Below, piece by piece: positions 1-60,652 of a DNA stretch of 60,652 bases. Positions within the stretch are counted from its first letter, which is position 1, and every line of letters starts with the position of its first letter. The position numbers were made by a program, and so were the translations under genes. Source of the stretch: a virus (Duplodnaviria; Caudoviricetes); IMG/VR virus record IMGVR_UViG_3300038679_000011, positions 1-60,652 of that record; one strand, written 5' to 3'. The notes below the pieces were generated by a model that did no database searches, had not been told where the DNA came from, and saw only the letters and a program-made list of their open reading frames with translations.

Positions 1-127
1 AGTATAGTTCTCGCCACTAGCAATCTCGACAACTGCATTGTGAACTGCGTTCAAATTCACTGCAACAGCGACGAGTTTCTCGTATCCGCTCGCGTGCTCG
101 CGTGAGCGCGCTTGCAACTGGATACCA
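1..127. repeat. Terminal direct repeat (copy 1), circular assembly overlap
   Basis: 1-127 is identical to 60526-60652; a reading frame runs continuously across the join. Confidence 0.95.
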
Positions 128-324
128 TAGTGCTCAACACGAATACCGTCCATTGTTTTAGGCTCAAGCGTCCCAGCTACATCGTACACAGCAGCTGCAT
201 CATCCGGCACGCTGCTACCGTCAGGCAACCCGGTTTCGTACAGCGGCCACGTGCCGCCCACAGACGGAGCCGTAAACAGAGCTTGACTAATCAAGTACTT
301 GGATATGACTTCAGACGGTGTCAT
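1..324 (-). CDS. Tail terminator/completion protein, 5' part (wraps across the origin)
   Basis: ATG at 324 after AAGGA gives MTPSEVISKYL...PDDAAAVYDVAG...HYGIQLQARSR, in frame with ORF 60409..60642; lies between the neck gene and the tail tube gene. Confidence 0.7.
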   Translation of the reverse strand, partial: MTPSEVISKYLISQALFTAPSVGGTWPLYETGLPDGSSVPDDAAAVYDVAGTLEPKTMDGIRVEHYGIQLQARSREHASGYEKLVAVAVNLNAVHNAVVEIASGENYT

Positions 325-332
325 TGTCGTCC

Positions 333-716
333 TTAAAACCGGAATCCAGCCGTTACGTTTTTAATAATACTGAGGATGCGATCACGATACTTACGAGCTG
401 GTCCTTCCAAAAATTTTGCTTGTTTGCCTTCTCGATGGTGCAACTCAGTTCTCTCGTGTACGTATACCGCGTACTCAGCATTATGGCCGTATGCTACAAC
501 GATGTCTGCTGTTCGGCCTTTGCCAGCTACTTTACGAGTAGTAGCACTGTTATGCAAATTACCGTATTCTACAGGACAAACTTTTTGACTTTCACGCTGG
601 AGGTACAAGCCGCCTGCTATAAGGCCCTTCTCAAAGTTACGTTCCAGAGCTTGATCAGTTCGTCGTAACTTCGTCAACAACGCTTCAACACCCGAGATGT
701 GTTTAACGTTTGCCAT
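333..716 (-). CDS. HK97 gp10-like neck/tail-completion protein
   Basis: CPVEYGNLHNSA, YAVYVHE and QAKFLE motifs; position in the head-tail joining module. Confidence 0.75.
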   Translation of the reverse strand: MANVKHISGVEALLTKLRRTDQALERNFEKGLIAGGLYLQRESQKVCPVEYGNLHNSATTRKVAGKGRTADIVVAYGHNAEYAVYVHERTELHHREGKQAKFLEGPARKYRDRILSIIKNVTAGFRF

Positions 717-1081
717 TATAAATACACAGTCCTTAAATAGCGTCTTGCTCGCAAATCCGGCAACTTGGAAAACTGCTTCACCTCTAAAGCTCCAGCGTTA
801 TTCCATGGCTGACTCATGTTAGTAACGTCACTCAATTGGCCTAACATCAACATTTCGCCAACTTGCACGTCACGATCTACATACACGACAGACTTACTCG
901 TTTGCTGCGTGCCGTCTGGACTGATGTACTCAACAGCGACATCTTCCCAGCGACATTTGATTTCCAACGGCGCTGCGTGCACAGGACGGCCGTACTGATC
1001 AATGTCAATCCCGCCGCTATTTGCGGACGCGAGTGGCCACCATACAGCCGTCTGCCTTAGCATCTTTGTAATAAGACTCAT
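716..1081 (-). CDS. Head closure/head-tail joining protein
   Basis: 121 aa, D.YG.P...EIKCRWE pattern, beta-rich; synteny. Confidence 0.6.
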   Translation of the reverse strand: MSLITKMLRQTAVWWPLASANSGGIDIDQYGRPVHAAPLEIKCRWEDVAVEYISPDGTQQTSKSVVYVDRDVQVGEMLMLGQLSDVTNMSQPWNNAGALEVKQFSKLPDLRARRYLRTVYL

Positions 1082-1458
1082 GGTTTCATCCGACTTTTCG
1101 ACGCTTCGATAGCGCTAATTACTCTATCGAAACCTTGGTTAATATGCGTATTTAGTCGGTCGATTGCTTTACGAGTTTCTGAAATGTCCTCTTTTTGTAC
1201 TGCGAGTTCAGTTTGAATTAGCGTAAATCGACCGTCGCAGTCGCCTTTACGAACAAGTTCTACAACTGGAGTGTGCCGTCCATCGAGCATCTCATGTGAG
1301 TGAAATGATCTTTTCATTTCGTCCACCTGCTTGAACACCCATACGTATAACGCAATGACTGCGATGTAACTACCAATAATCAGCCCATAACACCCAATGA
1401 TAGTAGCCCACTCAAAGAACGTAGTTGCGCCATTAAGGCTATGCGATGCTTGGTCCAC
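1078..1458 (-). CDS. Membrane-anchored coiled-coil protein (possible lysis accessory)
   Basis: N-terminal hydrophobic helix followed by a coiled coil. Confidence 0.4.
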   Translation of the reverse strand: MDQASHSLNGATTFFEWATIIGCYGLIIGSYIAVIALYVWVFKQVDEMKRSFHSHEMLDGRHTPVVELVRKGDCDGRFTLIQTELAVQKEDISETRKAIDRLNTHINQGFDRVISAIEASKSRMKP

Positions 1459-1473
1459 TGTTTACGCTCCCAG

Positions 1474-1929
1474 TTAGAAGTTTGATTCTAGTTCTTCTTT
1501 TGAGGTACCAACCCACCGCACAGATGCCTTTGTCGGCTTGCCTTTTTTGGACTGCTCATCAAGACGCGCTAAGCCACCAAGGTAATCAAGTCGCAGTGCC
1601 ATTTGTCCGTAATGACTATTATTAAAACCGAGGTCGACCGCGCTCTGGTTCTTTGCACTCACGGTGCCGGCCTTCTCGTTCTCAAATCGCGGATCCCGCG
1701 TCGCGTACGCGTGCGCGGCAAGCCAACGCTCGATGAGTTCGAGATGGGTGTCTGTGTATCCAACGCCGTTAGCATCCACAGCAGAAGCGCAGCACTGCGT
1801 CACAAGCGCACTGCTCACTTCGATAAACGGCTCGAGGTCGATGCCGGAATCAACCTCGATAATTCGCTCTACGTTGTCGACCGTCGTTCTGTACTCCACG
1901 CTGCTACTCCTTATCTCGCCTTGCAGCAT
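1474..1929 (-). CDS. Head-tail adaptor (DUF4054-like)
   Basis: LELIERWLAAH and SHYGQMALRLD motifs; synteny. Confidence 0.7.
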   Translation of the reverse strand: MLQGEIRSSSVEYRTTVDNVERIIEVDSGIDLEPFIEVSSALVTQCCASAVDANGVGYTDTHLELIERWLAAHAYATRDPRFENEKAGTVSAKNQSAVDLGFNNSHYGQMALRLDYLGGLARLDEQSKKGKPTKASVRWVGTSKEELESNF

Positions 1930-2095
1930 CCCAGTCAGCCACTGCTACATTTACTGCTTTGCGAGCTGCTTCAATTTCTTTGAGCGTGATTTCTTTTCCG
2001 GCCTTGACGCGGCGAGCGATGTCTGCGATCTCTTTCGCGACGCCTATGCCCTCAGCCACGAGTTCAATCACTAGTAGTACTGATCCTGTGTTCAT
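1904..2095 (-). CDS. Small amphipathic hypothetical protein
   Basis: 63 aa ORF overlapping both neighbours. Confidence 0.5.
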   Translation of the reverse strand: MNTGSVLLVIELVAEGIGVAKEIADIARRVKAGKEITLKEIEAARKAVNVAVADWDAARRDKE

Positions 2096-2612
2096 CTGGC
2101 GTCTCCAAATACTTCACCTTGAATCCAGTCAATTTCATCAGCACGTACTTAAACGCTTGTTCTGCAACATTCGAATTTGCACCACTAGCAACATCAGCTT
2201 CCCATTGAAGCAAGAACGAGTTACCTTCGTGTATAAGTACATCGATCTTTTTTGCGTCAGTCTCTGACACTTTGCCAGCTCGATATACTGTAGTCAACGA
2301 TTGCACTGTCGCTGTGTATAGCTTCTGACTTGCTAGCAAGTTAGCCTTAGGATTATCGGGCCAGGCACACCCTGACATAGTAACGGCCAATAGAACAAAT
2401 GACATTGGGACGATGTTTGACGTCGTTTTGGTCAGGCCTTGTTTAAGGTCAAGTCCGAATGTCTTTGATAATGCAAAAAGAAAACCGCTAACATGCTTCA
2501 AAGCTTCGTCATCTTTTGGAGTTGGCGTTAATACAACGACAGTTCGGGCTATGGTATACAGCGCTCCAACTATTGCCATTATCTCAGTAGCATATTCAGC
2601 TAGCCATGCCAT
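2064..2612 (-). CDS. Holin-like membrane protein with internal lipobox-like segment
   Basis: N-terminal TM helix + TPTPKDD (motif of small phage holin-like proteins); later VLLAVTMSG-C. Confidence 0.45.
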   Translation of the reverse strand: MAWLAEYATEIMAIVGALYTIARTVVVLTPTPKDDEALKHVSGFLFALSKTFGLDLKQGLTKTTSNIVPMSFVLLAVTMSGCAWPDNPKANLLASQKLYTATVQSLTTVYRAGKVSETDAKKIDVLIHEGNSFLLQWEADVASGANSNVAEQAFKYVLMKLTGFKVKYLETPDEHRISTTSD

Positions 2613-3258
2613 CGCGTTTGCCTTTCCAAAAGTCTTTAGTTCCTACTGTCTCGATGCCGTGTACATCACGTAGTGCCGTGCGGTCGCTCACGTTTATAAG
2701 TTGCTGGCCGCTGAACTTTGTTTTTAGATCACGGAGCAACGGCGGCCATGCACTGAAAAACTTTGCGTACGATGCCGGCAACACTTGCTGTGGGTTTATG
2801 ACATCGTCATGCCAGTTACTTTTGCCGTTTTCACTTAGACTCATGTCAAATCCAAGTAGATACACAACTTTAGCTCCAAATATCAAAGCTAAGTTGATAG
2901 CTGACATGCCTGTATTTGTGTTCCATCCAAGTGCATTAGCGTGTAGTCCGTCGTGCTCACGTGGCATCGACATGAGCCACGGCACTCTTGTTAGACTTGA
3001 ATGACTACAATTCGTAAACACAATACCGCCAGCTTTAACGTACTGTTCAAGAGCTGTCTTATTGCATTCCCACCAACGAATGTCGCCGAAGATACAAACT
3101 TCACAACATTTTGGACCGTGCACATACGCTTTATTACAGCCGATTGTACGACGACCTTCGAGTAATGCCCAATCAAAATCACGAAGTGATGGACCTCCGC
3201 CTATGATATAGGCATCTTGACCAAACCAAATGGCTTTTGGTTTCCAATTTGGCATCAC
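2596..3258 (-). CDS. Maf/DUF115/CstII-fold glycosyltransferase-like protein
   Basis: AYIIGGGPSL...TIGCN...NTGMSAINLALIFGAKVVYLLGFDM signature. Confidence 0.65.
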   Translation of the reverse strand: MMPNWKPKAIWFGQDAYIIGGGPSLRDFDWALLEGRRTIGCNKAYVHGPKCCEVCIFGDIRWWECNKTALEQYVKAGGIVFTNCSHSSLTRVPWLMSMPREHDGLHANALGWNTNTGMSAINLALIFGAKVVYLLGFDMSLSENGKSNWHDDVINPQQVLPASYAKFFSAWPPLLRDLKTKFSGQQLINVSDRTALRDVHGIETVGTKDFWKGKRDGMAS

Positions 3259-3635
3259 TTCATCCCGTCGATAAAGGCCCGAACGTCTTCTTTTTTGGTC
3301 ATTGGCTTATCGTGTAACGGCCGCTTAAACGCGGTATCTACGACAGTGTACTTACGGCCATTTCGATACACCGCTAAACCAATCGGCTCTGCTGCCGAAA
3401 AGTCAGCTGTCACATCCATGCCGTAGCCTTCAAGCGAGGCGCTGCGTTCACTATGTGCAGCGCCTCGCTTGAGTTCGTCATCATCTATTTCGTCGGCTTC
3501 GACTTCAAGCTCGGGTACTCGCTCGAATTTGTTACGAAATAAGACAACCAAGTCAGACTCCGTATCAACTACATCGCCCGCTCTATAGACCTTGCCGTAT
3601 TGAACGTGCAGGCCTCTGATCAGACGAAATTTCAT
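3255..3635 (-). CDS. Hypothetical capsid-associated protein
   Basis: Follows the MCP gene; GGAG RBS; 126 aa. Confidence 0.5.
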   Translation of the reverse strand: MKFRLIRGLHVQYGKVYRAGDVVDTESDLVVLFRNKFERVPELEVEADEIDDDELKRGAAHSERSASLEGYGMDVTADFSAAEPIGLAVYRNGRKYTVVDTAFKRPLHDKPMTKKEDVRAFIDGMK

Positions 3636-3679
3636 AACGGTCTCCTAAAGAATAGATGTTGCACTAATGGGCCAAGTAC

Positions 3680-4735
3680 TTACGTCGCGGAACCGTGAAC
3701 GATGCCGCACTGGCTTTCCTGGTCGCTGCGGAACTGCGGCACAATGATTGCCATCGTCTTGAAGTTTTTCTGCAGACCACCGTGACTGTCCCACTGGACC
3801 GTGACGATGTCCATGCCGACGACAGCACGAACGACATCCGACGTCATCTGGCACAGTACCATGTCATAATTCGACATGAAATCCAGCGTCTCCATGCCTT
3901 CGATGCCGCTGATCTTCAGCACGCGGTCGCGGACCGTATTGTCGCCCTTCGATGCGCTGTAGTCACGGTCGAGATACGAATCCCACGCCGGCGAATTGAA
4001 CAGCATGAACGGACCGTAGTAATGGGCGTTGTACGCAAGTTGCCGCATCGCCAAAATCTGGGTGATGAACAAGGCGCCCGTCCAAGTACTGTCCGCAGGC
4101 GACGTCATTGCGTACGTCTGACGCGTCGCAAAATTCGTCATACCGTACAGCGTACCGCCGCCAAACGTGTAAGTGCTCAGCGCACCAGTGAAAAGCTTCT
4201 CCACCTTTTCGCTGACCTTACGACCAGCACGCTCACTCATCGTCGTGTCCAATGGGCTGCCGCCGTTCCGCGAAGCCATGATCTGTCGAGCGGAGAACGA
4301 CCAATCGTAGTGAGCGATCGGCAGCGGCAAATTGCTCAGTTCAAACGTCGGCCGATCATTGGCGCCCTGCCGCAGACCGTCCATGCTGAGCTCAGCATCG
4401 TTGACATCGCCCATCGTTTCGGTCTCAAGAACAGTCCGACCCATGCCGTTCGGAATGCCGTACTCAAGGCCGCGTCCACGAATGATCTTCACCAGCTTCA
4501 GACGCTCTTCGGCCGCTTTGATAGCCGACGCGTCGATTGCAGCCCAATCATCTTTTCGCAGCGTTGCCGTGGTGTTCATCAACGGCACATTCTTCAACAC
4601 GCCGCCTTGGTTGATAGTCATGTACGACCGGCCGTCCTTGCCAATCCACGGACGCAGCGCACCAACATCCATGTTCACTGCCATGAGCCGCTCGGCAACA
4701 TCGCCGGTAGCTGCCCCGTTCAAGATATAATCCAT
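3680..4735 (-). CDS. Major capsid protein (HK97 fold, Linocin/encapsulin-like phage family)
   Basis: 351 aa from ATG 4735 (GAAAGGG RBS); LPLPIAHYDWSFSARQI...PLDTT...GMTN motifs; follows protease and decoration genes. Confidence 0.85.
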   Translation of the reverse strand: MDYILNGAATGDVAERLMAVNMDVGALRPWIGKDGRSYMTINQGGVLKNVPLMNTTATLRKDDWAAIDASAIKAAEERLKLVKIIRGRGLEYGIPNGMGRTVLETETMGDVNDAELSMDGLRQGANDRPTFELSNLPLPIAHYDWSFSARQIMASRNGGSPLDTTMSERAGRKVSEKVEKLFTGALSTYTFGGGTLYGMTNFATRQTYAMTSPADSTWTGALFITQILAMRQLAYNAHYYGPFMLFNSPAWDSYLDRDYSASKGDNTVRDRVLKISGIEGMETLDFMSNYDMVLCQMTSDVVRAVVGMDIVTVQWDSHGGLQKNFKTMAIIVPQFRSDQESQCGIVHGSAT

Positions 4736-4819
4736 CGTGTGCCCTTTCAATTAAGTTCCAAACTGTGATTCGAGTACCTTGTTCTAAACTGCCGAAATAG
4801 CAAACAGTACTACTTGATA

Positions 4820-5254
4820 TTACACAATGCGCACGGGATGCAACGCGTTTGCGGAAAGCGTGCCGGGTGCAGCCTGAACGCAAAAGCCAACAACGCAACC
4901 GGGGATGCCCGATGCAGCGTCATCCAGCGGAATCAACGTGCCGTCGCCCGCACTGACGACCGGCGTGTTGAGCTTGTACGTGTTGCCTGATTTCAGCAGT
5001 GCATTGACCACGCTGCCCTTGCTGGGAAGCACGCATTGCACTTGGTTGCTGATCGTGTACGTGTCACTGACCGTCTTGCCCTGAAAGGCGTCTTCGAGTG
5101 CAAACAGTGCCTCGCAGTCCTTGCCAATCTCGTTGTTCGGAATGACACCCGTTGCCGTGCACTTGAGCAGCATGCCGGGCTTAATCGTCCCAACGTCAGC
5201 TTTGTACTCCTCAAAGAGGAAGTTACCTTTGTTTTCGATGCGTCTGTAAGCCAT
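4820..5254 (-). CDS. Head decoration/cement protein
   Basis: Small beta-rich protein (IKPGMLL...SAGDGTL) between protease and MCP. Confidence 0.6.
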   Translation of the reverse strand: MAYRRIENKGNFLFEEYKADVGTIKPGMLLKCTATGVIPNNEIGKDCEALFALEDAFQGKTVSDTYTISNQVQCVLPSKGSVVNALLKSGNTYKLNTPVVSAGDGTLIPLDDAASGIPGCVVGFCVQAAPGTLSANALHPVRIV

Positions 5255-5323
5255 GTTATTACCCTTCAAAAGATTGTGTTGCTGTTGTACTTACTACGCG
5301 AATAGCTGCGAATATCAGCTGTA

Positions 5324-6748
5324 CTACGACTTCTTGAAGTTGAGCACAGGCACCGCGAGTGGCTCTTCGTCGTTCTTCACCGCGGTCGGCGCACGTCCAG
5401 AGAAGTTCGGCATACGAGTGAAGCGAGTGTCATCGCTCTGCTCGTTCTCGACGCCGGCCAGCTCGACGAGAGCTCTCAGCTCAACGACGTCTTTCGACTC
5501 GAGGTACTCTTTCGACAGCGTGCAGCGCTTGTTGGCCACGAGCGACTTGATGAGGCTGTCGCGCTCAGTGTTGTAAGCACTGACGCCGTGCCGCAGGACG
5601 GGCCGCAGCTCTGCCGGAGCGTTGTTGATGAACTCATCAAGCGTCTGGGGCTTCGTCGTGTTCTCAACGGTCGTCGACTTGGTTGCGACTGCTTCGGTGA
5701 CCGGGCCTTTGGTCACGTTTTCGACGGCCTTCTTGTCCTTTTGCTCGTCTTCCGTCGGCAGCATCTTGTTGAGAACTTTCTCATCAAGGCCCATCAAAGC
5801 CTCACGGTCCTCTTCGGTCCACGGCGTCGACTCATTCGCAATGATCGCGTCGACAGTGGCCTTTACGTCCACTTTGGTGTTCGACATCTGGTGTCCTTTC
5901 ATTTTGTGTTCTTCATTCTTCACGGGCTCATATGTCGTCACTCGTATGACTTCCGTCGGCAGCCCGACTAACGACGGGACGTTGTCCTTCAACTGGTACT
6001 CCTGCTCATATAGCTTGCCTGCTTTTTCGTACACAAACTTATCGTCCCACACGGACTCGATCCATGCTTCTTTGCCTTTTTCTTCGATGAATCCGATGAG
6101 TGCTTTGCGAACATCGGAGTGACTCAGCTCGGTGTTCTCCGTACCGACGACCTCGCTCGCGTCTTGGTTGAGCCGGATGAAGCCGGCGCCGTCGTCAACC
6201 GAGCACGCTCCCTTAAGGTCAGGTAACACCGCGAGATGATCTGGCCTAAAGTTGCGAGCAATGCCGACGTATGCCTTATTGTTGAAGACGCCGTTCTTGA
6301 GCTCAACGTCTACAAACAGCCCCGTAGACAACTCTAGCATAAGTTGGTTCTTGATTGCTGTTGCTACACGTTCATCTACCGAGTCAAGCCGACTCGGGTA
6401 CAACCAAGCTTCTGCGTGCAACTTGCCGTCCTTGTACTTCGTATTCATGATCACGCCAATCTGGCGTACAGTAAGTTCTGCAGGTACACACGCGGACCCA
6501 AATTCCTTCGTACTTGATGGGTGATAGACAACTACTGGTTTATTATTCCACACGACCGGCAGTTTTCGCATCTCACTAGCAGGATAATAGATCGGGCCGC
6601 GAGACCCATTTAATACGCCTTCAACCATCATGACCATGGGCACGACGAGAAAGTCCTGGCCCGCCATCTTCTCGTTGCGCACAACGGGCTTTAGATTGTA
6701 CGTGATGACTTGAAACAGTTCAGTGTGCTCAGCCATAAGTACAGGCAT
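5324..6748 (-). CDS. Prohead protease/scaffold (DUF2213-like)
   Basis: EGVLNG, WNNKPVVVYHP, ELSTG and DHLAVLPD..GACS..DGAG motifs; charged C-terminal half. Confidence 0.8.
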   Translation of the reverse strand: MPVLMAEHTELFQVITYNLKPVVRNEKMAGQDFLVVPMVMMVEGVLNGSRGPIYYPASEMRKLPVVWNNKPVVVYHPSSTKEFGSACVPAELTVRQIGVIMNTKYKDGKLHAEAWLYPSRLDSVDERVATAIKNQLMLELSTGLFVDVELKNGVFNNKAYVGIARNFRPDHLAVLPDLKGACSVDDGAGFIRLNQDASEVVGTENTELSHSDVRKALIGFIEEKGKEAWIESVWDDKFVYEKAGKLYEQEYQLKDNVPSLVGLPTEVIRVTTYEPVKNEEHKMKGHQMSNTKVDVKATVDAIIANESTPWTEEDREALMGLDEKVLNKMLPTEDEQKDKKAVENVTKGPVTEAVATKSTTVENTTKPQTLDEFINNAPAELRPVLRHGVSAYNTERDSLIKSLVANKRCTLSKEYLESKDVVELRALVELAGVENEQSDDTRFTRMPNFSGRAPTAVKNDEEPLAVPVLNFKKS

Positions 6749-6856
6749 CGTTTTCTCCTTCGTCCTTTTCTGCGAGGCGCTCGCCGTCGCAGGTGCAACA
6801 GTTGCTCTTCTAGTTGGCCCAGCGTACTGAACACGCCGCGCCGCGTACTGCGATCG

Positions 6857-7132
6857 TCATACGACGACACCCTTCTGCTCCGCGGGCGGATCAACCCGCT
6901 CGTACTGCGTCACTGCGATCTCTTCACCGAGTAGCTCGATCGCGTCAGCCAGCGCAATGCCGTCGTGGCCTACTGTATCACGTGGGCCCTCGGCATAGCA
7001 CGACTCAACGCGGAACGGATCTCGGATGACCAGCGAGTCGTTGAGCACTTGCGACAGTACCTCGTCGCCGGACCACGTGAGCGTATCCGGATCGAAAGCT
7101 GCAGCGAGACCTTTGTAGTTAATTGCGATCAT
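6857..7132 (-). CDS. Small acidic protein coupled to MuF (candidate immunity protein)
   Basis: ATG 7132 overlaps the MuF stop (ATGA); 91 aa MIAINYKG... Confidence 0.5.
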   Translation of the reverse strand: MIAINYKGLAAAFDPDTLTWSGDEVLSQVLNDSLVIRDPFRVESCYAEGPRDTVGHDGIALADAIELLGEEIAVTQYERVDPPAEQKGVVV

Positions 7133-9414
7133 TTTTCTGGAATGCCCTTCAGCGCACTTACGACCATGTTGAACCACTCAGGGTCTGCCGTCGCAGCTTT
7201 GTACGGATTGGCCCAGATGTACTCGACGCCCACTGATGCGATTTCAGACGCATGCCCGTCGCTGTAGACCCGTCCCGCGTACTGGCTGTACCGGCTGAAC
7301 TGGTCTGCCTTGCCGTTGATTCCGCGAAATCTTGGCAGCTCACGAATGGCTTCGCTAGCGGTGCGTCGATTGAAGAACGCATTTTGCGCTTTCATGAATC
7401 GCGACATCTGGTACGACAAATGATGTCCGAGTTCATGAGCAAATATTTGCTGAGCACTATAGCCCGAACGATATATACTGATTTGACGGGTTGTAAACGC
7501 ATACTCCCCGCCTACGTTCTTGGGCCCGCTCTTGCTTATACGAACTGTCAAGTTGCGTATGCCGATTTCATCGCTCTTGCTAATGGCTTTCTTAGGCACC
7601 CAACTCATCACTTCGTTAAGCGTAGCCTTAAACTCCTTAATGTCGCCGCCCACGTGTGTCATAAAGTCAACTGCACTGTCAACCTCAGCAAGCAGCTTGC
7701 GTTGCTCTTTGAGAGCGACTTGCGTCGCGTTCTTGAGTGTCATGACTTCGTTGTGCAACTTAAAGTACTTGTTGTCTATAGCTATTACGTTGTTGTCATA
7801 AAATGCTTGAGCAGCCTTTGCGTCGCTGCTTGCGAGTAACTCGTGCCATGTTGACCGTGCATCCACGCGCTCTTGAGCGTATATCTTGAGCTGGTACTCG
7901 AGGTCCGCGATCTCCTTGGCGCCGGGCCGCTTCTCTACGGCATCGATGATCGCCTTCCGGTACTCCTCGGCAGACGCGTATCGCGTGGTGCCCGCGGACG
8001 TAGGCGCGGGCGTGGGCGCGATGCCCGTAGGCGCGGGCGTGGGCGCGATGCCCGTAGGCGCAGGCGGCTTGATCTTAGGTGGCTTAATCTTGGGCGGCTT
8101 GACGAGCTTCCCGCCCTTGGTCATCTTGATACCGGCGTCATTGAACAAGTTGACCAAGTAGTCACCCAGGTCGTTGATGTCCTTCTGCTTGACGCCCGCA
8201 ATCCTGAGTCGAGGATCGATGTAGTTGCGACCGACCCGCATGAGCGAAGGCTTCTCACGACCGGCCTGGACATCGTCGAGCAACTTGCGGATTGCTGCTG
8301 GCTTAAAGCGCCCAGTCTCAACTGCCTGCTTGACGACGGCCCACTTCGCGTCATCGACGCCGCCCGTGAGCCAGAATCTCGCTACGCTCCGGTCTCCGAA
8401 CGCCGCGTATAGGTCTTCGACGCTCTTTGCTGCGCCGGAGTCAATCGCACCGTAGAGCTCTTTCCGCAGGTCGCCCGGCACGCTAGCCAGCGGTTCACGA
8501 GCTTTCGCACCGCTCTTTGCCTTGCTCTTCTCGAAGGCCGGGATCCACGCACAGCGACAGTTAGGGTGCAGCGGAATGTAGCCACGAGCTTCTTCGACAG
8601 TAAACGTCTGGCCTTCCATGCCCAGGCAGTCCTCGCAGACGTCGTACCCGGCGGTCTGCCACTCGGCCATGACGCCAAGCTCGTCGACACCAAGTGCGTC
8701 GAATGCGTCGAGCTGGCCCTCGGCGTGCGCTCTGATCGTCTCAGTGCGAGCTATGACCTTTGCCCGTTTAGCCGTAAGGCCGTCGATCTGCTTGGTCATT
8801 TCACGTGCAGTTTTCAACGGGTGCCAGCCGTTCGCGAGGCCTTCTGCCATGGTCCGCGACAGCTGCTGACTCATGGTGTCGCTCACTCCGCGGAGCTCAC
8901 CGAACGCCCGCGTCGCCACGAGCTCCATCTTGCTCAGGAGCTGCGGACCGAAGAATGCGTCTCGCAGAAACGCCTCTGCGTTGCCGTCGTAGAAGTCCAT
9001 CGGCAAACCGAGCTTCGCCTTGTGCGCGTCGACGTACGCCCGAGCGGCGCCTTTGCGATACGCCGTCTCGATGTACTTCGCAGTCCACGGCTTTCCCGAC
9101 GTGCCGCCGACTGTCGTCATCAGGCCCTTGTCGATCTGTTCTTGGAGCCAGCTGCGGAAGTCCTCGACCTTCTTTGGGTTGCTGACGAATGCGTACGTAG
9201 ACTTAGGCGCAAGGTTTTTGACTGGCCACGTATGAAGTACCACACCTTGAGTTGTGCCTTTCATCATAAAGGCATCGTCCTTGCCGATAGTCTTAAGTAC
9301 TGCACGCTTGATCGCATCCATGCGGGCGGACATCTCACGCACGAACTGCCCACGCAGAGCAGTAGTCCGCGTTGGGTCATAGCGATCTACGTTATACGTA
9401 CAGCGCATCTTCAA
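7129..9414 (-). CDS. MuF/gp7 minor head protein with Pro-rich linker and C-terminal HExxH metallopeptidase-like domain
   Basis: RAKVIARTE, VCEDC and PLHPNCRC (MuF); PAPTGIAPT repeats; FAHELGHH...YAGRVY...SEIAS. Confidence 0.85.
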   Translation of the reverse strand: MKMRCTYNVDRYDPTRTTALRGQFVREMSARMDAIKRAVLKTIGKDDAFMMKGTTQGVVLHTWPVKNLAPKSTYAFVSNPKKVEDFRSWLQEQIDKGLMTTVGGTSGKPWTAKYIETAYRKGAARAYVDAHKAKLGLPMDFYDGNAEAFLRDAFFGPQLLSKMELVATRAFGELRGVSDTMSQQLSRTMAEGLANGWHPLKTAREMTKQIDGLTAKRAKVIARTETIRAHAEGQLDAFDALGVDELGVMAEWQTAGYDVCEDCLGMEGQTFTVEEARGYIPLHPNCRCAWIPAFEKSKAKSGAKAREPLASVPGDLRKELYGAIDSGAAKSVEDLYAAFGDRSVARFWLTGGVDDAKWAVVKQAVETGRFKPAAIRKLLDDVQAGREKPSLMRVGRNYIDPRLRIAGVKQKDINDLGDYLVNLFNDAGIKMTKGGKLVKPPKIKPPKIKPPAPTGIAPTPAPTGIAPTPAPTSAGTTRYASAEEYRKAIIDAVEKRPGAKEIADLEYQLKIYAQERVDARSTWHELLASSDAKAAQAFYDNNVIAIDNKYFKLHNEVMTLKNATQVALKEQRKLLAEVDSAVDFMTHVGGDIKEFKATLNEVMSWVPKKAISKSDEIGIRNLTVRISKSGPKNVGGEYAFTTRQISIYRSGYSAQQIFAHELGHHLSYQMSRFMKAQNAFFNRRTASEAIRELPRFRGINGKADQFSRYSQYAGRVYSDGHASEIASVGVEYIWANPYKAATADPEWFNMVVSALKGIPEK

Positions 9415-10790
9415 GGCTCGATGTCCCTTACATCAAAGTCCGTGCTGTCATCTTCGTCTTCGTCTTCGTCTTCGTCGACTTGACCGCGAAAGTCGTCAAG
9501 GCCCTCAGTGATTGCATTGACTTCATCCTCTGTGAACTTGTGGATGAGCGTCAAGTACTGCCGCGGTGCGATAAGATTATCAGCGCCGCTAGTAAAATAC
9601 TGAGCAATGGCCTTCGTACGGCGGTCTGCATTTTCCGTGATGTCTTTTTCAGTTGGCGAATCAAGGTCCGGCCAGTCAACGATAAAGCCGTTGGGCGTTT
9701 CAGGTAGCACACCAGCTGCCTGAAGTCGTTTTACCACAGGCCGAATAACCATCGGAGTTAAGTACTGATTTTGTCGCATACGGACTTTGTCGTGATGACT
9801 TTTCGTATCTTGCTCTGACGCAAGCTTCGCTTCTTCGGACCCAATAAACACTCGCCATGGAATGTCAATCGACATAGCAAGTGCTTGAATTAGCATCTTA
9901 AAGTGCCCAGTCGGGTCTGCAACTTGCGGCGTGAGTGATGTAACGTTCATACCAGTAAGCGTCAAATATCGCCGTAGTCCCTCAGAGTACTCCAAAATCT
10001 CTTGTTTCGTCGCTTCTGTATCGATGTTCACAGCATCTAAGTCAAGCGATGGGTCAACCGTAATTGCATACCCAGGAAACCCGCCACGCCAAAACATCTC
10101 AGCGCTGCCGCCACATGTTTTCTTAAGGTCCAGCAAGGTGTTGTAGCCTTCTTGCATTCGCGGCACACCGTAGACGTCGTTCGACCCACAACGATCAGCA
10201 ATGTGCTCGACTCGTGACCAGTGTATTGTCTTTGACTCTTCAGAACCCGACGCGTTAAGAAATGTAACGTTATACGCTATTGGCAACCCAAATCGCGGAC
10301 TCGTTACATCTGTCTCGAATGCCGAGATGTCAACTTCTGACTCATCAAATACTCGCAGGTAAAGCAACTTTCGCTTTAGCGATGATTCGACAGGTTCACT
10401 AAGTTCAAGACCATCATCGAATCCGTAGAGCAATACACCGAAGCATCCGATGCCGCTGAGCCGGTCAGCCCTTGCCAAGTAGTGCAGCAAGTGCATCTCT
10501 TCATTAAGTGCTTTCAAAGCCTTTTCAAAAGGCGTTTCATCAGCATTTTCTGTCTCATAGATTTCCGGCAAGACTTTCCAACACGCATCGGGCCATGCAT
10601 CTACGATACGGCGTCCAAATCCTGAGCGGTCATACATCGCCTTGTAGTCGTCAGTTGAAATCTCTACAGGGTATCCGCACTCAAAGTCGATGTTGCGGAC
10701 GTCCTCAAGCGCCTTCTTTAGCGCTGATCGTCGAAGCGTCGACACCGCGTTGACCACTCGCTCTATCACGTGGTTAAAGACCAGTTTCAT
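9411..10790 (-). CDS. Portal protein (DUF1073-like)
   Basis: 459 aa between terminase and MuF; RIVDAWPDACW, IHWSRVEH and IPWRVFIGSE motifs. Confidence 0.85.
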   Translation of the reverse strand: MKLVFNHVIERVVNAVSTLRRSALKKALEDVRNIDFECGYPVEISTDDYKAMYDRSGFGRRIVDAWPDACWKVLPEIYETENADETPFEKALKALNEEMHLLHYLARADRLSGIGCFGVLLYGFDDGLELSEPVESSLKRKLLYLRVFDESEVDISAFETDVTSPRFGLPIAYNVTFLNASGSEESKTIHWSRVEHIADRCGSNDVYGVPRMQEGYNTLLDLKKTCGGSAEMFWRGGFPGYAITVDPSLDLDAVNIDTEATKQEILEYSEGLRRYLTLTGMNVTSLTPQVADPTGHFKMLIQALAMSIDIPWRVFIGSEEAKLASEQDTKSHHDKVRMRQNQYLTPMVIRPVVKRLQAAGVLPETPNGFIVDWPDLDSPTEKDITENADRRTKAIAQYFTSGADNLIAPRQYLTLIHKFTEDEVNAITEGLDDFRGQVDEDEDEDEDDSTDFDVRDIEP

Positions 10791-12646
10791 TTGGTATAGC
10801 CGCCTCCAACTCGGATTTGCTTTTGAGTTAGCATACGAAATGCGCCACTCGATGCATCAACTTGGTCCTTGAATCGACTCTCGGGGAAGTACCGGAGCTC
10901 TTCGAGATACTCCAAGTTCCAATCGCCCAACACGAGGTTCACGTGGCCGTCGTTCACTGCTACGCTGAATGCATCAGCTCGCCAAATCTTGTCGCCAGTT
11001 GGCCGCTCACAGAGTACGCTGAACCCACGAAGGTTCTTCTTTGTAGCAATAGCAGAATCTTTGCCGCCGCTGCCAGGTTCTTGTTCAATGCCAACCCGCG
11101 TGCGAAGACCGTCGATGTCGGCTCGCTGCTTAATCACAGACTCACGAACGTTCGACTCCCACTGGCCACGGGTGACGTCGAGCACCCAGTACTCGCCGTG
11201 ATCGTCTACACTCATCTTTACGCCGGCGGTAAAGGCGCCCGCACCCTCGGTGCCCGCCTTGTCCCAGTACCGGACGATTTGTTTCAAAACAGTGGGAGCG
11301 CTGTTCCGGATCTTGATGCGCTCCCACTTGAACATGCCGCCTGACGGTGGCGACGGCGACTGCAGGTACTGTGCTGCGTAAAGGTATTGGCCGAGCTTTC
11401 GCTTCTGAGCGAGGACCGTGGCAGGCAGGCGCCGCGGGTCCATGAGACCGTCGACATAGAACTTCGCGAGTGAGCGAGGCTTCACGTCGTCAGTCAGCTC
11501 AGCGGGAATGCAGATGTGCCGAACAGAGCCCGATCCGTTCGCGATGCGGAGCTTCTCACCCGTCGGATCGGCCTGGTTCAATCGCTGCATGATGAGAATA
11601 GTAGGCGCGATGCGCTGATCCACTTTTCGCTGTTCGATGCCTTCATTGACCCAAGTATTTGCAGCCTTAATCTCGACTTCAGAATGTGACTTATTCGGAT
11701 CCAGCGGGTCGTCGATGACGTTGGCGTGCGAGTGAAAGCCCGCGACGCCTCCCGTGCCGACGCCCATTCGCATGCCTTCCTTCTCGTTGACAAAGTGGCT
11801 CTTCGCGTTCTGGTCGTCACGGAGCCGGATGGGAAACGACGACTGATACTTTGCTGATTGAATAACTTGCCGCGATTTACGAGACAAGTCCATGGCCAAG
11901 TTGTGTGCGTATGAACCGCCGATGAGTCGAAACGACGGCATGCGAGTCCACGTCCACGGCGTAGTCATGACTGATGCGCAGATCGACTTCGTCGAACCCG
12001 GCGACACGTTAATAATCAGATCACTTTCCTTCTCTCGCCACTCAAAGACTGGCTCTAAGGTCTCTTGAATAGCATCACAAATAATGCGAATGTGCCAGTT
12101 GTCTACAAACGGTTCAGCAACAATCGTTGACCAGAACTCTTTCATAAACACGTACAACGACTCGCGGCACACGCTGGCCACAAGGTCATGTTCTTCGTAC
12201 TCGAATGACCGGCCCGTTCTAGTGGCCTCGAGCAGAGCAAGTCGTTCATCGAGCGACAATCCAGCAGCATCGACCTTCGTAACAAGCGTATCATCATTGC
12301 TGATTTCGAGTAGCCTTGCTTGTTTACGCACATGCGTCTTGACCCATGCCACAGCACCGTCAATATGAGCAGGGTCTTCCACGACCGCAAAATCACAGTC
12401 CGTAGCACTAAGCTCGTTGGGCGCACGAAATTCAACTCGCTTTGCTGAGACATGTGGCCACTGAAGTAGTTGTTCTTCGAGCAAGGCTTGTGCATCTCGC
12501 GGCCGTCGACTTACCCATACTGCACCGTTAGCCCATGCCCACAGCAAGAGAACCTTGCGTGCAGAGCCTGTGCCCTTAACCGTGAGTAGCCCACGATCAT
12601 CGAACACGTGCTTCAGATAGTCAGGCAGTTTGATGCGTACTTCCAC
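10787..12646 (-). CDS. terL: Terminase large subunit
   Basis: Walker A INVSPGSTKS, Walker B VIDDP, IMQRL, nuclease RYWDKA...DQVDA. Confidence 0.92.
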   Translation of the reverse strand: MEVRIKLPDYLKHVFDDRGLLTVKGTGSARKVLLLWAWANGAVWVSRRPRDAQALLEEQLLQWPHVSAKRVEFRAPNELSATDCDFAVVEDPAHIDGAVAWVKTHVRKQARLLEISNDDTLVTKVDAAGLSLDERLALLEATRTGRSFEYEEHDLVASVCRESLYVFMKEFWSTIVAEPFVDNWHIRIICDAIQETLEPVFEWREKESDLIINVSPGSTKSICASVMTTPWTWTRMPSFRLIGGSYAHNLAMDLSRKSRQVIQSAKYQSSFPIRLRDDQNAKSHFVNEKEGMRMGVGTGGVAGFHSHANVIDDPLDPNKSHSEVEIKAANTWVNEGIEQRKVDQRIAPTILIMQRLNQADPTGEKLRIANGSGSVRHICIPAELTDDVKPRSLAKFYVDGLMDPRRLPATVLAQKRKLGQYLYAAQYLQSPSPPSGGMFKWERIKIRNSAPTVLKQIVRYWDKAGTEGAGAFTAGVKMSVDDHGEYWVLDVTRGQWESNVRESVIKQRADIDGLRTRVGIEQEPGSGGKDSAIATKKNLRGFSVLCERPTGDKIWRADAFSVAVNDGHVNLVLGDWNLEYLEELRYFPESRFKDQVDASSGAFRMLTQKQIRVGGGYTK

Positions 12647-12651
12647 GTGGC

Positions 12652-13275
12652 CTACTCTACTTTAATCTCGATGCTCGGGTTCAGACGCTCGTTAATTGGC
12701 AGCCTTACTTTCTCGTCGATTCGGCGAGCGATGGCTTCAGCAAGTTCCATGTTATCAACTCCACAAACATCATTGATAGCCATGACGATTTGCATCACAA
12801 TGAGATTGATAACTTTTACGCTCACTTTATCGCTCTGTTCTTTTTCGATCTTCGACGCGGCAAGTACTAATTCTTTCACGGCGTTCATCGCTTGATTCAG
12901 CGTCTGCGCCATGAGGGCCTTTGTTTCAAGGCTAAGTTTTGTGCCGATCTTCTCGTCAAACAATGGCGACGCAAGACGCAACGCCTCACACGCTGTCGAC
13001 CGAGCAATAGCGAGTTCTTCATATAGCGCTACTTGTTCATCGTGCGGCTTATTGAGCGCTTCATTAACTCGCTCACTCAGCTTAGGCCCAAGATACTTGG
13101 AATAGAAGCTCGGCAACTTAAGAGTTCCTCTCTTGAATAGGTACGCCGCGGCACGGCGCCCGCCATGAAATTGGCAATAATCACTATATCGTAGTGCCCA
13201 TCGTCTGCAACGATTTCGAGTTATTCGAGATCGTGCTTGACACTGTCGCGGATGCCCTTCTGGTGGTGCTGGCAT
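12652..13275 (-). CDS. Putative terminase small subunit (HGG zinc-ribbon N-terminus)
   Basis: CQAR...RC...CQFHGG; helical body; directly upstream of terL. Confidence 0.7.
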   Translation of the reverse strand: MPAPPEGHPRQCQARSRITRNRCRRWALRYSDYCQFHGGRRAAAYLFKRGTLKLPSFYSKYLGPKLSERVNEALNKPHDEQVALYEELAIARSTACEALRLASPLFDEKIGTKLSLETKALMAQTLNQAMNAVKELVLAASKIEKEQSDKVSVKVINLIVMQIVMAINDVCGVDNMELAEAIARRIDEKVRLPINERLNPSIEIKVE

Positions 13276-13351
13276 TCTTTAAACCCTGCCTTACATTGAA
13301 TAATACAAACACGTGACTACGGCACAACCCAATTTCAAAATTTATTGCAGT

Positions 13352-13582
13352 TTATTTATGCGGCCTTTTAAGTACTTGTTCTATAACCGTTTTAACGCGT
13401 TCGCTGACTTCATGAATGTGATTGTTTTCAAGCATACACTGGTAGGCCGACGACCAGCCACACGCTGCAGCAAAAGCTATTTGCGTGTAACCCATAGCTC
13501 GTCGCTGCTCACGAAGTAGCTGGCCGTCGACCGCATACCGGTGTGAAACCACACGAAACACGCTGTCACTAGCGTTGCTCAT
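13352..13582 (-). CDS. XRE-family helix-turn-helix protein
   Basis: LLREQRRAMGYTQIAFAAACGWSSAYQCMLE. Confidence 0.8.
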   Translation of the reverse strand: MSNASDSVFRVVSHRYAVDGQLLREQRRAMGYTQIAFAAACGWSSAYQCMLENNHIHEVSERVKTVIEQVLKRPHK

Positions 13583-13905
13583 GCTTCGTCCTCTGTACTA
13601 CCTTCGACGTCGCACCGCAACTCTTGTACTGCAGCAGCGACACGAATGGCGTTATTCTCGTATTTCCCTGCACTCCGACTTGGCGAGTTGAACACTTGCA
13701 CTACGCACTCACGACAGATGTGACCATTGCACCAGTCACCGTTGACAGCGACGAGCACTTCCAGCTGCACCCGCGATTGGTGAGTACGGCCTGTTGAATC
13801 AACGTAACGCAAGTCTTTGACCGGCCGATACCTATTCTCAGGTATTACTCTATTTTCATTAGCAGTAATTTCTTTGCCGCACCCATCACAGTAAAGACGA
13901 ATCAT
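13579..13905 (-). CDS. Hypothetical Zn-ribbon protein
   Basis: CDGC...CREC; GGAG RBS. Confidence 0.55.
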   Translation of the reverse strand: MIRLYCDGCGKEITANENRVIPENRYRPVKDLRYVDSTGRTHQSRVQLEVLVAVNGDWCNGHICRECVVQVFNSPSRSAGKYENNAIRVAAAVQELRCDVEGSTEDEA

Positions 13906-13917
13906 CTTAGGTCTCCT

Positions 13918-14100
13918 TTACTTCCACTCTGAATAATCAATATGTTCTCCGAGCCGCGTGTGCTCGGACTCTTTGCCACACGATGGGCAACGTATGTACT
14001 GCTCTTCTCGAATTAAGTCAGATACTAAAACTGGCGTACCGTTGCAATACAGCTCTTTGCACCTGCCACCTAGTATCAACTTTTTCCGCAATACTGTCAT
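13918..14100 (-). CDS. Hypothetical small protein
   Basis: 60 aa with CPSC; in operon. Confidence 0.45.
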   Translation of the reverse strand: MTVLRKKLILGGRCKELYCNGTPVLVSDLIREEQYIRCPSCGKESEHTRLGEHIDYSEWK

Positions 14101-14133
14101 TCACAGTTTCCTTATTAGGCACCTCGTTCTTCT

Positions 14134-14661
14134 TCAACCAAAAGTCGTCGAGTCGTTAACACGGCGACGCGCTTCATCGATATACTGTTTCTTATTAAAG
14201 TGATCAGTTGTATCGATAGCTTTAGCAAGTAGCAAAATCGAAGCTCTTGCCACTACATCTACGCTGCTTGTGCTACTCGATTCTTTTGTATCAGATTTGT
14301 TGCTGACACAGCACATCTGCATCATAGCGTTGTATGCCATAGCATCATTGAACCCAGCTTTTTTCAATGAGTCAAATATCGAGAACATCGTGGGCGCAAT
14401 TTGATCTCGCACCTCACTAGAAGTTTGCTCAAGATCGTGTATCATCCTCGCTTGTTTCGACGATGCAGCACGGTCTAGCATGGTTACTGCATCATACAGT
14501 CGCGACCAAAGACCGTAGATGAGCTCACGATTTTGAACGCATGTGTTGCATAGTTCCAACACATCTGACTTATCAGCACACGCTGAACAGCGAACGAAGC
14601 CAGCTTCTTTTATAGCGTTAAAGTGTTTAGCGTAGTCCTTCATGTCTTTCAACGTGTACAT
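14134..14661 (-). CDS. Hypothetical protein
   Basis: 175 aa, CSAC..CNTC, co-oriented in operon. Confidence 0.5.
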   Translation of the reverse strand: MYTLKDMKDYAKHFNAIKEAGFVRCSACADKSDVLELCNTCVQNRELIYGLWSRLYDAVTMLDRAASSKQARMIHDLEQTSSEVRDQIAPTMFSIFDSLKKAGFNDAMAYNAMMQMCCVSNKSDTKESSSTSSVDVVARASILLLAKAIDTTDHFNKKQYIDEARRRVNDSTTFG

Positions 14662-15047
14662 AACAGCCCCTTATTTACGAAGTACTTTACGTAACACGCC
14701 CTGCAGCACGCGCCGCGGAGCAACATTTTTGAAAACGCTTCAGCGGTCTCGTCGCTCGATAATCCTTGTTCTACATACTTTGAGAGCCGTTGGACAAGGC
14801 GCTGAGAGATAATGACCCATTGACGCGATCTCACTTTAATACTCGAGCAAACTGGGCAGCGACGCTCAGGAATTCTCACATTCAATAAAAGCTCCCGACG
14901 ATTCGCTCGAGTTCGCTGAAGATACTCAGGCCATGTCTCGTCGTCCAACTTCTTTGGAGCGATACGCCGCTCTTGTTGCTCAATTTCTTCGACGGTCTTA
15001 CGAGCGTCTCGGAACACCTTTGACCAGTCCATAACTGCTCCAATCAA
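14649..15047 (-). CDS. Hypothetical Zn-finger protein
   Basis: CPVC...CRAC; start uncertain. Confidence 0.5.
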   Translation of the reverse strand: MIGAVMDWSKVFRDARKTVEEIEQQERRIAPKKLDDETWPEYLQRTRANRRELLLNVRIPERRCPVCSSIKVRSRQWVIISQRLVQRLSKYVEQGLSSDETAEAFSKMLLRGACCRACYVKYFVNKGLLCTR

Positions 15048-15119
15048 CTACAATCAACTACAAGTTTAGTGGATACGCTCATGAGTTCACAAATCGTGAG
15101 TCAAATCCGCTAAATGTAT

Positions 15120-15439
15120 GAAAACAGGCTGGGGTTAACTGAAAATGGTTTTTCAGTCGGGGTTCGTTCGTTCGTACGAAAGTTATCTTCTTCCTACTCT
15201 ATAAATCGAATCGACAATATCGACAATTCCTAATTTTAGAATTGGAGACCCTATTACTACTACTACTACTACTACTACCTAGGGGTTTTTTATGGTTAAT
15301 TATATATATAATATATATATACATATATTATATAAGTAGTATATTGTCAATTGACAATAGTAGTGGAAGAAGATAACTTTTGAAAGTATCGACGGAGGCT
15401 GACTGAAAAACCATTTTCAGTTAACCCCGACCTGTTTTC
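15120..15439. repeat. ~100-bp imperfect inverted repeat flanking an AT-rich (TA)n/(TAC)n core; candidate replication origin
   Basis: 15120-15220 vs reverse complement of 15341-15439 share GGGGTTAACTGAAAATGGTTTTTCAGTC and AAAGTTATCTTCTTCC; ORF-free. Confidence 0.75.
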
Positions 15440-15500
15440 GTGCACCTGAGGCAAAACGCTCGTTGTTTTCGTGCACCTGAGGCAAAACGCTCGTTGTTTT
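15433..15500. repeat. 31-bp tandem repeat x2 plus partial copy
   Basis: TGTTTTCGTGCACCTGAGGCAAAACGCTCGT at 15433 and 15464. Confidence 0.9.
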
Positions 15501-15732
15501 ATGAACATCGCTCAGAATCACCTAAAATTTTCAGTCGACGTACTTCGTTGTTTACAACCTTGTAGGCACTCTCAGGCAGCACTAGCGTCTTGTCCGACGC
15601 TCTCACTTCGTAGTATTCTGCGTTGCCGTCTACGTCCACGCATACGCTGAGGCAGTACGGCGAGTGGTAAACAGTCTTTATTCGCGTAGCACCCACATAG
15701 ACGTTAACTGGTACAAGTAATTGTGTCGTCAT
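15499..15732 (-). CDS. Hypothetical protein
   Basis: 77 aa, overlaps upstream stop. Confidence 0.5.
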   Translation of the reverse strand: MTTQLLVPVNVYVGATRIKTVYHSPYCLSVCVDVDGNAEYYEVRASDKTLVLPESAYKVVNNEVRRLKILGDSERCS

Positions 15733-15941
15733 TGGTCGTCTCTACTCGCTGCTTCTTTCGCTCTCGCTTGGCACGCAGCGCACCGCGACATCTTGTTAAG
15801 TGTATGTCGTACGCCGGCAGACTTTCGCGTGCACAGGGCGTACTCCAGGTCTGTCCGATGCATATCACAAGCTACTTTGATGATGCGGGTTGCTTCTGTC
15901 TCAGATCGCATAATGTCTCTTCTCACTTTACGTTTTCTCAA
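15729..15941 (-). CDS. Hypothetical basic protein
   Basis: 70 aa, coupled to neighbours. Confidence 0.4.
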   Translation of the reverse strand: MRKRKVRRDIMRSETEATRIIKVACDMHRTDLEYALCTRKSAGVRHTLNKMSRCAACQARAKEAASRDDQ

Positions 15942-16414
15942 CAGCCACTAAATTTGATGAACGCCTCGGCTGCTTCACGGGCAGCTTTGTGCGTGTTCCA
16001 TTTCGTCTTGCCTTCCCATTCTAGGTTGACGCCGTCCACCTTCACGTAGTAGTGCTTACCGTATGGCCAGCGGAATGTCGTGATCTTCTCGACATCCGGC
16101 CATGTATCAACGTCACGCTCCTCTAGGACCTCGACTAGCGAGGAGCACATATCGCCGTTGCGGTTGACGTAGTAGCCGCCCCGGTCATGTGTTCCAGAGT
16201 CGATCTGCACAGCCAAAAGCATCGATGTCAAAGCCAACGTGGCAAATATGTCACTTTCGTGGGCATCAATTGCAAAACGGGCCGAATTGGCTCGGAGAAT
16301 ACTAACAACTGCTTCTTCGGCGTCGCGGCAATCAAGGACTAAGTACCAGCACGCATTCGCACTTTTGCAAGATTTGCCCAGGACAAATTTCATGGCATCT
16401 GCACTGCCTTTCAC
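15938..16414 (-). CDS. Hypothetical protein
   Basis: 158 aa, in operon. Confidence 0.55.
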   Translation of the reverse strand: MKGSADAMKFVLGKSCKSANACWYLVLDCRDAEEAVVSILRANSARFAIDAHESDIFATLALTSMLLAVQIDSGTHDRGGYYVNRNGDMCSSLVEVLEERDVDTWPDVEKITTFRWPYGKHYYVKVDGVNLEWEGKTKWNTHKAAREAAEAFIKFSGC

Positions 16415-16441
16415 GGATCATGAACCTCGACATCTGATGTC

Positions 16442-16744
16442 TTACTGCTTGTCGAGACCGCCGTCGGTCTGTGGCACAATTCCGACGTGGTCCCTCATCT
16501 GTTTTAGAGGACAGTGTGGGCTACATTCAGGCCAGTTGCCGCAGTCACCTTCATCATTAAACCAGCACCCCTCGTATTCCCGGTGCCCCATGATATCTGT
16601 GATCCATTTTCTGCACTGCTCCCGCTCAGCGTCGCGTTCCTTTGTCAATTTGGCGATCTGTTCATTAGCAGCGGCGAGGGCCTTCTGATAATCTGATTTC
16701 AACATTAGAATCCGTGGTACAGGCGCATCATCTCCGTGTTTCAT
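16442..16744 (-). CDS. Hypothetical coiled-coil/Cys-rich protein
   Basis: 100 aa, AGGA RBS. Confidence 0.5.
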   Translation of the reverse strand: MKHGDDAPVPRILMLKSDYQKALAAANEQIAKLTKERDAEREQCRKWITDIMGHREYEGCWFNDEGDCGNWPECSPHCPLKQMRDHVGIVPQTDGGLDKQ

Positions 16745-16761
16745 AACGACTTTCCTTTAGT

Positions 16762-17298
16762 TTATCTTCGGCGATAGTGATGTACGCATGATGCACACAT
16801 GTTGTACACGCTATTGCTCGCGCTATTGCTCACGCTGTTACTTGCACTGTTGCTCGCGTCTATGACACCTAGGGCCGCGAGGAAGAAGATGATCCGCACT
16901 CGTAGAGACTCTTCGCAGGCCAGCCTATACCACGCTGTACTCACTTCTGGAGCACTACTGTCGTAGACCGCAGGCGTACGCAGAACCTTTGACAACAGCT
17001 CGTCCACGTTGACGTGTGGCCATGCTACCTTCGCCCGTAAAGCTTCTGCTGCATCAGCAAGAGAACCAGGGACAGGGTCAGGACCGTTGCAATCAAACGG
17101 TGTACACGTGTAGTCCACGAGGGTGCGACCGCATTTTTGGCAAACAAAACCTATACGGCTTAAGAACCTGGCTTCTGCCCACAGATGAAAACACTTGGGC
17201 ACGCCCATGGCTTTCCAGTACAGCTCACGGATCGCGTGTAGAAACTCTGCGTCGGTCTTGCACGACCCACTGATCGCTTGAAGTTCTAGTAGTGTCAT
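16762..17298 (-). CDS. Hypothetical protein
   Basis: 178 aa, AAGGAG RBS, CQKC, SNSASNSV repeat. Confidence 0.55.
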   Translation of the reverse strand: MTLLELQAISGSCKTDAEFLHAIRELYWKAMGVPKCFHLWAEARFLSRIGFVCQKCGRTLVDYTCTPFDCNGPDPVPGSLADAAEALRAKVAWPHVNVDELLSKVLRTPAVYDSSAPEVSTAWYRLACEESLRVRIIFFLAALGVIDASNSASNSVSNSASNSVYNMCASCVHHYRRR

Positions 17299-17741
17299 AA
17301 TGACTCCTTCATTTTACTTTGCGCTTCACAAAACGCTGCTAGTATCTTCAGTCCTGCTCCCGGGTCACCAAGTGCCTTGAGCAACTTGTAGTCTAGTTGG
17401 GCTAATACAGCGCCTCGCTTAATAGAATAGTGAGTCGCGACTGCTTCGAACCGAACCCAGTCTGTATGGTCAAGACGCACAATGAGTGCGGTGTCGCCGC
17501 GCTTAGTGATGTCAGACATAAACTTCCACTGCTGCGGCGTCGTGCTGCGGTCACCACGTTTGAACTCCAGCCATCCGCGAACGCAAGTATGGCACACGTA
17601 TCTGTCGGGCAAGCCTGCTTGTTGCATCTCGCCGCCGACAAACGCAACGGTAATTGCGTTGACTCGCCGCAGTCGGTCACAGAACCAACGAGTAAACGCG
17701 CTTTCAGACTGCGGCCGTCCAGTGATGCCGTTATGACCCAT
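17295..17741 (-). CDS. VRR-NUC/PD-(D/E)XK nuclease (Holliday junction resolvase-like)
   Basis: ESAF...AGLPDRY...WLEFK...TPQQWKF. Confidence 0.8.
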   Translation of the reverse strand: MGHNGITGRPQSESAFTRWFCDRLRRVNAITVAFVGGEMQQAGLPDRYVCHTCVRGWLEFKRGDRSTTPQQWKFMSDITKRGDTALIVRLDHTDWVRFEAVATHYSIKRGAVLAQLDYKLLKALGDPGAGLKILAAFCEAQSKMKESL

Positions 17742-17776
17742 AACAAGCCCTTTTGTTTAATATCGCTTCAGCGCCG

Positions 17777-17989
17777 TTAGTTGCATCGCCTTGTGTGCGT
17801 CTCTTCATCTCGCATTGCTTTATGCACGTCTAATACTTTATCGAAGCCTATCAGTTGCATAGCACGTCGAACTAATCGTTCAACGACGCCAATAGACTGT
17901 TCAATAACAACGATAAACGCATGAACACACGCTCCAGCAAATATGCCGATAAAAAGAACTGCACACAGTTCAAACACGACGTCCCACAT
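17777..17989 (-). CDS. Small membrane protein
   Basis: N-terminal hydrophobic helix. Confidence 0.45.
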   Translation of the reverse strand: MWDVVFELCAVLFIGIFAGACVHAFIVVIEQSIGVVERLVRRAMQLIGFDKVLDVHKAMRDEETHTRRCN

Positions 17990-18176
17990 GGAAAATCCTT
18001 TCGCACATGCGTCTTAGCAATCCCTTTTGTTCGCCCATCTCAAGTGCTTCGACTCTCGTCTCAAGTGCTTCGACTCTCGTCTCAAGCGAGGCAAATTTCG
18101 ACCCGGGCTGCGATGCCCGTGCTAGTACCTTGCGTTCGTGGTCGATCTGAGCTTGCTTAATTAAGTCGTCGTTCAT
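17970..18176 (-). CDS. Small coiled-coil protein
   Basis: LETRVEA heptad encoded by a 21-bp tandem repeat; GAGG RBS. Confidence 0.55.
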   Translation of the reverse strand: MNDDLIKQAQIDHERKVLARASQPGSKFASLETRVEALETRVEALEMGEQKGLLRRMCERIFHVGRRV

Positions 18177-18324
18177 AGTTACCTCGGCTCGTCTCTACAG
18201 CGATGCGTCGCATCTCTTCTGCAAGACGTTTTGACGCGATTCGTGAGTGATACCATGTCGACCACGCATGAACTGCTAGTACAACTATCCCGCATGCTGT
18301 TGCTACATACAACACGTTCCACAT
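18157..18324 (-). CDS. Small membrane protein (55 aa, not in the supplied ORF track)
   Basis: AGGAGG RBS, ATG 18324, MWNVLYVATACGIVVLAVHAW... Confidence 0.5.
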   Translation of the reverse strand: MWNVLYVATACGIVVLAVHAWSTWYHSRIASKRLAEEMRRIAVETSRGNYERRLN

Positions 18325-18360
18325 AAAAGCCTCCTAATTTATTTGGTGTTTATTCAAACA

Positions 18361-18861
18361 TCACAACGACTCTGCGAGAGCACGTACTTTCTTCTTTACC
18401 TCAGGGTCGTTCCACGCTCGGTTGCGTCCGCTTGGGTGCGGCAACGGCATCCATTTTGCAGTACTTTCCATGAGATAACCACTGACGACTACAGGTCCGT
18501 CGAACACTTGACCCACGCGATACGGTACGCCCCATGCGTCGCACACGCGACGACCAAAGAGCAATACGTAGTCATACTCGCATACCACGTGACTCGCTAT
18601 TGCCGCGACAACTTGTTGAGCTTCTTTGTTGTCCCACTCACCAGGTGTTGGACTCGGCCACAGCAAATTAATCCCGTGAGTCCAGCGAACGCCAAGCTTG
18701 TCAAGAAACTCACGCCGTGGTCCGCGATTATAGAGCCCCATGCGAACCCGCAGAGAAAATGAGTATTCATTACTGAGCACTGGACTCCATCGTTCTTGGT
18801 TGAACCGTTCGCCAATTGCTAGTACTTTCATTAAACTTGCCTTAAAATTGGACTGCGGCAC
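18361..18861 (-). CDS. Uracil-DNA glycosylase-fold protein
   Basis: VLAIGER...INLL...VLLFGRRV...PLPHPSGRNRAWN. Confidence 0.65.
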   Translation of the reverse strand: MPQSNFKASLMKVLAIGERFNQERWSPVLSNEYSFSLRVRMGLYNRGPRREFLDKLGVRWTHGINLLWPSPTPGEWDNKEAQQVVAAIASHVVCEYDYVLLFGRRVCDAWGVPYRVGQVFDGPVVVSGYLMESTAKWMPLPHPSGRNRAWNDPEVKKKVRALAESL

Positions 18862-19455
18862 TTATTTTTTCATGACACGACGGATATACGCAGTAACTTC
18901 GTTTCCGACAAGAACAGCTGCTGCACGTTCTAAGAACGCATTTCGTAAGTTGTTGACATATGTAGAACTAACGCCGAGCTCTGTCGCAAGCTCTTTTGCA
19001 GAGCGACCTTCAGCTAGTGTTGCCCAACCAATATAGAACAACTGTGGCCGTATCCGACGTCGTAGTTCATCAACTATATACCGGGCATCAGTCCCGTTAC
19101 CGGCATCTGTGCTTACTTGCAACGGTTCTAAGCACTCGTTTTCCCTACCGCCTAAGGATACTGTAGTTTTGTTCTCTGATATGCCGTATCTGACCATTTC
19201 GCTAATAACATTCGATATGGTCTTTTTTAGGTCATCGGCCTCTACCCGGCGTACGCATCGCCACCAACCCTCATTGATAAGTTCTTGTGGGCTCATAGTG
19301 CGGCCTGTGAGCGTTTTTATGCAGGCATTCGCCTTTTTAGCACAGAACATCAATAAGTACATATGCTCATCAGACATGTGTACTCTGTGATCTTTCAACG
19401 GACGCCCCATATTAACCTCAATGCAACTCAGGTGCATTTGCGTCAGCCTTTTCAC
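18862..19455 (-). CDS. Sigma-factor-like protein with C-terminal HTH
   Basis: QELINEGW (region 2-like) and EGRSAKELATELGVSSTYV (region 4-like). Confidence 0.55.
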   Translation of the reverse strand: MKRLTQMHLSCIEVNMGRPLKDHRVHMSDEHMYLLMFCAKKANACIKTLTGRTMSPQELINEGWWRCVRRVEADDLKKTISNVISEMVRYGISENKTTVSLGGRENECLEPLQVSTDAGNGTDARYIVDELRRRIRPQLFYIGWATLAEGRSAKELATELGVSSTYVNNLRNAFLERAAAVLVGNEVTAYIRRVMKK

Positions 19456-19963
19456 CGACGAGAGTAACGTAGTACTCTTTCGATGCAGCCCGAGATGTCA
19501 CGGTCATAAGCGTAGTTGCACGAAATCGCCATAGATTTGGGCCTTCGATGATCTCAGCCATAAAGGACCACGTGCCTGCATTTGGGTCATGAATCACGCT
19601 TGCTGGACTTGTTCCTGCAACGTATTCGATGCTAAACGGCAAATTATCAACTTGGCACGCAGTAATTGGCGGCCGTTGCCACTTGCCACAGCGAGCAGTC
19701 CATACATCGGGGTTGCCCGGTATCGGCGGGAGCAAGTGCGCACCCGTGATCGCGTTCGGATCGATGCGCCAGAGATGAGGCACCTTGTTTGGGTCATAGA
19801 CAATAGGCGCACACACTGTTGCATCAGCCATGGCCACAAACATCGTGGCTCGGACTAATCCTGCCGCGACAACCAGAACAAACAACATTGACATTGCCAT
19901 CAGAGTCAACTTCCATGTCTTCATCTTGGCACTCCTTTGCTCTTGTTGAACTTGTTTAGTCAA
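19418..19963 (-). CDS. Exported/membrane-anchored hypothetical protein
   Basis: Basic N-terminus plus hydrophobic helix; repeated DPN motifs; start probably MKTWK. Confidence 0.5.
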   Translation of the reverse strand: MTKQVQQEQRSAKMKTWKLTLMAMSMLFVLVVAAGLVRATMFVAMADATVCAPIVYDPNKVPHLWRIDPNAITGAHLLPPIPGNPDVWTARCGKWQRPPITACQVDNLPFSIEYVAGTSPASVIHDPNAGTWSFMAEIIEGPNLWRFRATTLMTVTSRAASKEYYVTLVGEKADANAPELH

Positions 19964-19989
19964 CTTAACACTTGTTTGCTACTTGCTGC

Positions 19990-20838
19990 CTACAAGTCCT
20001 CCTTGTCGTAGTGACACTGGTCAGCAGGCTTGTCATCTCGCCAGCGAACAAATCGTGGGTGGATGAGACGCCCGCCGTTACCAACATCTTGGTACCGCAC
20101 TTCGCACACGCGTCCGAGGTCTTTTTTCTCGTCGATGTCCCATCGCACGTCGTCGTCCATGCCGCTCACAGAAGCAATTTCTCGGAATTCGCCGTCAGTC
20201 CATATGCTTACTCGCAGTGCTCCGACGGCGCCGAGGTACTTGCCTTCACCGTCCTTAAATCCAGTGACAACTACGTCAATGTCACGCGTTGGCTTGACTT
20301 TCCACCAACCGCTGTAGTTTGATTGCTTGAGTACCCATCCTTCGATGCCTAAGTCGCGAGCGTCAGCGAGTAAGCGTTCTTCATTGTCGGTCTCAAGCAA
20401 CTTGTAGAGTGGCACAAATTGCAGGCCTAAATGCAACACCTCTGTTTGAACGAATTCTGGCGATACAATGCTAAAATCGACGCCATTCAACCACGGCATA
20501 GCGAAAATGCCAAATTCCAACTCAGGCAAACACTCTGCAATCGCGTGTGCTGCATCGCCGGCATTGCCACGTGGCACGTGAAGCTCGCCGTCAACAGACG
20601 ACAGCGGCGCTAGTCTTGAGTCAAGTTTTTTCCACCAGTTATATTCGACGATCTTCGGTCGCTTGACTGTAATTTCAAGGTCTGGTCTGATCTCGCGCTC
20701 AAAGCCGACGAGCTTACCATTAGCTTGTTTGTAGACCGTGAACCGGTGGCCGTTTAGCTTGACTTGCTTGTAGTAAGCGTGCTCGCCCTTCCACTTCTTT
20801 GGTTTAAGTCGTTCGTGCGTCCACAGTTCGGTATTCAT
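19990..20838 (-). CDS. ATP-dependent DNA ligase
   Basis: Motif I QVKLNGHR, IEGWVLK, WWKVKP and OB-fold IHPRFVRWRDDK. Confidence 0.9.
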   Translation of the reverse strand: MNTELWTHERLKPKKWKGEHAYYKQVKLNGHRFTVYKQANGKLVGFEREIRPDLEITVKRPKIVEYNWWKKLDSRLAPLSSVDGELHVPRGNAGDAAHAIAECLPELEFGIFAMPWLNGVDFSIVSPEFVQTEVLHLGLQFVPLYKLLETDNEERLLADARDLGIEGWVLKQSNYSGWWKVKPTRDIDVVVTGFKDGEGKYLGAVGALRVSIWTDGEFREIASVSGMDDDVRWDIDEKKDLGRVCEVRYQDVGNGGRLIHPRFVRWRDDKPADQCHYDKEDL

Positions 20839-21032
20839 AAGTGCGCCTTATTCGCTGTTCCGTTAGTAAGTTCAACAAGATAGCACCGACAGCCAACCTT
20901 TGAAGTACACGCAGGTATTGGCGGCGAGTTAAGCATCTGTACTTCAAGTTCAGAGAATATGCGTCCGTCGAGCTCGATGCAGTGCGGGCATGTATCAGCG
21001 TCTCGTGTTGTCACCCATTGGTATCGTCGCAT
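20835..21032 (-). CDS. Stand-alone MuF-like Cys-motif mini-protein
   Basis: YQWVTTRDADTCPHCIELDGRIF...PP....GCRC. Confidence 0.6.
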   Translation of the reverse strand: MRRYQWVTTRDADTCPHCIELDGRIFSELEVQMLNSPPIPACTSKVGCRCYLVELTNGTANKAHL

Positions 21033-21271
21033 GTGAACTCCCTACTGTTAGACTGTTGCATGACGCTGTTTGCCCATATTCGTAAGTCGTTGCTCCACGT
21101 ATTTGCAAGATAAAGAACGTCTACAAGTGACACTGGTAACCCGAGTTGTTGGCACGCAGCTTCAAAACAATCTTTGTAGTCGGCAGTATACCGGTTCTCG
21201 CTGTCGTTATAACTGCCCTCGTGAGCATCTTGAGCTATGAGAACAGCTTTTGCTATAGTCGCTAAGTCCAC
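21011..21271 (-). CDS. Hypothetical protein
   Basis: 86 aa, AGGAG RBS. Confidence 0.5.
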   Translation of the reverse strand: MDLATIAKAVLIAQDAHEGSYNDSENRYTADYKDCFEAACQQLGLPVSLVDVLYLANTWSNDLRIWANSVMQQSNSREFTCDDTNG

Positions 21272-21292
21272 GCTGTTTCTCCTAGCAGTAAT

Positions 21293-21505
21293 TTATACGT
21301 TGTCGTTGATACGGTCAATGACCCTGATAGCATCTACAACGGAACTCGCGTCGTTGAAGCCGTTTCGCATAAGTACTGCGTCTGTAGCTTCGTTGCGCAC
21401 AGCTTCGTTCATCACGTCTAACAACGTGCACATTGAACGCTTGAATGCGATACGCTCGTCGTCATCAAGCGTTAATTCCAGAATGATTTTTGTTTTAGTA
21501 AGCAT
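21293..21505 (-). CDS. Hypothetical protein
   Basis: 70 aa, coupled to exonuclease stop. Confidence 0.5.
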   Translation of the reverse strand: MLTKTKIILELTLDDDERIAFKRSMCTLLDVMNEAVRNEATDAVLMRNGFNDASSVVDAIRVIDRINDNV

Positions 21506-22395
21506 CAGAACTCTTCTCCTTCTATTTCGACAGTTAACTTGTCCGCCAGCGGCTTACACAGTTGCAGCGATTTAATTTCCCAGCGCTTGAGGCACTCTAC
21601 AATAAATAGTTCATCATAGACATGTGCTGTTACTTTTAGATCAGCAACATCGATGCATCGAAGTGACATAAGTTGGAAATTCATGTCAAACTTGCCCGAC
21701 TCAAGATGCGTCTTGATTGCATCGAGTTCTTTTGGCTTCCAGTCGCCCGACAAAATCTCTTGCTTCCAGCCAGGAACTGACACTGGCACAGAAGCATCGA
21801 GCCACGAGAGCAGACTAGCAAGGTAAGTGCGGCTTACTCGCGGAGCACCATCTAGGTTATCTGACTTATCGCCGACGATTGCTCGAAACCACGTGAGTAA
21901 GCTAGGCGTTACGCCGTATGTTTTGACTACGCAAGTCTCGTCCCACTCAAATAGCTTGGACTGAAACGACTTGACAACTTTGACATCACGACTGTCATTG
22001 ACGACCCGCAATAAGTCGCTGTCGTTCGTGTAGATTCGGTGACCTGAGCCAGTCGATGCAAGCGCACCCATCACATCGTCTGCTTCGCGGCCGTGGACTT
22101 CGCACTCTGACCAATAGCATCTCAGAAATCGACGTAGCCTTTTCAAGCGCTCGAAGAACTCTGACCCGGCTTTGTGACTTCGGTTAGCTTTGTACCGTGG
22201 GTCCTCTTTACGTCGTTCATTCGTTGGCGAATCCCAGCAGACCACGACGTCTTGCTCGGGATACTTCTTGATGAGCATCTCGATTGCTCGCAGGAAGCCG
22301 TATTCGACTCCGGTGGGTTCGCCGTGCGTGTTCTGTAGAAAATCCATCTTCGCTCGGCATCGGTGCGCGAGCATCATCCCGTCGACTAGCAGCAT
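21505..22395 (-). CDS. 5'-3' exonuclease/flap endonuclease (PolI N-terminal-like)
   Basis: LLVDG, CWDS, RR..DPRYKANR, EADDVMG, TNDSDL and IVGDKSDNLDG motifs. Confidence 0.92.
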   Translation of the reverse strand: MLLVDGMMLAHRCRAKMDFLQNTHGEPTGVEYGFLRAIEMLIKKYPEQDVVVCWDSPTNERRKEDPRYKANRSHKAGSEFFERLKRLRRFLRCYWSECEVHGREADDVMGALASTGSGHRIYTNDSDLLRVVNDSRDVKVVKSFQSKLFEWDETCVVKTYGVTPSLLTWFRAIVGDKSDNLDGAPRVSRTYLASLLSWLDASVPVSVPGWKQEILSGDWKPKELDAIKTHLESGKFDMNFQLMSLRCIDVADLKVTAHVYDELFIVECLKRWEIKSLQLCKPLADKLTVEIEGEEF

Positions 22396-22445
22396 GCATG
22401 TCTCCTACAGGCGCCGTTCGACGGCGTCGTCTACTGAGTTCGATT

Positions 22446-22506
22446 CGACCGGCCTCTATAAAACGACCGGCCTCTATAAAACGACCGGCCTCTATAAAAC
22501 GACCGG
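22446..22506. repeat. 18-bp tandem repeat x3 plus partial copy
   Basis: CGACCGGCCTCTATAAAA. Confidence 0.9.
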
Positions 22507-22532
22507 ATACGTGCCAATGCCGGCCATAATAT

Positions 22533-22644
22533 GGCCTAGAACCGGCCTAGGACGGCCTAGGACGGCATATAGCCTTAAAACCGTATAAACATACCGGTTG
22601 GCCGTTTTATGCCGTCCTAGGCCGTCCTAGGCCGGTTCTAGGCC
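22533..22644. repeat. Perfect 37-bp inverted repeat with 38-bp spacer
   Basis: GGCCTAGAACCGGCCTAGGACGGCCTAGGACGGCATA (22533-22569) and its exact reverse complement (22608-22644). Confidence 0.92.
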
Positions 22645-22816
22645 GTTTACGGTCGTATGTCGACGGTTAGACGGTCGAAAACCGGCATAGGACGGTCTAG
22701 GACGGCCTGGAGTCGCCGGCCGGTGTGATTCGACGACCTGCCGGCATCCGGTCGTCCTAGGCCGTCTGACGACCGTCTGGCGACCCACGGCGACCGGCGG
22801 TACGACTGACAGTGCC

Positions 22817-22866
22817 AAAGCAAAAAGCCCCCGCCCACCGACCGTGTGGCCAGTGAGCGGGGGCTT
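22817..22866 (-). terminator. Rho-independent terminator closing the early operon
   Basis: AAGCCCCCGCTCAC...GTGGGCGGGGGCTT followed by TTTGCTTT on the minus strand. Confidence 0.8.
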
Positions 22867-22905
22867 CAAAAAGATGAACGGTCCTGCGGTGCTACAGCGA
22901 ATGGC

Positions 22906-23088
22906 CTAAGCATTCGCTAATGGCCGTCTTTCAATGAAAGCGCCTTCTGTGTACGACCGTACTGCGAGGAATGCGTTCTTTGCGGTGCTCGCGGTTGACA
23001 CGACGATGTCGAGAACAACGTCGCCGTTTGCGTTCATCACGACGATCTTGTCGTGGTCTTTACGGATTCGGATCGACTTCGTCGTCAT
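22906..23088 (-). CDS. Small hypothetical early protein
   Basis: AAGGAG RBS before MTTKSIRIRK (ATG 23088). Confidence 0.55.
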   Translation of the reverse strand: MTTKSIRIRKDHDKIVVMNANGDVVLDIVVSTASTAKNAFLAVRSYTEGAFIERRPLANA

Positions 23089-23428
23089 CGTCAGTCTCCT
23101 TCTCTTCAAGTTCGTTGAGTTGCTTGTACGTCTCCAACAACTTTTCAATCGACCGTCGGTTCTCTGCCTCAGCGAGTTGTTTTCGTTTGTAGTCGACAAT
23201 CGTTTTTAGTCGCTTGATTTCAGCATCTGATGTCTCGTGCCACTCCGTGAGCTGGCGTTTCTTGGCTTCGGCCTCCGCGATAATCGCATCTTGAGCAGTG
23301 AGCTTGTCTGTGTAGAACTGTTTGTCGCCTCGCTCTCGCCACGTCCTGATGCTGAGCTCACATACCTCTATGGTAGAGTGCAGTACTTTGATGTATTCGC
23401 GTAGCTCAGTCTTGGTCATGTTTTTCAC
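23060..23428 (-). CDS. Coiled-coil hypothetical early protein
   Basis: TATAGGAGATA leader before GTG 23428. Confidence 0.6.
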   Translation of the reverse strand: MKNMTKTELREYIKVLHSTIEVCELSIRTWRERGDKQFYTDKLTAQDAIIAEAEAKKRQLTEWHETSDAEIKRLKTIVDYKRKQLAEAENRRSIEKLLETYKQLNELEEKETDDDDEVDPNP

Positions 23429-23521
23429 AGTACTATCTCCTATAGCAAATGGCCGGGTGCTACATCGCGTATAACACCCGGCCACTGTGACGTCGTCGTA
23501 TTGAACAGTTTACCCGTTGAC

Positions 23522-23959
23522 TCAGGCTTCGTCTTCGGTCTCTTCCTCGGATTTCTTGACCGAGGCCAGAAGGGCATTCACATCGACGCCTTCCTTCTCC
23601 AGCGTCTCGCGAAGCTCGGCCATGCGCTCTTGCAGCTTGATGAGCCGCTTGGCCTTGCCGCGTTCCTTGCCAGCGCCCATCTTCTTTGACTCTTCGGCCT
23701 TCTCGAGCAAAGTCTGGGCTTTGGCCTGGAGCTCTGCGGCCTTGTGCTCGAGGTGGAGGTACTCAGCCTCGAAGGCCGAGCGCTTCAGCGGCTTGAACTT
23801 ACCCCATTCCCAGCCACTGGGGACAGCGACCTTCAACTTACCGTCCTCGAGGCCCGGGAACTCTGGCTTCGACTTCTTCACACGAGCGGGCTTGTCGGCC
23901 TTGTCGGCCTTACCGGGCTTGCTGGTCTTGTCAGCAGTGGGCTTTGCAGGTTTTGCCAT
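23522..23959 (-). CDS. Lys-rich-tail coiled-coil protein, paralog A
   Basis: AAGGAG RBS, MAKPAKPTADK...; clearly similar to 26390..26869. Confidence 0.75.
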   Translation of the reverse strand: MAKPAKPTADKTSKPGKADKADKPARVKKSKPEFPGLEDGKLKVAVPSGWEWGKFKPLKRSAFEAEYLHLEHKAAELQAKAQTLLEKAEESKKMGAGKERGKAKRLIKLQERMAELRETLEKEGVDVNALLASVKKSEEETEDEA

Positions 23960-24158
23960 TACAGTGTCTCCTTTGCAGTGTCTGTGTTTGTGTCTTACGC
24001 TTCTGTTCATGTTCACTTATGTTGTTGCCTCCGTGCTATGTGTATCCGTGACGGTAACGGAGTTCAATGGCCTCCTTTCCTTACTAGATGCTTAAGTTTA
24101 CGACCACTGATTATAGTATCGGGCACGCTTAACGTCGCGTACCGCGTTCGTTGGTCGT

Positions 24159-24256
24159 CGACCTGTCTCATCGGTCACGGTAGGTCATTTCCGTGAGACG
24201 GCGCCGCGGCGGACAAGCAACCAGCTGCTGTTCTGGTTTTACGGCGCCGTTTCGAC
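24159..24256 (-). ncRNA. Type II hammerhead ribozyme (CCGAUGA core variant)
   Basis: GUC-GAAA-stem III ACGGCGCCG/CGGCGCCGU-C-stem I UCACGG/CCGUGA-CCGAUGA-GAC; loop I GACCU pairs with 3' AGGUC; predicted cut 24197|24196. Confidence 0.8.
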
Positions 24257-24649
24257 TCACTGTGAGTCTAATGCATTGAGCTCGTTCTGGAGAGCTTCGA
24301 TGCGCTCCATAAGCTTTTTGTATTTCCTGTCAGCACGTTCCTTCTTCGCGGTCTCACGAGCTTCTCTTGCGGCCTCGCGTTCGGCCTGTGTCGTGAGTCG
24401 GTTCGCGGCACGGTCGTAGTTTGCCGCGAGTCGCTCGAGCTTGTCAGCGAGCAGGTCGAGCTTTGGATCGAATTGCTCACTGAGCTCTTCGTGTTCGACG
24501 CCCATGGCATGGACTTGGTCTGCGATATCTCGGATGATGTTGCCAGTGTTTGTCGTGATCGTCGCGGTCTCGCGTGCGGCCTTCTTGGGGGCGCTCTTGC
24601 TGCTCTTGCTGCTCTTGGTGTTCTTGGTGTTCTTGGTGTTCTTCGCCAT
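24257..24649 (-). CDS. Lys-rich-tail coiled-coil early protein
   Basis: MAKNTKNTKNTKSSKSSKSAPKK; TAGGAGATA leader. Confidence 0.7.
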   Translation of the reverse strand: MAKNTKNTKNTKSSKSSKSAPKKAARETATITTNTGNIIRDIADQVHAMGVEHEELSEQFDPKLDLLADKLERLAANYDRAANRLTTQAEREAAREARETAKKERADRKYKKLMERIEALQNELNALDSQ

Positions 24650-24689
24650 CGTAGTATCTCCTATGCTAAGGCGTTGTAATTGCCGCGGG

Positions 24690-25193
24690 TCACTCGCCAG
24701 CGGCTTCGACTTTTTCTAGCTTCGACTGGAGCTTCATGAGCTCCCTGATCTTCTTTGCGTCCTCAAGTGCCACATGCGAGTGGTTGGCTTCTCCAAATAC
24801 GTGCAACACACACTCGGGTCCGAAGCCCCACTCTACGCTCGCGGGCACTGTTAGCAATCGGCCGCAGCGACCGCAGCGATTTGAGTGCCGCACTCGCATT
24901 CTCGGGTCGAGGTCATTGTCGCTCTTGAGCACTGTGATGAGTCGTTTGAACCACCGAAAGCATGTAGCGCTCTCAGTGACTCGGGATCGGCCAGTAACTT
25001 GAAAGTCATCTTCAAAAAGCGTGCCGATGTACTCATAATTACAGACGTTGTCTGGTCCACTGAGCACCTTGACCCACCACATCGGCTTAGTGTCGTGCTT
25101 GCGGACGTGATACGTGAATCGTTCTCCGGTCAGCGAGTCCTCAAGCGTGAAGAGCGCATTGCCGGCGAGTACGAACTCTTTCCAGTGCCGCAT
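24690..25193 (-). CDS. DUF6011-like Zn-finger protein
   Basis: FVLAGNALFTL...TYHV...LSGPDN...CGRCGRLLTVPASVEWGFGPEC; GGAGG RBS before ATG 25193. Confidence 0.75.
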   Translation of the reverse strand: MRHWKEFVLAGNALFTLEDSLTGERFTYHVRKHDTKPMWWVKVLSGPDNVCNYEYIGTLFEDDFQVTGRSRVTESATCFRWFKRLITVLKSDNDLDPRMRVRHSNRCGRCGRLLTVPASVEWGFGPECVLHVFGEANHSHVALEDAKKIRELMKLQSKLEKVEAAGE

Positions 25194-25194
25194 C

Positions 25195-25542
25195 TCACGC
25201 CTCCGTTTGAAAGTGCTCAGCAAGTGCAGCACGGAAAGTCTTTTCAACGTCGGCTCGAAATTCGATAACGACTGAGTCTGCTTGGTCGTACCACACAGAT
25301 TTAACAGAGCCGCTGCTTCCGCTCGCTAGTTCAAGACAGTTCTCATTGTGGTTCCACCAGATGCACGAGTAGTCATCACTGAGGCGGTACGGCTCGCCCA
25401 TCATGAACGGGTCTAAATCAACAAATGTACTCGCCTGTTTGCGTGCAGTCTGCTGTGGCTGCGCCATATCTGACGTGCCCGTCAGGTACGCGTCGAGACG
25501 CATCAATGACTTTTTGAATGCGGCCTTTGCATCAGCTTTCAT
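25195..25542 (-). CDS. Hypothetical early protein
   Basis: TGTAGGAGACA leader before MKADAK (ATG 25542). Confidence 0.6.
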   Translation of the reverse strand: MKADAKAAFKKSLMRLDAYLTGTSDMAQPQQTARKQASTFVDLDPFMMGEPYRLSDDYSCIWWNHNENCLELASGSSGSVKSVWYDQADSVVIEFRADVEKTFRAALAEHFQTEA

Positions 25543-25566
25543 GTCTTGTCTCCTACAAAAGTCGTC

Positions 25567-25644
25567 GAGTCGTTTTGAGCGACAGTCGCTCGGCTCGGGC
25601 CGGTGCCCGCCCATTGTTGTTACACCGGCCTCCGCGAAATACTG
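25567..25644 (-). ncRNA. Unassigned structured RNA motif, copy B
   Basis: UCGCGGAG-hairpin-CCGAGCCG-AGC hairpin GCU-AAACGACUC, same pattern as 26895-26954. Confidence 0.5.
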
Positions 25645-25869
25645 TCAGTCATGAATGCAATCAAACAAGTCCGTGTCTTGCCAAAAGCGCTTGATCATGA
25701 TCTCTAATGCGAAACGCGTGCCTTGGTACTGAATGACGGGCCAACCTGCGGGTCCCATCGGATCGACAATCTTATACGTGATCTGCATGTCACGCATATA
25801 TCGTCGCAACTCAGGGTTGTGTTCCAGTTCAACGGTGTTCAGTTCGACTTGTTTAAATTCGACTGCCAT
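25645..25869 (-). CDS. Hypothetical early protein
   Basis: TGTAGGAGACA leader before MAVEFK; GPAGWP.I.Y.G motif. Confidence 0.65.
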   Translation of the reverse strand: MAVEFKQVELNTVELEHNPELRRYMRDMQITYKIVDPMGPAGWPVIQYQGTRFALEIMIKRFWQDTDLFDCIHD

Positions 25870-25941
25870 TGTTTTGTCTCCTACAAGGTGTTGAGTCGTT
25901 TGCCCACCCATTGTTGCTACACCGGCCTCCACGAAATACTG

Positions 25942-26211
25942 TTACTTAGGTTCGATCTCGCCCTCGAGCAAGCGTTCGACCTCGCGTTGAATACGTTCCC
26001 ATGGTGCATGCGACGATATTGACTGACTCGGCGTCGGGCCCTTTCGGAGGGCGCCGGCCTTGCCTGTGAAGTAAAGGTCGTCAAGCATAGCGGGCATCTT
26101 GTACGCTCGGTACTTCTTCGAGCGGCAAGACACCTCAGTTCCTCTGTGGCAACCCGTCAACCAGTGATGCAGCAGCTCTTGCTTCGTCATGCGTTCGACT
26201 TGCGTCTTCAT
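25942..26211 (-). CDS. Hypothetical early protein
   Basis: TGTAGGAGACA leader; YFTGKAGALRKG motif. Confidence 0.65.
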   Translation of the reverse strand: MKTQVERMTKQELLHHWLTGCHRGTEVSCRSKKYRAYKMPAMLDDLYFTGKAGALRKGPTPSQSISSHAPWERIQREVERLLEGEIEPK

Positions 26212-26242
26212 GGTCCTGTCTCCTACAAGGTGTTGAATCGTT

Positions 26243-26311
26243 TGACCTGTCTCATCAGCGGTGGGCGGTCACCCACACCGGACGACGTGTGACATCACAC
26301 GTCGTTTCGAC
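26243..26311 (-). ncRNA. Type II hammerhead ribozyme
   Basis: GUC-GAAA-stem III ACGACGUGUG/CACACGUCGU-C-stem I CGGU/ACCG + GGG/CCC-CUGAUGA-GAC; loop UGACC pairs with 3' GGUCA; predicted cut 26281|26280. Confidence 0.92.
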
Positions 26312-26389
26312 TTTAGGAGGCCCGCAGGCTGTGAACCTGCGGGCCCGGTTGGAGGCCCTGCGGCGGAGTGCCGTAGAGAGGCGTGCTGT

Positions 26390-26869
26390 TTACTCCTTGT
26401 CGTTCTTCGCGGTAGCGGCGAGCAGTGCGTCGACATCGATTCCGGCGCTCTTGAGCTCAGCTGTGAGCTCTACGATCTTGTTCCGCATTTTCTCGACCTT
26501 GCGGGCGGCGGAGAGTGTCTTCTTGTCACCGTACTTCGAAGCATCTGCAGCTCGGAGACGCATCTGTGTGGCCTTGTACTCGAAGGCTAGTGCCTTGTGC
26601 TCAAAGTAGAGCTTGTCGTGCGTGAAGTTCTTTTTGGCAAGCGGCTTGTGCGAGCCGAAGCCGAAGCCGTCGGGCATCGCGATGTCGAACGGGCCTGCCT
26701 CGACGTCGAACTTCGTCACCTTCGTCACCTTGGGCGTCTTGGCAGCTTTGACGTCGGTTTCCGGTGCAGTCGCCTTGGTCGCCGGGGTCGCCTTGGTCGC
26801 CGGGGTCGCCTTGGTCGCCGGGGTCGCCTTGGTGGCCTTGCCGCTCGTGGGGTTGACTTTCGTCGTCAT
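26390..26869 (-). CDS. Lys/Ala/Thr-rich-tail coiled-coil protein, paralog B
   Basis: ATKATP x3 (18-bp repeat); KPL...EHKA...GIDVDALLA shared with 23522..23959. Confidence 0.75.
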   Translation of the reverse strand: MTTKVNPTSGKATKATPATKATPATKATPATKATAPETDVKAAKTPKVTKVTKFDVEAGPFDIAMPDGFGFGSHKPLAKKNFTHDKLYFEHKALAFEYKATQMRLRAADASKYGDKKTLSAARKVEKMRNKIVELTAELKSAGIDVDALLAATAKNDKE

Positions 26870-26894
26870 GTTACTATCTCCTATAATATGAGTA

Positions 26895-26954
26895 GAGTCG
26901 TTTAGCAGCACCAACGGCTGCTCGGCTCAGCCCGCCGTAAAGCGGGCTCCGCGA
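26895..26954 (-). ncRNA. Unassigned structured RNA motif, copy A
   Basis: UCGCGGAG-CCCGC/GCGGG-CUGAGCCG-AGCAGC/GCUGCU-AAACGACUC. Confidence 0.5.
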
Positions 26955-27125
26955 GAAGTCGTTAATTATCGCACATTAGTATCAACAATACGTTCGGCGC
27001 TATTGTCATGGCACCACGGCATGCAGTGCAGTTCCATGAAACAACGAGCAGCGTCGCTTGTTACGAAGTACTCGGTACGTTTATTGGTCTTGACGAAAAC
27101 GGTTCGGTCTCTTGGGTAACTTTGA

Positions 27126-27320
27126 CTATTGGTACAGTTCGGTGTACGCGACGAACATGCGCTCGACTTGCTTCTGAAACAGACGTGCGTGGCCTTTGCA
27201 GGCAAATCCGAATTGCACAGAGCACTGTGTGGTCGATCCGAAGAACTCGCCTTTGCACTTGCGAGCAAGGGCGTCGATGGACATCAGCGGTGCGGCAGAT
27301 TGAACTTTTACTCGAGCCAT
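27126..27320 (-). CDS. Hypothetical early protein (possibly frameshifted, may extend to 26966)
   Basis: TGTAGGAGACA leader before ATG 27320; another frame stays open to 26966. Confidence 0.55.
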   Translation of the reverse strand: MARVKVQSAAPLMSIDALARKCKGEFFGSTTQCSVQFGFACKGHARLFQKQVERMFVAYTELYQ

Positions 27321-27351
27321 TGTCTTGTCTCCTACAAGGTGTGGTCGTTTC

Positions 27352-27414
27352 GGCCTGTCTCATCAGTGCCGGGCGGCCAGCCCGCGGCAGACGGCGCCAT
27401 AGCGCCGTTTCGAC
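27352..27414 (-). ncRNA. Type II hammerhead ribozyme
   Basis: GUC-GAAA-stem III ACGGCGC/GCGCCGU-C-stem I UGCC/GGCA + GGGC/GCCC-CUGAUGA-GAC; loop UGGCC pairs with 3' GGCCG; predicted cut 27390|27389. Confidence 0.92.
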
Positions 27415-27649
27415 TAATTGTGGCAGTAATGAGCATGCTCTTGTTTTCGCTGAAGCGCTTTGACGTGGCGAATGTGTTTGCAGTCATGTCGCGGCGTATG
27501 CATCGTCCAACCGGGGCAAGAGCATTGCCATTGATACTTGAGGAACCCTGTGATTACTTCACTGACCACGTACTTTTTCCGCTGTCGCTCGTCACCGAGT
27601 AGCGATTCAGTTGAGCAACGTTTTTGATTCGTGTTTGTCTTGTCGTCAT
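27414..27649 (-). pseudogene. SWIM Zn-finger gene split by a frame break at GGAAAAAG
   Basis: ATG 27649 frame stops at 27554; the -1 frame carries KYVV...WQCSCPGW...CKH. Confidence 0.6.
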
Positions 27650-27679
27650 TGTCTTGTCTCCTACAAGGTGTGGTCGTCG

Positions 27680-27768
27680 TGGCTTGTCTCGTCAGGCGGG
27701 CAGTAGCCAGCTGCGTCGCGAACCGGCAGAGCGTATTCGAGCGAATCTTGCTCATGCCGGGTTTCGAC
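27680..27768 (-). ncRNA. Type II hammerhead ribozyme (CUGACGA core, UUC site, one stem III mismatch)
   Basis: GUC-GAAA-C-CCGGCA/UGCCGG-UUC-stem I GCG/CGC + GCAG/CUGC-CUGACGA-GAC; loop UGGCU pairs with 3' AGCCA; predicted cut 27720|27719. Confidence 0.78.
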
Positions 27769-27770
27769 TC

Positions 27771-28150
27771 TTTGACTTGGGTGGACTGTCCAGTGCGCTG
27801 TAAGGTACGGTGCGTCATCGCCGTCGTAGCTGCCTCATGTTGCAGCATGGTAGCAGTTCAGCTCGTCGTATGCGATCGCATCTTGTCGAGCAAACGCGTT
27901 CCCGTGTTACGGTCGCCTCAGATCGTCCTGGCGTCGTTTCACCCGGCCATAGCCAGCGGTGTATCAGCCTCTTGCTGCTACCAGCCCATGATCCCCACCT
28001 TACTCCCTTCGGTCCGCGGCATCGTCGTATTCGAGCGAATCTTGACGACCCAGGGTCCGAAGCTTTCGGCAGGGGACAAGCGGTAAGTCAGGTCCCGTGC
28101 GGGATTCAAGCCGTTACGTCGGTCCGCAGCAGGCTGCGTTCGGCTTCGTG
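27771..28150 (-). ncRNA. Candidate large structured non-coding RNA (unassigned)
   Basis: No RBS-led ORF; nested helices UGACUU/AAGUCA, GUCCCC/GGGGAU, CUUCGG/CCGAAG, UGGUAGCAG/CUGCUACCA and pseudoknot GUAAGGU/ACCUUAC. Confidence 0.6.
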
Positions 28151-28183
28151 TTATTCAATTTTCAATTCAATCCATTGAGTATC

Positions 28184-28212
28184 ATTTTAACCAATTGGTT
28201 CATCATGGTACA
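28184..28212 (-). promoter_or_regulatory. Putative sigma70-like early promoter
   Basis: TGTACC-17 bp-TAAAAT with AT-rich upstream sequence; same architecture as 43280-43308. Confidence 0.55.
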
Positions 28213-28262
28213 CAGGAAAATTGGAAAAACGTCACAAATTACTAAAATTTTCTCTTGTGACG

Positions 28263-28345
28263 TAAGTCGTGTTATACCCTGGACTTATACCTCAAAGCCT
28301 GGGTCAATCGGGTCGTCTCTAAGTCGTGCTATACCCTGGACTTAT
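28263..28345. promoter_or_regulatory. Two 26-bp direct repeats, each a TAAGTC-N13-GACTTA dyad
   Basis: TAAGTCGTGYTATACCCTGGACTTAT at 28263 and 28320. Confidence 0.7.
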
Positions 28346-28520
28346 GAATGCCACCTGAGGCCACCAGAGGCTCTAGGACGGCCTATCGGCCTATTCAATC
28401 GAATCGTATTGACCAGGGGTCGACATCGACCTGGGCAGCCTCAGGTGGCATCCTATACATCGTCACGACGACACGCCGGTCGCATGGTACGCCGAACTAC
28501 TCTGGCTTGTACCCGCCGAA

Positions 28521-29765
28521 CTACTCTGGCTTGTACCCGCCGAACGCGTCGAACCACGTGTCGCTTCGTGGGTCATCGTAATGAACGAGCCGGTCAAGCA
28601 TCGCATCGACGAGTTCGAAGTTGGGGCGAGTGACACTTTTCCAGTACGCGAGCTCGTCGCTATACCGTATCGGGTCCTCAAGTTCGTTGACTCGCCGCTT
28701 GAAGTCGCCCGGTCGAGCTACTCTCCAGTCAGATTCGAGCGATAAGTACTGCTCAAGTGCATCGTAGGTCAGCGTGTGCTCGCCGTCGCCGAAGAGTAGC
28801 GGTACGCAGTTCTGCGACGTAAGGAAGTGAATCTTATTTGTCACGAACCGCGGGCCTGGCGCTACGCATGGGCAACACACACTTGCAGCCATCGCCGCAG
28901 CGCACTCGCTGAGCAACACGCACCCAGCGAACATCGGCCGAAGTGCATCGTATCGATGGTAATGTTCCCAGTCGCGGCCATAGATTTTGACGTCGCGGTT
29001 CATGAGTTCGACTGCGTCTTCCGTCGGCGATAGGATCGTGTCGAATGCACTCACGCGGTTATCACGTCCGTGGAACTTCGAATGCATGTAGCAGTGCGCT
29101 ATGATGCACGCAGGAACGTCTTTTATTACGTCTTTTACTTTTGGAGTCCACGTCCAACTCTCAGTCTGGCTCAGCACAGAGCGACGCAAGAACTGCTTGC
29201 CGCCTACAGTAACTCGCTTGTCGCATGCAGTCTGGTCGAGTAACGCAAGCGGACGCGTCCACTCAAATCCCCATGACATCTCTTGGTTGCGAGGGTAGCT
29301 GCGGATGTCGTTGTTGATGAGGAACCGCGGGATCTTGTAGCGCTCGAGCACGTGTAGCATCGGAGCGACGTAGCGCACTGACATCGCTGCGGGTCGTGAT
29401 CCTTCGGGGTTGTTGATGAAGCCAGTGCTCGTGGGCATGCCGGTAAACTCCAGCATGCACAGCGGGTTCCAAAACGGCAGCGCCTCGAGAGCGGCCTCGT
29501 CCCGGGCGAACCCACGCTCTTGCATCCGCTGCGTCGTGAACTCATCGAAGCCCTTGACGTACGGCTCGATGACGTGAACGCCGTCAAGACTTGGTCCGTC
29601 CCATCGTCCGAAGTAGACGACGTCCCATCGGTCAGTTTCGACGAGATGCCTGAGCAAGCCTTCGATTTCGCCCATTGTATGCATCGCAGACGACGGATGG
29701 TCCATCTCGCGAATGCGCATCGTCACGCCCGCTTTTGTTACTATGATGGTGTGTCGAGCTGTCAT
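28521..29765 (-). CDS. GT-B-fold glycosyltransferase-like protein, probable DNA glycosyltransferase
   Basis: 414 aa; LINNDIR, KIYGRDW and FVTNKIHF...CVPLL resemble the GT-B sugar-nucleotide lobe; last gene of the pol/TS operon. Confidence 0.5.
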   Translation of the reverse strand: MTARHTIIVTKAGVTMRIREMDHPSSAMHTMGEIEGLLRHLVETDRWDVVYFGRWDGPSLDGVHVIEPYVKGFDEFTTQRMQERGFARDEAALEALPFWNPLCMLEFTGMPTSTGFINNPEGSRPAAMSVRYVAPMLHVLERYKIPRFLINNDIRSYPRNQEMSWGFEWTRPLALLDQTACDKRVTVGGKQFLRRSVLSQTESWTWTPKVKDVIKDVPACIIAHCYMHSKFHGRDNRVSAFDTILSPTEDAVELMNRDVKIYGRDWEHYHRYDALRPMFAGCVLLSECAAAMAASVCCPCVAPGPRFVTNKIHFLTSQNCVPLLFGDGEHTLTYDALEQYLSLESDWRVARPGDFKRRVNELEDPIRYSDELAYWKSVTRPNFELVDAMLDRLVHYDDPRSDTWFDAFGGYKPE

Positions 29766-30673
29766 GATATCTCCTCTGCGTTCTTGGGTTTCTCGATGCG
29801 TCTCACAACGTGTGGAAACGCGTGCTTATAGTAGCAGTCTTTGCACTGACCGACCTTGCGACCGTGCTGCAAGTGCCAGCGATACGCCTGCATCGTCTCG
29901 CTGTTCCACGCGGCGAGCACGTCGCGGTAGTCGCCTACGACTGTAGGACTCGGTGACACCGGGGTCGTCACGCAGCACAGCACGATCTGACCGGTCCACC
30001 AGACCACGAGGCGCCTGTGCGGCTGGGCGCAGTACCGCTGCTTCTTCGGCAAGATCATGCCGTTTTCTTTGAGCGCACGCTCTATCTCCGGTATTAGGTA
30101 CGTGTGGCACACGGCGTGGCGGCTGATCTCAGGGTCGGTGACATCGACGAGCGTGAACAGCTTAGAGCGATGAGATGGTGCTCGCCACTCCACTTTGCCG
30201 TATGACGTCTCAACGTCTTCGTCACAGTTGCTCATGATGTTGAGTACCCTCTCGTACACATCCGTGTCGTACGCGTCCACGTTCAGCACGTTCAACCCGG
30301 CGTCGAACAGCGCACTCACTTGGTCCGTCTGCTTGAGCAAGTCGCCGTTCGACGTGATGAGTATCTTTGATCGTGGGCACGCCGCTCGGAATTGCCGGAT
30401 CTTGTCGGGCATCGTCTTGTCCAGCAAGGGCTCTCCTAAGTAGAACAGCTGCGCAGTGCCGTCGAATTCGAGCTCACCGAACTGCTCAATGAGCTTGTTA
30501 AAGACGTCCTGCGACATACGGCCCTCTTGGTCACGTGTTCTCATCCGTGACGGACAGAACACACACCGGCGGGTACACTTGCCGACTGTCTCGATTGACA
30601 CTCGGTTGAATAGCGGGTACGGCTCGCTGCACTTGAGCGGCGGCAGTGACTTCATCGACATCCAACTACTCAT
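29762..30673 (-). CDS. Radical SAM/SPASM-Twitch protein
   Basis: CTRRCVFC, GEPLLD, TSNGD, C-terminal CAQP..LCC..CKDC; ATGA overlap with pol stop. Confidence 0.9.
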   Translation of the reverse strand: MSSWMSMKSLPPLKCSEPYPLFNRVSIETVGKCTRRCVFCPSRMRTRDQEGRMSQDVFNKLIEQFGELEFDGTAQLFYLGEPLLDKTMPDKIRQFRAACPRSKILITSNGDLLKQTDQVSALFDAGLNVLNVDAYDTDVYERVLNIMSNCDEDVETSYGKVEWRAPSHRSKLFTLVDVTDPEISRHAVCHTYLIPEIERALKENGMILPKKQRYCAQPHRRLVVWWTGQIVLCCVTTPVSPSPTVVGDYRDVLAAWNSETMQAYRWHLQHGRKVGQCKDCYYKHAFPHVVRRIEKPKNAEEIS

Positions 30674-32601
30674 GTAGCCTCCTTGAATTTTACGTCGCCA
30701 GCATCTGATGACGCTTCTTTCCAGTTTTTTGATGAACGCCCACATGAGGTCCGAATTGGCACACGAAACTTAATAGCTGTGTCCTCGTACAGTTCCGCGA
30801 TTTTCTTGAGCACGGTCAAGTCCTGGCTGATCTCTTTTGGCACGTTGTTCAACGACTCATCATGAACGTAGGCACACGGCAAGATGCCGAGGTCCCGTAT
30901 CCACTTGTTGTAACGAGGTGCTGTAGCCACGGCACGCTCTTTCATGACGTCCGCGGCGCTTGACTGGATGACGGTATTGAACGCTCGGAATGCGGCTTTC
31001 ACAGGCAGCCGCCGCTGTCGGCCATAAGCATTAAAGACATACCCACGCACTTTTAAGTTGTTTGATGCCCGACGCATCGTACCCTTGAGCGTAGGTAGCG
31101 CTGCGAGATACTGATTATAGACTTGTTCACCTCTTGATCGGCAGAGTAATGCAAATGTTTGTTGGCGCTGACTTTCTTCGATCTTGCCTTGAACCACAAA
31201 CTCTTCTACTCGTTTTGACATCGCACCAACGAGTTCCATATTTGCAGATAGCATTGACACAATCTTGTCTTTCCCACCGCCAAACGCAATAGCAAAGTTG
31301 ACGTTCTTCGCTGGCTTTCGTGGGATGCCGCACATCTCAGCGACCCACGTATGAAAATCTGTATCGGGGTTGTCGTTATATGCTTGAATCGCATCAAGTG
31401 CTTGAATGTAGTGAACGATGAGTCGAAATTCAATCTGTGAGTAGTCGTATCTTACAAAGTCGTAACCCTTGAGTGGGTACACGAGTTCTTTGGCTTCAGG
31501 CGACAACTGCTGAGCGTTTGGTCGACGACACGACATGCGGCCTGTGCGAACTGTTTGGTTATAGTCAGGGTGCATAATGCCGTTGACTTCGTGCTCCTGA
31601 TATGGCCGAACAAAGAACGTCAGCAACGTGTTGATGTGACGATACCGTTGGATTTTTGTCACGATTGTCGTTAGTTCGTGAGAGCACTGCACGTCCGGAT
31701 GGGCCTGATACGAGATCAGAGTGTCCTTGTCGAATGACGGGTCACCGGTGTCAGTCCACCCGAGCACGGGCAAACCGTACTTGTTGCACAGCACTTCAAA
31801 GCAGTCTGGGTTCATGTGCGGTCGCATCGCTATCCCAGTGACCTCGTGCAGCTGCTCCTCAAGTCGCAACATCTCGTCGAGAATGATGACTTCCTTTTTG
31901 ATGAGCTCGGTGCGATCGACACGCATGCCAGTGACTTCCATGTCAAACAGCACAGGCGTTAGAGCAACCTCAGTGTCCCACACTTGCACCGTCTGCGAAT
32001 CCCGGCGACGCAGTATGTGCTGATAGAGCTTGCGGTTCGTTATGACGTCTTGACCGCCGTATTCACCGATGACGTCACCCGGCACGTCACCATAGTCCTT
32101 ACTCTTGCATCCACTTAAGTACGCCTGAACGCGCTCATCATATCGAGAAATGTCATCTTCAAGCCAGTCACGAGACAGCGAGTCAAGATCGTACTTGAGG
32201 CGGTCAGAGTCGATGAGCTTAGCGAGTACGACCGTATCAACGAGCTCGGTGTTACCGAAGTCAATCCCATCATAGCGGGCAAAGTGCGCATCAAATTTGA
32301 TGTTGTGGTTGATCCAACGCTTTGCAGATGTGACAGTGCATTTGAGCCACTGCATTACGTTGTCTACTGGCAAGTTCCACTTGTCCCGTGCACACCTGAC
32401 CGGAATGTACCATGCTCCAGGCATATCATCAGCTGTGATGCACACACCAGCGATCTTGTGGCCATGATGCGGCTTAAATGCAGATTCCTTGCAGTTGTAC
32501 GATCGTGTTTCAAAATCAACATACAAGTTCTCTGCATTCATTAAGTTAGGCAGTTCATTGAGCTCTTGCACAAGGCGAACACCGTTAGAGAACGAAAGCA
32601 T
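30670..32601 (-). CDS. Family A DNA polymerase with 3'-5' exonuclease
   Basis: DFET, NHNIKFD, TGRMS, DYSQIEFR, RKPAKNVNF and YVHDE motifs. Confidence 0.95.
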   Translation of the reverse strand: MLSFSNGVRLVQELNELPNLMNAENLYVDFETRSYNCKESAFKPHHGHKIAGVCITADDMPGAWYIPVRCARDKWNLPVDNVMQWLKCTVTSAKRWINHNIKFDAHFARYDGIDFGNTELVDTVVLAKLIDSDRLKYDLDSLSRDWLEDDISRYDERVQAYLSGCKSKDYGDVPGDVIGEYGGQDVITNRKLYQHILRRRDSQTVQVWDTEVALTPVLFDMEVTGMRVDRTELIKKEVIILDEMLRLEEQLHEVTGIAMRPHMNPDCFEVLCNKYGLPVLGWTDTGDPSFDKDTLISYQAHPDVQCSHELTTIVTKIQRYRHINTLLTFFVRPYQEHEVNGIMHPDYNQTVRTGRMSCRRPNAQQLSPEAKELVYPLKGYDFVRYDYSQIEFRLIVHYIQALDAIQAYNDNPDTDFHTWVAEMCGIPRKPAKNVNFAIAFGGGKDKIVSMLSANMELVGAMSKRVEEFVVQGKIEESQRQQTFALLCRSRGEQVYNQYLAALPTLKGTMRRASNNLKVRGYVFNAYGRQRRLPVKAAFRAFNTVIQSSAADVMKERAVATAPRYNKWIRDLGILPCAYVHDESLNNVPKEISQDLTVLKKIAELYEDTAIKFRVPIRTSCGRSSKNWKEASSDAGDVKFKEAT

Positions 32602-33079
32602 AGTTGCGTCCTTTCAGTGCACAGAGCCATTCAACGGCCTTGTGATACTGCGAGTCTTCTCGTAAGTACTTTACATTAAATGTACGTATCTTCGAGTTAA
32701 GCAATTCTAATCCATGTACAGTGCGGTACGGTCGTCGCCATGCAAAAGCGACAATCGACGAACAGTTCAAAATAAGGCGAGCGCATCCCTCGCATGCTGC
32801 TGTCGTACAGTACATGATGCACGGCTTGTTTACGGCACCGAGTTTTGCGATTGCATTAATTTCAGCATGAATGCATCCGCACTGGCCCTGTTCGTTCGTG
32901 CACGAATCATTTGGTAATGCAGCAGGTGGACCGTTGTACCCAATCGATAATACATGCGTGCAGTCAATCGGAAAAACAATTGCGCCACACTGAAGTCGTT
33001 TGCATGTACTTAAGTGCGAAATCGATTCAGCGAATCCGAAAAATGTCTCCAATTTGCAGATGTAGCGCTCTATGTCCAT
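32585..33079 (-). CDS. dCMP deaminase
   Basis: STCKRLQCGA, GYNG, HAEINA and CEGC motifs. Confidence 0.9.
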   Translation of the reverse strand: MDIERYICKLETFFGFAESISHLSTCKRLQCGAIVFPIDCTHVLSIGYNGPPAALPNDSCTNEQGQCGCIHAEINAIAKLGAVNKPCIMYCTTAACEGCARLILNCSSIVAFAWRRPYRTVHGLELLNSKIRTFNVKYLREDSQYHKAVEWLCALKGRNYAFVL

Positions 33080-33645
33080 GTTGATACTCCAGCTGCAGCA
33101 AGTTGACGCAAGTAGTCGTCAACTATACTCGTTACTAATTCACGGTTGTCGCTTGGCCAGTCATCGTTGCCATATTTAACGTAGCCGTAGTCAACATTCA
33201 TTGTATACTCGTGGTAACGTCCCGTCGTATCAATGATACTAACGAAAGCTTTGTTGACGTCAATAATTTGCTGCGGCGTAAATACTTCATCGCGAAAAGG
33301 GTGCTCATGTTCAACGTGATCCGCGAACCAACACGGTTCACCAGCAAGAACAACTGTAATAGAAGCAGCTTTCTTTAATGAAGCGTCCAGACTTTTGTAT
33401 ATCGATGGTGCAATTCTTGAACAACCTCTAAGTGTACTTCCGTACACTACTTCTGACATGATAAACCGGTCCATAACTACGCGATGATTGATGAACGGCA
33501 AGTAGTCAAGAAAGTAATTCCAACATTTCGGTAAAAGACCGAAGTGTTGAGGAATTGCTGCATACCCGCGATTCTCAAGTTCTTTCAAGAGCGCTTTTAT
33601 GAACGTCGTTTTGCCTACTAAGTCACTGCCTTCAACAATTAACAT
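33070..33645 (-). CDS. dNMP (thymidylate-kinase-like) kinase
   Basis: LIVEGSDLVGKTT, MDRFIMSEVVYG; AGGAGG RBS before ATG 33645. Confidence 0.85.
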   Translation of the reverse strand: MLIVEGSDLVGKTTFIKALLKELENRGYAAIPQHFGLLPKCWNYFLDYLPFINHRVVMDRFIMSEVVYGSTLRGCSRIAPSIYKSLDASLKKAASITVVLAGEPCWFADHVEHEHPFRDEVFTPQQIIDVNKAFVSIIDTTGRYHEYTMNVDYGYVKYGNDDWPSDNRELVTSIVDDYLRQLAAAGVSTWT

Positions 33646-34666
33646 TATTAAGGCCCTCCTGTAAAAGTTTTGAGTGTATTTTTGGCGCATTAGATCGGCA
33701 CCACTTATTTGCACAGCATGCTACAAGGTCACGAAGCATCTCGTTATTACTGATGCAATCTGAATCGTCTTCTAACCAGCCGTCGATGTCGCTTGCATCA
33801 GTTCGTGAGTCAAGTCTGTAGATTGTTTCGTAGTTCACAGCACTCACCGTTTGAGCTGCCCAATCTGGCATCGACAGTCTAGACCATGCATGTGAACAAA
33901 ACTCTGCATGCGAACTAAAAACGTGGTCACTTTTAAAGTACTCGTTTTGTGCCTCGTTTGCAGCTGGGCAATTTCTTGTATACAAGTGTAAGCTTGCTGC
34001 TTGGTGTATGTATTGTCCAGGCCTAGCGCCGATTGCTTGAGCAACTAGTCGTAAGATGCAAGTAAACGCAAATACATCATACGGCAGTCCGAGCCATGCG
34101 TCGTTGCTTCGCATTGTCGTTATAAGATTCAAAGTTTTATTTCTTAATACAAAGTGCATCGACAATGTACACGGCAAGTCTTTGTGGTCGCCTGCAATCG
34201 CGTGCATCAAGTCGTTAGCTTCCCACATCGTCACGACAGCTTGGCGAGTGTCAGGCTTCTTCTTGAGTAAATCGATAGCTGCAGTAAGTTGGTCGCCGCA
34301 GTACTCGGACCGTGCTATTTTCCACATATCACGATCTATCATATTGCGAACCCATCGGTCGCCATACGCACCGTACGCAATATTGTCTTCAGCAAATTTT
34401 TCGTACTGCGGTGCATATGCCTTAATCATCGCGATGTCTCGAGTTCGCGATAAGTACCACAGGACTTCAGCGCATGCATAGTGCGGGGACAACTTACGCC
34501 TTGGATTGATAGCAAATGTATGGTCAGTGTCTATAAGTACGCCCTTATAACCAAGCAACTCATAGCTTTCGCCGTTGCGACTTTGAACACGTGAACCGTT
34601 CTTCAAAATCTCTCTCCAAGCATCAGCAACCATATGGTCGACGCTTGAGTATACTTCTGCTAACAT
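33632..34666 (-). CDS. Thymidylate-synthase homolog, predicted dCMP hydroxymethylase/methylase
   Basis: YGAYG, DTRQAV, catalytic PC, MRSND..LGLPYD (Asp in place of the dUMP-specifying Asn), SLHLY. Confidence 0.8.
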   Translation of the reverse strand: MLAEVYSSVDHMVADAWREILKNGSRVQSRNGESYELLGYKGVLIDTDHTFAINPRRKLSPHYACAEVLWYLSRTRDIAMIKAYAPQYEKFAEDNIAYGAYGDRWVRNMIDRDMWKIARSEYCGDQLTAAIDLLKKKPDTRQAVVTMWEANDLMHAIAGDHKDLPCTLSMHFVLRNKTLNLITTMRSNDAWLGLPYDVFAFTCILRLVAQAIGARPGQYIHQAASLHLYTRNCPAANEAQNEYFKSDHVFSSHAEFCSHAWSRLSMPDWAAQTVSAVNYETIYRLDSRTDASDIDGWLEDDSDCISNNEMLRDLVACCANKWCRSNAPKIHSKLLQEGLNNVNC

Positions 34667-34667
34667 G

Positions 34668-35867
34668 TTAAGTGTCCTCCCTTAAAGGCGGTACGTAGTG
34701 AGTCAAATTAAACACCTTTTCTAGTGGCTTAGCACTTGATACTGTAAAGTCTTCTCCGATGAAATGACCAGTATGGTGGTCATAATTTGACTCAAAGTCC
34801 TCGTTGCCCCAGGCATCGGTGAGGTAGGCCTTGATTTGCTCTGCAAGCCATTTGCCGGTTGCGGGCACGACGCCTTTGCCGATCTGAGAGATGGGCTGAG
34901 GTCCCACCGGTATGAACCCGTTGGCCCATCCCATCATGGCTGCAATCTCGCCGACCGTGAGCGGACGGTTCTCCCACGGGTGCAAGTACCTGTGCGCACT
35001 CGATGAGATAGTCGGACAGCTCTTCTTCGGATCGAGTCGAAACGGCGAATGCAGGCTGAACGGCAGTCCTGACGTCCGAAACTCCCATTTTTCCCAGAGC
35101 TCAGGACTCAAGACCTTGAGGTCGTTTGGCCGCGTCTTGGCTATCCGGGTATATGACTCGCCCGGCGACATGTGCTGGATCATCTGTATGTGCTGGTCGT
35201 TGAGCAGGTGATACGTGTATGCATCGTAGTTTGACCGTTTCTTGTTTCGGATGTCACCAGCTCTAGTTGGCTTGCCAGCGAACTCGGGTCGTTGCAACAC
35301 GTCTCCAGCTGTCACTCTATACTCGGGCAAGTCAGGTAGTGTGATGTTGAAGTTTCGGTCATTTTTATAAGCGACGTAGAAGTACCTACGACGAAACTGC
35401 GCATTGCCCTCGGCCGCTGTGTTCACGAACAAGTGACACACGCGATAGCCGTTAGGAACAAAGAGTTCTTGCGTCAACTTGTTGAGCAGCGGTTTACCCA
35501 CGCTGTAAATTTGTTGTACACTTTCAAAAGTTATCAGTTCGAACTTGACTTCAACGCCAAACTTACATAAGTCCCAGATGTCTTGTGTAGGTGCAGCTGT
35601 GGGACCACGTGACTTTGAACTGCAGCCCGAGCTGTAATTTGAGAATGCAGTACACCGAGGGTTACCATAACAAAATTGGCAGCTCTTCCACACAGACTCA
35701 TAGTCAAGCCAGTCAGTCCAACGACTTACATTGATGAACTCTACATCCATCGCTTCGACTGTCTGCCGTCCAAAGTCATGAATTTCAAATTGAGCATCGA
35801 CAGGTATAGCCTGCCTAACGCCTTGTGTGAATCCGCCTGCAAACACGTGAATTCCGAGTCCCTTCAT
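34668..35867 (-). CDS. Divergent DNA cytosine-C5 methyltransferase
   Basis: HVFAGG (I), GNPRCTAFS (IV), FESV (VI), QFRRRYFYVA (VIII), R.LT..E...MGW and QIGKGV (IX/X). Confidence 0.75.
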   Translation of the reverse strand: MKGLGIHVFAGGFTQGVRQAIPVDAQFEIHDFGRQTVEAMDVEFINVSRWTDWLDYESVWKSCQFCYGNPRCTAFSNYSSGCSSKSRGPTAAPTQDIWDLCKFGVEVKFELITFESVQQIYSVGKPLLNKLTQELFVPNGYRVCHLFVNTAAEGNAQFRRRYFYVAYKNDRNFNITLPDLPEYRVTAGDVLQRPEFAGKPTRAGDIRNKKRSNYDAYTYHLLNDQHIQMIQHMSPGESYTRIAKTRPNDLKVLSPELWEKWEFRTSGLPFSLHSPFRLDPKKSCPTISSSAHRYLHPWENRPLTVGEIAAMMGWANGFIPVGPQPISQIGKGVVPATGKWLAEQIKAYLTDAWGNEDFESNYDHHTGHFIGEDFTVSSAKPLEKVFNLTHYVPPLREDT

Positions 35868-35880
35868 GTGCTTTGCCTCC

Positions 35881-36363
35881 TTATACAACTTTTCGTGCTT
35901 CTCTGTGTTCGATCAGTCGCAATTCCAAATTGGGCGGCACATATGATGTACCCTTGTCCCGCAGTCGCACGTCGCCTGGCCGACGAACTGCTTTTGTCAA
36001 ATTTGAAAAACACACTTCACGGATGCCAGCTTTAACTGGCAAGTCAAATGCTACCGCAGTGCCTACTGCAACAAAAATCAAGTCACTTAAGCCGTCAAGC
36101 GTCGCAACCTCGTCACGATTTGCTAAGCCCTCGATAGTTTCGCCAAGTTCTTCAATCATGATTTGTGCACGACGGATACGTGGGTCTTCACAGCCGCAGT
36201 TCATCATGTGCTCAAGTCGTTTTGATACAACAAGAAGCTCACCAGCAATTTCATCAAGTACCGATTCTGTTGCTACAGTTATGGGCACTTGCTGTAACAA
36301 CTTGTCAACATCAAAGTTGTGCTTTATATGGAACTCTCTTACTTGAGTAACTGTTACGTCCAT
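35881..36363 (-). CDS. MazG-like/all-alpha NTP pyrophosphohydrolase (candidate dCTPase/dUTPase)
   Basis: VREFH...IEELGE...DGLSDLIFV...EV..SNLTK. Confidence 0.85.
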   Translation of the reverse strand: MDVTVTQVREFHIKHNFDVDKLLQQVPITVATESVLDEIAGELLVVSKRLEHMMNCGCEDPRIRRAQIMIEELGETIEGLANRDEVATLDGLSDLIFVAVGTAVAFDLPVKAGIREVCFSNLTKAVRRPGDVRLRDKGTSYVPPNLELRLIEHREARKVV

Positions 36364-36372
36364 TTTTGCCTC

Positions 36373-39240
36373 CTAGAATTCCTCTGCTATGTGGTCTGGC
36401 CTGTCGAACGTTTTCATCTTTTCAGATGACGACAGGTCTTTTAGAAATTCGATAAACGAAGCAGTTTTTCGGTATGATCGACCATCGCGTACAAGTGCGT
36501 GTTTGCGTACAAGCAACGACATTAGTTGCACGGCTTCGCCTTTTTCCCAGCCACACCAATCACAGATGTCGCGTAATTCGATCTCGTTTGTATACAACAT
36601 CTGCTTTACAAAGTCATGTGGAAATGGCGTTTGAAGTATCCGGTTACTTACGATGTCCGGCGATGACATTGAGTTATGCACATTGATAGCTTCAGAAAAG
36701 TCCTTATAACCAAATATCTTGTCAGAATAAATGGAATGCAACAACTTTACGATGTACTCAACATGGCACGGCTGTACAACAACGCATGCTTGGTCACGGT
36801 GAGAAAATGTTCGACATGCAAGTGCGATAGCGAGTCTCGCAATTTTAAATCGCATCGACCCACGGTCCACGATCGGAATAAGCTCAGTATACGAATTACA
36901 CATCGCAGTCGCGTCTCGTAGTATCAGCGCCTTAGTGTCATCATCGATTATTACTTGTGAAGGCAAACGAGTCCAAGCCCATAAAACAAGTGCTCGACAG
37001 CGTTGAGACGTTGCGTGGTTCTTTACAACGGGTCGATATTGCTGTAATAAGTTAAGCGCATTTGCATCGATTTCAGACGATGCTAACAGCAGCGACATGT
37101 CAAATCGTCGAATGTCTTCCGGACTACCAATTAGTTCCCGTATAGCCTCAATGCCAAAATTGTACATCGACAACGGCCGGTCACTTCGTGGATTGCTAAT
37201 CATAATGAGTCGAGTACGTGCGTGCGTACGTCGTTTTTCGATCTTTGGTATTTCAGCAATACCGGATGAACGCATGTCAGTCAATTTACCGAGTACTTCT
37301 GTACTTGTGCCTTTTATTTCCTCAAGTACTACGAGGCGTTTGTCGTGCGCTGGGATAACGCCCCATGTAACGAACCAACGGCTACCTATTTGCTGTAAGC
37401 CGCCGAGCAGGCCAGCAACGGTCGCGTTCTTGCACTCGATGCGTTCGCCTAAGCCGTAGTGTTGCATAAGTCTCATAACTGTTTCGGTCTTGCCTTGTGC
37501 ACTGTCGCCAGCTATAAGTATCTCAGTCCAGCCCTTAGTGACTTTGCCGTCGAATTCAAATAGCAACACACTATGATATGCAAGATCGATAGCAAGGTGC
37601 AACCGCATACGCTGATAGATGTGCGTCACGTTTGCTGCAAGGTCGTCGTAGAGCGACATCATCTTTGCTTCGATACCTTCGACGGTCCACTCTTTAGGCT
37701 GAAACCATTCAAGGTTACTTAGCTCACCGTTAGACGGCGAGTAGTTGGACAACGCATCTTGCACTGCCTTAGCTTCGCTAATCAGCAATACGGACTGCTG
37801 GGTTTTAGGATGTGGGTACATGCGGCCCACGAATTCATACGCTTCATTAGTCTCGATTCCGTGCCCTATGCACAGTGCTGGTTGCAACACGTCGTCGACC
37901 GCACGTGACGCAATCTCAAGTTGAGGCGACAATCGAAGGTCTTCTACGTTGTAGTACTCGAACGGCACAAAGTCTACTGATTTACACGTCGGGATACGAA
38001 GACCTTCCATAATCGCATCTCGCTGTACGCTCTTTGAAGCAGCAACCATATCAAGTACCGCGGGTGACTCTGGATGGATCTCAAGTACTACAATGCCGTT
38101 ATTATCAGGTGTTTCTGTAAAAACCGGACACATGATACAACCTTCTTGGCTACGGTCACACGTAATTTTAACTTTCTTCGGTATCACGTACGGCGCTGTG
38201 TCCATAGCAGCTACGTTGCTGAAAAGTCGAAGACGACGTCCAGTGTGCTCAGCGCGAGATGCGTGGGCGAGTGGCACGTCTATAATCGGCGAGTCCTCGA
38301 CCATAAGGCGAGTACTCGGTATCCACTCGGACGTCATCTCAAGCAGCGCCATGAAGTCCTTGGCCGTCTTCTTTTCCTGGCCGAAGTAGTCGTTCACATC
38401 GCCCTTGGGATACTCGTCGATCGACAAGGGTAGCTCGACATCACCGATGAACGACACTACGCTTTTGAGACGCGCACACAACGTCTGCGCAGCTTTGCGT
38501 CCAGCGTCGTCGATGTCGAGGCACACGTACACCTTCTTGCCTTTGAATAGCTCGTTGAATTTTACGTCCCAGTTGCCTTCACCCGCGGTCGCGGTGATTG
38601 CACCAATGTTGTACTTGTTGATCTTCTCTGCTGTGACAACCGCCTTTAACTCACCGCCGCACACGACGACTGTCTCGTATTTTAGTTGTTCAATCGGGAA
38701 GAGTCGCAGAGGCTTTCCGTGGCCCTTGCGGTTCTTCATTTTCTCGTGGCTCGGCGCCCCGGGCAAGTAACATCGCACGTTGACGTACGAGCCTTCTGTA
38801 TTCGTGACAGGTATCGTGATACGACTGCCGTCGTACCCGATACGGTATTTACGAATCATTGCGTCTGTTACGCCGCGAGCGTATAGCTCTTTGAGTAGCG
38901 GACTCGCGGACCACACTGCTTCGTGCCAGCGTTCGATGACCTGAGAGTTGATAACTTTTGCACTGTCCATCGAGTACCGTTTGGACAGGTCTTCCCATAC
39001 AACTCTCCGGGTGGTATTTAAGAGCTTTGCTAAAAACGTTAAAAAATCGCCTTTTGCTCCACAGCCAGCAGCGTAGCACTTGAATACGTTCTTTTCTAAA
39101 TTGATACTACAACTTGGCGTATGGTCTGAATGAAACGGGCACTTGACCTTAACCTCAGAGTCGTTCACAGTGTCATAGTTTACACCGGCTCGCTCGAGTT
39201 CAGCCAATGCGCTTACTGCCTTTAGCTGTCGATCATTCAT
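36373..39240 (-). CDS. CHC2 Zn-finger/TOPRIM primase fused to MCM-like AAA+ helicase
   Basis: CPFH.D..PS...C..C, GELKA/DIDDAG, GDSAQGKT, TVAGLLGG, VVLEE and RRFD motifs. Confidence 0.85.
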   Translation of the reverse strand: MNDRQLKAVSALAELERAGVNYDTVNDSEVKVKCPFHSDHTPSCSINLEKNVFKCYAAGCGAKGDFLTFLAKLLNTTRRVVWEDLSKRYSMDSAKVINSQVIERWHEAVWSASPLLKELYARGVTDAMIRKYRIGYDGSRITIPVTNTEGSYVNVRCYLPGAPSHEKMKNRKGHGKPLRLFPIEQLKYETVVVCGGELKAVVTAEKINKYNIGAITATAGEGNWDVKFNELFKGKKVYVCLDIDDAGRKAAQTLCARLKSVVSFIGDVELPLSIDEYPKGDVNDYFGQEKKTAKDFMALLEMTSEWIPSTRLMVEDSPIIDVPLAHASRAEHTGRRLRLFSNVAAMDTAPYVIPKKVKITCDRSQEGCIMCPVFTETPDNNGIVVLEIHPESPAVLDMVAASKSVQRDAIMEGLRIPTCKSVDFVPFEYYNVEDLRLSPQLEIASRAVDDVLQPALCIGHGIETNEAYEFVGRMYPHPKTQQSVLLISEAKAVQDALSNYSPSNGELSNLEWFQPKEWTVEGIEAKMMSLYDDLAANVTHIYQRMRLHLAIDLAYHSVLLFEFDGKVTKGWTEILIAGDSAQGKTETVMRLMQHYGLGERIECKNATVAGLLGGLQQIGSRWFVTWGVIPAHDKRLVVLEEIKGTSTEVLGKLTDMRSSGIAEIPKIEKRRTHARTRLIMISNPRSDRPLSMYNFGIEAIRELIGSPEDIRRFDMSLLLASSEIDANALNLLQQYRPVVKNHATSQRCRALVLWAWTRLPSQVIIDDDTKALILRDATAMCNSYTELIPIVDRGSMRFKIARLAIALACRTFSHRDQACVVVQPCHVEYIVKLLHSIYSDKIFGYKDFSEAINVHNSMSSPDIVSNRILQTPFPHDFVKQMLYTNEIELRDICDWCGWEKGEAVQLMSLLVRKHALVRDGRSYRKTASFIEFLKDLSSSEKMKTFDRPDHIAEEF

Positions 39241-39266
39241 CCGTGTACCAAAGGAGCTCCAACCCT

Positions 39267-39309
39267 AAAGAAGGCGACGGATCGGGCCTCCTAATCGCGA
39301 TCCGTCGCC
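39267..39309 (-). terminator. Possible terminator/attenuator hairpin
   Basis: GGCGACGGATCG/CGATCCGTCGCC stem followed by TTCTTT on the minus strand. Confidence 0.55.
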
Positions 39310-39325
39310 GTGTTACACGATGATG

Positions 39326-40156
39326 TCACATCTCGTTCGTTGCCATTGCGTCTTCTGTAACGCCGTCGTCGTCGAGGTTCGTCCTTAACCTTGAGCTCTT
39401 GTGGTACTCTGCAAATTCCAGATGAAGCGCCTTGCACTTTTCATAGATGTCCTTGTCATCGACCCAAGGAGACCGGCTTTCCGGATTTGCTACGTCGAGA
39501 CCCCACCAGTCACCAAGTTGGCCTGGCCGGAACTTTGGCGTAAGCGTAAATACGCACCCGAACAGTGGAGCATTGCGCATCTTGATGAGTGATGCAAAGT
39601 TGTTTCCGACCCAATGTTCGCCACGTGAGAACGACACCACGACAGGCGTGCCTGCAAGTGGATGGTCGATAAGCATCACAACGAAATTGAGGTGTTCTAC
39701 GTGCCGTACCTTGAGATCAGCGCGGTCTGGGTGGTTGTCGTACCGCAGGTCCTTGTTGCGTGACTTGTGGACGATCGGGTCTGTCGGATCCAGCGTCCGG
39801 TATCGGATGGCCGGCTCCTGACCCTTGAGTGCGATAGGATTCCACGTCGCCCACTCGGGGTAGAAGAACAGCGGCACAACAAAGAACGAAGCGTCCTGAT
39901 CTTCGACTGGGCGGCCTTTGGCATCACGTTCAAGTTGAACAACGACAGACTGTGTTGGGGTCAAGATAACATCGCCTGGAGCGAACACGTCGAGCAACTG
40001 CTCACTTGCCTGTTTTTGCACAACTTTTATACGCGGTGGCACCACGTACTCAGTCAGAGACTCCGTCCCGAGTACTTTCTCGCCCTGCATGAAGTCGGGC
40101 AGCTGCGGGTTTACCTTTGTGATGTCGGTTGAGATGTCTTGTTTACGTCTTGCCAT
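39326..40156 (-). CDS. Putative ssDNA-binding/annealing protein
   Basis: PPRIKVVQ..S...PGD pattern, acidic C-terminus, located in the replication module. Confidence 0.45.
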   Translation of the reverse strand: MARRKQDISTDITKVNPQLPDFMQGEKVLGTESLTEYVVPPRIKVVQKQASEQLLDVFAPGDVILTPTQSVVVQLERDAKGRPVEDQDASFFVVPLFFYPEWATWNPIALKGQEPAIRYRTLDPTDPIVHKSRNKDLRYDNHPDRADLKVRHVEHLNFVVMLIDHPLAGTPVVVSFSRGEHWVGNNFASLIKMRNAPLFGCVFTLTPKFRPGQLGDWWGLDVANPESRSPWVDDKDIYEKCKALHLEFAEYHKSSRLRTNLDDDGVTEDAMATNEM

Positions 40157-40189
40157 TTTAGCATCCTTACCTAGTCGTTGTTTCTTGTG

Positions 40190-40876
40190 TTATTCGTACG
40201 TTTCTTGATCTTTGCTCTCACGTTGCAAACTTGTACGTTCTGCCAACATTTGTTCGATTAACTTATCAGTGCCCTTTGATCTCCTTTCCGCTAACTCGGA
40301 TACAAACTCGCCCAGATCGTGAACTGCCTTGATCTGCATTGAGTAAACCGGGTAGGTACTGTCAGCTTGGCACCCAGGCGGCAACGGCTTACCTTCAGTT
40401 GCACGTAACGAAATATACTCTTGCACCTTGGGCCAGTGAGGCCGAACGATGCCTTTTTCAGCGTCGTCTTTGCTAACCCCAAGATGCTCCATCAACGCAT
40501 AGTATGCGTCTGGGTCTTCTTTTAGCTTAGGCAACTTAGCCCGGATGTCGATCTTAGGCGTGCCAGTTGCGAGAGACGCCCGAATTGGCTCAGATTTGCC
40601 CGGATCATTCAAGTTCTCAACTACATACTTAGCGCAGCCCCACTGTTCAAGCAACTCGCGGACAGCATCAAGTTCACGGCGAATGTCCTCACAGTACCTG
40701 ATGATTTCACGCATCACATATACGAAATTTGTAGCGTCTTTAAGATTGTAGCTGACTTGCTTACCTCTGAGCGAATCTCGGATATTCGACACAAGTATGT
40801 ACGCTGTTGAGTGTAAGTTTTTTAGGGTTTCGTACACGTCGAGTAGTTCTTGCAGTTGAAACAGAGACTTTTTCAT
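40190..40876 (-). CDS. Hypothetical replication-module protein
   Basis: 228 aa with GKPLPPG motif. Confidence 0.55.
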   Translation of the reverse strand: MKKSLFQLQELLDVYETLKNLHSTAYILVSNIRDSLRGKQVSYNLKDATNFVYVMREIIRYCEDIRRELDAVRELLEQWGCAKYVVENLNDPGKSEPIRASLATGTPKIDIRAKLPKLKEDPDAYYALMEHLGVSKDDAEKGIVRPHWPKVQEYISLRATEGKPLPPGCQADSTYPVYSMQIKAVHDLGEFVSELAERRSKGTDKLIEQMLAERTSLQRESKDQETYE

Positions 40877-41221
40877 CTAGGACTCCTTCTGCATCAGTGA
40901 AGTGATTTCAAATTCTCGCGCTACATAGTCGTTTATGACGCTGTTGAACAGCAACACTTTGAACGTCTCGAAGTTGCGTGCGACGCACACAAGCGCGACG
41001 CACACGTTGACCATCGAACCGACGACACAGATGTAGTCCTTCTGTGGGTCGTAGTTGAGTTCACTAAGTCGAGACAGCAAGAACTCACAGTACTCATTGA
41101 TGTCAAAGACACTGCTGTAGTGGCCGCGTTCATCTTCGATAAGCGTAAGATCGCCGTATCGTGCCGCCTTGCTGATGTCGAGCCCGTGCTTAGGCCTCTG
41201 GATAAGTATCACTTTATTCAT
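40877..41221 (-). CDS. Hypothetical protein
   Basis: 114 aa, DISKAARYG...DYICVVG. Confidence 0.55.
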   Translation of the reverse strand: MNKVILIQRPKHGLDISKAARYGDLTLIEDERGHYSSVFDINEYCEFLLSRLSELNYDPQKDYICVVGSMVNVCVALVCVARNFETFKVLLFNSVINDYVAREFEITSLMQKES

Positions 41222-43226
41222 CGTCGACCTCGTTGGGAACTGATTTCAAAAGCCTTTCCATGATGTCGCGAACGTCTTGCAGTTCGTCCGCGGTCATCTT
41301 CTTTTGCAGTACCCTGCATGCAATTTCTTCATCGATCGTGCCGGGTACGACGACGTCGATGACTCGCACTGGCATCCGTGTGCCACGACGCATCGCTCGG
41401 TCCTCGCTCTGCGAGCGGTTGATGCGAGACCAGTCCTGCGAAAAGTAAAGCACTTCTGTCGTGTTTGTCGTGTACTCATCTGCACGGTCCGGCAAGTAGC
41501 CCCACAGGTCTAGGCCTGTGCCGCCTGCAGCAGGGTTGCCCAAGAAGCACTTGACGCTCGGGTCAGCATTGTAGCTGTCCTGAGCGATCTGACGGTCAAC
41601 GTCTTTCGTCGAGCCGTGGTACGTGACATGCTTGATCCCCTCTTCTGTCATGCGTCTTGACAGTAACTTAAGAGCCGGAATCCAGTTGGTCCACACGATG
41701 ATCTTGTCTTCGGGTCGCATCTCTTTGATGTGCTCGATCACGGCTTCGACCTTAGGGCTAGGGTCGATGAACTCGACTCGGTTGTCGGCGTTAAGCAAGT
41801 TGCCGTCGTTGTCATACTGCGCATCCCACGTGACATAGCCGGCTGTGATCTGCGAGAGGCGCAACAGCTTCGTGAGGATGTGAGTTGCTGTCAGTTGCTT
41901 GTTAGTGCTCGACGCAAGCTCATGTTCAATTTCGATCATCAGCCGCTGTTGCACTTGGACGTAGTACTCTCGTTGCTCGTGCGACATGCTGACTTCGATG
42001 ATGTCGTATGTCTTTTTCGGAAGGTCGGGTAAGACCTCTGTTCGAGTGACCATGAAGCACAGCCGGGCGAAACGTTCTTGTAGGATGGGCAAGTTTTGGT
42101 AACCCGCCAGGATCTCTCGGCCACCCGCCTCATCACGCTTGACGAACTTGCCGTAGTACGCACGAAACGCCTTGAAGCTTGAGAACCCGCTCATGCCCTC
42201 GCCGAGCCACTCGAGTTGCGTCCAAACGTCGAACAGCGTGTTCGCGATCGGCGTTCCCGTCAACCCAGTTCTCGAGCGACTCAGCTGTCGCAGTTTCGAG
42301 AGCACTTTCCAGCGTCTCGTGTTGGGCGACTTGACCATGTGCGCTTCGTCAAGAACTACGAGGTCCCACTCAGCAGCCCGCAGCGCATTCCAAGATCGGA
42401 CCGCAGTCTCGTACGAGCAGATGATGATTGTGTACTCAGCGTCTTCGTCGCTCTTGAAAGCTTCGATGAGTTGCTTTACTCGCCGCAGTTGGCCGCCTCG
42501 TAGCACGGTCACTTTCCCGGGTCGCACTGCGAATTCGACGATCTTGTTGTGCCAGTTCATTCTCATGTTCTTAGGCACAACGATGAGTGCACGGTACATT
42601 CGCCCGTACTTCTTTTGCACGACGGCCGCCTCGTAGTTCATTCGCGCGATGATGACGGGCGTCTTGCCAGTGCCCTGCTCCATCCACAGATTCGAGCCTT
42701 CGCTCCACATCTGAGCGAACGTCGCAACTCGCTGGGCCGGCATGAGCGGCTTATCGGGGTGATCGATGAACCCAGTCGGCGGCTCTGGCACAACTCGGTT
42801 CAGCTTGAACTCAGCGTACTTGCGAGCAGCTAAGGTCTGTTTCAAGAACCGCATCAGCAAGAACTCGTAGATCACGCGAGCGTCTTCATCTATGACGAGT
42901 TGATTCTTGGGCCACGCCGCGTTGATGATGATCGCGTTGAAGTCAGTGGTAGCGAGCTGCCACTCGTTGCCTGCTTGAGTTGAGGCTTTGCGCTCAGGCA
43001 ACCTTGCAATGAAAGCTCGACAACGGTATGAAGCCATCCAGCGTTCATCCGGAGTGCGGCCCTTCGCATAGAAACTTACGACAAACTTTGAGCCGTCTTG
43101 ACTCAGTGAGAGGTGCAGCACGTCGTTCGGCGACGGCAGAGCTGGAGCGAGTAACTTTCGAGTATTCTCGTTGAGTGGCTCGAGGAACCGCTCGGTGACT
43201 AGGTCAACTGTCTTTACCGATTCCAT
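41214..43226 (-). CDS. SNF2-family helicase
   Basis: MEQGTGKT, LDEAH, LTGTP, GTGLDL and QSEDRAMR motifs. Confidence 0.93.
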   Translation of the reverse strand: MESVKTVDLVTERFLEPLNENTRKLLAPALPSPNDVLHLSLSQDGSKFVVSFYAKGRTPDERWMASYRCRAFIARLPERKASTQAGNEWQLATTDFNAIIINAAWPKNQLVIDEDARVIYEFLLMRFLKQTLAARKYAEFKLNRVVPEPPTGFIDHPDKPLMPAQRVATFAQMWSEGSNLWMEQGTGKTPVIIARMNYEAAVVQKKYGRMYRALIVVPKNMRMNWHNKIVEFAVRPGKVTVLRGGQLRRVKQLIEAFKSDEDAEYTIIICSYETAVRSWNALRAAEWDLVVLDEAHMVKSPNTRRWKVLSKLRQLSRSRTGLTGTPIANTLFDVWTQLEWLGEGMSGFSSFKAFRAYYGKFVKRDEAGGREILAGYQNLPILQERFARLCFMVTRTEVLPDLPKKTYDIIEVSMSHEQREYYVQVQQRLMIEIEHELASSTNKQLTATHILTKLLRLSQITAGYVTWDAQYDNDGNLLNADNRVEFIDPSPKVEAVIEHIKEMRPEDKIIVWTNWIPALKLLSRRMTEEGIKHVTYHGSTKDVDRQIAQDSYNADPSVKCFLGNPAAGGTGLDLWGYLPDRADEYTTNTTEVLYFSQDWSRINRSQSEDRAMRRGTRMPVRVIDVVVPGTIDEEIACRVLQKKMTADELQDVRDIMERLLKSVPNEVDDE

Positions 43227-43279
43227 TGCTATCTCCTATCTACTATAGACTGCGTTGACTTACTTCTACCAACGTAGCC

Positions 43280-43308
43280 ATTCTAATACGAAGCGGGCGC
43301 TAAGTACA
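43280..43308 (-). promoter_or_regulatory. Putative promoter of the replication operon
   Basis: TGTACT-17 bp-TAGAAT in the gap upstream of the helicase gene. Confidence 0.5.
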
Positions 43309-43332
43309 TCGAAAAGTTGCACAGTACCCACT

Positions 43333-43869
43333 TTATTTCCGAAAAGCGAGCAGCACAGTCGGATCAGTCAACTCGGTCTTGTAAAAGCGTTTCTCAGCGA
43401 GTTGCTCTGCACCTGAGAAGAGCTCGCACAGTCGCTCAGCGCTTGCGTGTGAGCGGTGGTGCAGTCTCTCCATTTTCGCCTCGCTGTGGTGAACGACCGG
43501 AGTAGTAATGACGATGACGCCGCCCGGTTTTGTGACGCGGACGAGCTCGTCCGCGAAATACGCGTGGTACTCATAGTCGAGGTGCTCGATGACGTCGCTC
43601 GCTATGACAACGTCGGCGAAGTCCTCAGAGAACGGCATGCAAATTGCAGTCGACTGCTTGACTACTGCGCCGTACGTGATTCTACACTTTTCGCACGCCG
43701 CCACATCAATATCTACTCCGAACAGCGTCCACGGCAACACGCGTCGTCGTACTTCTTTCATCGTTCGACCTGACCCACACCCAACATCAAGCAGTACACG
43801 CGGCTGCGTGCGTCCCATATGTTGCTCAAGCGTATCAACAATTTCAACGTACCTGTTAGCCTTTTGCAT
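43333..43869 (-). CDS. Class I SAM-dependent methyltransferase
   Basis: LLDVGCGSG, GVDID, DVIEHL and RVTKPGG motifs. Confidence 0.9.
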   Translation of the reverse strand: MQKANRYVEIVDTLEQHMGRTQPRVLLDVGCGSGRTMKEVRRRVLPWTLFGVDIDVAACEKCRITYGAVVKQSTAICMPFSEDFADVVIASDVIEHLDYEYHAYFADELVRVTKPGGVIVITTPVVHHSEAKMERLHHRSHASAERLCELFSGAEQLAEKRFYKTELTDPTVLLAFRK

Positions 43870-43873
43870 TAGC

Positions 43874-44842
43874 TCACCTTTTGAATGTGTACGGCGTTGG
43901 GCCAGTCAGGGGCGTACTTGTTATGTCCCACTCTTGTATTTGTTTCTTGATGTCGACGCTTACTCGCTGGCTCCACGTATTAAGCAGCCGCATCGTAGTG
44001 TCGCCTGGGTAGCCGCTGCCGATGCGCATGCCATCAAGCGTCACGACGGGCAGCATGCAAAACGGGGTGCCTGTCATGAAGGCCTCGTCTGCCTCGACGA
44101 CGTCGTATGGTTCAATATTTCGCTCTTCGCAGCGTAGGCCGATGCTGTTCGCGAGCGCGAGCACGTATGCCCGGCTGATGCCGCGTAAGCAGTTCCGGGG
44201 TTCTGGCGTGATGACGCGTCCACCTCTGACGATGAAAAAGTTGTCGCCGGTGCCCTCGGCTACGTAGCCGTCGTCGTCAAGTAATAGCGGCCACACATTG
44301 CGGCCTTTGAACAAACTTGCTTGAATGTTTGCCATCATCAAATGCATACGACTTCTGGTCTTTGCTTTAGGCTCAAGCAAACGGGCTGGTATTGCTCGTT
44401 GACTTGGGACCACAGCATCAATGCCTTCATCAAACAGTTTACCCATACCACGAACAGTCCATCGCAATGGGAAGTCAGCGATAATAACATTCGGTCCTGG
44501 TCTGATACCCGCTATACTTTCATAAATTCCAAGCGTACCACGAGTGACATTAATCATTATGCGGTGTTCGTCATCCTCAGCAAGAGCGCTAGAATTTTCA
44601 CTAATTGTAGCGTTGACTGCATCGATCATCTTGGTTTCAGACAGCGGCACGTCGATGTGCAGCCACTTGGCGGACGCGTACAGGCGGCGCACGTGCTCAG
44701 CCAGCATGAACTGCCGCTGGTTGAACGACCGCGTCATCTCAAAGACAGTATCCCCGAACATCATCGCAGAGTCGTAGATCGACACCTTCGCTTCAGACTC
44801 AGGCACGAACTTTCCGTTATAGTATACCACACGACTTGTCAC
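43874..44842 (-). CDS. Class IV PLP aminotransferase (IlvE/D-amino acid aminotransferase-like)
   Basis: FGDTVFE, EHVRRL, EGTGDNFF, LRGISR and EAFMTGT motifs. Confidence 0.92.
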   Translation of the reverse strand: MTSRVVYYNGKFVPESEAKVSIYDSAMMFGDTVFEMTRSFNQRQFMLAEHVRRLYASAKWLHIDVPLSETKMIDAVNATISENSSALAEDDEHRIMINVTRGTLGIYESIAGIRPGPNVIIADFPLRWTVRGMGKLFDEGIDAVVPSQRAIPARLLEPKAKTRSRMHLMMANIQASLFKGRNVWPLLLDDDGYVAEGTGDNFFIVRGGRVITPEPRNCLRGISRAYVLALANSIGLRCEERNIEPYDVVEADEAFMTGTPFCMLPVVTLDGMRIGSGYPGDTTMRLLNTWSQRVSVDIKKQIQEWDITSTPLTGPTPYTFKR

Positions 44843-45576
44843 AGGAGGTCTCCTTTAAGATATGCCATGAGCAACACCTCGCATAAAGCACAATCATCGG
44901 GCTCGTCGATCTCAGGCAGTTGCCACGACTTCATCTCATAAGTACCTAACTTGCCTGCAAATCGCTGTGCAGTACCCGACACATTAAGAAACGTAGCGTT
45001 TTGTTTAAGGACCCATGGCTTAAACAAGTACAACGACCCGTTTTCAATTACTCGAGTTGGAAAACGTTGCCGCTTGCGATTTAACATTAAGCATTCAGGT
45101 ACTACTGGATTAAGCACACCGTCTTCAACTGGCTGCCACAAGCAGAGGTCTTTCGCATGCACAACGGACATCATCGAGTCGTAGTTCCCCTCGATGAAAC
45201 GAACTACCGCGTTCGTCACGTCACTCGGTTTTCGCAGCGGCGACGTGATCTGTGGACATACAACGACATCTGGTACTTTAGATACAGTATTTATGTATGC
45301 TTCAAGAGCGTACGCCCATGCATCATCAATTCGCGAGTTGTCACCAGCTAACGCGTCTGGCTCAAGTACTGTCATACACGTAGCTCGACGACTAACGTAC
45401 TTAAGTACGTCCATACTATTTGATACGACTACAATTGTGTTGATGTACGGCGATGCGGCCAAAGCACACAAAGTCCAGTCAATCAGTGGCCGGCCACACA
45501 ACGTAATGGCCCATTTATTGGGCACGCCTTTTGAGCCCTTACGAACTGCTACTATTGCAATCGTATTTGTACTCAT
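44839..45576 (-). CDS. neuA: Acylneuraminate (CMP-nonulosonate) cytidylyltransferase
   Basis: RKGSKGVPNK, QITSPLR, ENGSLY and EIDEPDD motifs. Confidence 0.88.
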   Translation of the reverse strand: MSTNTIAIVAVRKGSKGVPNKWAITLCGRPLIDWTLCALAASPYINTIVVVSNSMDVLKYVSRRATCMTVLEPDALAGDNSRIDDAWAYALEAYINTVSKVPDVVVCPQITSPLRKPSDVTNAVVRFIEGNYDSMMSVVHAKDLCLWQPVEDGVLNPVVPECLMLNRKRQRFPTRVIENGSLYLFKPWVLKQNATFLNVSGTAQRFAGKLGTYEMKSWQLPEIDEPDDCALCEVLLMAYLKGDLL

Positions 45577-46403
45577 GCGTGATACCGTTCCCTAAGTTTA
45601 AGTGAGGCTATGATCTCGTTGCGGTCGCATCGTATAGCGCCGTCGCCCATTGCTTGTTCGATTTTTCGTACTGACCCAACAAGTACTCGCATCATGCCTG
45701 GTTCAATCGACGTTGTTTGGTCTGAACCATACATCGTACGTTCAAGCGTAAAGTGTCTCTCGAGCGACGTGATGCCTAGAGCAGTTGCAGCGCACGAAAT
45801 AGCAATGCCAGTCTCGTGTCCGCTGTATCCAACGTCACACCGGTATCGCTCACGCAGCGACACAATGCGACGGAGATTTGCCTTCTCATCAGGCAATGGG
45901 TACATGCTAACGCAGTGCATCAGTTCAAACGGACATTTTGCTATACGAAAAACTTGTGTAGCTTCGTCGGTAATTCGCTCATCGCTCATGCCAGTTGAGA
46001 TAAACGTATATCGGCCTTCTGACGCGACAACTTTCAAGAACTCAAGGTCAACTAGCATTGGAGCAGCGACCTTGTTGTACTTGAGATTAAAATGCCTCAG
46101 GAACTCTTGACTCTCAACATCCCACGCAGATGCGAACCACTCGATGCCAACAGACTTGCAGTAAATGTCGATTGCAGAATACTCAGCAAGTCCAAACTCA
46201 AGGCCACGTTTCTGGTCGTATTGCGTGTGGCCCCACGGTGACTCTCTTGGTGTGTCAAGAAAAGCCTTTGAGTACACTTTTTCGATCGTCCGCTTTTGGA
46301 ATTTTACTGCATCACATCCGCAGTCTTTAGCAGCATCGATCATGCGTTTTGCAATAGCAACTTCGCCGTTGTGATTAATGCCAATTTCAGCTATGATAAA
46401 CAC
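45573..46403 (-). CDS. neuB: N-acetylneuraminate-synthase-family (nonulosonate synthase) protein
   Basis: IIAEIGINHNG, DAVKFQKR, ISTGM, HCVS.YP, GYSGHE and ERHFTL; AAGGAGG RBS before GTG 46403. Confidence 0.92.
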   Translation of the reverse strand: MFIIAEIGINHNGEVAIAKRMIDAAKDCGCDAVKFQKRTIEKVYSKAFLDTPRESPWGHTQYDQKRGLEFGLAEYSAIDIYCKSVGIEWFASAWDVESQEFLRHFNLKYNKVAAPMLVDLEFLKVVASEGRYTFISTGMSDERITDEATQVFRIAKCPFELMHCVSMYPLPDEKANLRRIVSLRERYRCDVGYSGHETGIAISCAATALGITSLERHFTLERTMYGSDQTTSIEPGMMRVLVGSVRKIEQAMGDGAIRCDRNEIIASLKLRERYHA

Positions 46404-46413
46404 TTTAGCCTCC

Positions 46414-47211
46414 TTATTTTGGTGTTGGAAGACCCCAGTACTCACATGTTGAACACAGTGGCACAACGTTTCGACGGCCTCGCTTGTGGGCCTCTATCCA
46501 AGCGCGACGACGAGTACAATTCCAAATGTCAGACAGCGATTGATGATTCGCATTTCCAATAACGCCTTTGTGGTACGGATCAAGCCGTACACAAATCGAT
46601 ACTTCGCCAGTGCGACATATTGACATACGATGCATCAAGTCAAGGCACACTCCAGTCTCAGGCACTGTTACTCGCTTTGACTGATAGTCAAAGCTGCCCA
46701 TCGGCGAGTGCAGTGCCCGTGTCGCGACTGGTATACCAAGATTCTTATACCGCAGCGAGTTGACTACGCCGTTAAGACGCACGACAACTAGTGGTTTACG
46801 GTCGCCCTTCTCCTTAAGAAAAAGTTTAAGCAAGTCGTACTGCTCATCTGCCTCGGGATCGTTTTCTATTACAGACACCGCTATCGAATCAACGATTTCA
46901 ATGATTTCAGCAGACTTAGCAAGTAACAACTTACCGTTAGTATCGAAGGTCGTAAAGCAATGGTTGAACATCAAAGCAGCTTCTTTGAAATATGGATGTA
47001 ACAGCGGCTCGCCGTTGTTATGTAGTTGCACTGTCACACCAGTTGGAATTTGTGAAGCGATGCGTTCGATGAGCTCAAAGTCCATGTCGCCCCACACTGC
47101 TAGTTCTGGATTTTCTGTTTCAATTTTACGACGTCCACAACACCAGCAGTTTTTGTTACACCGACTAGTTAATTCAACGTTTATGCTCGCTAATCCGTAA
47201 AGTCCACTCAT
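46414..47211 (-). CDS. Radical SAM/SPASM-Twitch protein
   Basis: CNKNCWCC, GEPLLHP, DTNG, C-terminal Cys cluster. Confidence 0.9.
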   Translation of the reverse strand: MSGLYGLASINVELTSRCNKNCWCCGRRKIETENPELAVWGDMDFELIERIASQIPTGVTVQLHNNGEPLLHPYFKEAALMFNHCFTTFDTNGKLLLAKSAEIIEIVDSIAVSVIENDPEADEQYDLLKLFLKEKGDRKPLVVVRLNGVVNSLRYKNLGIPVATRALHSPMGSFDYQSKRVTVPETGVCLDLMHRMSICRTGEVSICVRLDPYHKGVIGNANHQSLSDIWNCTRRRAWIEAHKRGRRNVVPLCSTCEYWGLPTPK

Positions 47212-47227
47212 TGCGTCGCCCTTTAGA

Positions 47228-47905
47228 TCATGTTTCTAATCGCGTATACAACTGCCACGTATGCACATTTACTTTCTTTCGCACGTCTTCAAAATCGTGG
47301 CCACACACAAGTTTTAGGCCAGTGTCTTCTACGCGTTTGACGAACGCATTTCGCAAACGGTTAGGACCTATTCCAACGTAACCACTGTGGTGGACATGCA
47401 AGCATACTTGTAGTGTAGTTACTCGTTGTAAGAAACTTAAATCAGAATTATACACAAGTGCACTGTACTCAGCGCCTTCTGCATTAACTCTAAGCAAGTC
47501 GATCTGGTCTAGTTTGTACTCATTGAAAAGCGTAGGAAACGACACACACTTTACGTCAAAGCAATTAGCATCAGTGTCAATTTCGTTTGCATCAGTTGTA
47601 GCACTTTGTGACACTACACTAGCATCAGCATACATCTTACACTGGCCATTAAATATATTGATTGCTCGTGCATCAATGGTAACGCGGCAATCATCACCCA
47701 GCAACTCAAATAACTTAATATGATTAGCAGGATGCGGTTCACACTCGTATAGACGCGTTCTTAATGGGTACATCAACGACATAATGTACTCGCCCCAGCT
47801 GCCATCGTACCCGCCAATATGAACAATGCAAAGTTCTTTTCGCTTCAACTCGTAATGCGTTCTCACTAAAAGAACTGCAGCTTCTTTGTCGTACGTGTTT
47901 TTCAC
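47228..47905 (-). CDS. FkbM-family methyltransferase
   Basis: HIGGYDG, CEP.P and IDLLRVNAEGAE motifs. Confidence 0.8.
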   Translation of the reverse strand: MKNTYDKEAAVLLVRTHYELKRKELCIVHIGGYDGSWGEYIMSLMYPLRTRLYECEPHPANHIKLFELLGDDCRVTIDARAINIFNGQCKMYADASVVSQSATTDANEIDTDANCFDVKCVSFPTLFNEYKLDQIDLLRVNAEGAEYSALVYNSDLSFLQRVTTLQVCLHVHHSGYVGIGPNRLRNAFVKRVEDTGLKLVCGHDFEDVRKKVNVHTWQLYTRLET

Positions 47906-48675
47906 GGTACTCCCTCTAGCCGCGATAAATTAACATGCGGAATTTTTGGGTAGAGCGTCGTGTCTGTAGACCCGACAAACATCAACTTTCCTTGAGCTCG
48001 CATCCAGCGCTCACTAAAGTCAACGATGAAATTCTGTATTTTGTATGTCGCGTACTTCGCATCAGGACTTTTGCCTTCGTGTGCCTTGTTTGTTAAATGG
48101 TGCACCGTGCCGTACTTTTGACTGCCGTCAGACCAAAAATAGTAGCTGTGATAAAAGTCCATTCCGTATAGTACAATGACATTGTAGCCCATTCGCCAGC
48201 CTAACTCAAGCAACATTGTTACACTAGCATCATACGACTTTGTAAGTACAAACGATTTTGAAGGCTTGTAGTTTGCATCAATCGGGCCTTTACGCTGTGT
48301 ATCACGAGCCTTAATTTCAACGTCGTATATTTCTGCACTGGGCGGAACAAGAGCGTCAACTCGATGAAACGAGTTATCAGAGAATTTGACAGTCTTGTTT
48401 TTAAGAAACATGAACTTGCACTTGCAGTACTCTCGCCACTTTTCAGCCAAACGCCGTTGCACAATTTTATAGTCATAGTGCTTAACTTCAATAAAGTAGA
48501 AAGTTGGAACAAAGAATGGATGGTATACCCAATTATTGATAGCTAATGTATCGCATTTTTTGAGCAGTGCCCACTCGTTTTCGCTTATAGCATTAATAGA
48601 ACGAGCACTTCCAAGCATCACAAGAACGTTGGAACGGCGACACTTCACAATGTCTTGCAGCGGGCGTCTTGACAT
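47902..48675 (-). CDS. CstII/GT42- or Maf-like nonulosonate transferase candidate
   Basis: MLGSARSIN...AINNW...MGYNVIVLYGMDFY parallels the CstII G.G.S...N.F...GY..I.L.G.DFY pattern. Confidence 0.55.
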   Translation of the reverse strand: MSRRPLQDIVKCRRSNVLVMLGSARSINAISENEWALLKKCDTLAINNWVYHPFFVPTFYFIEVKHYDYKIVQRRLAEKWREYCKCKFMFLKNKTVKFSDNSFHRVDALVPPSAEIYDVEIKARDTQRKGPIDANYKPSKSFVLTKSYDASVTMLLELGWRMGYNVIVLYGMDFYHSYYFWSDGSQKYGTVHHLTNKAHEGKSPDAKYATYKIQNFIVDFSERWMRAQGKLMFVGSTDTTLYPKIPHVNLSRLEGVP

Positions 48676-49451
48676 TATGACCTCTTTTCAAGTACCGGCG
48701 TATTCGACGAATTGATGCCTTCACGATACCGTTGTTCAACTACATTGATGATGTACTGTTTAACAACAGCGGCCCGTGATTTCTTGTATGCAGATTGACA
48801 CATGCGTCCAAGATGCACTCGATAAATAGCAACATCAAAATCAATGTACTCTGGCAATACTCCAAATCGAATTGCACGACGCCACATCTCGTTGTCACTC
48901 GAAAACCGTAAACTTTCATCGTACAGTCCAAGGCGCTCATGAAACTCGCGTTTAACCATGACTGTTTGTGCGTGCACTAACCGATGGTGATACGTTTTTG
49001 TAAGATCGACACCTTGTGCTTCTAATTCGTGACGTCTCTGTTCATTTATTTTACGATACCGCGTATTTGGTTTGTCACTACAACTTTCATCGATACATAA
49101 CGCTTCGCCGTGCACCCACAATTTGTTGCTGTTACGAAGCACGTTAAATCGAACAGCAAGTGAGTCATCTGTGAGCATGTCGTCTGCGTCAATCATTGCG
49201 ATGAAATTAGCTTTTGCGGCACAAATGCCCACGTTCTTGGCGTAGCTGTAGCCATGATTTGTAGTGAGGCGTATGAAGTCAAGCTGACTTATTCGTGTGT
49301 TGCAAACAGCAGACTGCGGATCGTCTTTACTTGCGTCATCGACTACGACCCACTGGACCTTGAGGCTTTGTCGTTCAATCGATTTAGCAAGCTCTGGCAA
49401 ATACCTAGCATAATTGAATGCTGTAGTTACTACTGTTACGTCTGGTTGCAT
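48675..49451 (-). CDS. GT2 glycosyltransferase
   Basis: VVTTAFN, VVDDASKD, IDADD and DNEMW motifs. Confidence 0.92.
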   Translation of the reverse strand: MQPDVTVVTTAFNYARYLPELAKSIERQSLKVQWVVVDDASKDDPQSAVCNTRISQLDFIRLTTNHGYSYAKNVGICAAKANFIAMIDADDMLTDDSLAVRFNVLRNSNKLWVHGEALCIDESCSDKPNTRYRKINEQRRHELEAQGVDLTKTYHHRLVHAQTVMVKREFHERLGLYDESLRFSSDNEMWRRAIRFGVLPEYIDFDVAIYRVHLGRMCQSAYKKSRAAVVKQYIINVVEQRYREGINSSNTPVLEKRS

Positions 49452-50413
49452 AGCCTTACCATAAGATTTAAGTACGCGTCAGCAGAGCGCTTGATTGACA
49501 GCGCTGCACGGTCCACAAGCGCGAGTTTGTAGAAGCACCTCGCGATCGCAGCAGCGACGACGCCTCGGTCGATGCGGGGCGGCCGATACAAGTCCACAGG
49601 GTTGCAAGTGTACGTCGCATCGACACCGCACACTAGCCAGTCAGCGTCTTCAGGACAGGCTAGACGCACTAGCTCGTGGGTGCCGCCTACGTTGTTCGTG
49701 ACCACGGGCACACCCGCGCACAGCGCTTCGACCACGCTGTTCGGGCACGCATCGAACCAGCACAAGTGGATGCTGCACACCGCTGCTTTGAGGTACCCAG
49801 CGAGCGTCGCTTGATCGACCCGTCCGCAGAATACGACGCGGCCCGTCTCTGCGTACTGAGCGCAGTCAGTGACGCTCAAGCCTGACTCTACACAGTCACC
49901 AAACACGAGCAGATCGGCATCAAGACCCGCTAGCAAGAACGACTCGACGGCGTCTCTCAGCCGCTTGTGTGGGCGCCACTTTGCCACTGCGACGGCATAC
50001 GGTCGCGGCCGCACCACGCTAGGCGGCCCGTCGTACAGTGAGGCCACGGTGCCGTTGTAGATGACCCCGCACGGCTTGTCGTGATCCCCGAGGTATGCCT
50101 TTGCCATGCCTTTAGCAAAATACGACTGGTACACTACGGCGTCACACTTGCTGATCGCGTCAATGATTGGCCGGTTCTTCTTGGCGTAGTCTTTGCCAGT
50201 ATCGTGCCAAACGCCGTCGATACGAAGAAGCTTAGTGCGAGCGTTCGCATTTTGGATGTGCGCTACATTAAGAGCTACGTCTGTCTGCTGTGACGCGTCA
50301 CTCGTGACATTGATACCACAAACTCGTAGCTCTTGAGCAAGTCGACAGCAAAACAAACTTTTGCCGCTAAGTAAATTCGGATCATGATCTGCTGTTTCAA
50401 TCCACACTTTCAT
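49436..50413 (-). CDS. GT4 glycosyltransferase
   Basis: IYNG, PHKRL and DACPNSVVEALCAGVPVV motifs. Confidence 0.92.
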   Translation of the reverse strand: MKVWIETADHDPNLLSGKSLFCCRLAQELRVCGINVTSDASQQTDVALNVAHIQNANARTKLLRIDGVWHDTGKDYAKKNRPIIDAISKCDAVVYQSYFAKGMAKAYLGDHDKPCGVIYNGTVASLYDGPPSVVRPRPYAVAVAKWRPHKRLRDAVESFLLAGLDADLLVFGDCVESGLSVTDCAQYAETGRVVFCGRVDQATLAGYLKAAVCSIHLCWFDACPNSVVEALCAGVPVVTNNVGGTHELVRLACPEDADWLVCGVDATYTCNPVDLYRPPRIDRGVVAAAIARCFYKLALVDRAALSIKRSADAYLNLMVRLCNQT

Positions 50414-50420
50414 AGTTGCC

Positions 50421-51020
50421 TCAGTTGCTAAGGCTTGTGTTTATGGCTTGCTTAAATCGGCGAGATGCTTGATAGTGCACAATTACATCGCCTTCTACAT
50501 CTTTCATGTGGTCGAATATCTTACAGTAAGATGGCGGCAATTTAACGAACTTCAATTGGAATTCGTTTATTGCTAACAAGTGTTGTATTGCATCACCTGG
50601 CCTAGATAGCGGCTTGTCTTTGCGAATCGTGCGTTCCCACTGTCGCACGAACTCGATGACCTCGGGACAGTTTCTAAAGTACAGCGTGCCGCCCATCAAC
50701 TCATTTTGTCGCCAGCGAAAAGAATGCACGACCGCGGCGATGTCTGCGTCGAACCCGTCTTGCTCAAAAACTGTCGGCCGTTCAAAGAACACTGCATCTG
50801 CATCAACTCGTAAAATGTCGCGACCTGGATTGTCCTCAAGTGCTCGCAGAACATTTGATGCAACAAAGTTACTATTCGCTCGCCACGATCCGAGGTTTGC
50901 TGTTGCAGTAATTGCGTAGTTGAGTTTGAAAGTATTTAGACTATTGATAAGATTTTGTACTTCAGCTTGATACCCAGTATTCACAGTGTAGTGACTAACG
51001 ATAAGTGGCGCTGTCTTCAC
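50421..51020 (-). CDS. GT-A nucleotide-diphospho-sugar transferase
   Basis: SHYT..TGY, VDADA DxD motif, IVHYQASR; GTG 51020 after AAGGA. Confidence 0.75.
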   Translation of the reverse strand: MKTAPLIVSHYTVNTGYQAEVQNLINSLNTFKLNYAITATANLGSWRANSNFVASNVLRALEDNPGRDILRVDADAVFFERPTVFEQDGFDADIAAVVHSFRWRQNELMGGTLYFRNCPEVIEFVRQWERTIRKDKPLSRPGDAIQHLLAINEFQLKFVKLPPSYCKIFDHMKDVEGDVIVHYQASRRFKQAINTSLSN

Positions 51021-51030
51021 AAAAGATTCC

Positions 51031-51483
51031 TTATGACTGGGGCCAGGTAAGTTCGATTTGGAACGAGTACGGCTGGCCTTGTGTAAGTGCAAATCCAGTG
51101 CCGCTGTTGACAAGACCTGAGCACAGTAATTTACCAGCGTTGTTTGAAGTTGTTGCTAAGAACCACGTTTTAGCATTGCTCCATACAACACCTGACGCAT
51201 CCTCTGCTGTAAATGTGATTGTTGCTGACGTGATCTTACGATCATTTGATCCCGTTGATTCAGAAGTCCATTTAAGAGCAGAAGATTCAAGCGCTTGCCG
51301 TACGTACCCTAAATCAGCACCAGACAAAATACCAAGTTCGTTAATGTCTGTCAACGACGCGTTCTCTGCAAGATCAGCATCTGTGCATAGTCCAACATAA
51401 AAGGACGCAGGCACTACTTGCTCTTCACTAAAGAGCACTTCAAATGCCCACTGTCGGCCTTCTGTATGAAACTTAAATGCCAT
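51031..51483 (-). CDS. Small tail/virion structural protein
   Basis: FYVGL...GYVRQA...ITFTA pattern, similar in type to 56331..56720. Confidence 0.55.
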   Translation of the reverse strand: MAFKFHTEGRQWAFEVLFSEEQVVPASFYVGLCTDADLAENASLTDINELGILSGADLGYVRQALESSALKWTSESTGSNDRKITSATITFTAEDASGVVWSNAKTWFLATTSNNAGKLLCSGLVNSGTGFALTQGQPYSFQIELTWPQS

Positions 51484-53054
51484 TATCCCACGCTTTCATT
51501 TAAGGTTGCAATCACAACTTCTTCAAATTCAACGCTATTGACTTCGTAGTCAGTGCCTTCAGTTGCAGTTGGCACTGACCAATTTGATGTCGGCATTGAA
51601 CCAAGAGTTACTGTTGGTGTGCCAAACACGTCCTCTGCAACATCAATATGAATTGTACCGTTTTCAAGAGTACCGCGACCGATGTTGATAGCTCGCACTG
51701 TCATAGTAAGCAGTCCAGCTGCAGCAAGTTTTGGGTGACTGATTTTAAATACGTCGCCTCTATTAATGGCATGCATTGTGCGCTTAGCAACTAGTGTCAT
51801 TGCAGCGGGCATCCGTGATACTGCGTACTGCTCTCTTGCAGCTAAGAACGATGCAACATCCGAGTCAACAATCGGCAAGTAGTCAAGTTCTTGAACAGTT
51901 GGAATTGTGTTTTGTGTAGCACCAATTGCAGCATCTTTATCGTATGCCGGAGCTCGTTTTGCAGAGTCACGATCAGTATACCATACAATAGTTTGTGCTG
52001 GCACACTGTTCATTGCTGGGCGCATGAAAAATTCGATGTCAAAATCGTCTTCAGTGTATGTGCTTAAGTCGCCTTCAACATAGTCATCACGAATGAGTTT
52101 AATTTTGTATAGCCCAGTAGCATGATCCCAATATAACACTCCACTCATGATGCGCTCAAGTAGAACTAAGAAATCTTTCACTGCGCCACGGTGAGGTACA
52201 TACCGATATGAGATTCCCAGTTCTTCGGTATAACATACGTCAGCTGCATCTTCAAAGGACGTTGCATCAATTAAATCAGTGCTAATTCCAAGGCCAGCGA
52301 TGTCACTTGTGAGTAGCTCTCGGATAACATGCACGACGTTCAAATCAAAGTTATTAGACATTCTAGCTTTGCCTAAGTACCATTGTGCTCCACCTGCATG
52401 CAAGTACCCAGTTCGTCGTACAACAAACTGTATCATAGGCAACTGTGGTGATTTGCCCCAGTACCATTTACGAAAAACCAGTGTCAAGATACCACGAAAA
52501 GCCGGGATACTTGGACTGATTTTACTTACAAGATAATCGTTTACAGGCTGGTCTACTTCTCCATACAAAATATCAACATCACCGCCAACGCCACCACCCT
52601 TTTTGCGTCCGCCCCATAAATCATGCCCAGCAATCCAGCCAGTACTTGTTTGGTAATCATCTGCATAATGAGACTTGTCATTTAGCCTGGGCCAGATTGG
52701 GAATTCTTCGGCCCATAGTTGTAGCACGCCGTCGACATTGCCATGACATATGCCCATATGAACGCCGAGGTAATACGCATACCCAATCGTAACGTCATTT
52801 ACCCGAATTTTATGCGCATATAAATCACCATACCATAGAACCATACAGCCTTTAAATCGTGGCGGTGTGCCAAAGATCATTGGATACGGCGTACCAAGCT
52901 CGCATGTAGGTAACTCAAGTTGGTCAAGTGTTGCAGCATCAGGATCGTCTGGCTTTTCTCGAAGTAAATACCCAATGCCAGTTGTGATCGCAATGATGAT
53001 AATGTACCAAATGATCTGGCCGATAGTTGGTAAAAATGCTAAGATGTCGATCAT
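51483..53054 (-). CDS. Tail tip/central tail protein (Phage-tail_3-like)
   Basis: G.PYPMIFGT, VLWYGD, IPAFRG and IKLIRDDY motifs. Confidence 0.8.
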   Translation of the reverse strand: MIDILAFLPTIGQIIWYIIIIAITTGIGYLLREKPDDPDAATLDQLELPTCELGTPYPMIFGTPPRFKGCMVLWYGDLYAHKIRVNDVTIGYAYYLGVHMGICHGNVDGVLQLWAEEFPIWPRLNDKSHYADDYQTSTGWIAGHDLWGGRKKGGGVGGDVDILYGEVDQPVNDYLVSKISPSIPAFRGILTLVFRKWYWGKSPQLPMIQFVVRRTGYLHAGGAQWYLGKARMSNNFDLNVVHVIRELLTSDIAGLGISTDLIDATSFEDAADVCYTEELGISYRYVPHRGAVKDFLVLLERIMSGVLYWDHATGLYKIKLIRDDYVEGDLSTYTEDDFDIEFFMRPAMNSVPAQTIVWYTDRDSAKRAPAYDKDAAIGATQNTIPTVQELDYLPIVDSDVASFLAAREQYAVSRMPAAMTLVAKRTMHAINRGDVFKISHPKLAAAGLLTMTVRAINIGRGTLENGTIHIDVAEDVFGTPTVTLGSMPTSNWSVPTATEGTDYEVNSVEFEEVVIATLNESVG

Positions 53055-53875
53055 GCGATAGTCCTTTGCGTAAAGGGCTCATTCGACGGAATCCATGGCT
53101 GGCCACGAAAATTTAATCCATTGTTGAACTTGCTAACGCACATATCAAAAGTCAAGTCACACCCAACTCTTGCTACAAAGCTAGCACCAACAGTAGCGCT
53201 AGGGAACGTTCCAATAACAGTCACTGTAGATGTACCAGTATCTTGAGAAATAATGCGCCTTGTAGTATTTCCAATTTTAAGCCAACCTGCAACAAGCCAA
53301 AACATGTCAAGAGCTGCAAACTGCGTTGCTTCTATTACTGAACCGTTAATACTAACAACAGTACCTGTGATTTCGTAGTTCGCGCCAGATGCATCTGGAT
53401 CGACGCCGCATATAGTTGAAAACAAAGTTGTACAACAGTTGCGTTGAAACCGCATGTATGATACGCTGTTCTCAAAGTCATCGGTAGGTGGACCCATCGA
53501 AACAACAGCTTCGTGTGATGACGAAATCGGAACAATGCGCTTAAGACGGCCTTGCCAATACATCGTAAAGTCACTGTCGTGCCCACGATACAGTGTGTAT
53601 TCTACAACGCCATCAGGCGGGCTTAAAATAAACTGGGACGTAAAAGGGCAGTCAATTGGAAGTGTAACTTCAAGCTCGTCTTTAAGTGGCTCATCTGCTT
53701 GTTCAAAGTCTGAACGGCGTAAACCAGGCTGCGACCTAAACGTATTGCCATCATACGTCTCATTACTTTCGCTAGCAGTATAGCGCCAATAAACTGAAGT
53801 ACCAGCAAGATGCCATTCATGCAGTTCAATTAGCATCCCATCTTGTACAGAGATTTCATCTGCACTATAGCCCAT
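53051..53875 (-). CDS. BR0599/DUF2163-family tail hub protein
   Basis: GCDLTFDMCVSKFNNGLNFRGQPWIP C-terminal Cys motif. Confidence 0.85.
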   Translation of the reverse strand: MGYSADEISVQDGMLIELHEWHLAGTSVYWRYTASESNETYDGNTFRSQPGLRRSDFEQADEPLKDELEVTLPIDCPFTSQFILSPPDGVVEYTLYRGHDSDFTMYWQGRLKRIVPISSSHEAVVSMGPPTDDFENSVSYMRFQRNCCTTLFSTICGVDPDASGANYEITGTVVSINGSVIEATQFAALDMFWLVAGWLKIGNTTRRIISQDTGTSTVTVIGTFPSATVGASFVARVGCDLTFDMCVSKFNNGLNFRGQPWIPSNEPFTQRTIA

Positions 53876-53876
53876 G

Positions 53877-56321
53877 TCACTGCTCCACTCTTACTAGTGC
53901 TGTTCGACATACGAGGTCGTCGGGTTGGTACCACTCAAGTACGATCTCGTCATCTGCGAATCTGCACTTATCTACAAACATCAAACTAGTACCTGCACTA
54001 AGACTTACACCTAGCGGTGCAGACAGCGTTAAACTTTCTTCTTTACCAGATGCCACGACAATACTAGAAATCGTCGCTACTGCTACACCTCCAGCTGGCG
54101 TACGACAAGCTACATACTTCCGAAGCGCATTTACTTTCAAGTGCGCCGCAAGCCCGGCGTACTGCACATACGCTGTGACACTGCCGCTACCTAAAGCTTG
54201 CGTTAATATCAAGTCATCTTCCCAAGTCGGAACTAGAAAAGTCTTTTGAGAACCGCGCATAGCATGTAAGAACTTACGAAAAGCCCAGCAGTCGTCGTTG
54301 CCTTGTATATGAAATGTATGTGACTGGCGAGTTATATTAAATTCGGTGTAGTCAAGAGTGCTCACAGCGCCTATGCCGTTGTCTACTAATGTATAGTCAG
54401 GGTCCATTTCATGGTTACGGCCATCAAATTCTAATGAAGGCCATGACAACACTTCAAGTCCGGCATACGTTTGACCAGCTACATGCCCAGACACGTAACT
54501 ACTATTGGAGAACACAACAGCGAATTCCATTAGCTGACTGTCGTCTTCAAGGGGTGTGAATGTCACAGGTGCAACAAACGTTGCTTTACGAACTGGGGCT
54601 ACAACTACCGGTCCCTCATACGCGACCGCAGGCCCAGTAATATAAAGCCCGCCGCCAGACGCTGCACCTTCAATGCGCACAAGTTCACACTCAAGTTCCG
54701 ACTTATAGATTATTGCGTACTCACCACTACGAAAGTCAGCTGTGCTCTCGTCGATGCCAAGGTACCCAGCATCAGCTTCGACTCCATCACTGAGTACGCG
54801 GCGATCGTGCCACAGCGGCATCCAGACACCGGCCTTAAGCCGCTCGTGCAGTAAGTTCTCTACCCGCGTGCGCTCGTCCATGTTGAGCAACAACATTGAC
54901 CCACGGTACGCCTGCCGGGGATACCGCCGAAGTGCTACCCGCTGCTCTTTGCTTGTGCTCAGTGGACGAAGTATGTCAGTTTTCCATGACAGTATTTCAA
55001 ACAGCGGCCATACAGGTGAACCAGTTGGCGTCAACGCAGCCGACGATATTTCGATTGATAGTTCGTTCGTCTCTGTAAACGACAACTCCCATGACGGACC
55101 AAAAATGCCATCTCGAATTTGCTCAATTTCATCTTTTGTCAGAGCGCGGTTCCAAACCGTGACCTCATCAAGATTGCCGTCCCAGTATGTACTATCGCCA
55201 GAGTTATAAGCCTTCGAGCTACCAAGATAAAAGCCATAGTCAGAAATTATTGGTGTTCCGTATGTATTCAAATTATACGTAGTTTCATCATCGGCAAGTG
55301 CGCTTTCAGTAACCGGATCCCAGACATACATACGCGTTTTACGATTTGTATGGTCCCACCCACAAGCAACAAAGTACCAATTACCGCTTGTAATTTGCGG
55401 TGTTACAGTGCTCGAAGGCCCAAAAAAGGTCTTGTCTGATTTAATCTTAAAACGAAAACCATTATAAGTATTGCCGTTGTATAGCGCTAGCCCCATGTAA
55501 TCGCTAGCATCGTTGTAACGCAATATAAGTATTAAAGCTTGGTATGCAAATGGGGGCTGACTCTCGAGTCTAAGCCAGAGCGTAAACGAAACTGTGTAAT
55601 TTGTCGTGCCATACTTCAGCGGAAAGCTTGACGAGAGCTTATCATCACCAGTTATGCCAATTGCATTATGGTTGCTTTTCTCAAGGTCTACACTAGATGT
55701 GCCTTGCTTAAAGTTAGTTGTGTCCCTACTTGGAGCCTCGCTAACACCGCAACCATACAAGTGATTTGTGTTTTTAGAATCTACTATCTTTACGCTGCTT
55801 AATGTATTGTCACGGCAATCTACTCCGACCATGTTAGAACTATTTACGTTGTATAGTCGAATTAATGCGATCTGAACTGTTGTACTACCATTGTTTTCTG
55901 TAATTACAAAGCGATATTTACTATACGCAGTAGAATTATCAAATTCAAACGTACGATTAGCTAAGTAGCCCCATGCAGTTTGATTAGTTTGTGAGTCGAT
56001 AGTAACCCAGCTTGATCCGTTCCAACCTTCAAAGGTCCACGCCTTAGGTGCACTCTCTCCGTTACCAGCGCTAGATGAACGTATTAAATACGAAGTAATG
56101 ACGCAAGACCTTTCAGTACCTAGGTCAATACTTATCCAACACGGTAACGCGCCCGCGGTAGTAGTACGCCAATAATTATTACTCGTAGAAAACGCCCAAA
56201 ACGCGGAGTATGTACTGCTGTACTCTGAACTAGCAGAGATGAGTATTGGCGAAGCTTCTGGCAAAGATTCAAAGTTGTAAACAGCAACACACCCGCCTTC
56301 GCCTGCAAAGTTATTTGGCAT
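53877..56321 (-). CDS. Distal-tail-type protein carrying discoidin (F5/8C) and LamG carbohydrate-binding domains
   Basis: ASSEYS...WISIDLG...PKAWTFEG; WDGNLDEVTVWNRALT..EI; C-terminal LSWKTDI...EQRVALR..PR. Confidence 0.75.
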   Translation of the reverse strand: MPNNFAGEGGCVAVYNFESLPEASPILISASSEYSSTYSAFWAFSTSNNYWRTTTAGALPCWISIDLGTERSCVITSYLIRSSSAGNGESAPKAWTFEGWNGSSWVTIDSQTNQTAWGYLANRTFEFDNSTAYSKYRFVITENNGSTTVQIALIRLYNVNSSNMVGVDCRDNTLSSVKIVDSKNTNHLYGCGVSEAPSRDTTNFKQGTSSVDLEKSNHNAIGITGDDKLSSSFPLKYGTTNYTVSFTLWLRLESQPPFAYQALILILRYNDASDYMGLALYNGNTYNGFRFKIKSDKTFFGPSSTVTPQITSGNWYFVACGWDHTNRKTRMYVWDPVTESALADDETTYNLNTYGTPIISDYGFYLGSSKAYNSGDSTYWDGNLDEVTVWNRALTKDEIEQIRDGIFGPSWELSFTETNELSIEISSAALTPTGSPVWPLFEILSWKTDILRPLSTSKEQRVALRRYPRQAYRGSMLLLNMDERTRVENLLHERLKAGVWMPLWHDRRVLSDGVEADAGYLGIDESTADFRSGEYAIIYKSELECELVRIEGAASGGGLYITGPAVAYEGPVVVAPVRKATFVAPVTFTPLEDDSQLMEFAVVFSNSSYVSGHVAGQTYAGLEVLSWPSLEFDGRNHEMDPDYTLVDNGIGAVSTLDYTEFNITRQSHTFHIQGNDDCWAFRKFLHAMRGSQKTFLVPTWEDDLILTQALGSGSVTAYVQYAGLAAHLKVNALRKYVACRTPAGGVAVATISSIVVASGKEESLTLSAPLGVSLSAGTSLMFVDKCRFADDEIVLEWYQPDDLVCRTALVRVEQ

Positions 56322-56330
56322 TGGACCACC

Positions 56331-56720
56331 TTAATTTCGAGTGAGCGTAATCTTACCAGCCGCAATGATGGGGGCCGTCGAACCAGCCGTGACGTTCTGA
56401 GCAGTGGGCAACTCTGCTGATGCCAACACATTGCCATCGCCGTCCTTGAGCCCACCGTGCGTAATTAAGCCCCAGTTCTCTGCCGGTGCAGGGAACTCAA
56501 TGTCAGCAACATTTGTCACAACACCATCGACGGATTCTGTCCAGTCAGAATTTTCCGTCTCTACTGCAGCATAACTTTCTGCTGTCGGCTCGGCGAGCCC
56601 AGCGCCAGTAACACCAGGGTCAGCTGTAGACAAGAAGACGAACACTGTTGGCTGTACAAATTCAGCATTGCCAAAGAGATGGTCGTTCTCTGCATTTCTC
56701 AGGTATCGCGTCAGTCCCAT
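56331..56720 (-). CDS. Small tail/virion structural protein
   Basis: LSTADPG...IEFP....WGLITH pattern; directly after the TMP gene. Confidence 0.65.
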   Translation of the reverse strand: MGLTRYLRNAENDHLFGNAEFVQPTVFVFLSTADPGVTGAGLAEPTAESYAAVETENSDWTESVDGVVTNVADIEFPAPAENWGLITHGGLKDGDGNVLASAELPTAQNVTAGSTAPIIAAGKITLTRN

Positions 56721-56724
56721 GTTC

Positions 56725-59169
56725 TTACCCGTTAATTGCGGTTCTGTTCTTTCGACTTATCGTCACGACCTGTCGCTGGCCGTCGCGACTCTTGAGGTAC
56801 TTCTCGGCGCTCGGGCGCTCGTCGACCGCGACGACCGTGACTCGCATCTTCTTCTCCAGCTCGCGGATCGCGGCAACTACGTCGTCGTTGCGAGTCTGCC
56901 CTTCACCCAGCATTCGCATCTGCTCAGGTGTGAGTACTGCCTCGTCGTTGCGAGCAACGATTGGGCGTTCGTTGGGCATGAGTCCGTTGTGTGCTCGCAC
57001 GGCACTCGTGAATACGTCACTCGATACGCTGCGTATTGGCAGTACATCGTGCCCAAGTACTCCGCCAGAGTGCGCTACTGTAGCGCCTGTAGGTACACCA
57101 GACATAGTTCCAGACCCTGGCGCTAACATATTCAGGCCCGTCGTTATAAGTTTCATTGTAGCCCATTTTGCGATGGCAGCTGCAATGTCTTGTCCGAGCC
57201 GACGCAATGACTCGCTTACGCTGTCAATGTTACGAGTCATGTTTGCTGTAACGTCGCCAAAGCCTTCGACGAGCTGGTTACTAACGTCGTATCCTAGCTG
57301 GCCGTAGCTGCCCAGCTGCTGCTTCATGTCATCGATGCCGGCCTTAAATCCAGCAAAGAAGTTATCGCTGTCCTTCGCAAGTTGATTATTAAGCTTACGA
57401 ATTTCTTCGATTTTCCACTTTTCGATGAGCACAGCATCAATTGCATTGTCGCGGTATTTCTGTGCAACAGTTTCAAGTGCTTGTACTTGAGCATTATACG
57501 AATCTTCAGTCATACGCCCGATCGCATCGTACATCGATCGAATAGCGTCAGTAATCTCACCTGCTGTCATCTTAGTATCTTCGACACTTTTAGCGTTAGC
57601 CAACTTATCGCGCCAATTCGGATCGACCTCAAAGGCCGGCATAGTAGGCACAGCAGGCATGCTCGGCGTACTAGGCACATTCACGTTGCCATCATAGTTA
57701 AACGGTGATGCGCCCATGCCTTTTGGCAAAGATGGCGTTTTGTCTTTAAAGAAATCGTTGTATTCTGATTCGGCCCATCGGAGTGCAGCAGCCCATTCTT
57801 GTTTGAACTTTGGAAGTACTTCTTCAAAATGTGCGCCCCACGTACCGCCGCCAACCATGACTTTTTCAAAAGCCTGTGTATCACCAGTCTGCTGCTTGTA
57901 GCGCTCACGGGCTTGTGCTATCACCTCGCTACGTCCGAGAGTCTTCGCAGTCCAATCAGACACGGCCTTGATCTTTTTGAACAGCCAGTCGAACGCTCGA
58001 GCGAGTGATTCAATCCACTCACGAATTACAACTTCGTTATTCTGGACCCACTCAGCAAAGCGTTTAAAGAACTCAGCAAGTGGCGGAAGATACTCAGCAA
58101 CGATTGCACCAATAGCGATACCAGCTGCAGTAACGCTGTGCCAGACCATCTTCCACTGAGCAATGAACGATGTAAGCTGCTTATCAGTGACGTCTTGCGT
58201 AGTGCCCGCGGCATTCTTCAGTTCCTTATTGTACTCGCGGATCTTTTCAGACGCTCCGAGCAACGGCAAGATGACCTGCTGAGACCGCGCCTCAAAGCCA
58301 AGCAACGCGAGTGTCGCGGCCTTGGCTTCAGGCGGCAAGCTACCGAGCTCTCGCTCAAGGTCCTGGATGACGCCGGTCAACCGGAAGAAGCCCTCGTCAT
58401 CGAAGAGCTCTATCTTCATCTCCTTCCACGTTTTCTCGTTCTCAGAATACGCTTGCGTGAGTAGACGGATCAGGCGACCAAACGACGAACCAGCCTCTTC
58501 GGACTTCGTACCCTGGTCTGCGTACGCGGCGAGAATCGCGACGCCCTCGTCGAGCTGGATGTTCCAGTTCTTCATAGCAGCGCCGGCCTCGTTGGTGATC
58601 GCCTTGCTGAACTGCGAGACCGACGCATTAGCTAAGACATTTGCCTTAACCAGCATGTCACCAACATATGTCATATAAGCAAGATGCGTTGCTGTATCTT
58701 TCGAAGTTATGCCAAGTGCACTTTGAGCGTCCGTCAACAAGTCAGTTGCTTGGGCCATATCAAAGGCGCCTGCTGTCGCGAACTTTTGCACGACAGGCAG
58801 GGCGCCGATAGATTGTTCTGCATTCAAGCCAGCGGACGCGAGGAAGAAGTAACTATCAGCGAGTTCCTTTGCTGACTGAACGCCTTCTTTTGAAAGTGCA
58901 ATTGCAACGTCTCGCATACGTCGCTTTGTTTCTTCTGATAAGTTGCCCATGATAGCCGTTGACTTAACCATCGCATCGTCGAACCTTGCAAACAATCCGA
59001 CGCTCGCCATAGACAAGCCTGCGACAGCGCCCGCTACGACTTTGCCCGTGGCCACCGCCTTTGAGGCCAGACTAGAGAGTGTCACTTGAGCAGAGTGCAT
59101 CATACGCTTGTATGACGAGTCCTCGCCCTTAAGATGCACCATCAAGTTTCCGAGATCAAGGTTGAACAT
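56725..59169 (-). CDS. Tape measure protein
   Basis: 814 aa Ala-rich helical protein; FLASAGL...ATDLLTD core; follows the chaperone genes. Confidence 0.9.
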   Translation of the reverse strand: MFNLDLGNLMVHLKGEDSSYKRMMHSAQVTLSSLASKAVATGKVVAGAVAGLSMASVGLFARFDDAMVKSTAIMGNLSEETKRRMRDVAIALSKEGVQSAKELADSYFFLASAGLNAEQSIGALPVVQKFATAGAFDMAQATDLLTDAQSALGITSKDTATHLAYMTYVGDMLVKANVLANASVSQFSKAITNEAGAAMKNWNIQLDEGVAILAAYADQGTKSEEAGSSFGRLIRLLTQAYSENEKTWKEMKIELFDDEGFFRLTGVIQDLERELGSLPPEAKAATLALLGFEARSQQVILPLLGASEKIREYNKELKNAAGTTQDVTDKQLTSFIAQWKMVWHSVTAAGIAIGAIVAEYLPPLAEFFKRFAEWVQNNEVVIREWIESLARAFDWLFKKIKAVSDWTAKTLGRSEVIAQARERYKQQTGDTQAFEKVMVGGGTWGAHFEEVLPKFKQEWAAALRWAESEYNDFFKDKTPSLPKGMGASPFNYDGNVNVPSTPSMPAVPTMPAFEVDPNWRDKLANAKSVEDTKMTAGEITDAIRSMYDAIGRMTEDSYNAQVQALETVAQKYRDNAIDAVLIEKWKIEEIRKLNNQLAKDSDNFFAGFKAGIDDMKQQLGSYGQLGYDVSNQLVEGFGDVTANMTRNIDSVSESLRRLGQDIAAAIAKWATMKLITTGLNMLAPGSGTMSGVPTGATVAHSGGVLGHDVLPIRSVSSDVFTSAVRAHNGLMPNERPIVARNDEAVLTPEQMRMLGEGQTRNDDVVAAIRELEKKMRVTVVAVDERPSAEKYLKSRDGQRQVVTISRKNRTAING

Positions 59170-59175
59170 CTTCGA

Positions 59176-59541
59176 CTATCTCCTAAGCCATCGACGTACT
59201 GCGGCCTTTGCACGTTGTGCTGCGTCCTCACGGGTACGCGGCTTATCAAGTACCTTTTTCTTAGAGAGTTCTAAAGCTCGCTTGAAATCAATCAAAAAGT
59301 CCTTGATTGAAACTTTCGAACTATTCTTTACATAACTTCTGCGAACTTCTGCTGCTATCATCGCAGCATAGAACTCCCATTTATTATGCTCTACTAAGTC
59401 GCGTTCTTCTTTCAATCTAAAGTACTCTTTCCACGTCGAAAATTCTGAAGCAGACGTTTGTCGCATAAGAACTTGGACGGGCGTATGCAGCTTGTCAGCT
59501 AATTCATACCAGCTAGCTGTCACGCCCGTCAGGCGTTTCCC
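59176..59541 (-). CDS. Tail assembly chaperone extension (-1 frameshift product)
   Basis: Frame entered at GGGAAAC; ELADKLH...SASEFSTW..YF motif. Confidence 0.75.
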   Translation of the reverse strand, partial: GKRLTGVTASWYELADKLHTPVQVLMRQTSASEFSTWKEYFRLKEERDLVEHNKWEFYAAMIAAEVRRSYVKNSSKVSIKDFLIDFKRALELSKKKVLDKPRTREDAAQRAKAAVRRWLRR

Positions 59542-59894
59542 ACGCGCTTCCCAGCTTCGTCGTCGAGGTCGTTCAGCGTCTGAGCAATCTTGAACAGCTT
59601 CTTCTGAAGGCTCGCCGGCCACTTGTCGAGCTCAGCAAGAGGTACAAACGACCCATCTGATCTCTTGGTGGTACGAGCAAGCAACGACGTGTACATGCCA
59701 TTGAACTGCTTCATTCCGACGACTCTGCCGCCGTCCATGATGACACGGTCTTTCATCGAGTTCAAGTATTCCTCGAGCTGAGTGCCAGTCATCTCGCATA
59801 CCAAGTATTCTTGCGTGACACCGTCAAGTCCTTTGATGTTGATGCTCTGAAACTTCAAAGCAAGTTCAAACTCGAGAACAGTTAAGTCCACCAT
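59529..59894 (-). CDS. Tail assembly chaperone
   Basis: Between tail tube and TMP; ends G-GGA-AAC-GCC-TGA. Confidence 0.8.
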   Translation of the reverse strand: MVDLTVLEFELALKFQSINIKGLDGVTQEYLVCEMTGTQLEEYLNSMKDRVIMDGGRVVGMKQFNGMYTSLLARTTKRSDGSFVPLAELDKWPASLQKKLFKIAQTLNDLDDEAGKRVGNA

Positions 59895-59954
59895 TGTAAA
59901 AGCCTCTGCATCTTAAAGTAGTGACTAGTTGCTACAGCGCACTACGCTGCACGA

Positions 59955-60389
59955 TCAGTTGTCTTGGTACACCGGAGCGACTTCGACGCCAGCAGCGCTC
60001 TGGTTCGACGGCTCAACTGTAACGACAGCTGTGCCCATTTCACCTTCGACGAGTGCGTTCGGAATGAACTTGTCGATCCAGCCTTTGAATTGCTCAGTCT
60101 CGCCGTCAGGGAACGTTACCACAACATCTGTGATAACGCCTATCATGTCGAGAATCTGCGAGTAGATCCTCGGATCATACTTGCATGTAGCTGTCATAGG
60201 CGTCAGCGTTTTGAGTTTCTTCGGCTGGCGAGTTCGCCACGTTGAATTTCGCATCGTCGTCGTGTCATTCGGCCCGCCCATGTCAACACCTGGCGGAGTG
60301 ACATCGATCTCTTCAAAGTACAATGTCACGCCAGAAGGCGCGTTGCTAAAGTACATCGTCGTCGAAAACCCGTCGTTAATCCATCCCAT
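59955..60389 (-). CDS. Major tail tube protein
   Basis: 144 aa, VTPPG...DTTT...VTFPDG...FKGW; GAAAGGG RBS. Confidence 0.8.
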   Translation of the reverse strand: MGWINDGFSTTMYFSNAPSGVTLYFEEIDVTPPGVDMGGPNDTTTMRNSTWRTRQPKKLKTLTPMTATCKYDPRIYSQILDMIGVITDVVVTFPDGETEQFKGWIDKFIPNALVEGEMGTAVVTVEPSNQSAAGVEVAPVYQDN

Positions 60390-60408
60390 TTGTGTGCCCT
60401 TTCAAATA

Positions 60409-60652
60409 CTAACTATTTGTAATCGTGACTAAAAAGTTCAGTGTAAACGCGTACCTCCTTCTTGTAGACGGGCTGCCCGCTGTGCCTAACGGAACAACGG
60501 GCGACGTCTGCTTAGCGCCTTTGATAGTATAGTTCTCGCCACTAGCAATCTCGACAACTGCATTGTGAACTGCGTTCAAATTCACTGCAACAGCGACGAG
60601 TTTCTCGTATCCGCTCGCGTGCTCGCGTGAGCGCGCTTGCAACTGGATACCA
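60409..60652 (-). CDS. Tail terminator/completion protein, 3' part (continues from 324->1)
   Basis: ...PLG....RRYAFTLNF; in frame with the 5' part across the circular join. Confidence 0.7.
   Translation of the reverse strand, partial: GIQLQARSREHASGYEKLVAVAVNLNAVHNAVVEIASGENYTIKGAKQTSPVVPLGTAGSPSTRRRYAFTLNFLVTITNS
60526..60652. repeat. Terminal direct repeat (copy 2), circular assembly overlap
   Basis: Identical to 1-127. Confidence 0.95.

Follow-up and report, generated by a model that had tools for sequence, protein, structure and literature searches.

A co-oriented array of four type II hammerhead motifs among small genes in a groundwater phage

We found four co-oriented type II hammerhead motifs (HH1–HH4) on the minus strand of a 60.6 kb tailed phage genome. 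Judged from their sequences, these are likely to be four cis-acting, self-cleaving ribozymes located between small phage genes of unknown function. The source was a free, uncultivated, siphovirus-like phage from groundwater in which all annotated genes were encoded on one common strand; the window analysed was the whole stretch of 60,652 nucleotides. The motifs spanned 3.6 kb of the same strand (Table 1), and an exhaustive scan of both strands (121 kb of searched strand) revealed exactly four type II hammerheads in the genome. The four element positions given in a first-pass annotation were reproduced, as were its predicted cut sites.

Table 1. Position of the hammerhead motifs and associated features in the phage window
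Feature	Position	Strand	Details
Region upstream of HH1	27770..28150	-	~380 nt leader, no gene assigned
HH1	27680..27769	-	off-consensus type II motif; R1 26.1 bits; predicted cut 27720|27719
HH1 parts	GUC 27768-27766, GAC 27688-27686; GAAA 27765-27762; CUGACGA 27695-27689	-	
HH1 pseudoknot	27709-27705 with 27684-27680	-	
Common leader, ribosome-binding site and AUG after HH1	27647..27685	-	
Two-frame gene	27649-27414	-	flanked small ORF
HH2	27351..27415	-	canonical type II; Rfam 57.2, R1 75.0 bits; predicted cut 27390|27389
HH2 pseudoknot	27379-27375 with 27355-27351	-	
Common leader after HH2	27318-27356	-	
Small ORF	27320-27126	-	
Small ORF	26869-26390	-	
GC-rich hairpin	~26346-26319	-	directly upstream of HH3
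HH3	26243..26312	-	canonical type II; Rfam 46.0, R1 66.5 bits; predicted cut 26281|26280
HH3 pseudoknot	26271-26267 with 26247-26243	-	
Common leader after HH3	26209-26248	-	
Small ORF	26211-25942	-	
Leader copy	25875-25885	-	without hammerhead
Small ORF	25869-25645	-	
Leader copy	25547-25557	-	without hammerhead
Small ORF	25542-25195	-	
DUF6011 gene	25193-24690	-	match DUF6011 / phrog_20259
Small ORF	24649-24257	-	
HH4	24159..24257	-	type II, core variant; Rfam 26.1, R1 58.5 bits; predicted cut 24197|24196
HH4 pseudoknot	24187-24182 with 24164-24159	-	
HH4 core CCGAUGA	24174-24168	-	
Intrinsic-terminator-like hairpin and U tract	22824..22867	-	
Leader copy	22399-22409	-	without hammerhead

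Motif searches and structure of the four copies

A search with Rfam hammerhead models, as proposed in the first-pass annotation, succeeded for two of the copies. HH2 and HH3 scored above the 37-bit gathering score of RF02276 (Hammerhead_II), whereas HH4 scored below it and a search of 961 bases with E ≤ 10 as the limit gave no match to HH1. An independent covariance model (R1), for which 46 type II hammerheads other than HH1 and HH4 were used, was then run with filters off over both strands of the whole window; its E-values are rough. This search recovered all four motifs (HH1 at a rough E of 3e-4); the best match beyond them, at 11.1 bits (E 1.2), was not a hammerhead. Additionally, the window contained six occurrences of AGTCGAAAC, of which four were minus-strand copies coinciding with the elements (0.67 expected from shuffles), and each of the four copies of CYGAYGAGACA was located at an element (0.19 expected). 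Short hammerhead-like cores are reported to arise by chance in large databases (PMC3088659). That the motifs here are look-alikes of this kind is nevertheless extremely improbable, as four full motifs lay on one strand within 3.6 kb with none elsewhere in the 121 kb of searched strand, shuffle expectations were 0.19–0.67 and two copies exceeded the Rfam cut-off. Chance was effectively refuted by the Rfam scores, the motif counts and the whole-genome R1 scan.

The GAAA strand (G12 A13 A14) was present in all four copies. The C3 U4 G5 A6 N7 G8 A9 strand was CUGACGA in HH1, CUGAUGA in HH2 and HH3, and CCGAUGA in HH4, which departs at U4. The A15.1-U16.1 pair followed by H17 was found in every copy, as GUC in HH2, HH3 and HH4 and as UUC in HH1, and the 15.2/16.2 pair was C-G in HH2, HH3 and HH4 and C·U in HH1. 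Between the core strands each copy folds as two loop-capped hairpins (stems III and I), and stem II was an open GUC/GAC in all four. The pseudoknots between loop I and the 3′ tail were, from HH1 to HH4, UGGCU/AGCCA, UGGCC/GGCCG, UGACC/GGUCA and UGACCU/AGGUCG (5, 5, 5 and 6 bp respectively), and 21/21 of their pairs were standard or G·U. Two positions showed compensatory, two-sided changes (G-C to A-U and C-G to U-A), which bore out the covariation previously described among the copies. A pseudoknot of at least 4 bp at this location is a feature of most, not all, type II members, and the helix also covaried across 46 family members. In the 46-sequence family structure 91.6% of cells were paired, compared with 66.4% in shuffled sequences and at most 38.4% with slid partners. 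The earlier assignment of these intergenic elements of one co-directional phage module to the type II hammerhead class was supported.

Copies that depart from the consensus

Two departures were observed that had gone without mention in the first-pass annotation: the CCGAUGA core of HH4 (U4C), and the C15.2·U16.2 mismatch with an irregular stem I in HH1. The HH1 mismatch lies beside the cleavage-site pair, and this copy also has a long stem III. Its UUC junction and its C·U at 15.2/16.2 were each seen in 2/165 type II elements examined, and U4C in one of the 165, HH4 itself. Stem III of HH4 was 51 nt long and branched, and the HH4 sequence was identical, letter for letter, in contigs from three other runs. 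HH2 and HH3, which are canonical, are very probably fast cutters as predicted from their motifs. HH1, with its C·U mismatch and long stem III, and HH4, with its U4C core, are probably slower or partly inactive. Cutting by all four copies, as originally claimed, was not supported, given U4C in HH4 and a sequence well off consensus in HH1.

According to Perreault 2011, U4C "considerably decreases activity in vitro" (PMC3088659). The natural viroid hammerhead cited there carries the same core substitution as HH4 but belongs to another hammerhead type and another biological setting, and its activity in vivo was still enough for infectivity (PMC3088659). A serious alternative, though one that we consider somewhat less than evenly probable, is that HH2 and HH3 alone are functional and that HH1 and HH4 have decayed and are uselessly slow, with three RNA pieces formed and not five. 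The rarity of U4C and its reported strong loss of activity in vitro (PMC3088659), the absence of an Rfam match to HH1 with its rare C·U, and the lack of the common leader after HH4 only would all agree with decay. However, both copies keep all other core bases, the A15.1-U16.1 pair, stem II and a pseudoknot of 5–6 bp, and the compensatory U-A pair in the HH1 pseudoknot suggests continued selection. The infectious U4C viroid and the unchanged letters of HH4 in the three other runs also argue against decay.

Gene context and transcription unit

HH1, HH2 and HH3 were confirmed to lead into a common TGTAGGAGACA leader, with 36–37 nt between the end of GAC and the AUG. The whole window held six near-identical copies of this leader, each of them in minus-strand orientation, and HH4 was the sole element not directly followed by one. 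The reported location of two elements at an upstream stop codon also held: the UAG of the frame upstream of HH2 (from -2) overlaps its A-1/G, and the UGA of the gene upstream of HH4 (from -3) abuts the ribozyme. In the region upstream of HH1 the sole minus-strand ORFs listed were one of 43 aa and the beginning of a longer frame (144 aa) that was judged non-coding. This region contained two copies of a CAAGAU-hairpin-AUACG motif, had no Rfam match and gave a fold z-score of -1.28. One RNA-library contig covered 27768-28150; in all, eight pieces of such contigs, which are strandless and may include DNA carry-over, lay on parts of the module. A search for a minus-strand sigma-70-like promoter found none, leaving the proposed 458-nt first piece unsupported, and the label "early" for the operon was likewise unsupported. 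The terminator-like hairpin downstream of the array is probably the end of its transcription unit.

One of the eight flanked ORFs in 24257..27649 had a family match above the Pfam cut-off (DUF6011 / phrog_20259). In the nearest relative found, a complete 61.5 kb record with 49% DNA polymerase identity, the parts scanned contained neither a type II hammerhead nor any Rfam match. It follows that the array is unconserved and must be dispensable for this phage group. Orphan genes beside the elements, a nearest relative without ribozymes and a leader repeated six times in near-identical form would fit hammerhead-leader units that are mainly borders of exchangeable gene cassettes (morons), for which recombination or acquisition comes first and RNA cutting is secondary, as would the small, non-conserved nature of flanked ORFs described in reviews (PMC6155905). 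This is improbable, however, as the core and pseudoknot were conserved with compensatory changes, which points to selection on RNA structure and not on DNA repeats, and the stem sequences differed between copies, making them poor recombination substrates.

Proposed RNA processing and related systems

Self-cleavage that splits a polycistronic RNA was upheld as the most likely function, and we infer it, with its consequences, from the motifs. During RNA synthesis each motif would fold into stems III and I, a short open stem II and the 5–6 bp pseudoknot, and would then cut itself after C17. The upstream piece would have the stem III hairpin and a 2′,3′-cyclic phosphate at its 3′ end, and the downstream piece would begin with a 5′-OH and the stem I hairpin, with a ribosome-binding site and a start codon 36–37 nt further on. 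The polycistronic transcript would thereby be divided into mRNAs of one or a few genes, which could differ from each other in stability and translation. In T7, the early polycistronic mRNA is cut at double-stranded sites by host RNase III, leaving 5′-phosphate and 3′-OH ends. Both cases would involve intercistronic cuts and hairpin-ended single-gene mRNAs, whereas here the RNA, and not a host protein, would make the cut and leave 5′-OH and 2′,3′-cyclic phosphate ends; the comparison with RNase III processing in T7/SPO1 is a functional analogy only and not one of family membership. The ends of hammerhead products have the chemistry of RtcB substrates. Three of the pieces would have both end types, and their circularisation by an RtcB-type ligase had been suggested. 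This claim was unsupported and circular RNAs are very improbable: the phage had no RtcB match, Perreault et al. report that spliced or circular products were sought and went undetected (PMC3088659), and RNA-library contigs, a poor test for joints, contained none.

The processing reading is the standard published hypothesis (Perreault 2011) and not a new inference. Clustered hammerheads flanking small prophage genes were described in Agrobacterium tumefaciens, Azorhizobium caulinodans and Clostridium scindens, with processing into single-gene mRNAs proposed; these cleave in vitro, and one set does so in E. coli (PMC3088659). These clusters share with the present array the type II form, a 2–3 bp open stem II, the loop I/3′-tail pseudoknot, several co-oriented copies on either side of one small phage gene or a short series of them, and the proposed role in processing a long phage transcript. 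The present array differs in that its four copies lie in the genome of a free siphovirus-like phage, uncultivated and from groundwater, in its one U4C copy, and in HH1, with the 15.2/16.2 C·U and a stem III bearing an extra repeated hairpin motif. In Desulfovibrio vulgaris three hammerheads of the type II family, which neighbour hypothetical and phage-like genes and include two that lie close together, were found to cleave in cells by cyPhyRNA-seq as well as in vitro (PMC8782182), whereas cleavage by the present array is predicted. As the arrangement was described for phages in 2011, the array is a typical new example and not a new kind of system. The discovery is an ordinary one, and such arrangements are common in viral metagenomes. 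Among 80 IMG/VR loci, chosen for holding one type II hammerhead, 10 had 4–10 co-oriented copies. The biological function of hammerheads in bacteria and phages is still described as largely elusive (PMC6765202). This complete phage genome provides a clean natural test case, in which a single transcription unit, with a promoter-like region at one end and a strong terminator-like hairpin at the other, holds two canonical and two naturally off-consensus copies. It bears on whether self-cleavage sets the relative expression of small phage genes and on the degree to which changes in the core are tolerated in vivo.

The survey of stop and start codons covered 146 distinct type II hammerheads, which came from the window and 113 IMG/VR loci (114 sources in all). 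The stop codon of an upstream frame of at least 60 codons overlapped or abutted the ribozyme 5′ end in 96/146 elements, compared with ~1.5–3% at control positions, and a start with a ribosome-binding site followed in 134/146 (median ~27 nt); these statistics are biased to canonical copies, a strict pattern having been used to choose the seed loci. The stop-codon overlap across type II hammerheads may be a new observation; no mention of it was found in the literature searched, and Felletti et al. 2017 and Hammann et al. 2012 may bear on the point. It raises the question, to which the array is relevant, of whether a family-wide overlap couples cleavage to translation. Tentatively, and we consider it unlikely, type II hammerheads in phages could be translation-coupled intercistronic units. 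The measured positional rule would then be joined to a conjectured ribosome gating: the stop codon is usually within the ribozyme 5′ strand, mostly as a UAG with its G as the first base of stem II, and ribosomes terminating there would mask this stem together with the 5′ side of stem III, so that folding and cutting would occur only after termination. The downstream gene would begin at the roughly fixed median distance, on a new mRNA with a 5′-OH and a hairpin cap. The placement of the array was typical of the family: HH2 agreed with it at both ends, HH4 at its 5′ end, and HH1 and HH3 at their 3′ ends.

Four type II hammerheads on the coding strand

The four elements located by the first-pass annotation, designated HH1 to HH4, were reproduced at their positions in the window (see table), and their assignment as type II hammerheads was borne out. 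The AGTCGAAAC motif occurred six times in the window, four of them at the hammerheads, against 0.67 expected occurrences, and all four occurrences of CYGAYGAGACA (0.19 expected) were at the hammerheads. The Rfam check that the annotation had proposed gave a divided result. HH2 (57.2 bits, 27349-27415) and HH3 (46.0 bits, 26241-26312) scored above the 37-bit gathering score of Hammerhead_II (RF02276), whereas HH4 (26.1 bits) was under this cut-off and HH1 was not reported by a 961-base search, even at E ≤ 10.

A covariance model of our own, R1, provided a test of the hammerheads that was independent of the Rfam seed. Its source was a strict-pattern IMG/VR scan for type II hammerheads, which supplied at least 120 stretches; it was trained, with known structure, on 44 IMG/VR stretches together with HH2 and HH3, with HH1 and HH4 excluded. 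When both strands of the whole window were searched with filters off, R1 scored HH2 at 75.0, HH3 at 66.5, HH4 at 58.5 and HH1 at 26.1 bits, and the next best match at 11.1 bits. With this gap below HH1, the count for the phage is exactly four hammerhead-like elements, which all lie on the coding strand inside 3.6 kb.

Folding showed the segment from GAAA to CUGANGA to form two hairpins (stems III and I) in all four copies, with GUC/GAC as stem II in each. Covariation in the loop I/3′-tail pseudoknot was as the annotation had claimed: both sides of the pair changed between copies at two positions (G-C to A-U; C-G to U-A), and a third position changed from U-A to U.G among the window copies. The four-copy pair table was read by hand from individual folds because MAFFT misaligned stem I of HH1 and the model-based alignment put the stem I interior in an insert. 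In a 46-sequence alignment the family helices also covaried, with 91.6% of cells paired compared to 66.4% when shuffled and no more than 38.4% after the partners were slid; covariation scored 0.629 against 0.144, several columns being invariant from the search pattern.

Features of the window, in minus-strand order
Feature	Coordinates	Strand	Details
Tape measure and tail proteins	59169-51483	minus	PHROGs
Helicase, primase, methyltransferase, thymidylate synthase, DNA polymerase	43226-30670	minus	PHROGs
Exact 24-nt tandem duplication	28490-28537		spans the end of the 414-aa gene
Perfect 14-nt inverted repeat	28348-28361 with 28438-28451		
Two 26-nt direct repeats	28263-28288, 28320-28345		96% alike, absent from rest of genome
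CAAGAU...AUACG hairpins	28026-28044, 27867-27885, 27732-27750	minus	
HH1	27769-27680	minus	pseudoknot UGGCU/AGCCA; predicted cut 27720/27719
Two-frame gene	27649-27414	minus	A5 run at 27578-27574
HH2	27415-27351	minus	pseudoknot UGGCC/GGCCG; predicted cut 27390/27389
Paralogue inside array	26869-26390	minus	
HH3	26312-26243	minus	pseudoknot UGACC/GGUCA; predicted cut 26281/26280
41-nt repeats	25941-25901, 25644-25604	minus	
HH4	24257-24159	minus	pseudoknot UGACCU/AGGUCG; predicted cut 24197/24196
Paralogue after array	23959-23522	minus	
Terminator-like hairpin	22867-22824		
Repeat field	22440-22800		between terminator and exonuclease gene
Exonuclease and DNA ligase	22395-19990	minus	PHROGs
Terminase, portal, head proteins	12646-3680	minus	PHROGs

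Departures from the consensus in HH1 and HH4

A descriptor scan of the window and 120 listed IMG/VR loci (1.2 Mb) was used as a census of cores. The 165 two-hairpin type II elements listed had the cores CUGAUGA (152), CUGACGA (8), CUGAAGA (4) and CCGAUGA (1), and the only CCGAUGA among them was that of HH4, a U4C change. An assembly slip was excluded as its source, as identical letters were present in X2 record 3 and X5 record 26, contigs from two further DNA runs, and in X4 record 20, a contig from the RNA library. Perreault et al. 2011 (PMC3088659) state of a U4C variant that it "considerably decreases activity in vitro" but is still compatible with infectivity of the viroid.

HH1 had the normal variant C at N7 (present in 8 of the 165 elements listed), a C.U mismatch at 15.2/16.2 adjoining the essential A15.1-U16.1 pair, and a UUC junction shared among the 165 by one other element, in locus L054. 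Its stem I contained an internal loop and its stem III was long. Judged from these sequences, efficient cleavage would be expected of HH2 and HH3, with HH1 and HH4 slower or partly inactive.

The tip of HH1 stem III was one of three copies (0.25 expected) of a hairpin in which CAAGAU and AUACG enclose a short palindromic stem, with complementary flanks; the other two were in the leader to which no gene is assigned. An exact copy and two look-alikes were found between tRNA-like sequences at approximately 200-450 of L134, an IMG/VR phage of 194 kb. When IMG/VR was scanned with a degenerate form of the motif, 33 matches were obtained, nearly all without flanking pairing, which were attributed to chance.

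Stop-to-start arrangement and flanked genes

The position of stop codons was analysed for the 165 descriptor matches listed (146 distinct; 113 loci and the window), taking the end of the closest open frame with 60 codons or more. A stop codon started 1-4 nt before the stem II G in 113 of the 165, or 96 of the 146 distinct elements; the count is 114 of 165 under a different rule, in which any qualifying stop is accepted instead of the nearest gene end. Among the distinct elements listed, 65 had a UAG whose G was the stem II G and 25 had a stop ending just before it (19 UAA, 5 UGA, 1 UAG). The overlap was also present in 19 of the 30 distinct neighbour-only copies listed that did not match the seed pattern. 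On the same strands, the controls gave 91 of 2948 for other AGTC sites and 9 of 614 for positions shifted by 250-400 nt, and UAG accounted for 336 of 1469 long-frame stops. Downstream, 134 of the 146 distinct elements listed were followed by an RBS-preceded start codon at a median of approximately 27 nt. With the stop overlap at its 5′ side and an RBS and start codon behind it, the type II hammerhead thus forms a compact unit running from stop to start. The term "stop codon" does not occur in Perreault et al. 2011 (PMC3088659), the cyPhyRNA-seq paper (PMC8782182) or two reviews (PMC6765202 and PMC6155905), and literature searches gave no paper that describes the overlap. The overlap could reflect genome compaction or ribosome-gated folding, ribosome gating being an unlikely explanation.

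In the window, HH2 and HH4 began on the stop codon of the preceding gene, and HH1, HH2 and HH3 each preceded a GUAGGAGACA-ended leader and start codon, both as first annotated. The distance from stem II to the start codon was 36-37 nt behind these three. The 17-nt leader pattern had 29 single matches in metagenome contigs, none with a hammerhead, and these were regarded as chance.

Only one of the eight small ORFs between and around the hammerheads had a family match above the Pfam cut-off (DUF6011/phrog_20259). HH4 was followed by three further small genes, among which was the 23959-23522 paralogue, then by the strong terminator-like hairpin and a field of iteron-like repeats. The two paralogues, which shared 34% identity over 104 residues (E 2e-21), had lysine/alanine/proline-rich N-terminal repeats and no Pfam or PHROGs match.

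The gene after HH1 was split over two frames. Its RBS-preceded start opened a 31-codon frame, and the -1 frame, which ran to the stop codon within HH2, encoded a CxC...CxH motif that resembles a SWIM-type zinc finger; there was no Pfam match at E ≤ 0.01. The same two-frame letters were repeated in X3 record 16, a contig of another run. The split may be a programmed -1 frameshift at the A run, a pair of small ORFs or a genuine break.

Both 41-nt repeats occupied the hammerhead position, directly after the stop codons of small genes and before the shared leader. They were rejected as recognisable ribozymes, with no Rfam match at E ≤ 10, no IMG/VR copy and folding no better than that of shuffles (z-scores 0.18 and -1.01). 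We take their 5′ GUAUUU to resemble an RNase E-type site. The dense repeat field beyond the terminator contained seven CGTCCTAGGCCGTC-like 14-mers in both orientations, inverted repeats of 54-68 nt, and three exact units of 25 nt that overlap with a period of 18 nt. Such a field suggests an origin of replication or some other array of protein-binding sites; miRNA matches to it in the E-value mode of Rfam were spurious.

Relatives, transcripts and the processing hypothesis

Twenty large minus-strand ORFs of the window were searched against PHROGs and 16 had matches. The IMG/VR virus record is complete (60,652 bases) with direct terminal repeats, and the phage is tailed and siphovirus-like. The public runs containing the stretch were labelled as groundwater metagenome.

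A DNA polymerase search returned eight loci, the closest relative found being a complete 61.5 kb record with 49% DNA polymerase identity. RF02276 was absent from this and four further DNA-polymerase-linked records (0 of 5 searched), and two stretches of the closest relative (34 kb) had no Rfam match of any family. The 414-aa neighbour gene had no relative in IMG/VR, and blastn of GenBank phages gave a low-complexity match only. The hammerhead array is an accessory feature, not conserved in the kin searched.

R1 had 165 matches at E ≤ 0.01 in 80 listed IMG/VR loci (772 kb), all chosen for carrying at least one hammerhead copy; these are a different set from the 165 descriptor matches in the window and 120 loci. 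Ten of the 80 listed loci carried 4-10 copies, always on one strand (L040, 10; L018, 8; L071, 7; L019, 6; L055, L041 and L082, 5 each; L010, L017 and L070, 4 each). Neighbouring copies were spaced by a median of 466 nt, compared to 354, 1103 and 2055 nt in the window.

According to a 2017 review (PMC6155905), hammerhead-flanked ORFs are small, lack conservation and have unknown functions. A 2019 review considers the role of bacterial hammerheads largely elusive (PMC6765202), and in Desulfovibrio vulgaris three type II hammerheads located close to phage-like genes have been shown to cleave in vivo (PMC8782182). The first-pass annotation had proposed that the hammerheads cut an early operon into pieces open to circularisation by an RtcB-type ligase. 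This interpretation was partly supported: processing is the standard hypothesis already in print, of which the window is a textbook-like instance. Its particulars fared less well. The 458-nt first piece is unsupported because no minus-strand sigma-70-like promoter was found in 22000-29000, nothing in the analysis points to "early", and the phage had no RtcB match.

A single groundwater metatranscriptome run (X4) gave eight contig pieces (Logan) on 22700-28500, covering 15 of 30 bins. None of the eight spanned a predicted cut, and the contig at 23799-24177 started 19 nt past the predicted HH4 cut. Cover was patchy, and the contigs are strandless and carry neither ends nor levels; their layout fits cleavage and is not counted as support, nor are the gaps, because an uncovered part is no evidence. 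The deepest contig (depth 13) spanned exactly 27768-28150, the leader with no assigned gene from the AT-rich segment to the first base of HH1, which hints, from contigs of this one run, at abundant leader RNA.

The ORFs of this leader of approximately 380 nt were one of 43 aa and the head of a 144-aa frame; it had no Rfam match and an ordinary folding energy (z-score -1.28). The last replication-side gene ended at 28521, followed by a gene-unassigned stretch before HH1 that also contained the AT-rich segment. The 26-nt repeats, 24-nt duplication and 14-nt inverted repeat upstream of the leader are candidate promoter or operator elements for the unit that carries the hammerheads.

Follow-up and report, generated by a model that had tools for sequence, protein, structure and literature searches.

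A two-hairpin RNA element in the slot of hammerhead ribozymes in a small-gene operon of a groundwater phage

The window analysed here is the whole 60,652-base stretch of IMG/VR record IMGVR_UViG_3300038679_000011, which comes from a groundwater phage in which hammerheads separate many of the small genes. The operon of interest spans ~5.3 kb, has all of its genes on the minus strand and ends at a strong intrinsic terminator (Table 1). No promoter-like site was found on the minus strand from 28150 to 22900, and a terminator scan found no internal intrinsic terminator in the operon that would need overriding. ARAGORN returned 0 tRNA or tmRNA genes in the window. The genes are preceded by a conserved ribosome-binding leader, URUAGGAGAYA, and the leaders fall into repeat families D2-D4. 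Searches of 10 operon proteins against Pfam and PHROGs found no nuclease or RNA-binding domain. The two proteins encoded directly downstream of the element described below (159 aa and 115 aa) are unrelated to each other and have no assigned function in the same databases.

The slot between a stop codon and the leader is filled by type II hammerheads or hammerhead-like elements at four other junctions of the operon. Two of these score well above the gathering score of RF02276, one lies below it, and the fourth was recognised by eye and is absent from the Rfam list at E ≤ 10. Signs of decay were seen within the operon in the CCGAUGAG core at 24174-24165 and at 23524-23429, where UGAGUCAAC and a stem-I-like hairpin are present without the CUGAUGA core. 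The nearest relative retrieved, a 1,015-bp metagenome contig, has a hammerhead 3' end (CUGAUGAGAC) and the leader UAUAGGAG immediately in front of a homolog of gene 25193..24690; the same position in the window holds copy B of the element and one extra gene. Cassettes of hammerhead and UAGGAGAYA leader also occur in other phages, repeated up to seven times (L306, n = 7; L311, n = 3; L304, n = 2; L320, n = 2). The hammerhead-free slots of these phages carry plain hairpins, and non-catalytic structures are therefore normal there.

Table 1. Features of the operon and of the three element copies; positions are those of the window.
Feature	Position	Strand	Description
Hammerhead-like element	~27768-27686	-	by eye only: GUCGAAAC ... 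CUGACGAGAC, long stem III
Type II hammerhead, equivalent slot	27415-27349	-	RF02276, 57.2 bits (gathering score 37)
Copy A of element	26954-26895	-	60 nt; 5' of 159-aa gene 26869..26390
Copy A hairpin 1	26929..26948	-	GCCCGC/GCGGGC, 6-nt loop, basal A-U pair; MFE, centroid, RNAalifold
GAGCCGAGC inter-hairpin block, copy A	26920..26928	-	exact occurrence
Copy A hairpin 2	26904..26922	-	AGCAGC/GCUGCU, 7-nt loop; MFE, centroid, RNAalifold
Leader and ribosome-binding site after A	26870..26894	-	UAUAGGAGAUAGUAAC, then AUG at 26869
Type II hammerhead, equivalent slot	26312-26241	-	RF02276, 46 bits
Copy C	25941-25893	-	paralog of B with ~29 nt deleted internally
Copy B of element	25637-25567	-	71 nt; 5' of 115-aa gene 25542..25195
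Copy B hairpin 1	25598..25630	-	GGCCGGUG/CACCGGCC, 17-nt loop; folds including RNAalifold
GAGCCGAGC inter-hairpin block, copy B	25588..25596	-	exact occurrence
Copy B hairpin 2	25578..25590	-	AGCGA/UCGCU, 3-nt loop; predicted folds
Leader and ribosome-binding site after B	25543..25566	-	UUUUGUAGGAGACAAGAC, then AUG at 25542
Hammerhead-like element	24257-24157	-	CCGAUGAG core; RF02276, 26.1 bits, sub-threshold (gathering score 37)
Strong intrinsic terminator of small-gene operon	22824..22867	-	20-bp stem and U run

The sequence and position of three copies of the element, A, B and C, agreed with the initial annotation when read on the minus strand, except that its start for B (25644) took in 7 extra upstream nucleotides, CAGUAUU. 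Copy A reads UCGCGGAG, GCCCGC-UUUACG-GCGGGC, UGAGCCG, AGCAGC-CGUUGGU-GCUGCU and AAACGACUC, and copy B reads UCGCGGAG, GGCCGGUG-17 nt-CACCGGCC, CGAGCCG, AGCGA-CUG-UCGCU and CAAAACGACUC. Identical blocks (UCGCGGAG, YGAGCCGAGC, GCU and AAACGACUC) thus surround two hairpins in both copies, and GAGCCGAGC occurs exactly twice in the window, in A and in B. The linker is GC-rich, unlike the AU-rich recognition sequences of RNase E or the GGAG in ribosome-binding sites that T4 RegB recognises. Copy C, 93% identical to B over 42 nt (repeat family D13), keeps the 5' half, as had been noted: CAGUAUUUCGUGGAGGCCGGUGUAGCAACAAUGGGUGGGC is followed directly by AAACGACUC, so that hairpin 1 lacks its 3' strand, both the linker YGAGCCG and hairpin 2 are missing, and the structure cannot form (folding z = +0.55). 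Because copy C has lost the element from its slot and the gene is retained, the element is perhaps dispensable.

All three copies had been placed between a stop codon and the leader. This describes B and C, in which UCG begins 8 nt past the stop codon of the upstream gene. The annotated gene upstream of A ends at 27126, 170 nt before the element, and the stop codon 11 nt before A belongs to an unsupported 23-codon ORF without a ribosome-binding site. A and B lie 1.3 kb apart within the one operon and not beside promoters. Translation past the upstream stop codon would run on in frame, and without another stop, to the start codon of the next gene at B (over 102 nt) and at C (72 nt). At A it would meet a UGA within the element, and two of the gaps that contain hammerheads do not keep the phase; a stimulator of stop-codon read-through was rejected on these grounds. 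A promoter was rejected for the minus strand, which has no sigma-70-like site at the element, and the likeness of the leader to a T7 promoter (ACGACUC ... UAUAGGAGA) has the wrong spacing. No single-subunit RNA polymerase was found among the 10 largest proteins.

The AAACGAC tail, initially counted as part of the motif, also follows hammerheads (GAAACGACC, CAAACGAUUC) and is at least partly shared leader. A CUC in the tail is exclusive to the leaders of the three element copies; the leaders of the four hammerheads have UUC once and CCA three times. Element and type II hammerhead (RF02276) share an identical slot, after a stop codon and before an AAACGA-like tail, the UAGGAGAYA leader and AUG. 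They are of similar length in this operon (60-71 nt for the element, 67-101 nt for the hammerheads), and both have a GC-rich hairpin followed by CYGA.

A covariance model built from A alone found B with 38.6 bits (E = 9e-9), compared with 96.5 bits for A itself, 14.7 bits for the best unrelated match and 10.7 bits for C. The claim that the variable stems pair in both copies despite their different sequences was borne out: of 18 modelled pairs, 14 were invariant, four were changed on both sides and none was broken, and all stem pairs are Watson-Crick. Junction bases were identical at 22/23 positions and stem bases at 16/24 (Fisher p = 0.023), and the loops cannot be aligned (6 versus 17 nt in hairpin 1, 7 versus 3 nt in hairpin 2). 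With only two independent copies, both in one genome, every such statistic is fragile, including the random-placement probability of ~8e-6 that eight stem substitutions form four restored Watson-Crick pairs and the result of the built-in two-sequence shuffle, a weak control (36/500). Three DNA runs carried no variant letters and so added no covariation. Selection acts on pairing in the stems, and constraint is stronger in the junction than in the stems. Small ribozymes and aptamers show exactly this pattern too, with stems and loops free to vary around a fixed junction. The element is a real structured RNA under selection and is distinct from the hammerhead.

In the predicted folds only the two hairpins are robust. 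The proposed three-way junction with a GAG/CUC pseudoknot found no support, its helices having low predicted probability and never varying. The UCG/CGA (P1) and CGG/CCG (P2) helices together would gain only ~1.5 kcal/mol beyond the two hairpins, with pair probabilities of 0.02-0.08 for P1 and of 0.23 in A and ≤0.02 in B for P2; since both are invariant, covariation cannot test them. RNAalifold predicted an alternative in which a 2-bp GC/GC helix, set off by a 3x3 GGA/YGA loop, closes hairpin 1. Two other folds, the three-way junction and a helix of GAGCCG with CGACUC (5/6 pairs) that encloses hairpin 2, each came within ~2-4 kcal/mol of the hairpins alone, both with low predicted probability. 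A kink-turn was rejected in a hand check against the consensus, the GA dinucleotides being misplaced.

Searches of 14-kb and 1.4-kb regions against the 4,227 families of Rfam 15 gave no family overlapping A or B at E ≤ 10, so that it fits none of the known self-cleaving classes; the earlier judgement, made by eye, was that it does not fit the hammerhead, twister, pistol or HDV-like consensus. The hammerhead clan gave no match on either copy at that threshold, and true hammerheads in the same searches scored 46-57 bits. Covariance models of twister, twister-sister, pistol, hatchet, HDV-like, hairpin and glmS ribozymes had no match on A or B. The only Rfam match overlapping copy C was to a thermometer family, whose gathering score is 88; it scored 16.6 bits. 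None of the RAGATH families that Rfam 15 includes matches the element.

The hammerhead core CUGANGA ... GAAA is replaced by CUGAGCCG in A and CCGAGCCG in B, with CYGAGCCG in place of CUGANGA. Hairpin 2 is followed by UAAAC (A) or UCAAAAC (B), so that GAAA is lacking and U rather than G stands at the G12 position. The element has no stem III hairpin; a third helix would be UCG/CGA, and CGGA, not an NUH site, precedes hairpin 1. The terminator scan gave nothing at A, B or C, where UGAGCCG or AAACGAC stands after the hairpins in place of the U tract of an intrinsic terminator. RNase III processing sites of the T7 type have an irregular duplex of ~20 bp in one hairpin; hairpin 1, counted with its 2-bp closure and 3x3 loop, reaches the equivalent of 11 base pairs in A and 13 in B, a short substrate for RNase III.

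Covarying homologs elsewhere were sought with sequence patterns, blastn and the suggested covariance-model search, and none was found in IMG/VR, GTDB genomes, INPHARED or 15 whole virus records, of which 10 carry hammerheads; the covariation seen is that between two copies in one genome. The two-copy model recovered A at 79.9 bits from the phage's own genome as a positive control and gave 0 matches at E ≤ 10 in the 10 whole hammerhead-bearing phage records and 28 loci. The scans of public data demanded exact sequence blocks, which limits their sensitivity. Among the matches listed for CGCGGAG-gap-GAGCCGAGC in IMG/VR, at least 119 foreign stretches, none continued by eye with an AGC...GCU hairpin and AAACGA. 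A three-block pattern gave 36 stretches in IMG/VR, none of which folds as two hairpins (0/36), and at least 121 matches in GTDB (at least 120 stretches), the best 15 of which by hairpin energy included no convincing case. The leader 17-mer gave one stretch, a chance match within unrelated sequence.

Relatives of the phage were sought through its proteins. The DNA polymerase has relatives at eight loci (24-49% identity); none of five whole records carries a hammerhead, and 0/8 loci have the leader with an upstream ribozyme. The 159-aa protein had no relative among 3,261 candidates, and an alignment search of IMG/VR found none. For the DUF6011 protein 64 homologs were obtained, the closest four (51-65% identical) on contigs of 1.2-11 kb; none was found in IMG/VR, and metagenomes gave one 1,015-bp contig. 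A 6-kb stretch of the region had no close match in INPHARED, the best polymerase relative there had 39.7% identity, and blastn with A and B returned only short chance matches inside genes. The element matches no known family and is known from this single phage genome.

One metatranscriptome run yielded eight contigs on 22000-29000 at a depth of 2.6-13. A contig pair, 25643-25960, spans copy C and ends 6 nt before UCGCGGAG of B, and another contig ends exactly at the first base of the hammerhead-like element at 27768; being assembled contigs of low depth from one study, they are not evidence of RNA ends, and the uncovered stretches carry no meaning.

Taken together, these data support the existence of a second structured RNA motif, distinct from the hammerhead, that occupies the same slot as hammerheads at other junctions of the operon. 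Our preferred reading, held tentatively and at somewhat less than an even chance, is a phage-private, non-self-cleaving element of mRNA punctuation whose junction is read by a protein. The RNA would be the active form, a folded stretch, private to the phage lineage, within the polycistronic transcript of the operon, with two adjacent hairpins free to drift in sequence as long as pairing is kept and with ~23 fixed junction bases. The kinship of A and B, the paired double changes, the constraint on the junction and the hammerhead slot all point in this direction, as do the hammerhead at the place of B in the relative and the plain hairpins in the slots of other phages. That the element would do the hammerhead's job without catalysis is suggested by the missing GAAA and full CUGANGA and by the lack of a match to any catalytic family.

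Base rates argue the same way. RAGATH motifs were found through their association with hammerhead and twister ribozymes. A 2024 paper reports that three proved to be ribozymes and that the function of the other 33 is unknown (PMC11061315). The present element is likewise a structured RNA recognised by the company of hammerheads and, like most of those motifs, unassigned in function, but it comes from a single phage genome and RAGATH motifs from many.

Under the protein-read reading, hairpin 1 may serve as a 3' structure for the upstream cistron, and hairpin 2 may serve as a 5' structure for the downstream cistron that keeps sequence from upstream away from the leader and ribosome-binding site. 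The invariant bases of the junction (UCGCGGA, YGAGCCG and GCU-AAACGACUC) would then form a sequence-specific surface for an endoribonuclease cutting in or beside the linker, or for an RNA-binding regulator, and the outcome would be cutting or stabilisation. The RNase III sites among the early genes of T7 (e.g. R1.1) resemble the element in that they are hairpins between the genes of a polycistronic phage mRNA and contain a conserved internal loop; after cutting there, the upstream message keeps a 3' hairpin that protects it. Each T7 site is, however, one irregular hairpin about two helical turns long, whereas the element has two hairpins and a longest helix, its internal loop included, of 11-13 pairs.

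An unlikely alternative is that A and B are decayed or rearranged type II hammerheads that now act as a stabilising hairpin pair, with their identical blocks due to descent and cassette recombination. By eye, CYGA after hairpin 1 resembles CUGAUGA after stem I, CCGGUGU...CACCGG in hairpin 1 of B resembles CGGUGU...CACCG in stem I of the hammerhead at 26312, and GCCG-[hairpin 2]-AAACGAC resembles the hammerhead tail AGGCCGAAACGACC. The decay seen elsewhere in the operon and the origin of copy C by deletion would also fit. The homology is by eye alone, however, with no hammerhead-model match on A or B at E ≤ 10, and neutral descent cannot explain a junction identical at 22 of 23 bases amid eight stem substitutions and unalignable loops.

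Self-cleavage was judged distinctly unlikely. Here the ~23 junction bases would be a catalytic core carried by two helices of variable sequence, perhaps as a compact three-way junction, and the RNA would cut itself, separating cistrons as hammerheads do. Such a class, of ~60 nt, could derive from a type II hammerhead that lost stem III and the GAAA strand, gained a new helix and came to replace hammerheads at two junctions; this too is distinctly unlikely. Known ribozyme classes have hundreds of members, and the empty pattern and model searches, with a positive control that worked, speak against a new one, as do the low predicted probability of the junction helices and the base rate given above. 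In its favour are the slot shared with four hammerhead or hammerhead-like elements, the conserved junction with variable stems and the lack of a known family; the leader-specific CUC would fit a GAG/CUC contact or the GAGCCG/CGACUC helix. Twister-sister, pistol and hatchet ribozymes were discovered through the genomic neighbourhood of hammerheads and twisters, according to a review (PMC6765202). They resemble the element in small size and in combining variable stems with conserved bases at the junction, yet their covariance models have no match here.

A cis-acting regulatory RNA in place of a processing site, either a translational operator of the two genes downstream or a put-like antiterminator that modifies the polymerase, was considered very unlikely. 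HK022 putL and putR are antiterminator RNAs just downstream of early promoters, and share with the element two adjacent stem-loops of ~60-70 nt, covarying stems, conserved unpaired bases and two copies per genome. The position directly 5' of ribosome-binding sites would suit an operator, and GGA in UCGCGGAG with GGA in the leader could form a paired protein-binding site. The copies of the element, however, lie between cistrons in hammerhead slots 1.3 kb apart inside one operon and away from promoters, with no internal intrinsic terminator to override, and the genes downstream encode two unrelated proteins of unassigned function. Most improbable of all is a site acting as DNA, a protein-binding site or the recombination boundary of a mobile gene cassette with incidental hairpins: cassettes of structure, leader and small gene have clearly been shuffled and duplicated (B and C; leaders D2-D4), and Watson-Crick-only stem pairs leave the strand unfixed by structure, but a duplex site needs no four compensatory double substitutions, and genes and transcripts lie on the strand that places the element between stop codon and ribosome-binding site.

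The role of bacterial and phage hammerheads is described as largely elusive, and processing of polycistronic mRNA as only suggested, in a review (PMC6765202). The present operon amounts to a natural experiment, in that hammerheads, decayed hammerheads and an unrelated-looking structured element occupy interchangeable positions before a uniform leader, and the two-hairpin element presumably shares or replaces the function of the hammerhead in this slot. Should the element cleave itself, it would be a new class of ribozyme whose evolutionary link to the hammerhead can be seen; should it depend on a protein, it would point to a processing or regulatory factor able to stand in for a ribozyme.

On the minus strand, copies A and B of the element shared the blocks UCGCGGAG, YGAGCCG, AGC...GCU (closing hairpin 2) and (CA)AAACGACUC, as the initial annotation had described. 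The stems differed in sequence yet paired in both copies, with hairpin 1 formed by GCCCGC/GCGGGC in A versus GGCCGGUG/CACCGGCC in B, and hairpin 2 by AGCAGC/GCUGCU in A versus AGCGA/UCGCU in B. The string GAGCCGAGC occurred exactly twice in the genome, in A and in B. With A as its only input, a covariance model recovered B at 38.6 bits (E = 9e-9), with the best unrelated place at 14.7 bits and C at 10.7; the A-B match is not chance. C was confirmed as a partial third copy, a deletion of ~29 nt having removed the 3' strand of hairpin 1 and everything up to and including hairpin 2. It was a close paralog of B (93% identity over 42 nt) and had no fold (z = +0.55).

Element copies and hammerhead-type features of the small-gene operon, in window coordinates.
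Feature	Coordinates	Strand	Basis
Element copy A	26954-26895	minus	
Element copy B	25637-25567	minus	
Element copy C (deleted)	25941-25893	minus	
Hammerhead-like, GUCGAAAC ... CUGACGAGAC, long stem III	about 27768-27686	minus	by eye; not in Rfam output
Type II hammerhead	27415-27349	minus	Rfam, 57.2 bits
Type II hammerhead	26312-26241	minus	Rfam, 46 bits
Hammerhead-like, core CCGAUGAG at 24174-24165	24257-24157	minus	Rfam, 26.1 bits, below gathering score
Apparent hammerhead relic	23524-23429	minus	keeps UGAGUCAAC at start and stem-I-like hairpin; no CUGAUGA core

Fourteen of the 18 modelled A-B pairs were invariant, four had changed on both sides (two per hairpin) and none was broken; the innermost modelled pair of hairpin 2 is impossible in B (loop of 1 nt) and, being invariant, leaves the count unaffected. 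By a simple calculation, the chance that 8 random substitutions on 24 stem positions restore four Watson-Crick pairs is about 8e-6, for an alignment itself fitted to the structure, and the shuffle control of covariation (36/500) is weak with two sequences. Identity between A and B was 22/23 in the junction, the non-helical bases around the hairpins, versus 16/24 in the stems (Fisher p = 0.023), and the hairpin loops could not be aligned. Because the stem changes were compensatory, the junction near-identical and the loops unalignable, the stems are selected for pairing and the junction for sequence. The element is real and under selection. The frame from stop codon to next start was open and in phase across B (25543-25644, 34 codons) and C (25870-25941, 24 codons), probably by chance; across A it is interrupted by a UGA within the element.

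Both hairpins were present in the MFE and centroid structures of A (z = -2.10) and B (z = -1.52). An independent RNAalifold run on the alignment returned the two hairpins with a 2-bp GC/GC closure and a 3x3 internal loop, GGA versus YGA, beneath hairpin 1. In these predictions only the two hairpins are robust. The three-way junction proposed initially (UCG/CGA and CGG/CCG) gained ~1.5 kcal/mol over the hairpins (-22.4 vs -20.9 in A, -21.1 vs -19.6 in B) and lay 6-7 kcal/mol above the MFE, with pair probabilities of 0.02-0.08 for UCG/CGA and, for CGG/CCG, 0.23 in A and 0.02 or less in B. A GAGCCG/CGACUC helix around hairpin 2 (5/6 pairs) entered the MFE of A with longer context and is marginal. 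Covariation cannot test any junction helix because none differs between A and B. AAACGAC, counted initially as part of the motif, was not element-specific, the hammerheads being followed by GAAACGACC, CAAACGAUUC and CGACGACC. What stood of the GAG/CUC contact was that CUC past AAACGAC occurs only in the three element-associated leaders, a small point in its favor. As modelled, the fold first put forward is unsupported.

The element belongs to no described family. A and B matched no Rfam 15 family at gathering score in the window search, and the earlier view that they fit no hammerhead, twister, pistol or HDV-like consensus held in searches of 14 kb and, with the laxest filters, 1.4 kb (no family at E ≤ 10). 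C was overlapped by a single Rfam family, an RNA thermometer that scored 16.6 bits where the gathering score is 88. Neither GAAA nor a complete CUGANGA is present in the element, unlike in a hammerhead, and the place of the hammerhead's G12 is taken by U. A terminator was ruled out by the lack of a U tract past the element. The element is not tRNA-like either, and its length is on the low side compared with RNase III sites of the T7 type.

The virus record is complete (60,652 bp with direct terminal repeats), its long ORFs are all on the minus strand, and the recognisable proteins were a family A DNA polymerase, primase, SNF2 helicase, terminase and tail proteins; RNA polymerase was absent among the ten largest proteins. 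Small genes run from about 28150 to 22820 (minus), most with a near-identical leader, U(G/A)UAGGAGA(C/U)A, 6-8 nt 5' of the start codon. Because a consensus scan found no promoter-like site on the coding strand inside this run and a single strong terminator (22867-22824), we infer one polycistronic unit. Eight short contigs from one groundwater metatranscriptome run covered parts of 22000-29000 (depth 2.6-13), which shows that parts of the operon were present in the RNA library; as assembled contigs of low depth, all from one study, they give no information on RNA ends. Three DNA runs gave identical sequence with no variant letters.

A region of ~380 nt (27770-28150, minus), flanked on one side by AT-rich, promoter-like sequence (about 28270-28150) and on the other by the first hammerhead-like element, had no convincing ORF or Rfam match. 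It was covered by the RNA contig of top depth (13) and may represent a noncoding RNA or a long, structured 5' leader. Past the terminator, a 513-nt gap (22396-22908; predicted fold -282 kcal/mol) lies upstream of a gene for 296 aa (22395..21505). The gap contains a very long inverted repeat, with chance microRNA-like Rfam matches at 22532-22714, and three exact tandem repeats of 18 nt (22446-22506), and could be an iteron region or replication origin. The gene after copy A (26390-26869) has a paralog in the operon (23522-23959) and a homolog (674-1015) on L176, a 1,015-bp metagenome contig, at 32-35% identity. In all three, the N terminus is rich in lysine, the tail is a coiled coil and a P-x-G-F/W ... 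H/F-K-P-L motif is present; the protein of 26390-26869 matched no family and none of 3,261 candidates in a protein database search. Its nine-base tandem repeats (26760-26846) code for KATPAT units, which draw many unrelated high-GC contigs and so account for a depth spike to 41 at 26680-26913.

All four hammerhead or hammerhead-like elements occupied the slot between stop codon and leader. The lowest-scoring of the Rfam matches has C at the expected U4 and may be an impaired ribozyme. In the slot of the apparent relic, the hairpin GGCCGGGUG...CACCCGGCC is similar to hairpin 1 of copy B and is followed by a UAUAGGAGAUAGUAC leader. Judged from their sequences, these two show that the operon holds apparently decaying hammerheads. 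The extended stem III of the element near 27768 is one exact copy of a 19-nt palindrome-bearing repeat, CAAGAUUCGCUCGAAUACG (minus; exact at 28026-28044 and 27732-27750, variants at 27867-27885 and 28390-28408). A strong hairpin with no U tract, GGGCCCGCAGG-UUCACA-GCCUGCGGGCC (26319-26346), separates the stop codon of gene 26869..26390 from the 26312 hammerhead.

Exact-block scans gave only chance matches in IMG/VR (0/119 among the matches listed, and 0/36 in a second scan). Across GTDB, sampled at one genome for each species, they gave no homolog in the best 15 of at least 121 matches; a blastn search of 50,697 phage records returned only short matches within genes. No covarying homolog was found with a two-copy covariance model, at E ≤ 10, in 28 hammerhead-leader cassette loci (243,917 bases) or in 10 whole phage records with hammerheads; in its own genome, as a control, the model scored B at 94.7, A at 79.9 and remnant C at 11.6 bits. 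These searches are blind to diverged copies. Phage relatives were few: the polymerase led to eight IMG/VR loci at 49% identity or less, with no hammerhead in the five whole records searched. L176, reached through the DUF6011 protein (25193..24690), begins with a hammerhead 3' end CUGAUGAGAC, then UAUAGGAG, then the gene; in the window one extra gene, as well as copy B with its leader, precedes the same gene, which supports equivalence of the slots. Further DUF6011 relatives, on contigs as long as 11 kb, were closer than L176 (51-65% identity). When hammerhead 3' ends directly ahead of a leader were sought, the same repeated cassette turned up in other phages: L306, an 18-kb contig, has seven, L311 three, and L304 and L320 two apiece. 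Hammerhead-free slots of such phages held plain hairpins.

The element combines a constrained junction sequence, pairing-constrained stems and free loops in the position of an mRNA-cutting ribozyme between cistrons. Our tentative preference is for a punctuation element that does not cleave itself: hairpin 1 would form the end of the upstream message, hairpin 2 would start and insulate the downstream message, and the junction would be the surface read by a protein, either nuclease or regulator. This is favored because the base rate of ribozymes among hammerhead-associated motifs is low (3, versus 33 of unknown function; PMC11061315), because similar phages have plain hairpins in equivalent slots and because the element is confined to one genome. 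Counting against it, none of ten operon proteins scanned had an RNA-binding or nuclease domain, and the linker had no known nuclease signature.

Descent from a hammerhead is plausible given the decaying hammerheads and likenesses, seen by eye only, of parts of the element to the 3' half of the type II hammerheads nearby: a GC-rich hairpin is followed by CYGA, hairpin 1 of B resembles stem I of the 26312 hammerhead in its first bases, CCGGUGU, and its last, CACCGG, and GCCG-[hairpin 2]-AAACGAC resembles the hammerhead tail AGGCCGAAACGACC. That the element is a mere relic, significant only as hairpins, is unlikely; it has no similarity to the hammerhead model, and neutral decay does not account for the invariant junction. 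A new self-cleaving class seems more doubtful again. Bacterial ribozymes cluster together, and clustering has revealed new classes, according to PMC6765202, in which processing of polycistronic transcripts by them is suggested, not shown; the candidate class is weakened by the failure of searches blind to diverged copies to find a homolog. An operator or put-like antiterminator is improbable, and a cassette boundary acting at the DNA level very unlikely.

With two independent copies in one genome, the element does not amount to a discovery, but it makes a good and inexpensive subject for a cleavage assay. The order stop codon, type II hammerhead, short tail, UAGGAGAYA and AUG recurs many times over in unrelated IMG/VR phages, L325 as well as L306, L311, L304 and L320, with seven occurrences within 4.3 kb in L306. 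Hammerhead cassettes look like a widespread design of phage operons and deserve a study of their own.

Follow-up and report, generated by a model that had tools for sequence, protein, structure and literature searches.

In an uncultured groundwater phage, a stretch of roughly 0.4 kb precedes the first of several hammerhead ribozymes. The window, by which we mean the whole stretch of DNA that was analyzed, spans 60,652 bp and represents a complete IMG/VR virus record, from a metagenomic groundwater phage with direct terminal repeats. Every long ORF and all genes lie on the minus strand. Read along that strand, tail and baseplate genes come first, followed by a sugar-biosynthesis block (NeuB, a cytidylyltransferase, an aminotransferase, and glycosyltransferases) and then by helicase, primase, and nucleotide-metabolism genes and a family A DNA polymerase. 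The polymerase is followed by a radical SAM/SPASM protein and by a 414-aa protein without a known family, whose predicted structure has a mean pLDDT of 43. A repeat-rich, partly AT-rich spacer of ~370 nt separates this gene from the region of interest at 27768-28150. On the 3' side of the region are small genes without assigned function with hammerheads between them, and the terminase, portal, and head genes lie farther on.

A preliminary description of this DNA had placed the putative RNA behind an early promoter. The region follows the replication module and is not at a genome end. Its location between that module and the accessory/late block therefore gives it no obvious "early" position. 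In the closest complete relative that we found (G001; polymerase identity 49%), just 1.4 kb separates the polymerase from a homolog of the gene at 23522-24016, and that relative has neither the radical SAM gene nor the RNA region nor the cluster of hammerheads. We therefore regard this entire block as accessory. Ten neighboring proteins were scanned for defense functions. None matched the PADLOC toxin-antitoxin models, and no ToxN-like or other defense protein is encoded beside the RNA. The sole PADLOC match at E<=0.01 was a weak pVip hit to the radical SAM protein (E 0.0067, 13.9 bits).

The 370 bp upstream of the region contain two 24-nt repeats, a perfect 14-bp inverted repeat, a 24-bp tandem duplication, and an AT-rich tract. 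From reading the sequence, we presume that the AT-rich stretch at 28151-28228 (minus strand) holds the promoter. This interval covers 28184-28212, the place assigned to the promoter in the preliminary description; a sigma-70 scan gave no promoter-like site on the minus strand, whether there or elsewhere. A shared promoter word, GATACTNNAAT, was tested and dropped. A terminator-like hairpin formed by ACGUCACAA and UUGUGACGU (28225-28263, minus strand; 9 bp, a 17-nt loop, then a U run) can also be read in the sequence. Our terminator scan admits loops of 3-8 nt only and thus did not report this hairpin.

The region itself has no plausible ORF on the gene strand, in agreement with the preliminary description. 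The three minus-strand frames of 27768-28150 contain 3, 5, and 4 stops, and their codon-usage log-odds are all negative (-0.22, -0.07, and -0.06). The same measure applied in frame to eight neighboring small genes ranges from about 0 (-0.01, for a split SWIM-like gene) to +0.28. The only minus-strand ORFs listed in the region are a 43-aa frame that starts with TTG and a spurious 5' extension of the next gene. The region also resembles no catalogued RNA. Searching 27660-28200 (541 nt) against Rfam 15 with lax filters gave no matches at E<=10, and a search of 25000-29000 gave no minus-strand match within the region. At gathering score, the whole window contains just two Hammerhead_II matches, both elsewhere, and ARAGORN predicts no tRNA or tmRNA genes in the window. 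The stretch at 27768-28150 is non-coding and matches no known family.

Evidence for expression comes from an RNA library. The stretch is present in five groundwater runs, one of which is a metatranscriptome (X4), and contigs from X2-X5 were mapped on 26000-29000. One 383-nt contig from X4 aligns from end to end (1-383) to 27768-28150, with 0 differences and no unaligned overhang. It is co-extensive with what we define as the non-coding RNA core, which we place on the minus strand. Only one other X4 contig maps on 26000-29000, at 26357-26533. The per-contig depths are 13 and 2.8, and neither depth nor uncovered flanks are evidence of level or silence. DNA contigs from two other runs cross both borders of the region (X2, 27735-28396; X3, 27527-27811 and 27997-28216). 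The X4 contig points to a separate RNA species, which is a good hint and not proof, as assembled contigs from one small RNA run are blind to strand, true RNA ends, and level. We conclude that 27768-28150 is probably a real orphan phage non-coding RNA with no assigned function.

The preliminary description had proposed a discrete RNA of ~450 nt that ends at 27720, where an adjacent hammerhead would cut. The separate 383-nt contig supports the discrete species. The proposed 3' end fares less well: the X4 contig ends 0 and 3 nt away from the borders originally drawn for the region and stops at 27768 (the initial base of stem II, on the 5' border of the hammerhead), 48 nt before the predicted cut, with the proviso that contig ends are not RNA ends. 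The last 48 nt may be under-covered, the 5' product of cleavage may be trimmed to a structured core, or the A-rich linker may be cut by another nuclease.

We examined the fold that had been proposed for this RNA, a global pseudoknotted structure built from ten complementary word pairs. All ten pairs (10/10) are present where they had been placed, but their density is no more than chance would produce at this base composition. Perfect stems of at least 7 bp number 2, whereas 60 dinucleotide shuffles average 2.77, and a 9-bp stem such as the one in the proposed fold occurs in 12% of shuffles. The MFE z-score is -1.41 for 27771-28150, -1.40 for 27768-28150, and -1.50 for 27720-28150, with 8/100 dinucleotide shuffles as stable in each case. 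The preliminary description had itself named stability no better than that of shuffles as a reason to give up the fold, and by this measure the proposed global structure is unsupported. High ensemble probability is limited to 3/10 helices: CUUCGG/CCGAAG (0.99), GCUCG/CGAGC (0.89), and GUCCCC/GGGGAU (0.68). The 9-bp helix has a probability of 0.03, and UCAUG/CAUGA and CUGGC/GCCAG have probabilities of 0.00. The crossing 7-bp pair is given a probability of 0.02 by a model that cannot score crossing pairs. Enforcing the nested helices yields -105.5 kcal/mol versus an MFE of -135.2, about 30 worse, and energy does not favor the pseudoknotted fold.

The two-domain MFE structure of 27768-28150 leaves 5 unpaired nucleotides at either end and includes a long irregular hairpin arm at 28006-28062 (minus strand), which contains the CUUCGG/CCGAAG helix. 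A second arm at 27861-27891 (minus strand; z -1.87) contains the GCUCG/CGAGC helix. As described below, each arm is tipped by a copy of a short repeated hairpin. Other forms of organization were considered and rejected. Internal duplication beyond this repeat is not apparent (masked score 16 versus a shuffle mean of 17.1, the mean coming from the unmasked comparison), and a processing stem between both flanks of the region is weaker than in shuffles (-34.8 versus a mean of -48.3). A search for antisense targets among the phage's own transcripts found none; the best match is 12 nt long with an E value of 1.1.

The small genes downstream of the region are separated by type II hammerheads on the minus strand. 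Rfam scores HH1 (27349-27415) at 57.2 bits and HH2 (26241-26312) at 46 bits. HH3 (24157-24257), in which CCGAUGA replaces CUGAUGA, scores 26.1 bits and falls below the cut-off of 37. We recognized a fourth, HH4 (27680-27769), by aligning the sequence by eye with the Rfam-scored hammerheads. HH4 comprises the same AGUCGAAAC as the others, a 38-nt stem III, a UUC cleavage triplet, a 24-nt stem I (27719-27696), CUGACGA at 27695-27689, a 3-bp stem II (GAC:GUC), and GAAA. Its closing pairs are intact (A15.1:U16.1, G1.1:C2.1, and G10.1:C11.1). A single C:U mismatch is present at 15.2:16.2, the second pair of stem III. HH4 has no match to Rfam RF02276 (cut-off 37 bits), likely because of the 38-nt insert in stem III. 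The stem III hairpin (27720-27769) has a z-score of -3.07, and 1/200 shuffles is as good.

A tertiary contact provides an additional test of this assignment. In type II hammerheads, loop I is known to form a pseudoknot with the 3' tail (Perreault 2011, PMC3088659). Loop I of HH4 (UGGCU, 27709-27705) pairs with the tail (AGCCA, 27684-27680), and these pairs covary over the four hammerheads (GGCC:GGCC, UGACC:GGUCA, GACCU:AGGUC, and UGGCU:AGCCA). The pairing consists of four bases in HH1 and five in the other three. By its core, closing pairs, and pseudoknot, the element at 27769-27680 is a type II hammerhead, and the preliminary description was correct to place one directly 3' of the stretch. 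Cleavage is predicted after C27720, the position given in that description. Our results also illustrate how hammerheads whose stem III holds a large insert escape the Rfam models: 2/4 hammerheads here are below threshold or unscored.

A conserved leader and RBS block of the ACACCUUGUAGGAGACAAGACAAUG type follows each hammerhead (repeat families D2/D3, 4 copies). The copy after HH4 spans 27647-27685 on the minus strand, and the next ATG is at 27649. We considered whether the RNA descended from these hammerhead/leader cassettes and rejected the idea; they share nothing but the repeated hairpin. A marginal 29-nt match of the RNA to HH2 is equalled in 16/200 shuffles. Hammerheads with identical AGUCGAAAC...CUGAUGAGACA flanks occur in more than 120 IMG/VR contigs. 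By a coarse ORF measure, 19 other loci with at least two hammerheads all have an ORF (50 aa or longer) whose end lies no more than 112 nt from their first hammerhead. The gap at the present locus, measured in the same coarse way, is ~750 nt.

A short hairpin is repeated at this locus. It is a 19-nt module, CAAGAU-[4 bp + GNNC loop]-AUACG, that occurs in three copies, all on the minus strand: c2 (28026-28044), c3 (27867-27885), and c1 (27732-27750). The spacing between copies is 135 and 159 nt. Exact matches to CAAGATNCGNTCGNATACG number 3 in the window and are confined to the minus strand; allowing up to 3 mismatches gives 4 matches versus 0.62 expected, and a two-copy pattern gives 2 matches versus 0.00 expected. 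A C-G pair closes each module; inside it come an asymmetric internal loop, with AAG facing AC, and then a 4-bp helix capped by a GNNC tetraloop. Copies c2 and c3, the latter containing a perfect 12-nt palindrome (AUGCGAUCGCAU), tip the two long arms of the RNA, and c1 is an exact match at the tip of HH4 stem III. The copies differ in ways that preserve pairing. At its third position the inner helix has a U-A pair in two copies and a G-C pair in the other, and the outer stems differ in sequence but remain paired (GAGC/GCUC in c1 versus GUC/GAC in c2).

These compensatory changes were assessed in an alignment of the three window copies with five copies from tRNA arrays, described below. Pairing is found in 77.5% of the cells of this eight-copy alignment, versus 23-34% with partners shifted along the alignment. 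Covariation scores 0.321 versus 0.126, and 0/500 shuffles reach the former value. Pair 11-18 is GC in 3 copies, UA in 3, and AU in 1. These values carry some circularity, as 6/8 copies were chosen by a pattern that fixes 15-16 positions, and the free tests are confined to the flanks and the N positions. When 994,424 bases of phage DNA, including 80 hammerhead-bearing phage loci, were searched with a covariance model built on the module, it recovered only its 8 training copies (24.8-38.7 bits), and the next-best score was 18.8 bits. The word CGGGAAC, which occurs beside c3 and in two of the array loci (L012 and L014), takes up non-equivalent structural positions, and we therefore treat it as a coincidence. 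The modules are conserved and repeated, and hence are probably functional parts of the leader.

Scanning IMG/VR with single-module patterns (N at variable places) returned 8 loci, and a looser form returned 33. Only in L012, L014, and L015 does the module belong to a phage tRNA array, where it occupies spacers and has the orientation of the tRNAs. We judged the other 30 loci by eye to be chance matches. A Watson-Crick pair at the free position is kept in 3/3 of the array loci, and L015 has two further, more diverged copies in neighboring spacers. The array spacers fold into a stem, a T-like arm with a UUCAAUC loop, a closed acceptor-like arm, a D-like arm, and a stem. This arrangement amounts to a cloverleaf that has been opened on the anticodon side, and the module is on the closed acceptor-like arm. 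The Rfam YrlA model did not match the array spacers at E<=1. What the window RNA and the array spacers have in common is the module, not a family. The sense in which the arrays carry the module, CAAGAU...AUACG on the tRNA strand, corresponds to the gene strand in the window, and c1 has this sense too within HH4. We infer that the RNA is made from the minus strand based on this sense, on the orientation of the genes and ribozymes, and on G:U pairs in the arms.

Searches of GenBank phages, IMG/VR, and GTDB genomes turned up no homolog of the RNA as a whole. blastn with 27300-28600 and tblastn with the 414-aa neighbor gave no match in GenBank phages, and searching IMG/VR with the 414-aa protein or the DUF6011 protein found none. 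The DNA polymerase gave 8 IMG/VR loci with 49% identity at best. None of the 5 such loci searched has a hammerhead, and none of the polymerase loci contains the module. One polymerase relative, L017, has a single module-word match inside coding sequence. Two protein relatives were found, P0002 (77%) and P0003 (44%). The RBS-block word had one match in IMG/VR, which we attribute to chance. The two-copy module pattern gave no loci in IMG/VR and 14 in GTDB genomes. We rejected these 14 as tandem or coding repeats or as duplicates next to runs of N, and the CG..CG core is present in 0/14. Our narrow literature searches found no description of the RNA, which leaves its absence from the literature unproven.

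We propose that the region is a non-coding leader atop a hammerhead-cut cluster, and we give this reading a probability of about 45%. A promoter in the AT-rich stretch at 28151-28228, just after the terminator-like hairpin, would drive a transcript that starts with the leader. The leader, ~0.4 kb in length, would stand ahead of a group of small accessory genes, with type II hammerheads cutting their transcript into pieces. It would be separated from the first mRNA at HH4 (27769-27680) or close to it, presumably through self-cleavage, and would then persist as a free species of roughly 0.4 kb. The working parts would be the three modules (C-AAG / 4-bp helix / GNNC loop / AC-G) and not a global pseudoknot, and the RNA may serve as a multivalent platform or sponge for one phage or host RNA-binding factor. 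We identified no candidate module-binding protein.

The leader might have no role of its own. It could be merely a long, GC-rich 5' untranslated leader from which a base-paired fragment survives, with hairpins that act as generic stabilizers or nuclease sites of the REP or RNase III type. Several results fit this explanation. Neither the stability of the fold nor its density of stems departs from chance, the antisense search came up empty, nothing is duplicated internally except the module, and the closest complete relative does without the whole accessory block. Phage operons cut up by hammerheads have also been described before (PMC3088659). A generic stabilizer, however, does not need a 19-nt module with 16 fixed bases and a compensated pair, and the return of this module on the tRNA-mimic elements of unrelated phages would be unexpected. 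The long gap before the first hammerhead, compared by the coarse ORF measure with the 19 other loci, also argues against it. On balance, we consider a functionless leader somewhat unlikely. Should it prove correct, the case would still show the Rfam blind spot for large stem III inserts.

Two further explanations move the signal off the minus-strand RNA. The contigs carry no strand information, and the library RNA could instead be a plus-strand antisense transcript over the leader that ends at a terminator-like hairpin at 28131-28146, followed by UUAUUCAAUUUU. Our scan reports this plus-strand site, the X4 contig ends 4 nt past it, and the plus strand of the stretch folds slightly better than shuffles (z -2.14, 2/100 as good). 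The same scan, however, gives no plus-strand promoter-like site upstream of 27768, where the sequence is GC-rich, and every gene as well as each of the four hammerheads lies on the minus strand. The tRNA arrays read the module in the minus-strand sense, and G:U pairs in the arms (G28049:U28021; GUCCCC/GGGGAU) turn into A:C mismatches on the plus strand. We regard an antisense transcript as very unlikely. Still more doubtful, to the point of being highly improbable, is that the repeats act as DNA, with the 19-bp units serving as protein sites of a replication origin or regulatory region beside an iteron-like AT-rich stretch. The core of the repeat is a 5+2+5 palindrome, and the repeats, inverted repeat, tandem duplication, and AT-rich tract of the upstream 370 bp would suit such an element. 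The stems outside the palindrome nevertheless compensate between c1 and c2, which only an RNA hairpin requires, and c1 belongs to a ribozyme stem. The spacers of tRNA arrays are an unlikely place for an operator, spacings of 135 and 159 bp are unlike those of iterons, and the stretch was found in an RNA library.

A bolder version of the leader model is that this RNA is the first of a new kind of phage effector, a ribozyme-released species of ~0.4 kb with three recognition hairpins. The same hairpin is carried by the Y-RNA-like tRNA mimics of jumbo-phage tRNA arrays. The module would then be a portable handle with which phages recruit or sequester a single RNA-processing or defense factor of the host, perhaps a Ro/PNPase-type nuclease or a tRNA-directed defense enzyme, and the RNA would be a stable, multivalent decoy for it. 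We think this version quite unlikely. The RNA itself already offers a well-defined unit, a hint that it is expressed in nature, a bordering ribozyme, and a short module in repeated copies.

To our knowledge, few phage non-coding RNAs have roles of their own, and most large ones have no known function. GOLLD and ROOL are large, ornate non-coding RNAs of phages and prophages that are often found near tRNA genes and have no assigned function. Unlike these, the window RNA is smaller, has no Rfam match to either, and belongs to no homolog family. CsrB/RsmZ and ToxI are protein-sponge or antitoxin RNAs with repeated binding hairpins, and the window RNA likewise bears several copies of a short recognition element on one molecule. 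Its modules are 135-159 nt apart and not in tandem, however, and show no GGA-loop pattern. ToxI in particular consists of tandem ~36-nt repeats accompanied by a gene for a ToxN-like endoribonuclease, and neither was found here. Late leaders of the lambda type, such as 6S RNA and HK022 put, resemble the window RNA in their position at the head of an operon right after a promoter, which is presumed in our case. Unlike the lambda 6S-type leader, the window RNA has no minus-strand terminator-like site near 27700-27800 in our scan.

The array spacers invite comparison with the bacterial Y RNAs. The tRNA-mimic domain of YrlA Y RNAs (Chen et al. 2014, PMC4201824) has a layout that is matched by the spacers of L012, L014, and L015. 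The L015 phage also encodes a TROVE/Ro60 protein, yet the gene is ~10 kb from the array and on the other strand. The window RNA differs from YrlA in that it has no T-arm or D-arm. Rfam YrlA (RF02553) has no matches in the window at E<=1, and the window genome has no TROVE match. By eye, the window RNA contains two GNCGAAN(0-1)G words, at 28144-28137 and 28070-28063. The module joins two settings that were previously unconnected, hammerhead-processed operons and the tRNA-mimic spacers of phage arrays.

Another parallel is with the hammerhead operons themselves. Clusters of hammerheads that flank single genes in prophages, and hammerheads that cut up phage operons, are described in PMC3088659. 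Our locus has the same plan, a single transcript on which small genes are flanked one by one by several type II hammerheads that form the pseudoknot. It departs from the operons described there in two respects: what comes before the first hammerhead is a non-coding unit of ~0.4 kb and not a gene, and a copy of the repeated module sits in that hammerhead's stem III. Neither a leading non-coding unit nor a module in stem III occurs in any of the 80 hammerhead loci that we fetched. Hammerhead-cut phage operons are already known, and what is new here is the long non-coding unit before the first ribozyme together with its portable module.

Two type II hammerheads in the window, in addition to those recognized by Rfam, are missed at the gathering score. 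The first (24157-24257, minus strand) scores a sub-threshold 26.1 bits; it reads CCGAUGA instead of CUGAUGA, and its stem III spans 49 nt. The second (27680-27769, minus strand), downstream of the RNA, has a stem III of 38 nt and receives no Rfam score. A conserved ribosome-binding-site block (repeat family D2) sits 25-45 nt downstream of the hammerhead in all four window copies. We scanned IMG/VR for the exact hammerhead flanks AGUCGAAAC...CUGAUGAGACA and found them in more than 120 viral contigs among the matches listed, a lower bound. Among loci L064-L143, the most hammerheads at a single locus was seven (L082). Ribozymes with these flanks form one lineage that is widespread among phages.

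The first gene 3' of the RNA (27414-27649, minus strand) is split between two frames. Its 5' part is a 31-aa frame that begins at the ATG at 27649 and ends at 27554; the frame changes at GGAAAAAG, where the A-run occupies 27574-27578. The -1 frame continues to 27414 and contains a CxC...CxH (SWIM-like) signature, identified by eye; searches against Pfam and PHROGs returned no matches. Joining the two frames gives the read-through ...SDSGK-KYVVSEV.... Either the A5 run was misassembled, or it is a site of -1 slippage. Elsewhere in the window, the gene for a 174-aa protein contains a 9-nt periodic repeat (family D1; 26715-26846, minus strand) that encodes (K)ATPAT units. This low-complexity stretch draws unrelated contigs from every DNA run, producing loose ends and a high summed depth.

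The spacer upstream of the RNA and 3' of the 414-aa gene (28229-28537) is rich in symmetric elements. These include a perfect 14-bp inverted repeat (28348-28361 and 28438-28451, arms 76 nt apart) and two copies of AAGTCCAGGGTATA[A/G]CACGACTTA (28263-28286 and 28320-28343), each of which is a dyad, with 0.01 expected. The spacer also holds a 9-bp hairpin followed by a U run, as well as a 24-bp tandem duplication (28490-28537) that duplicates the last codons and stop of the 414-aa gene. This spacer may serve in regulation or as an origin.

The phage encodes a nonulosonic-acid-type sugar pathway (NeuB, a cytidylyltransferase and a class IV aminotransferase), several glycosyltransferases and methyltransferases, and two radical SAM/SPASM proteins. 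This gene set lies on the minus strand at 43333-51113, 29762-30745 and 46414-47211. A thymidylate-synthase-like enzyme, a dCMP deaminase and a C5 DNA methylase are also encoded. The combination of sugar-pathway, transferase, radical SAM/SPASM, nucleotide and methylase genes suggests modified DNA or glycosylated virions.

The CAAGAU-hairpin-AUACG module found in the window also occurs in tRNA-array spacers of three other phage loci, all on the minus strand: L014 (9581-9678), L012 (1671-1768) and L015 (156-262, 334-480 and 554-702). These spacers are predicted to adopt a tRNA-like cloverleaf that is open on the anticodon side, with the module borne on a closed acceptor-like arm. None matched Rfam YrlA, the bacterial Y RNA family, or was called by ARAGORN. 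The 194-kb phage record containing L015 (G008) encodes a TROVE/Ro60 protein (94019-95032, plus strand) within a 565-aa frame. A sub-threshold YrlA match of 29.4 bits (93805-93869, plus strand) is located a short distance upstream of it on that strand, and the two probably constitute a phage Ro-Y RNA pair. In layout, the module-bearing spacers of all three loci resemble YrlA.
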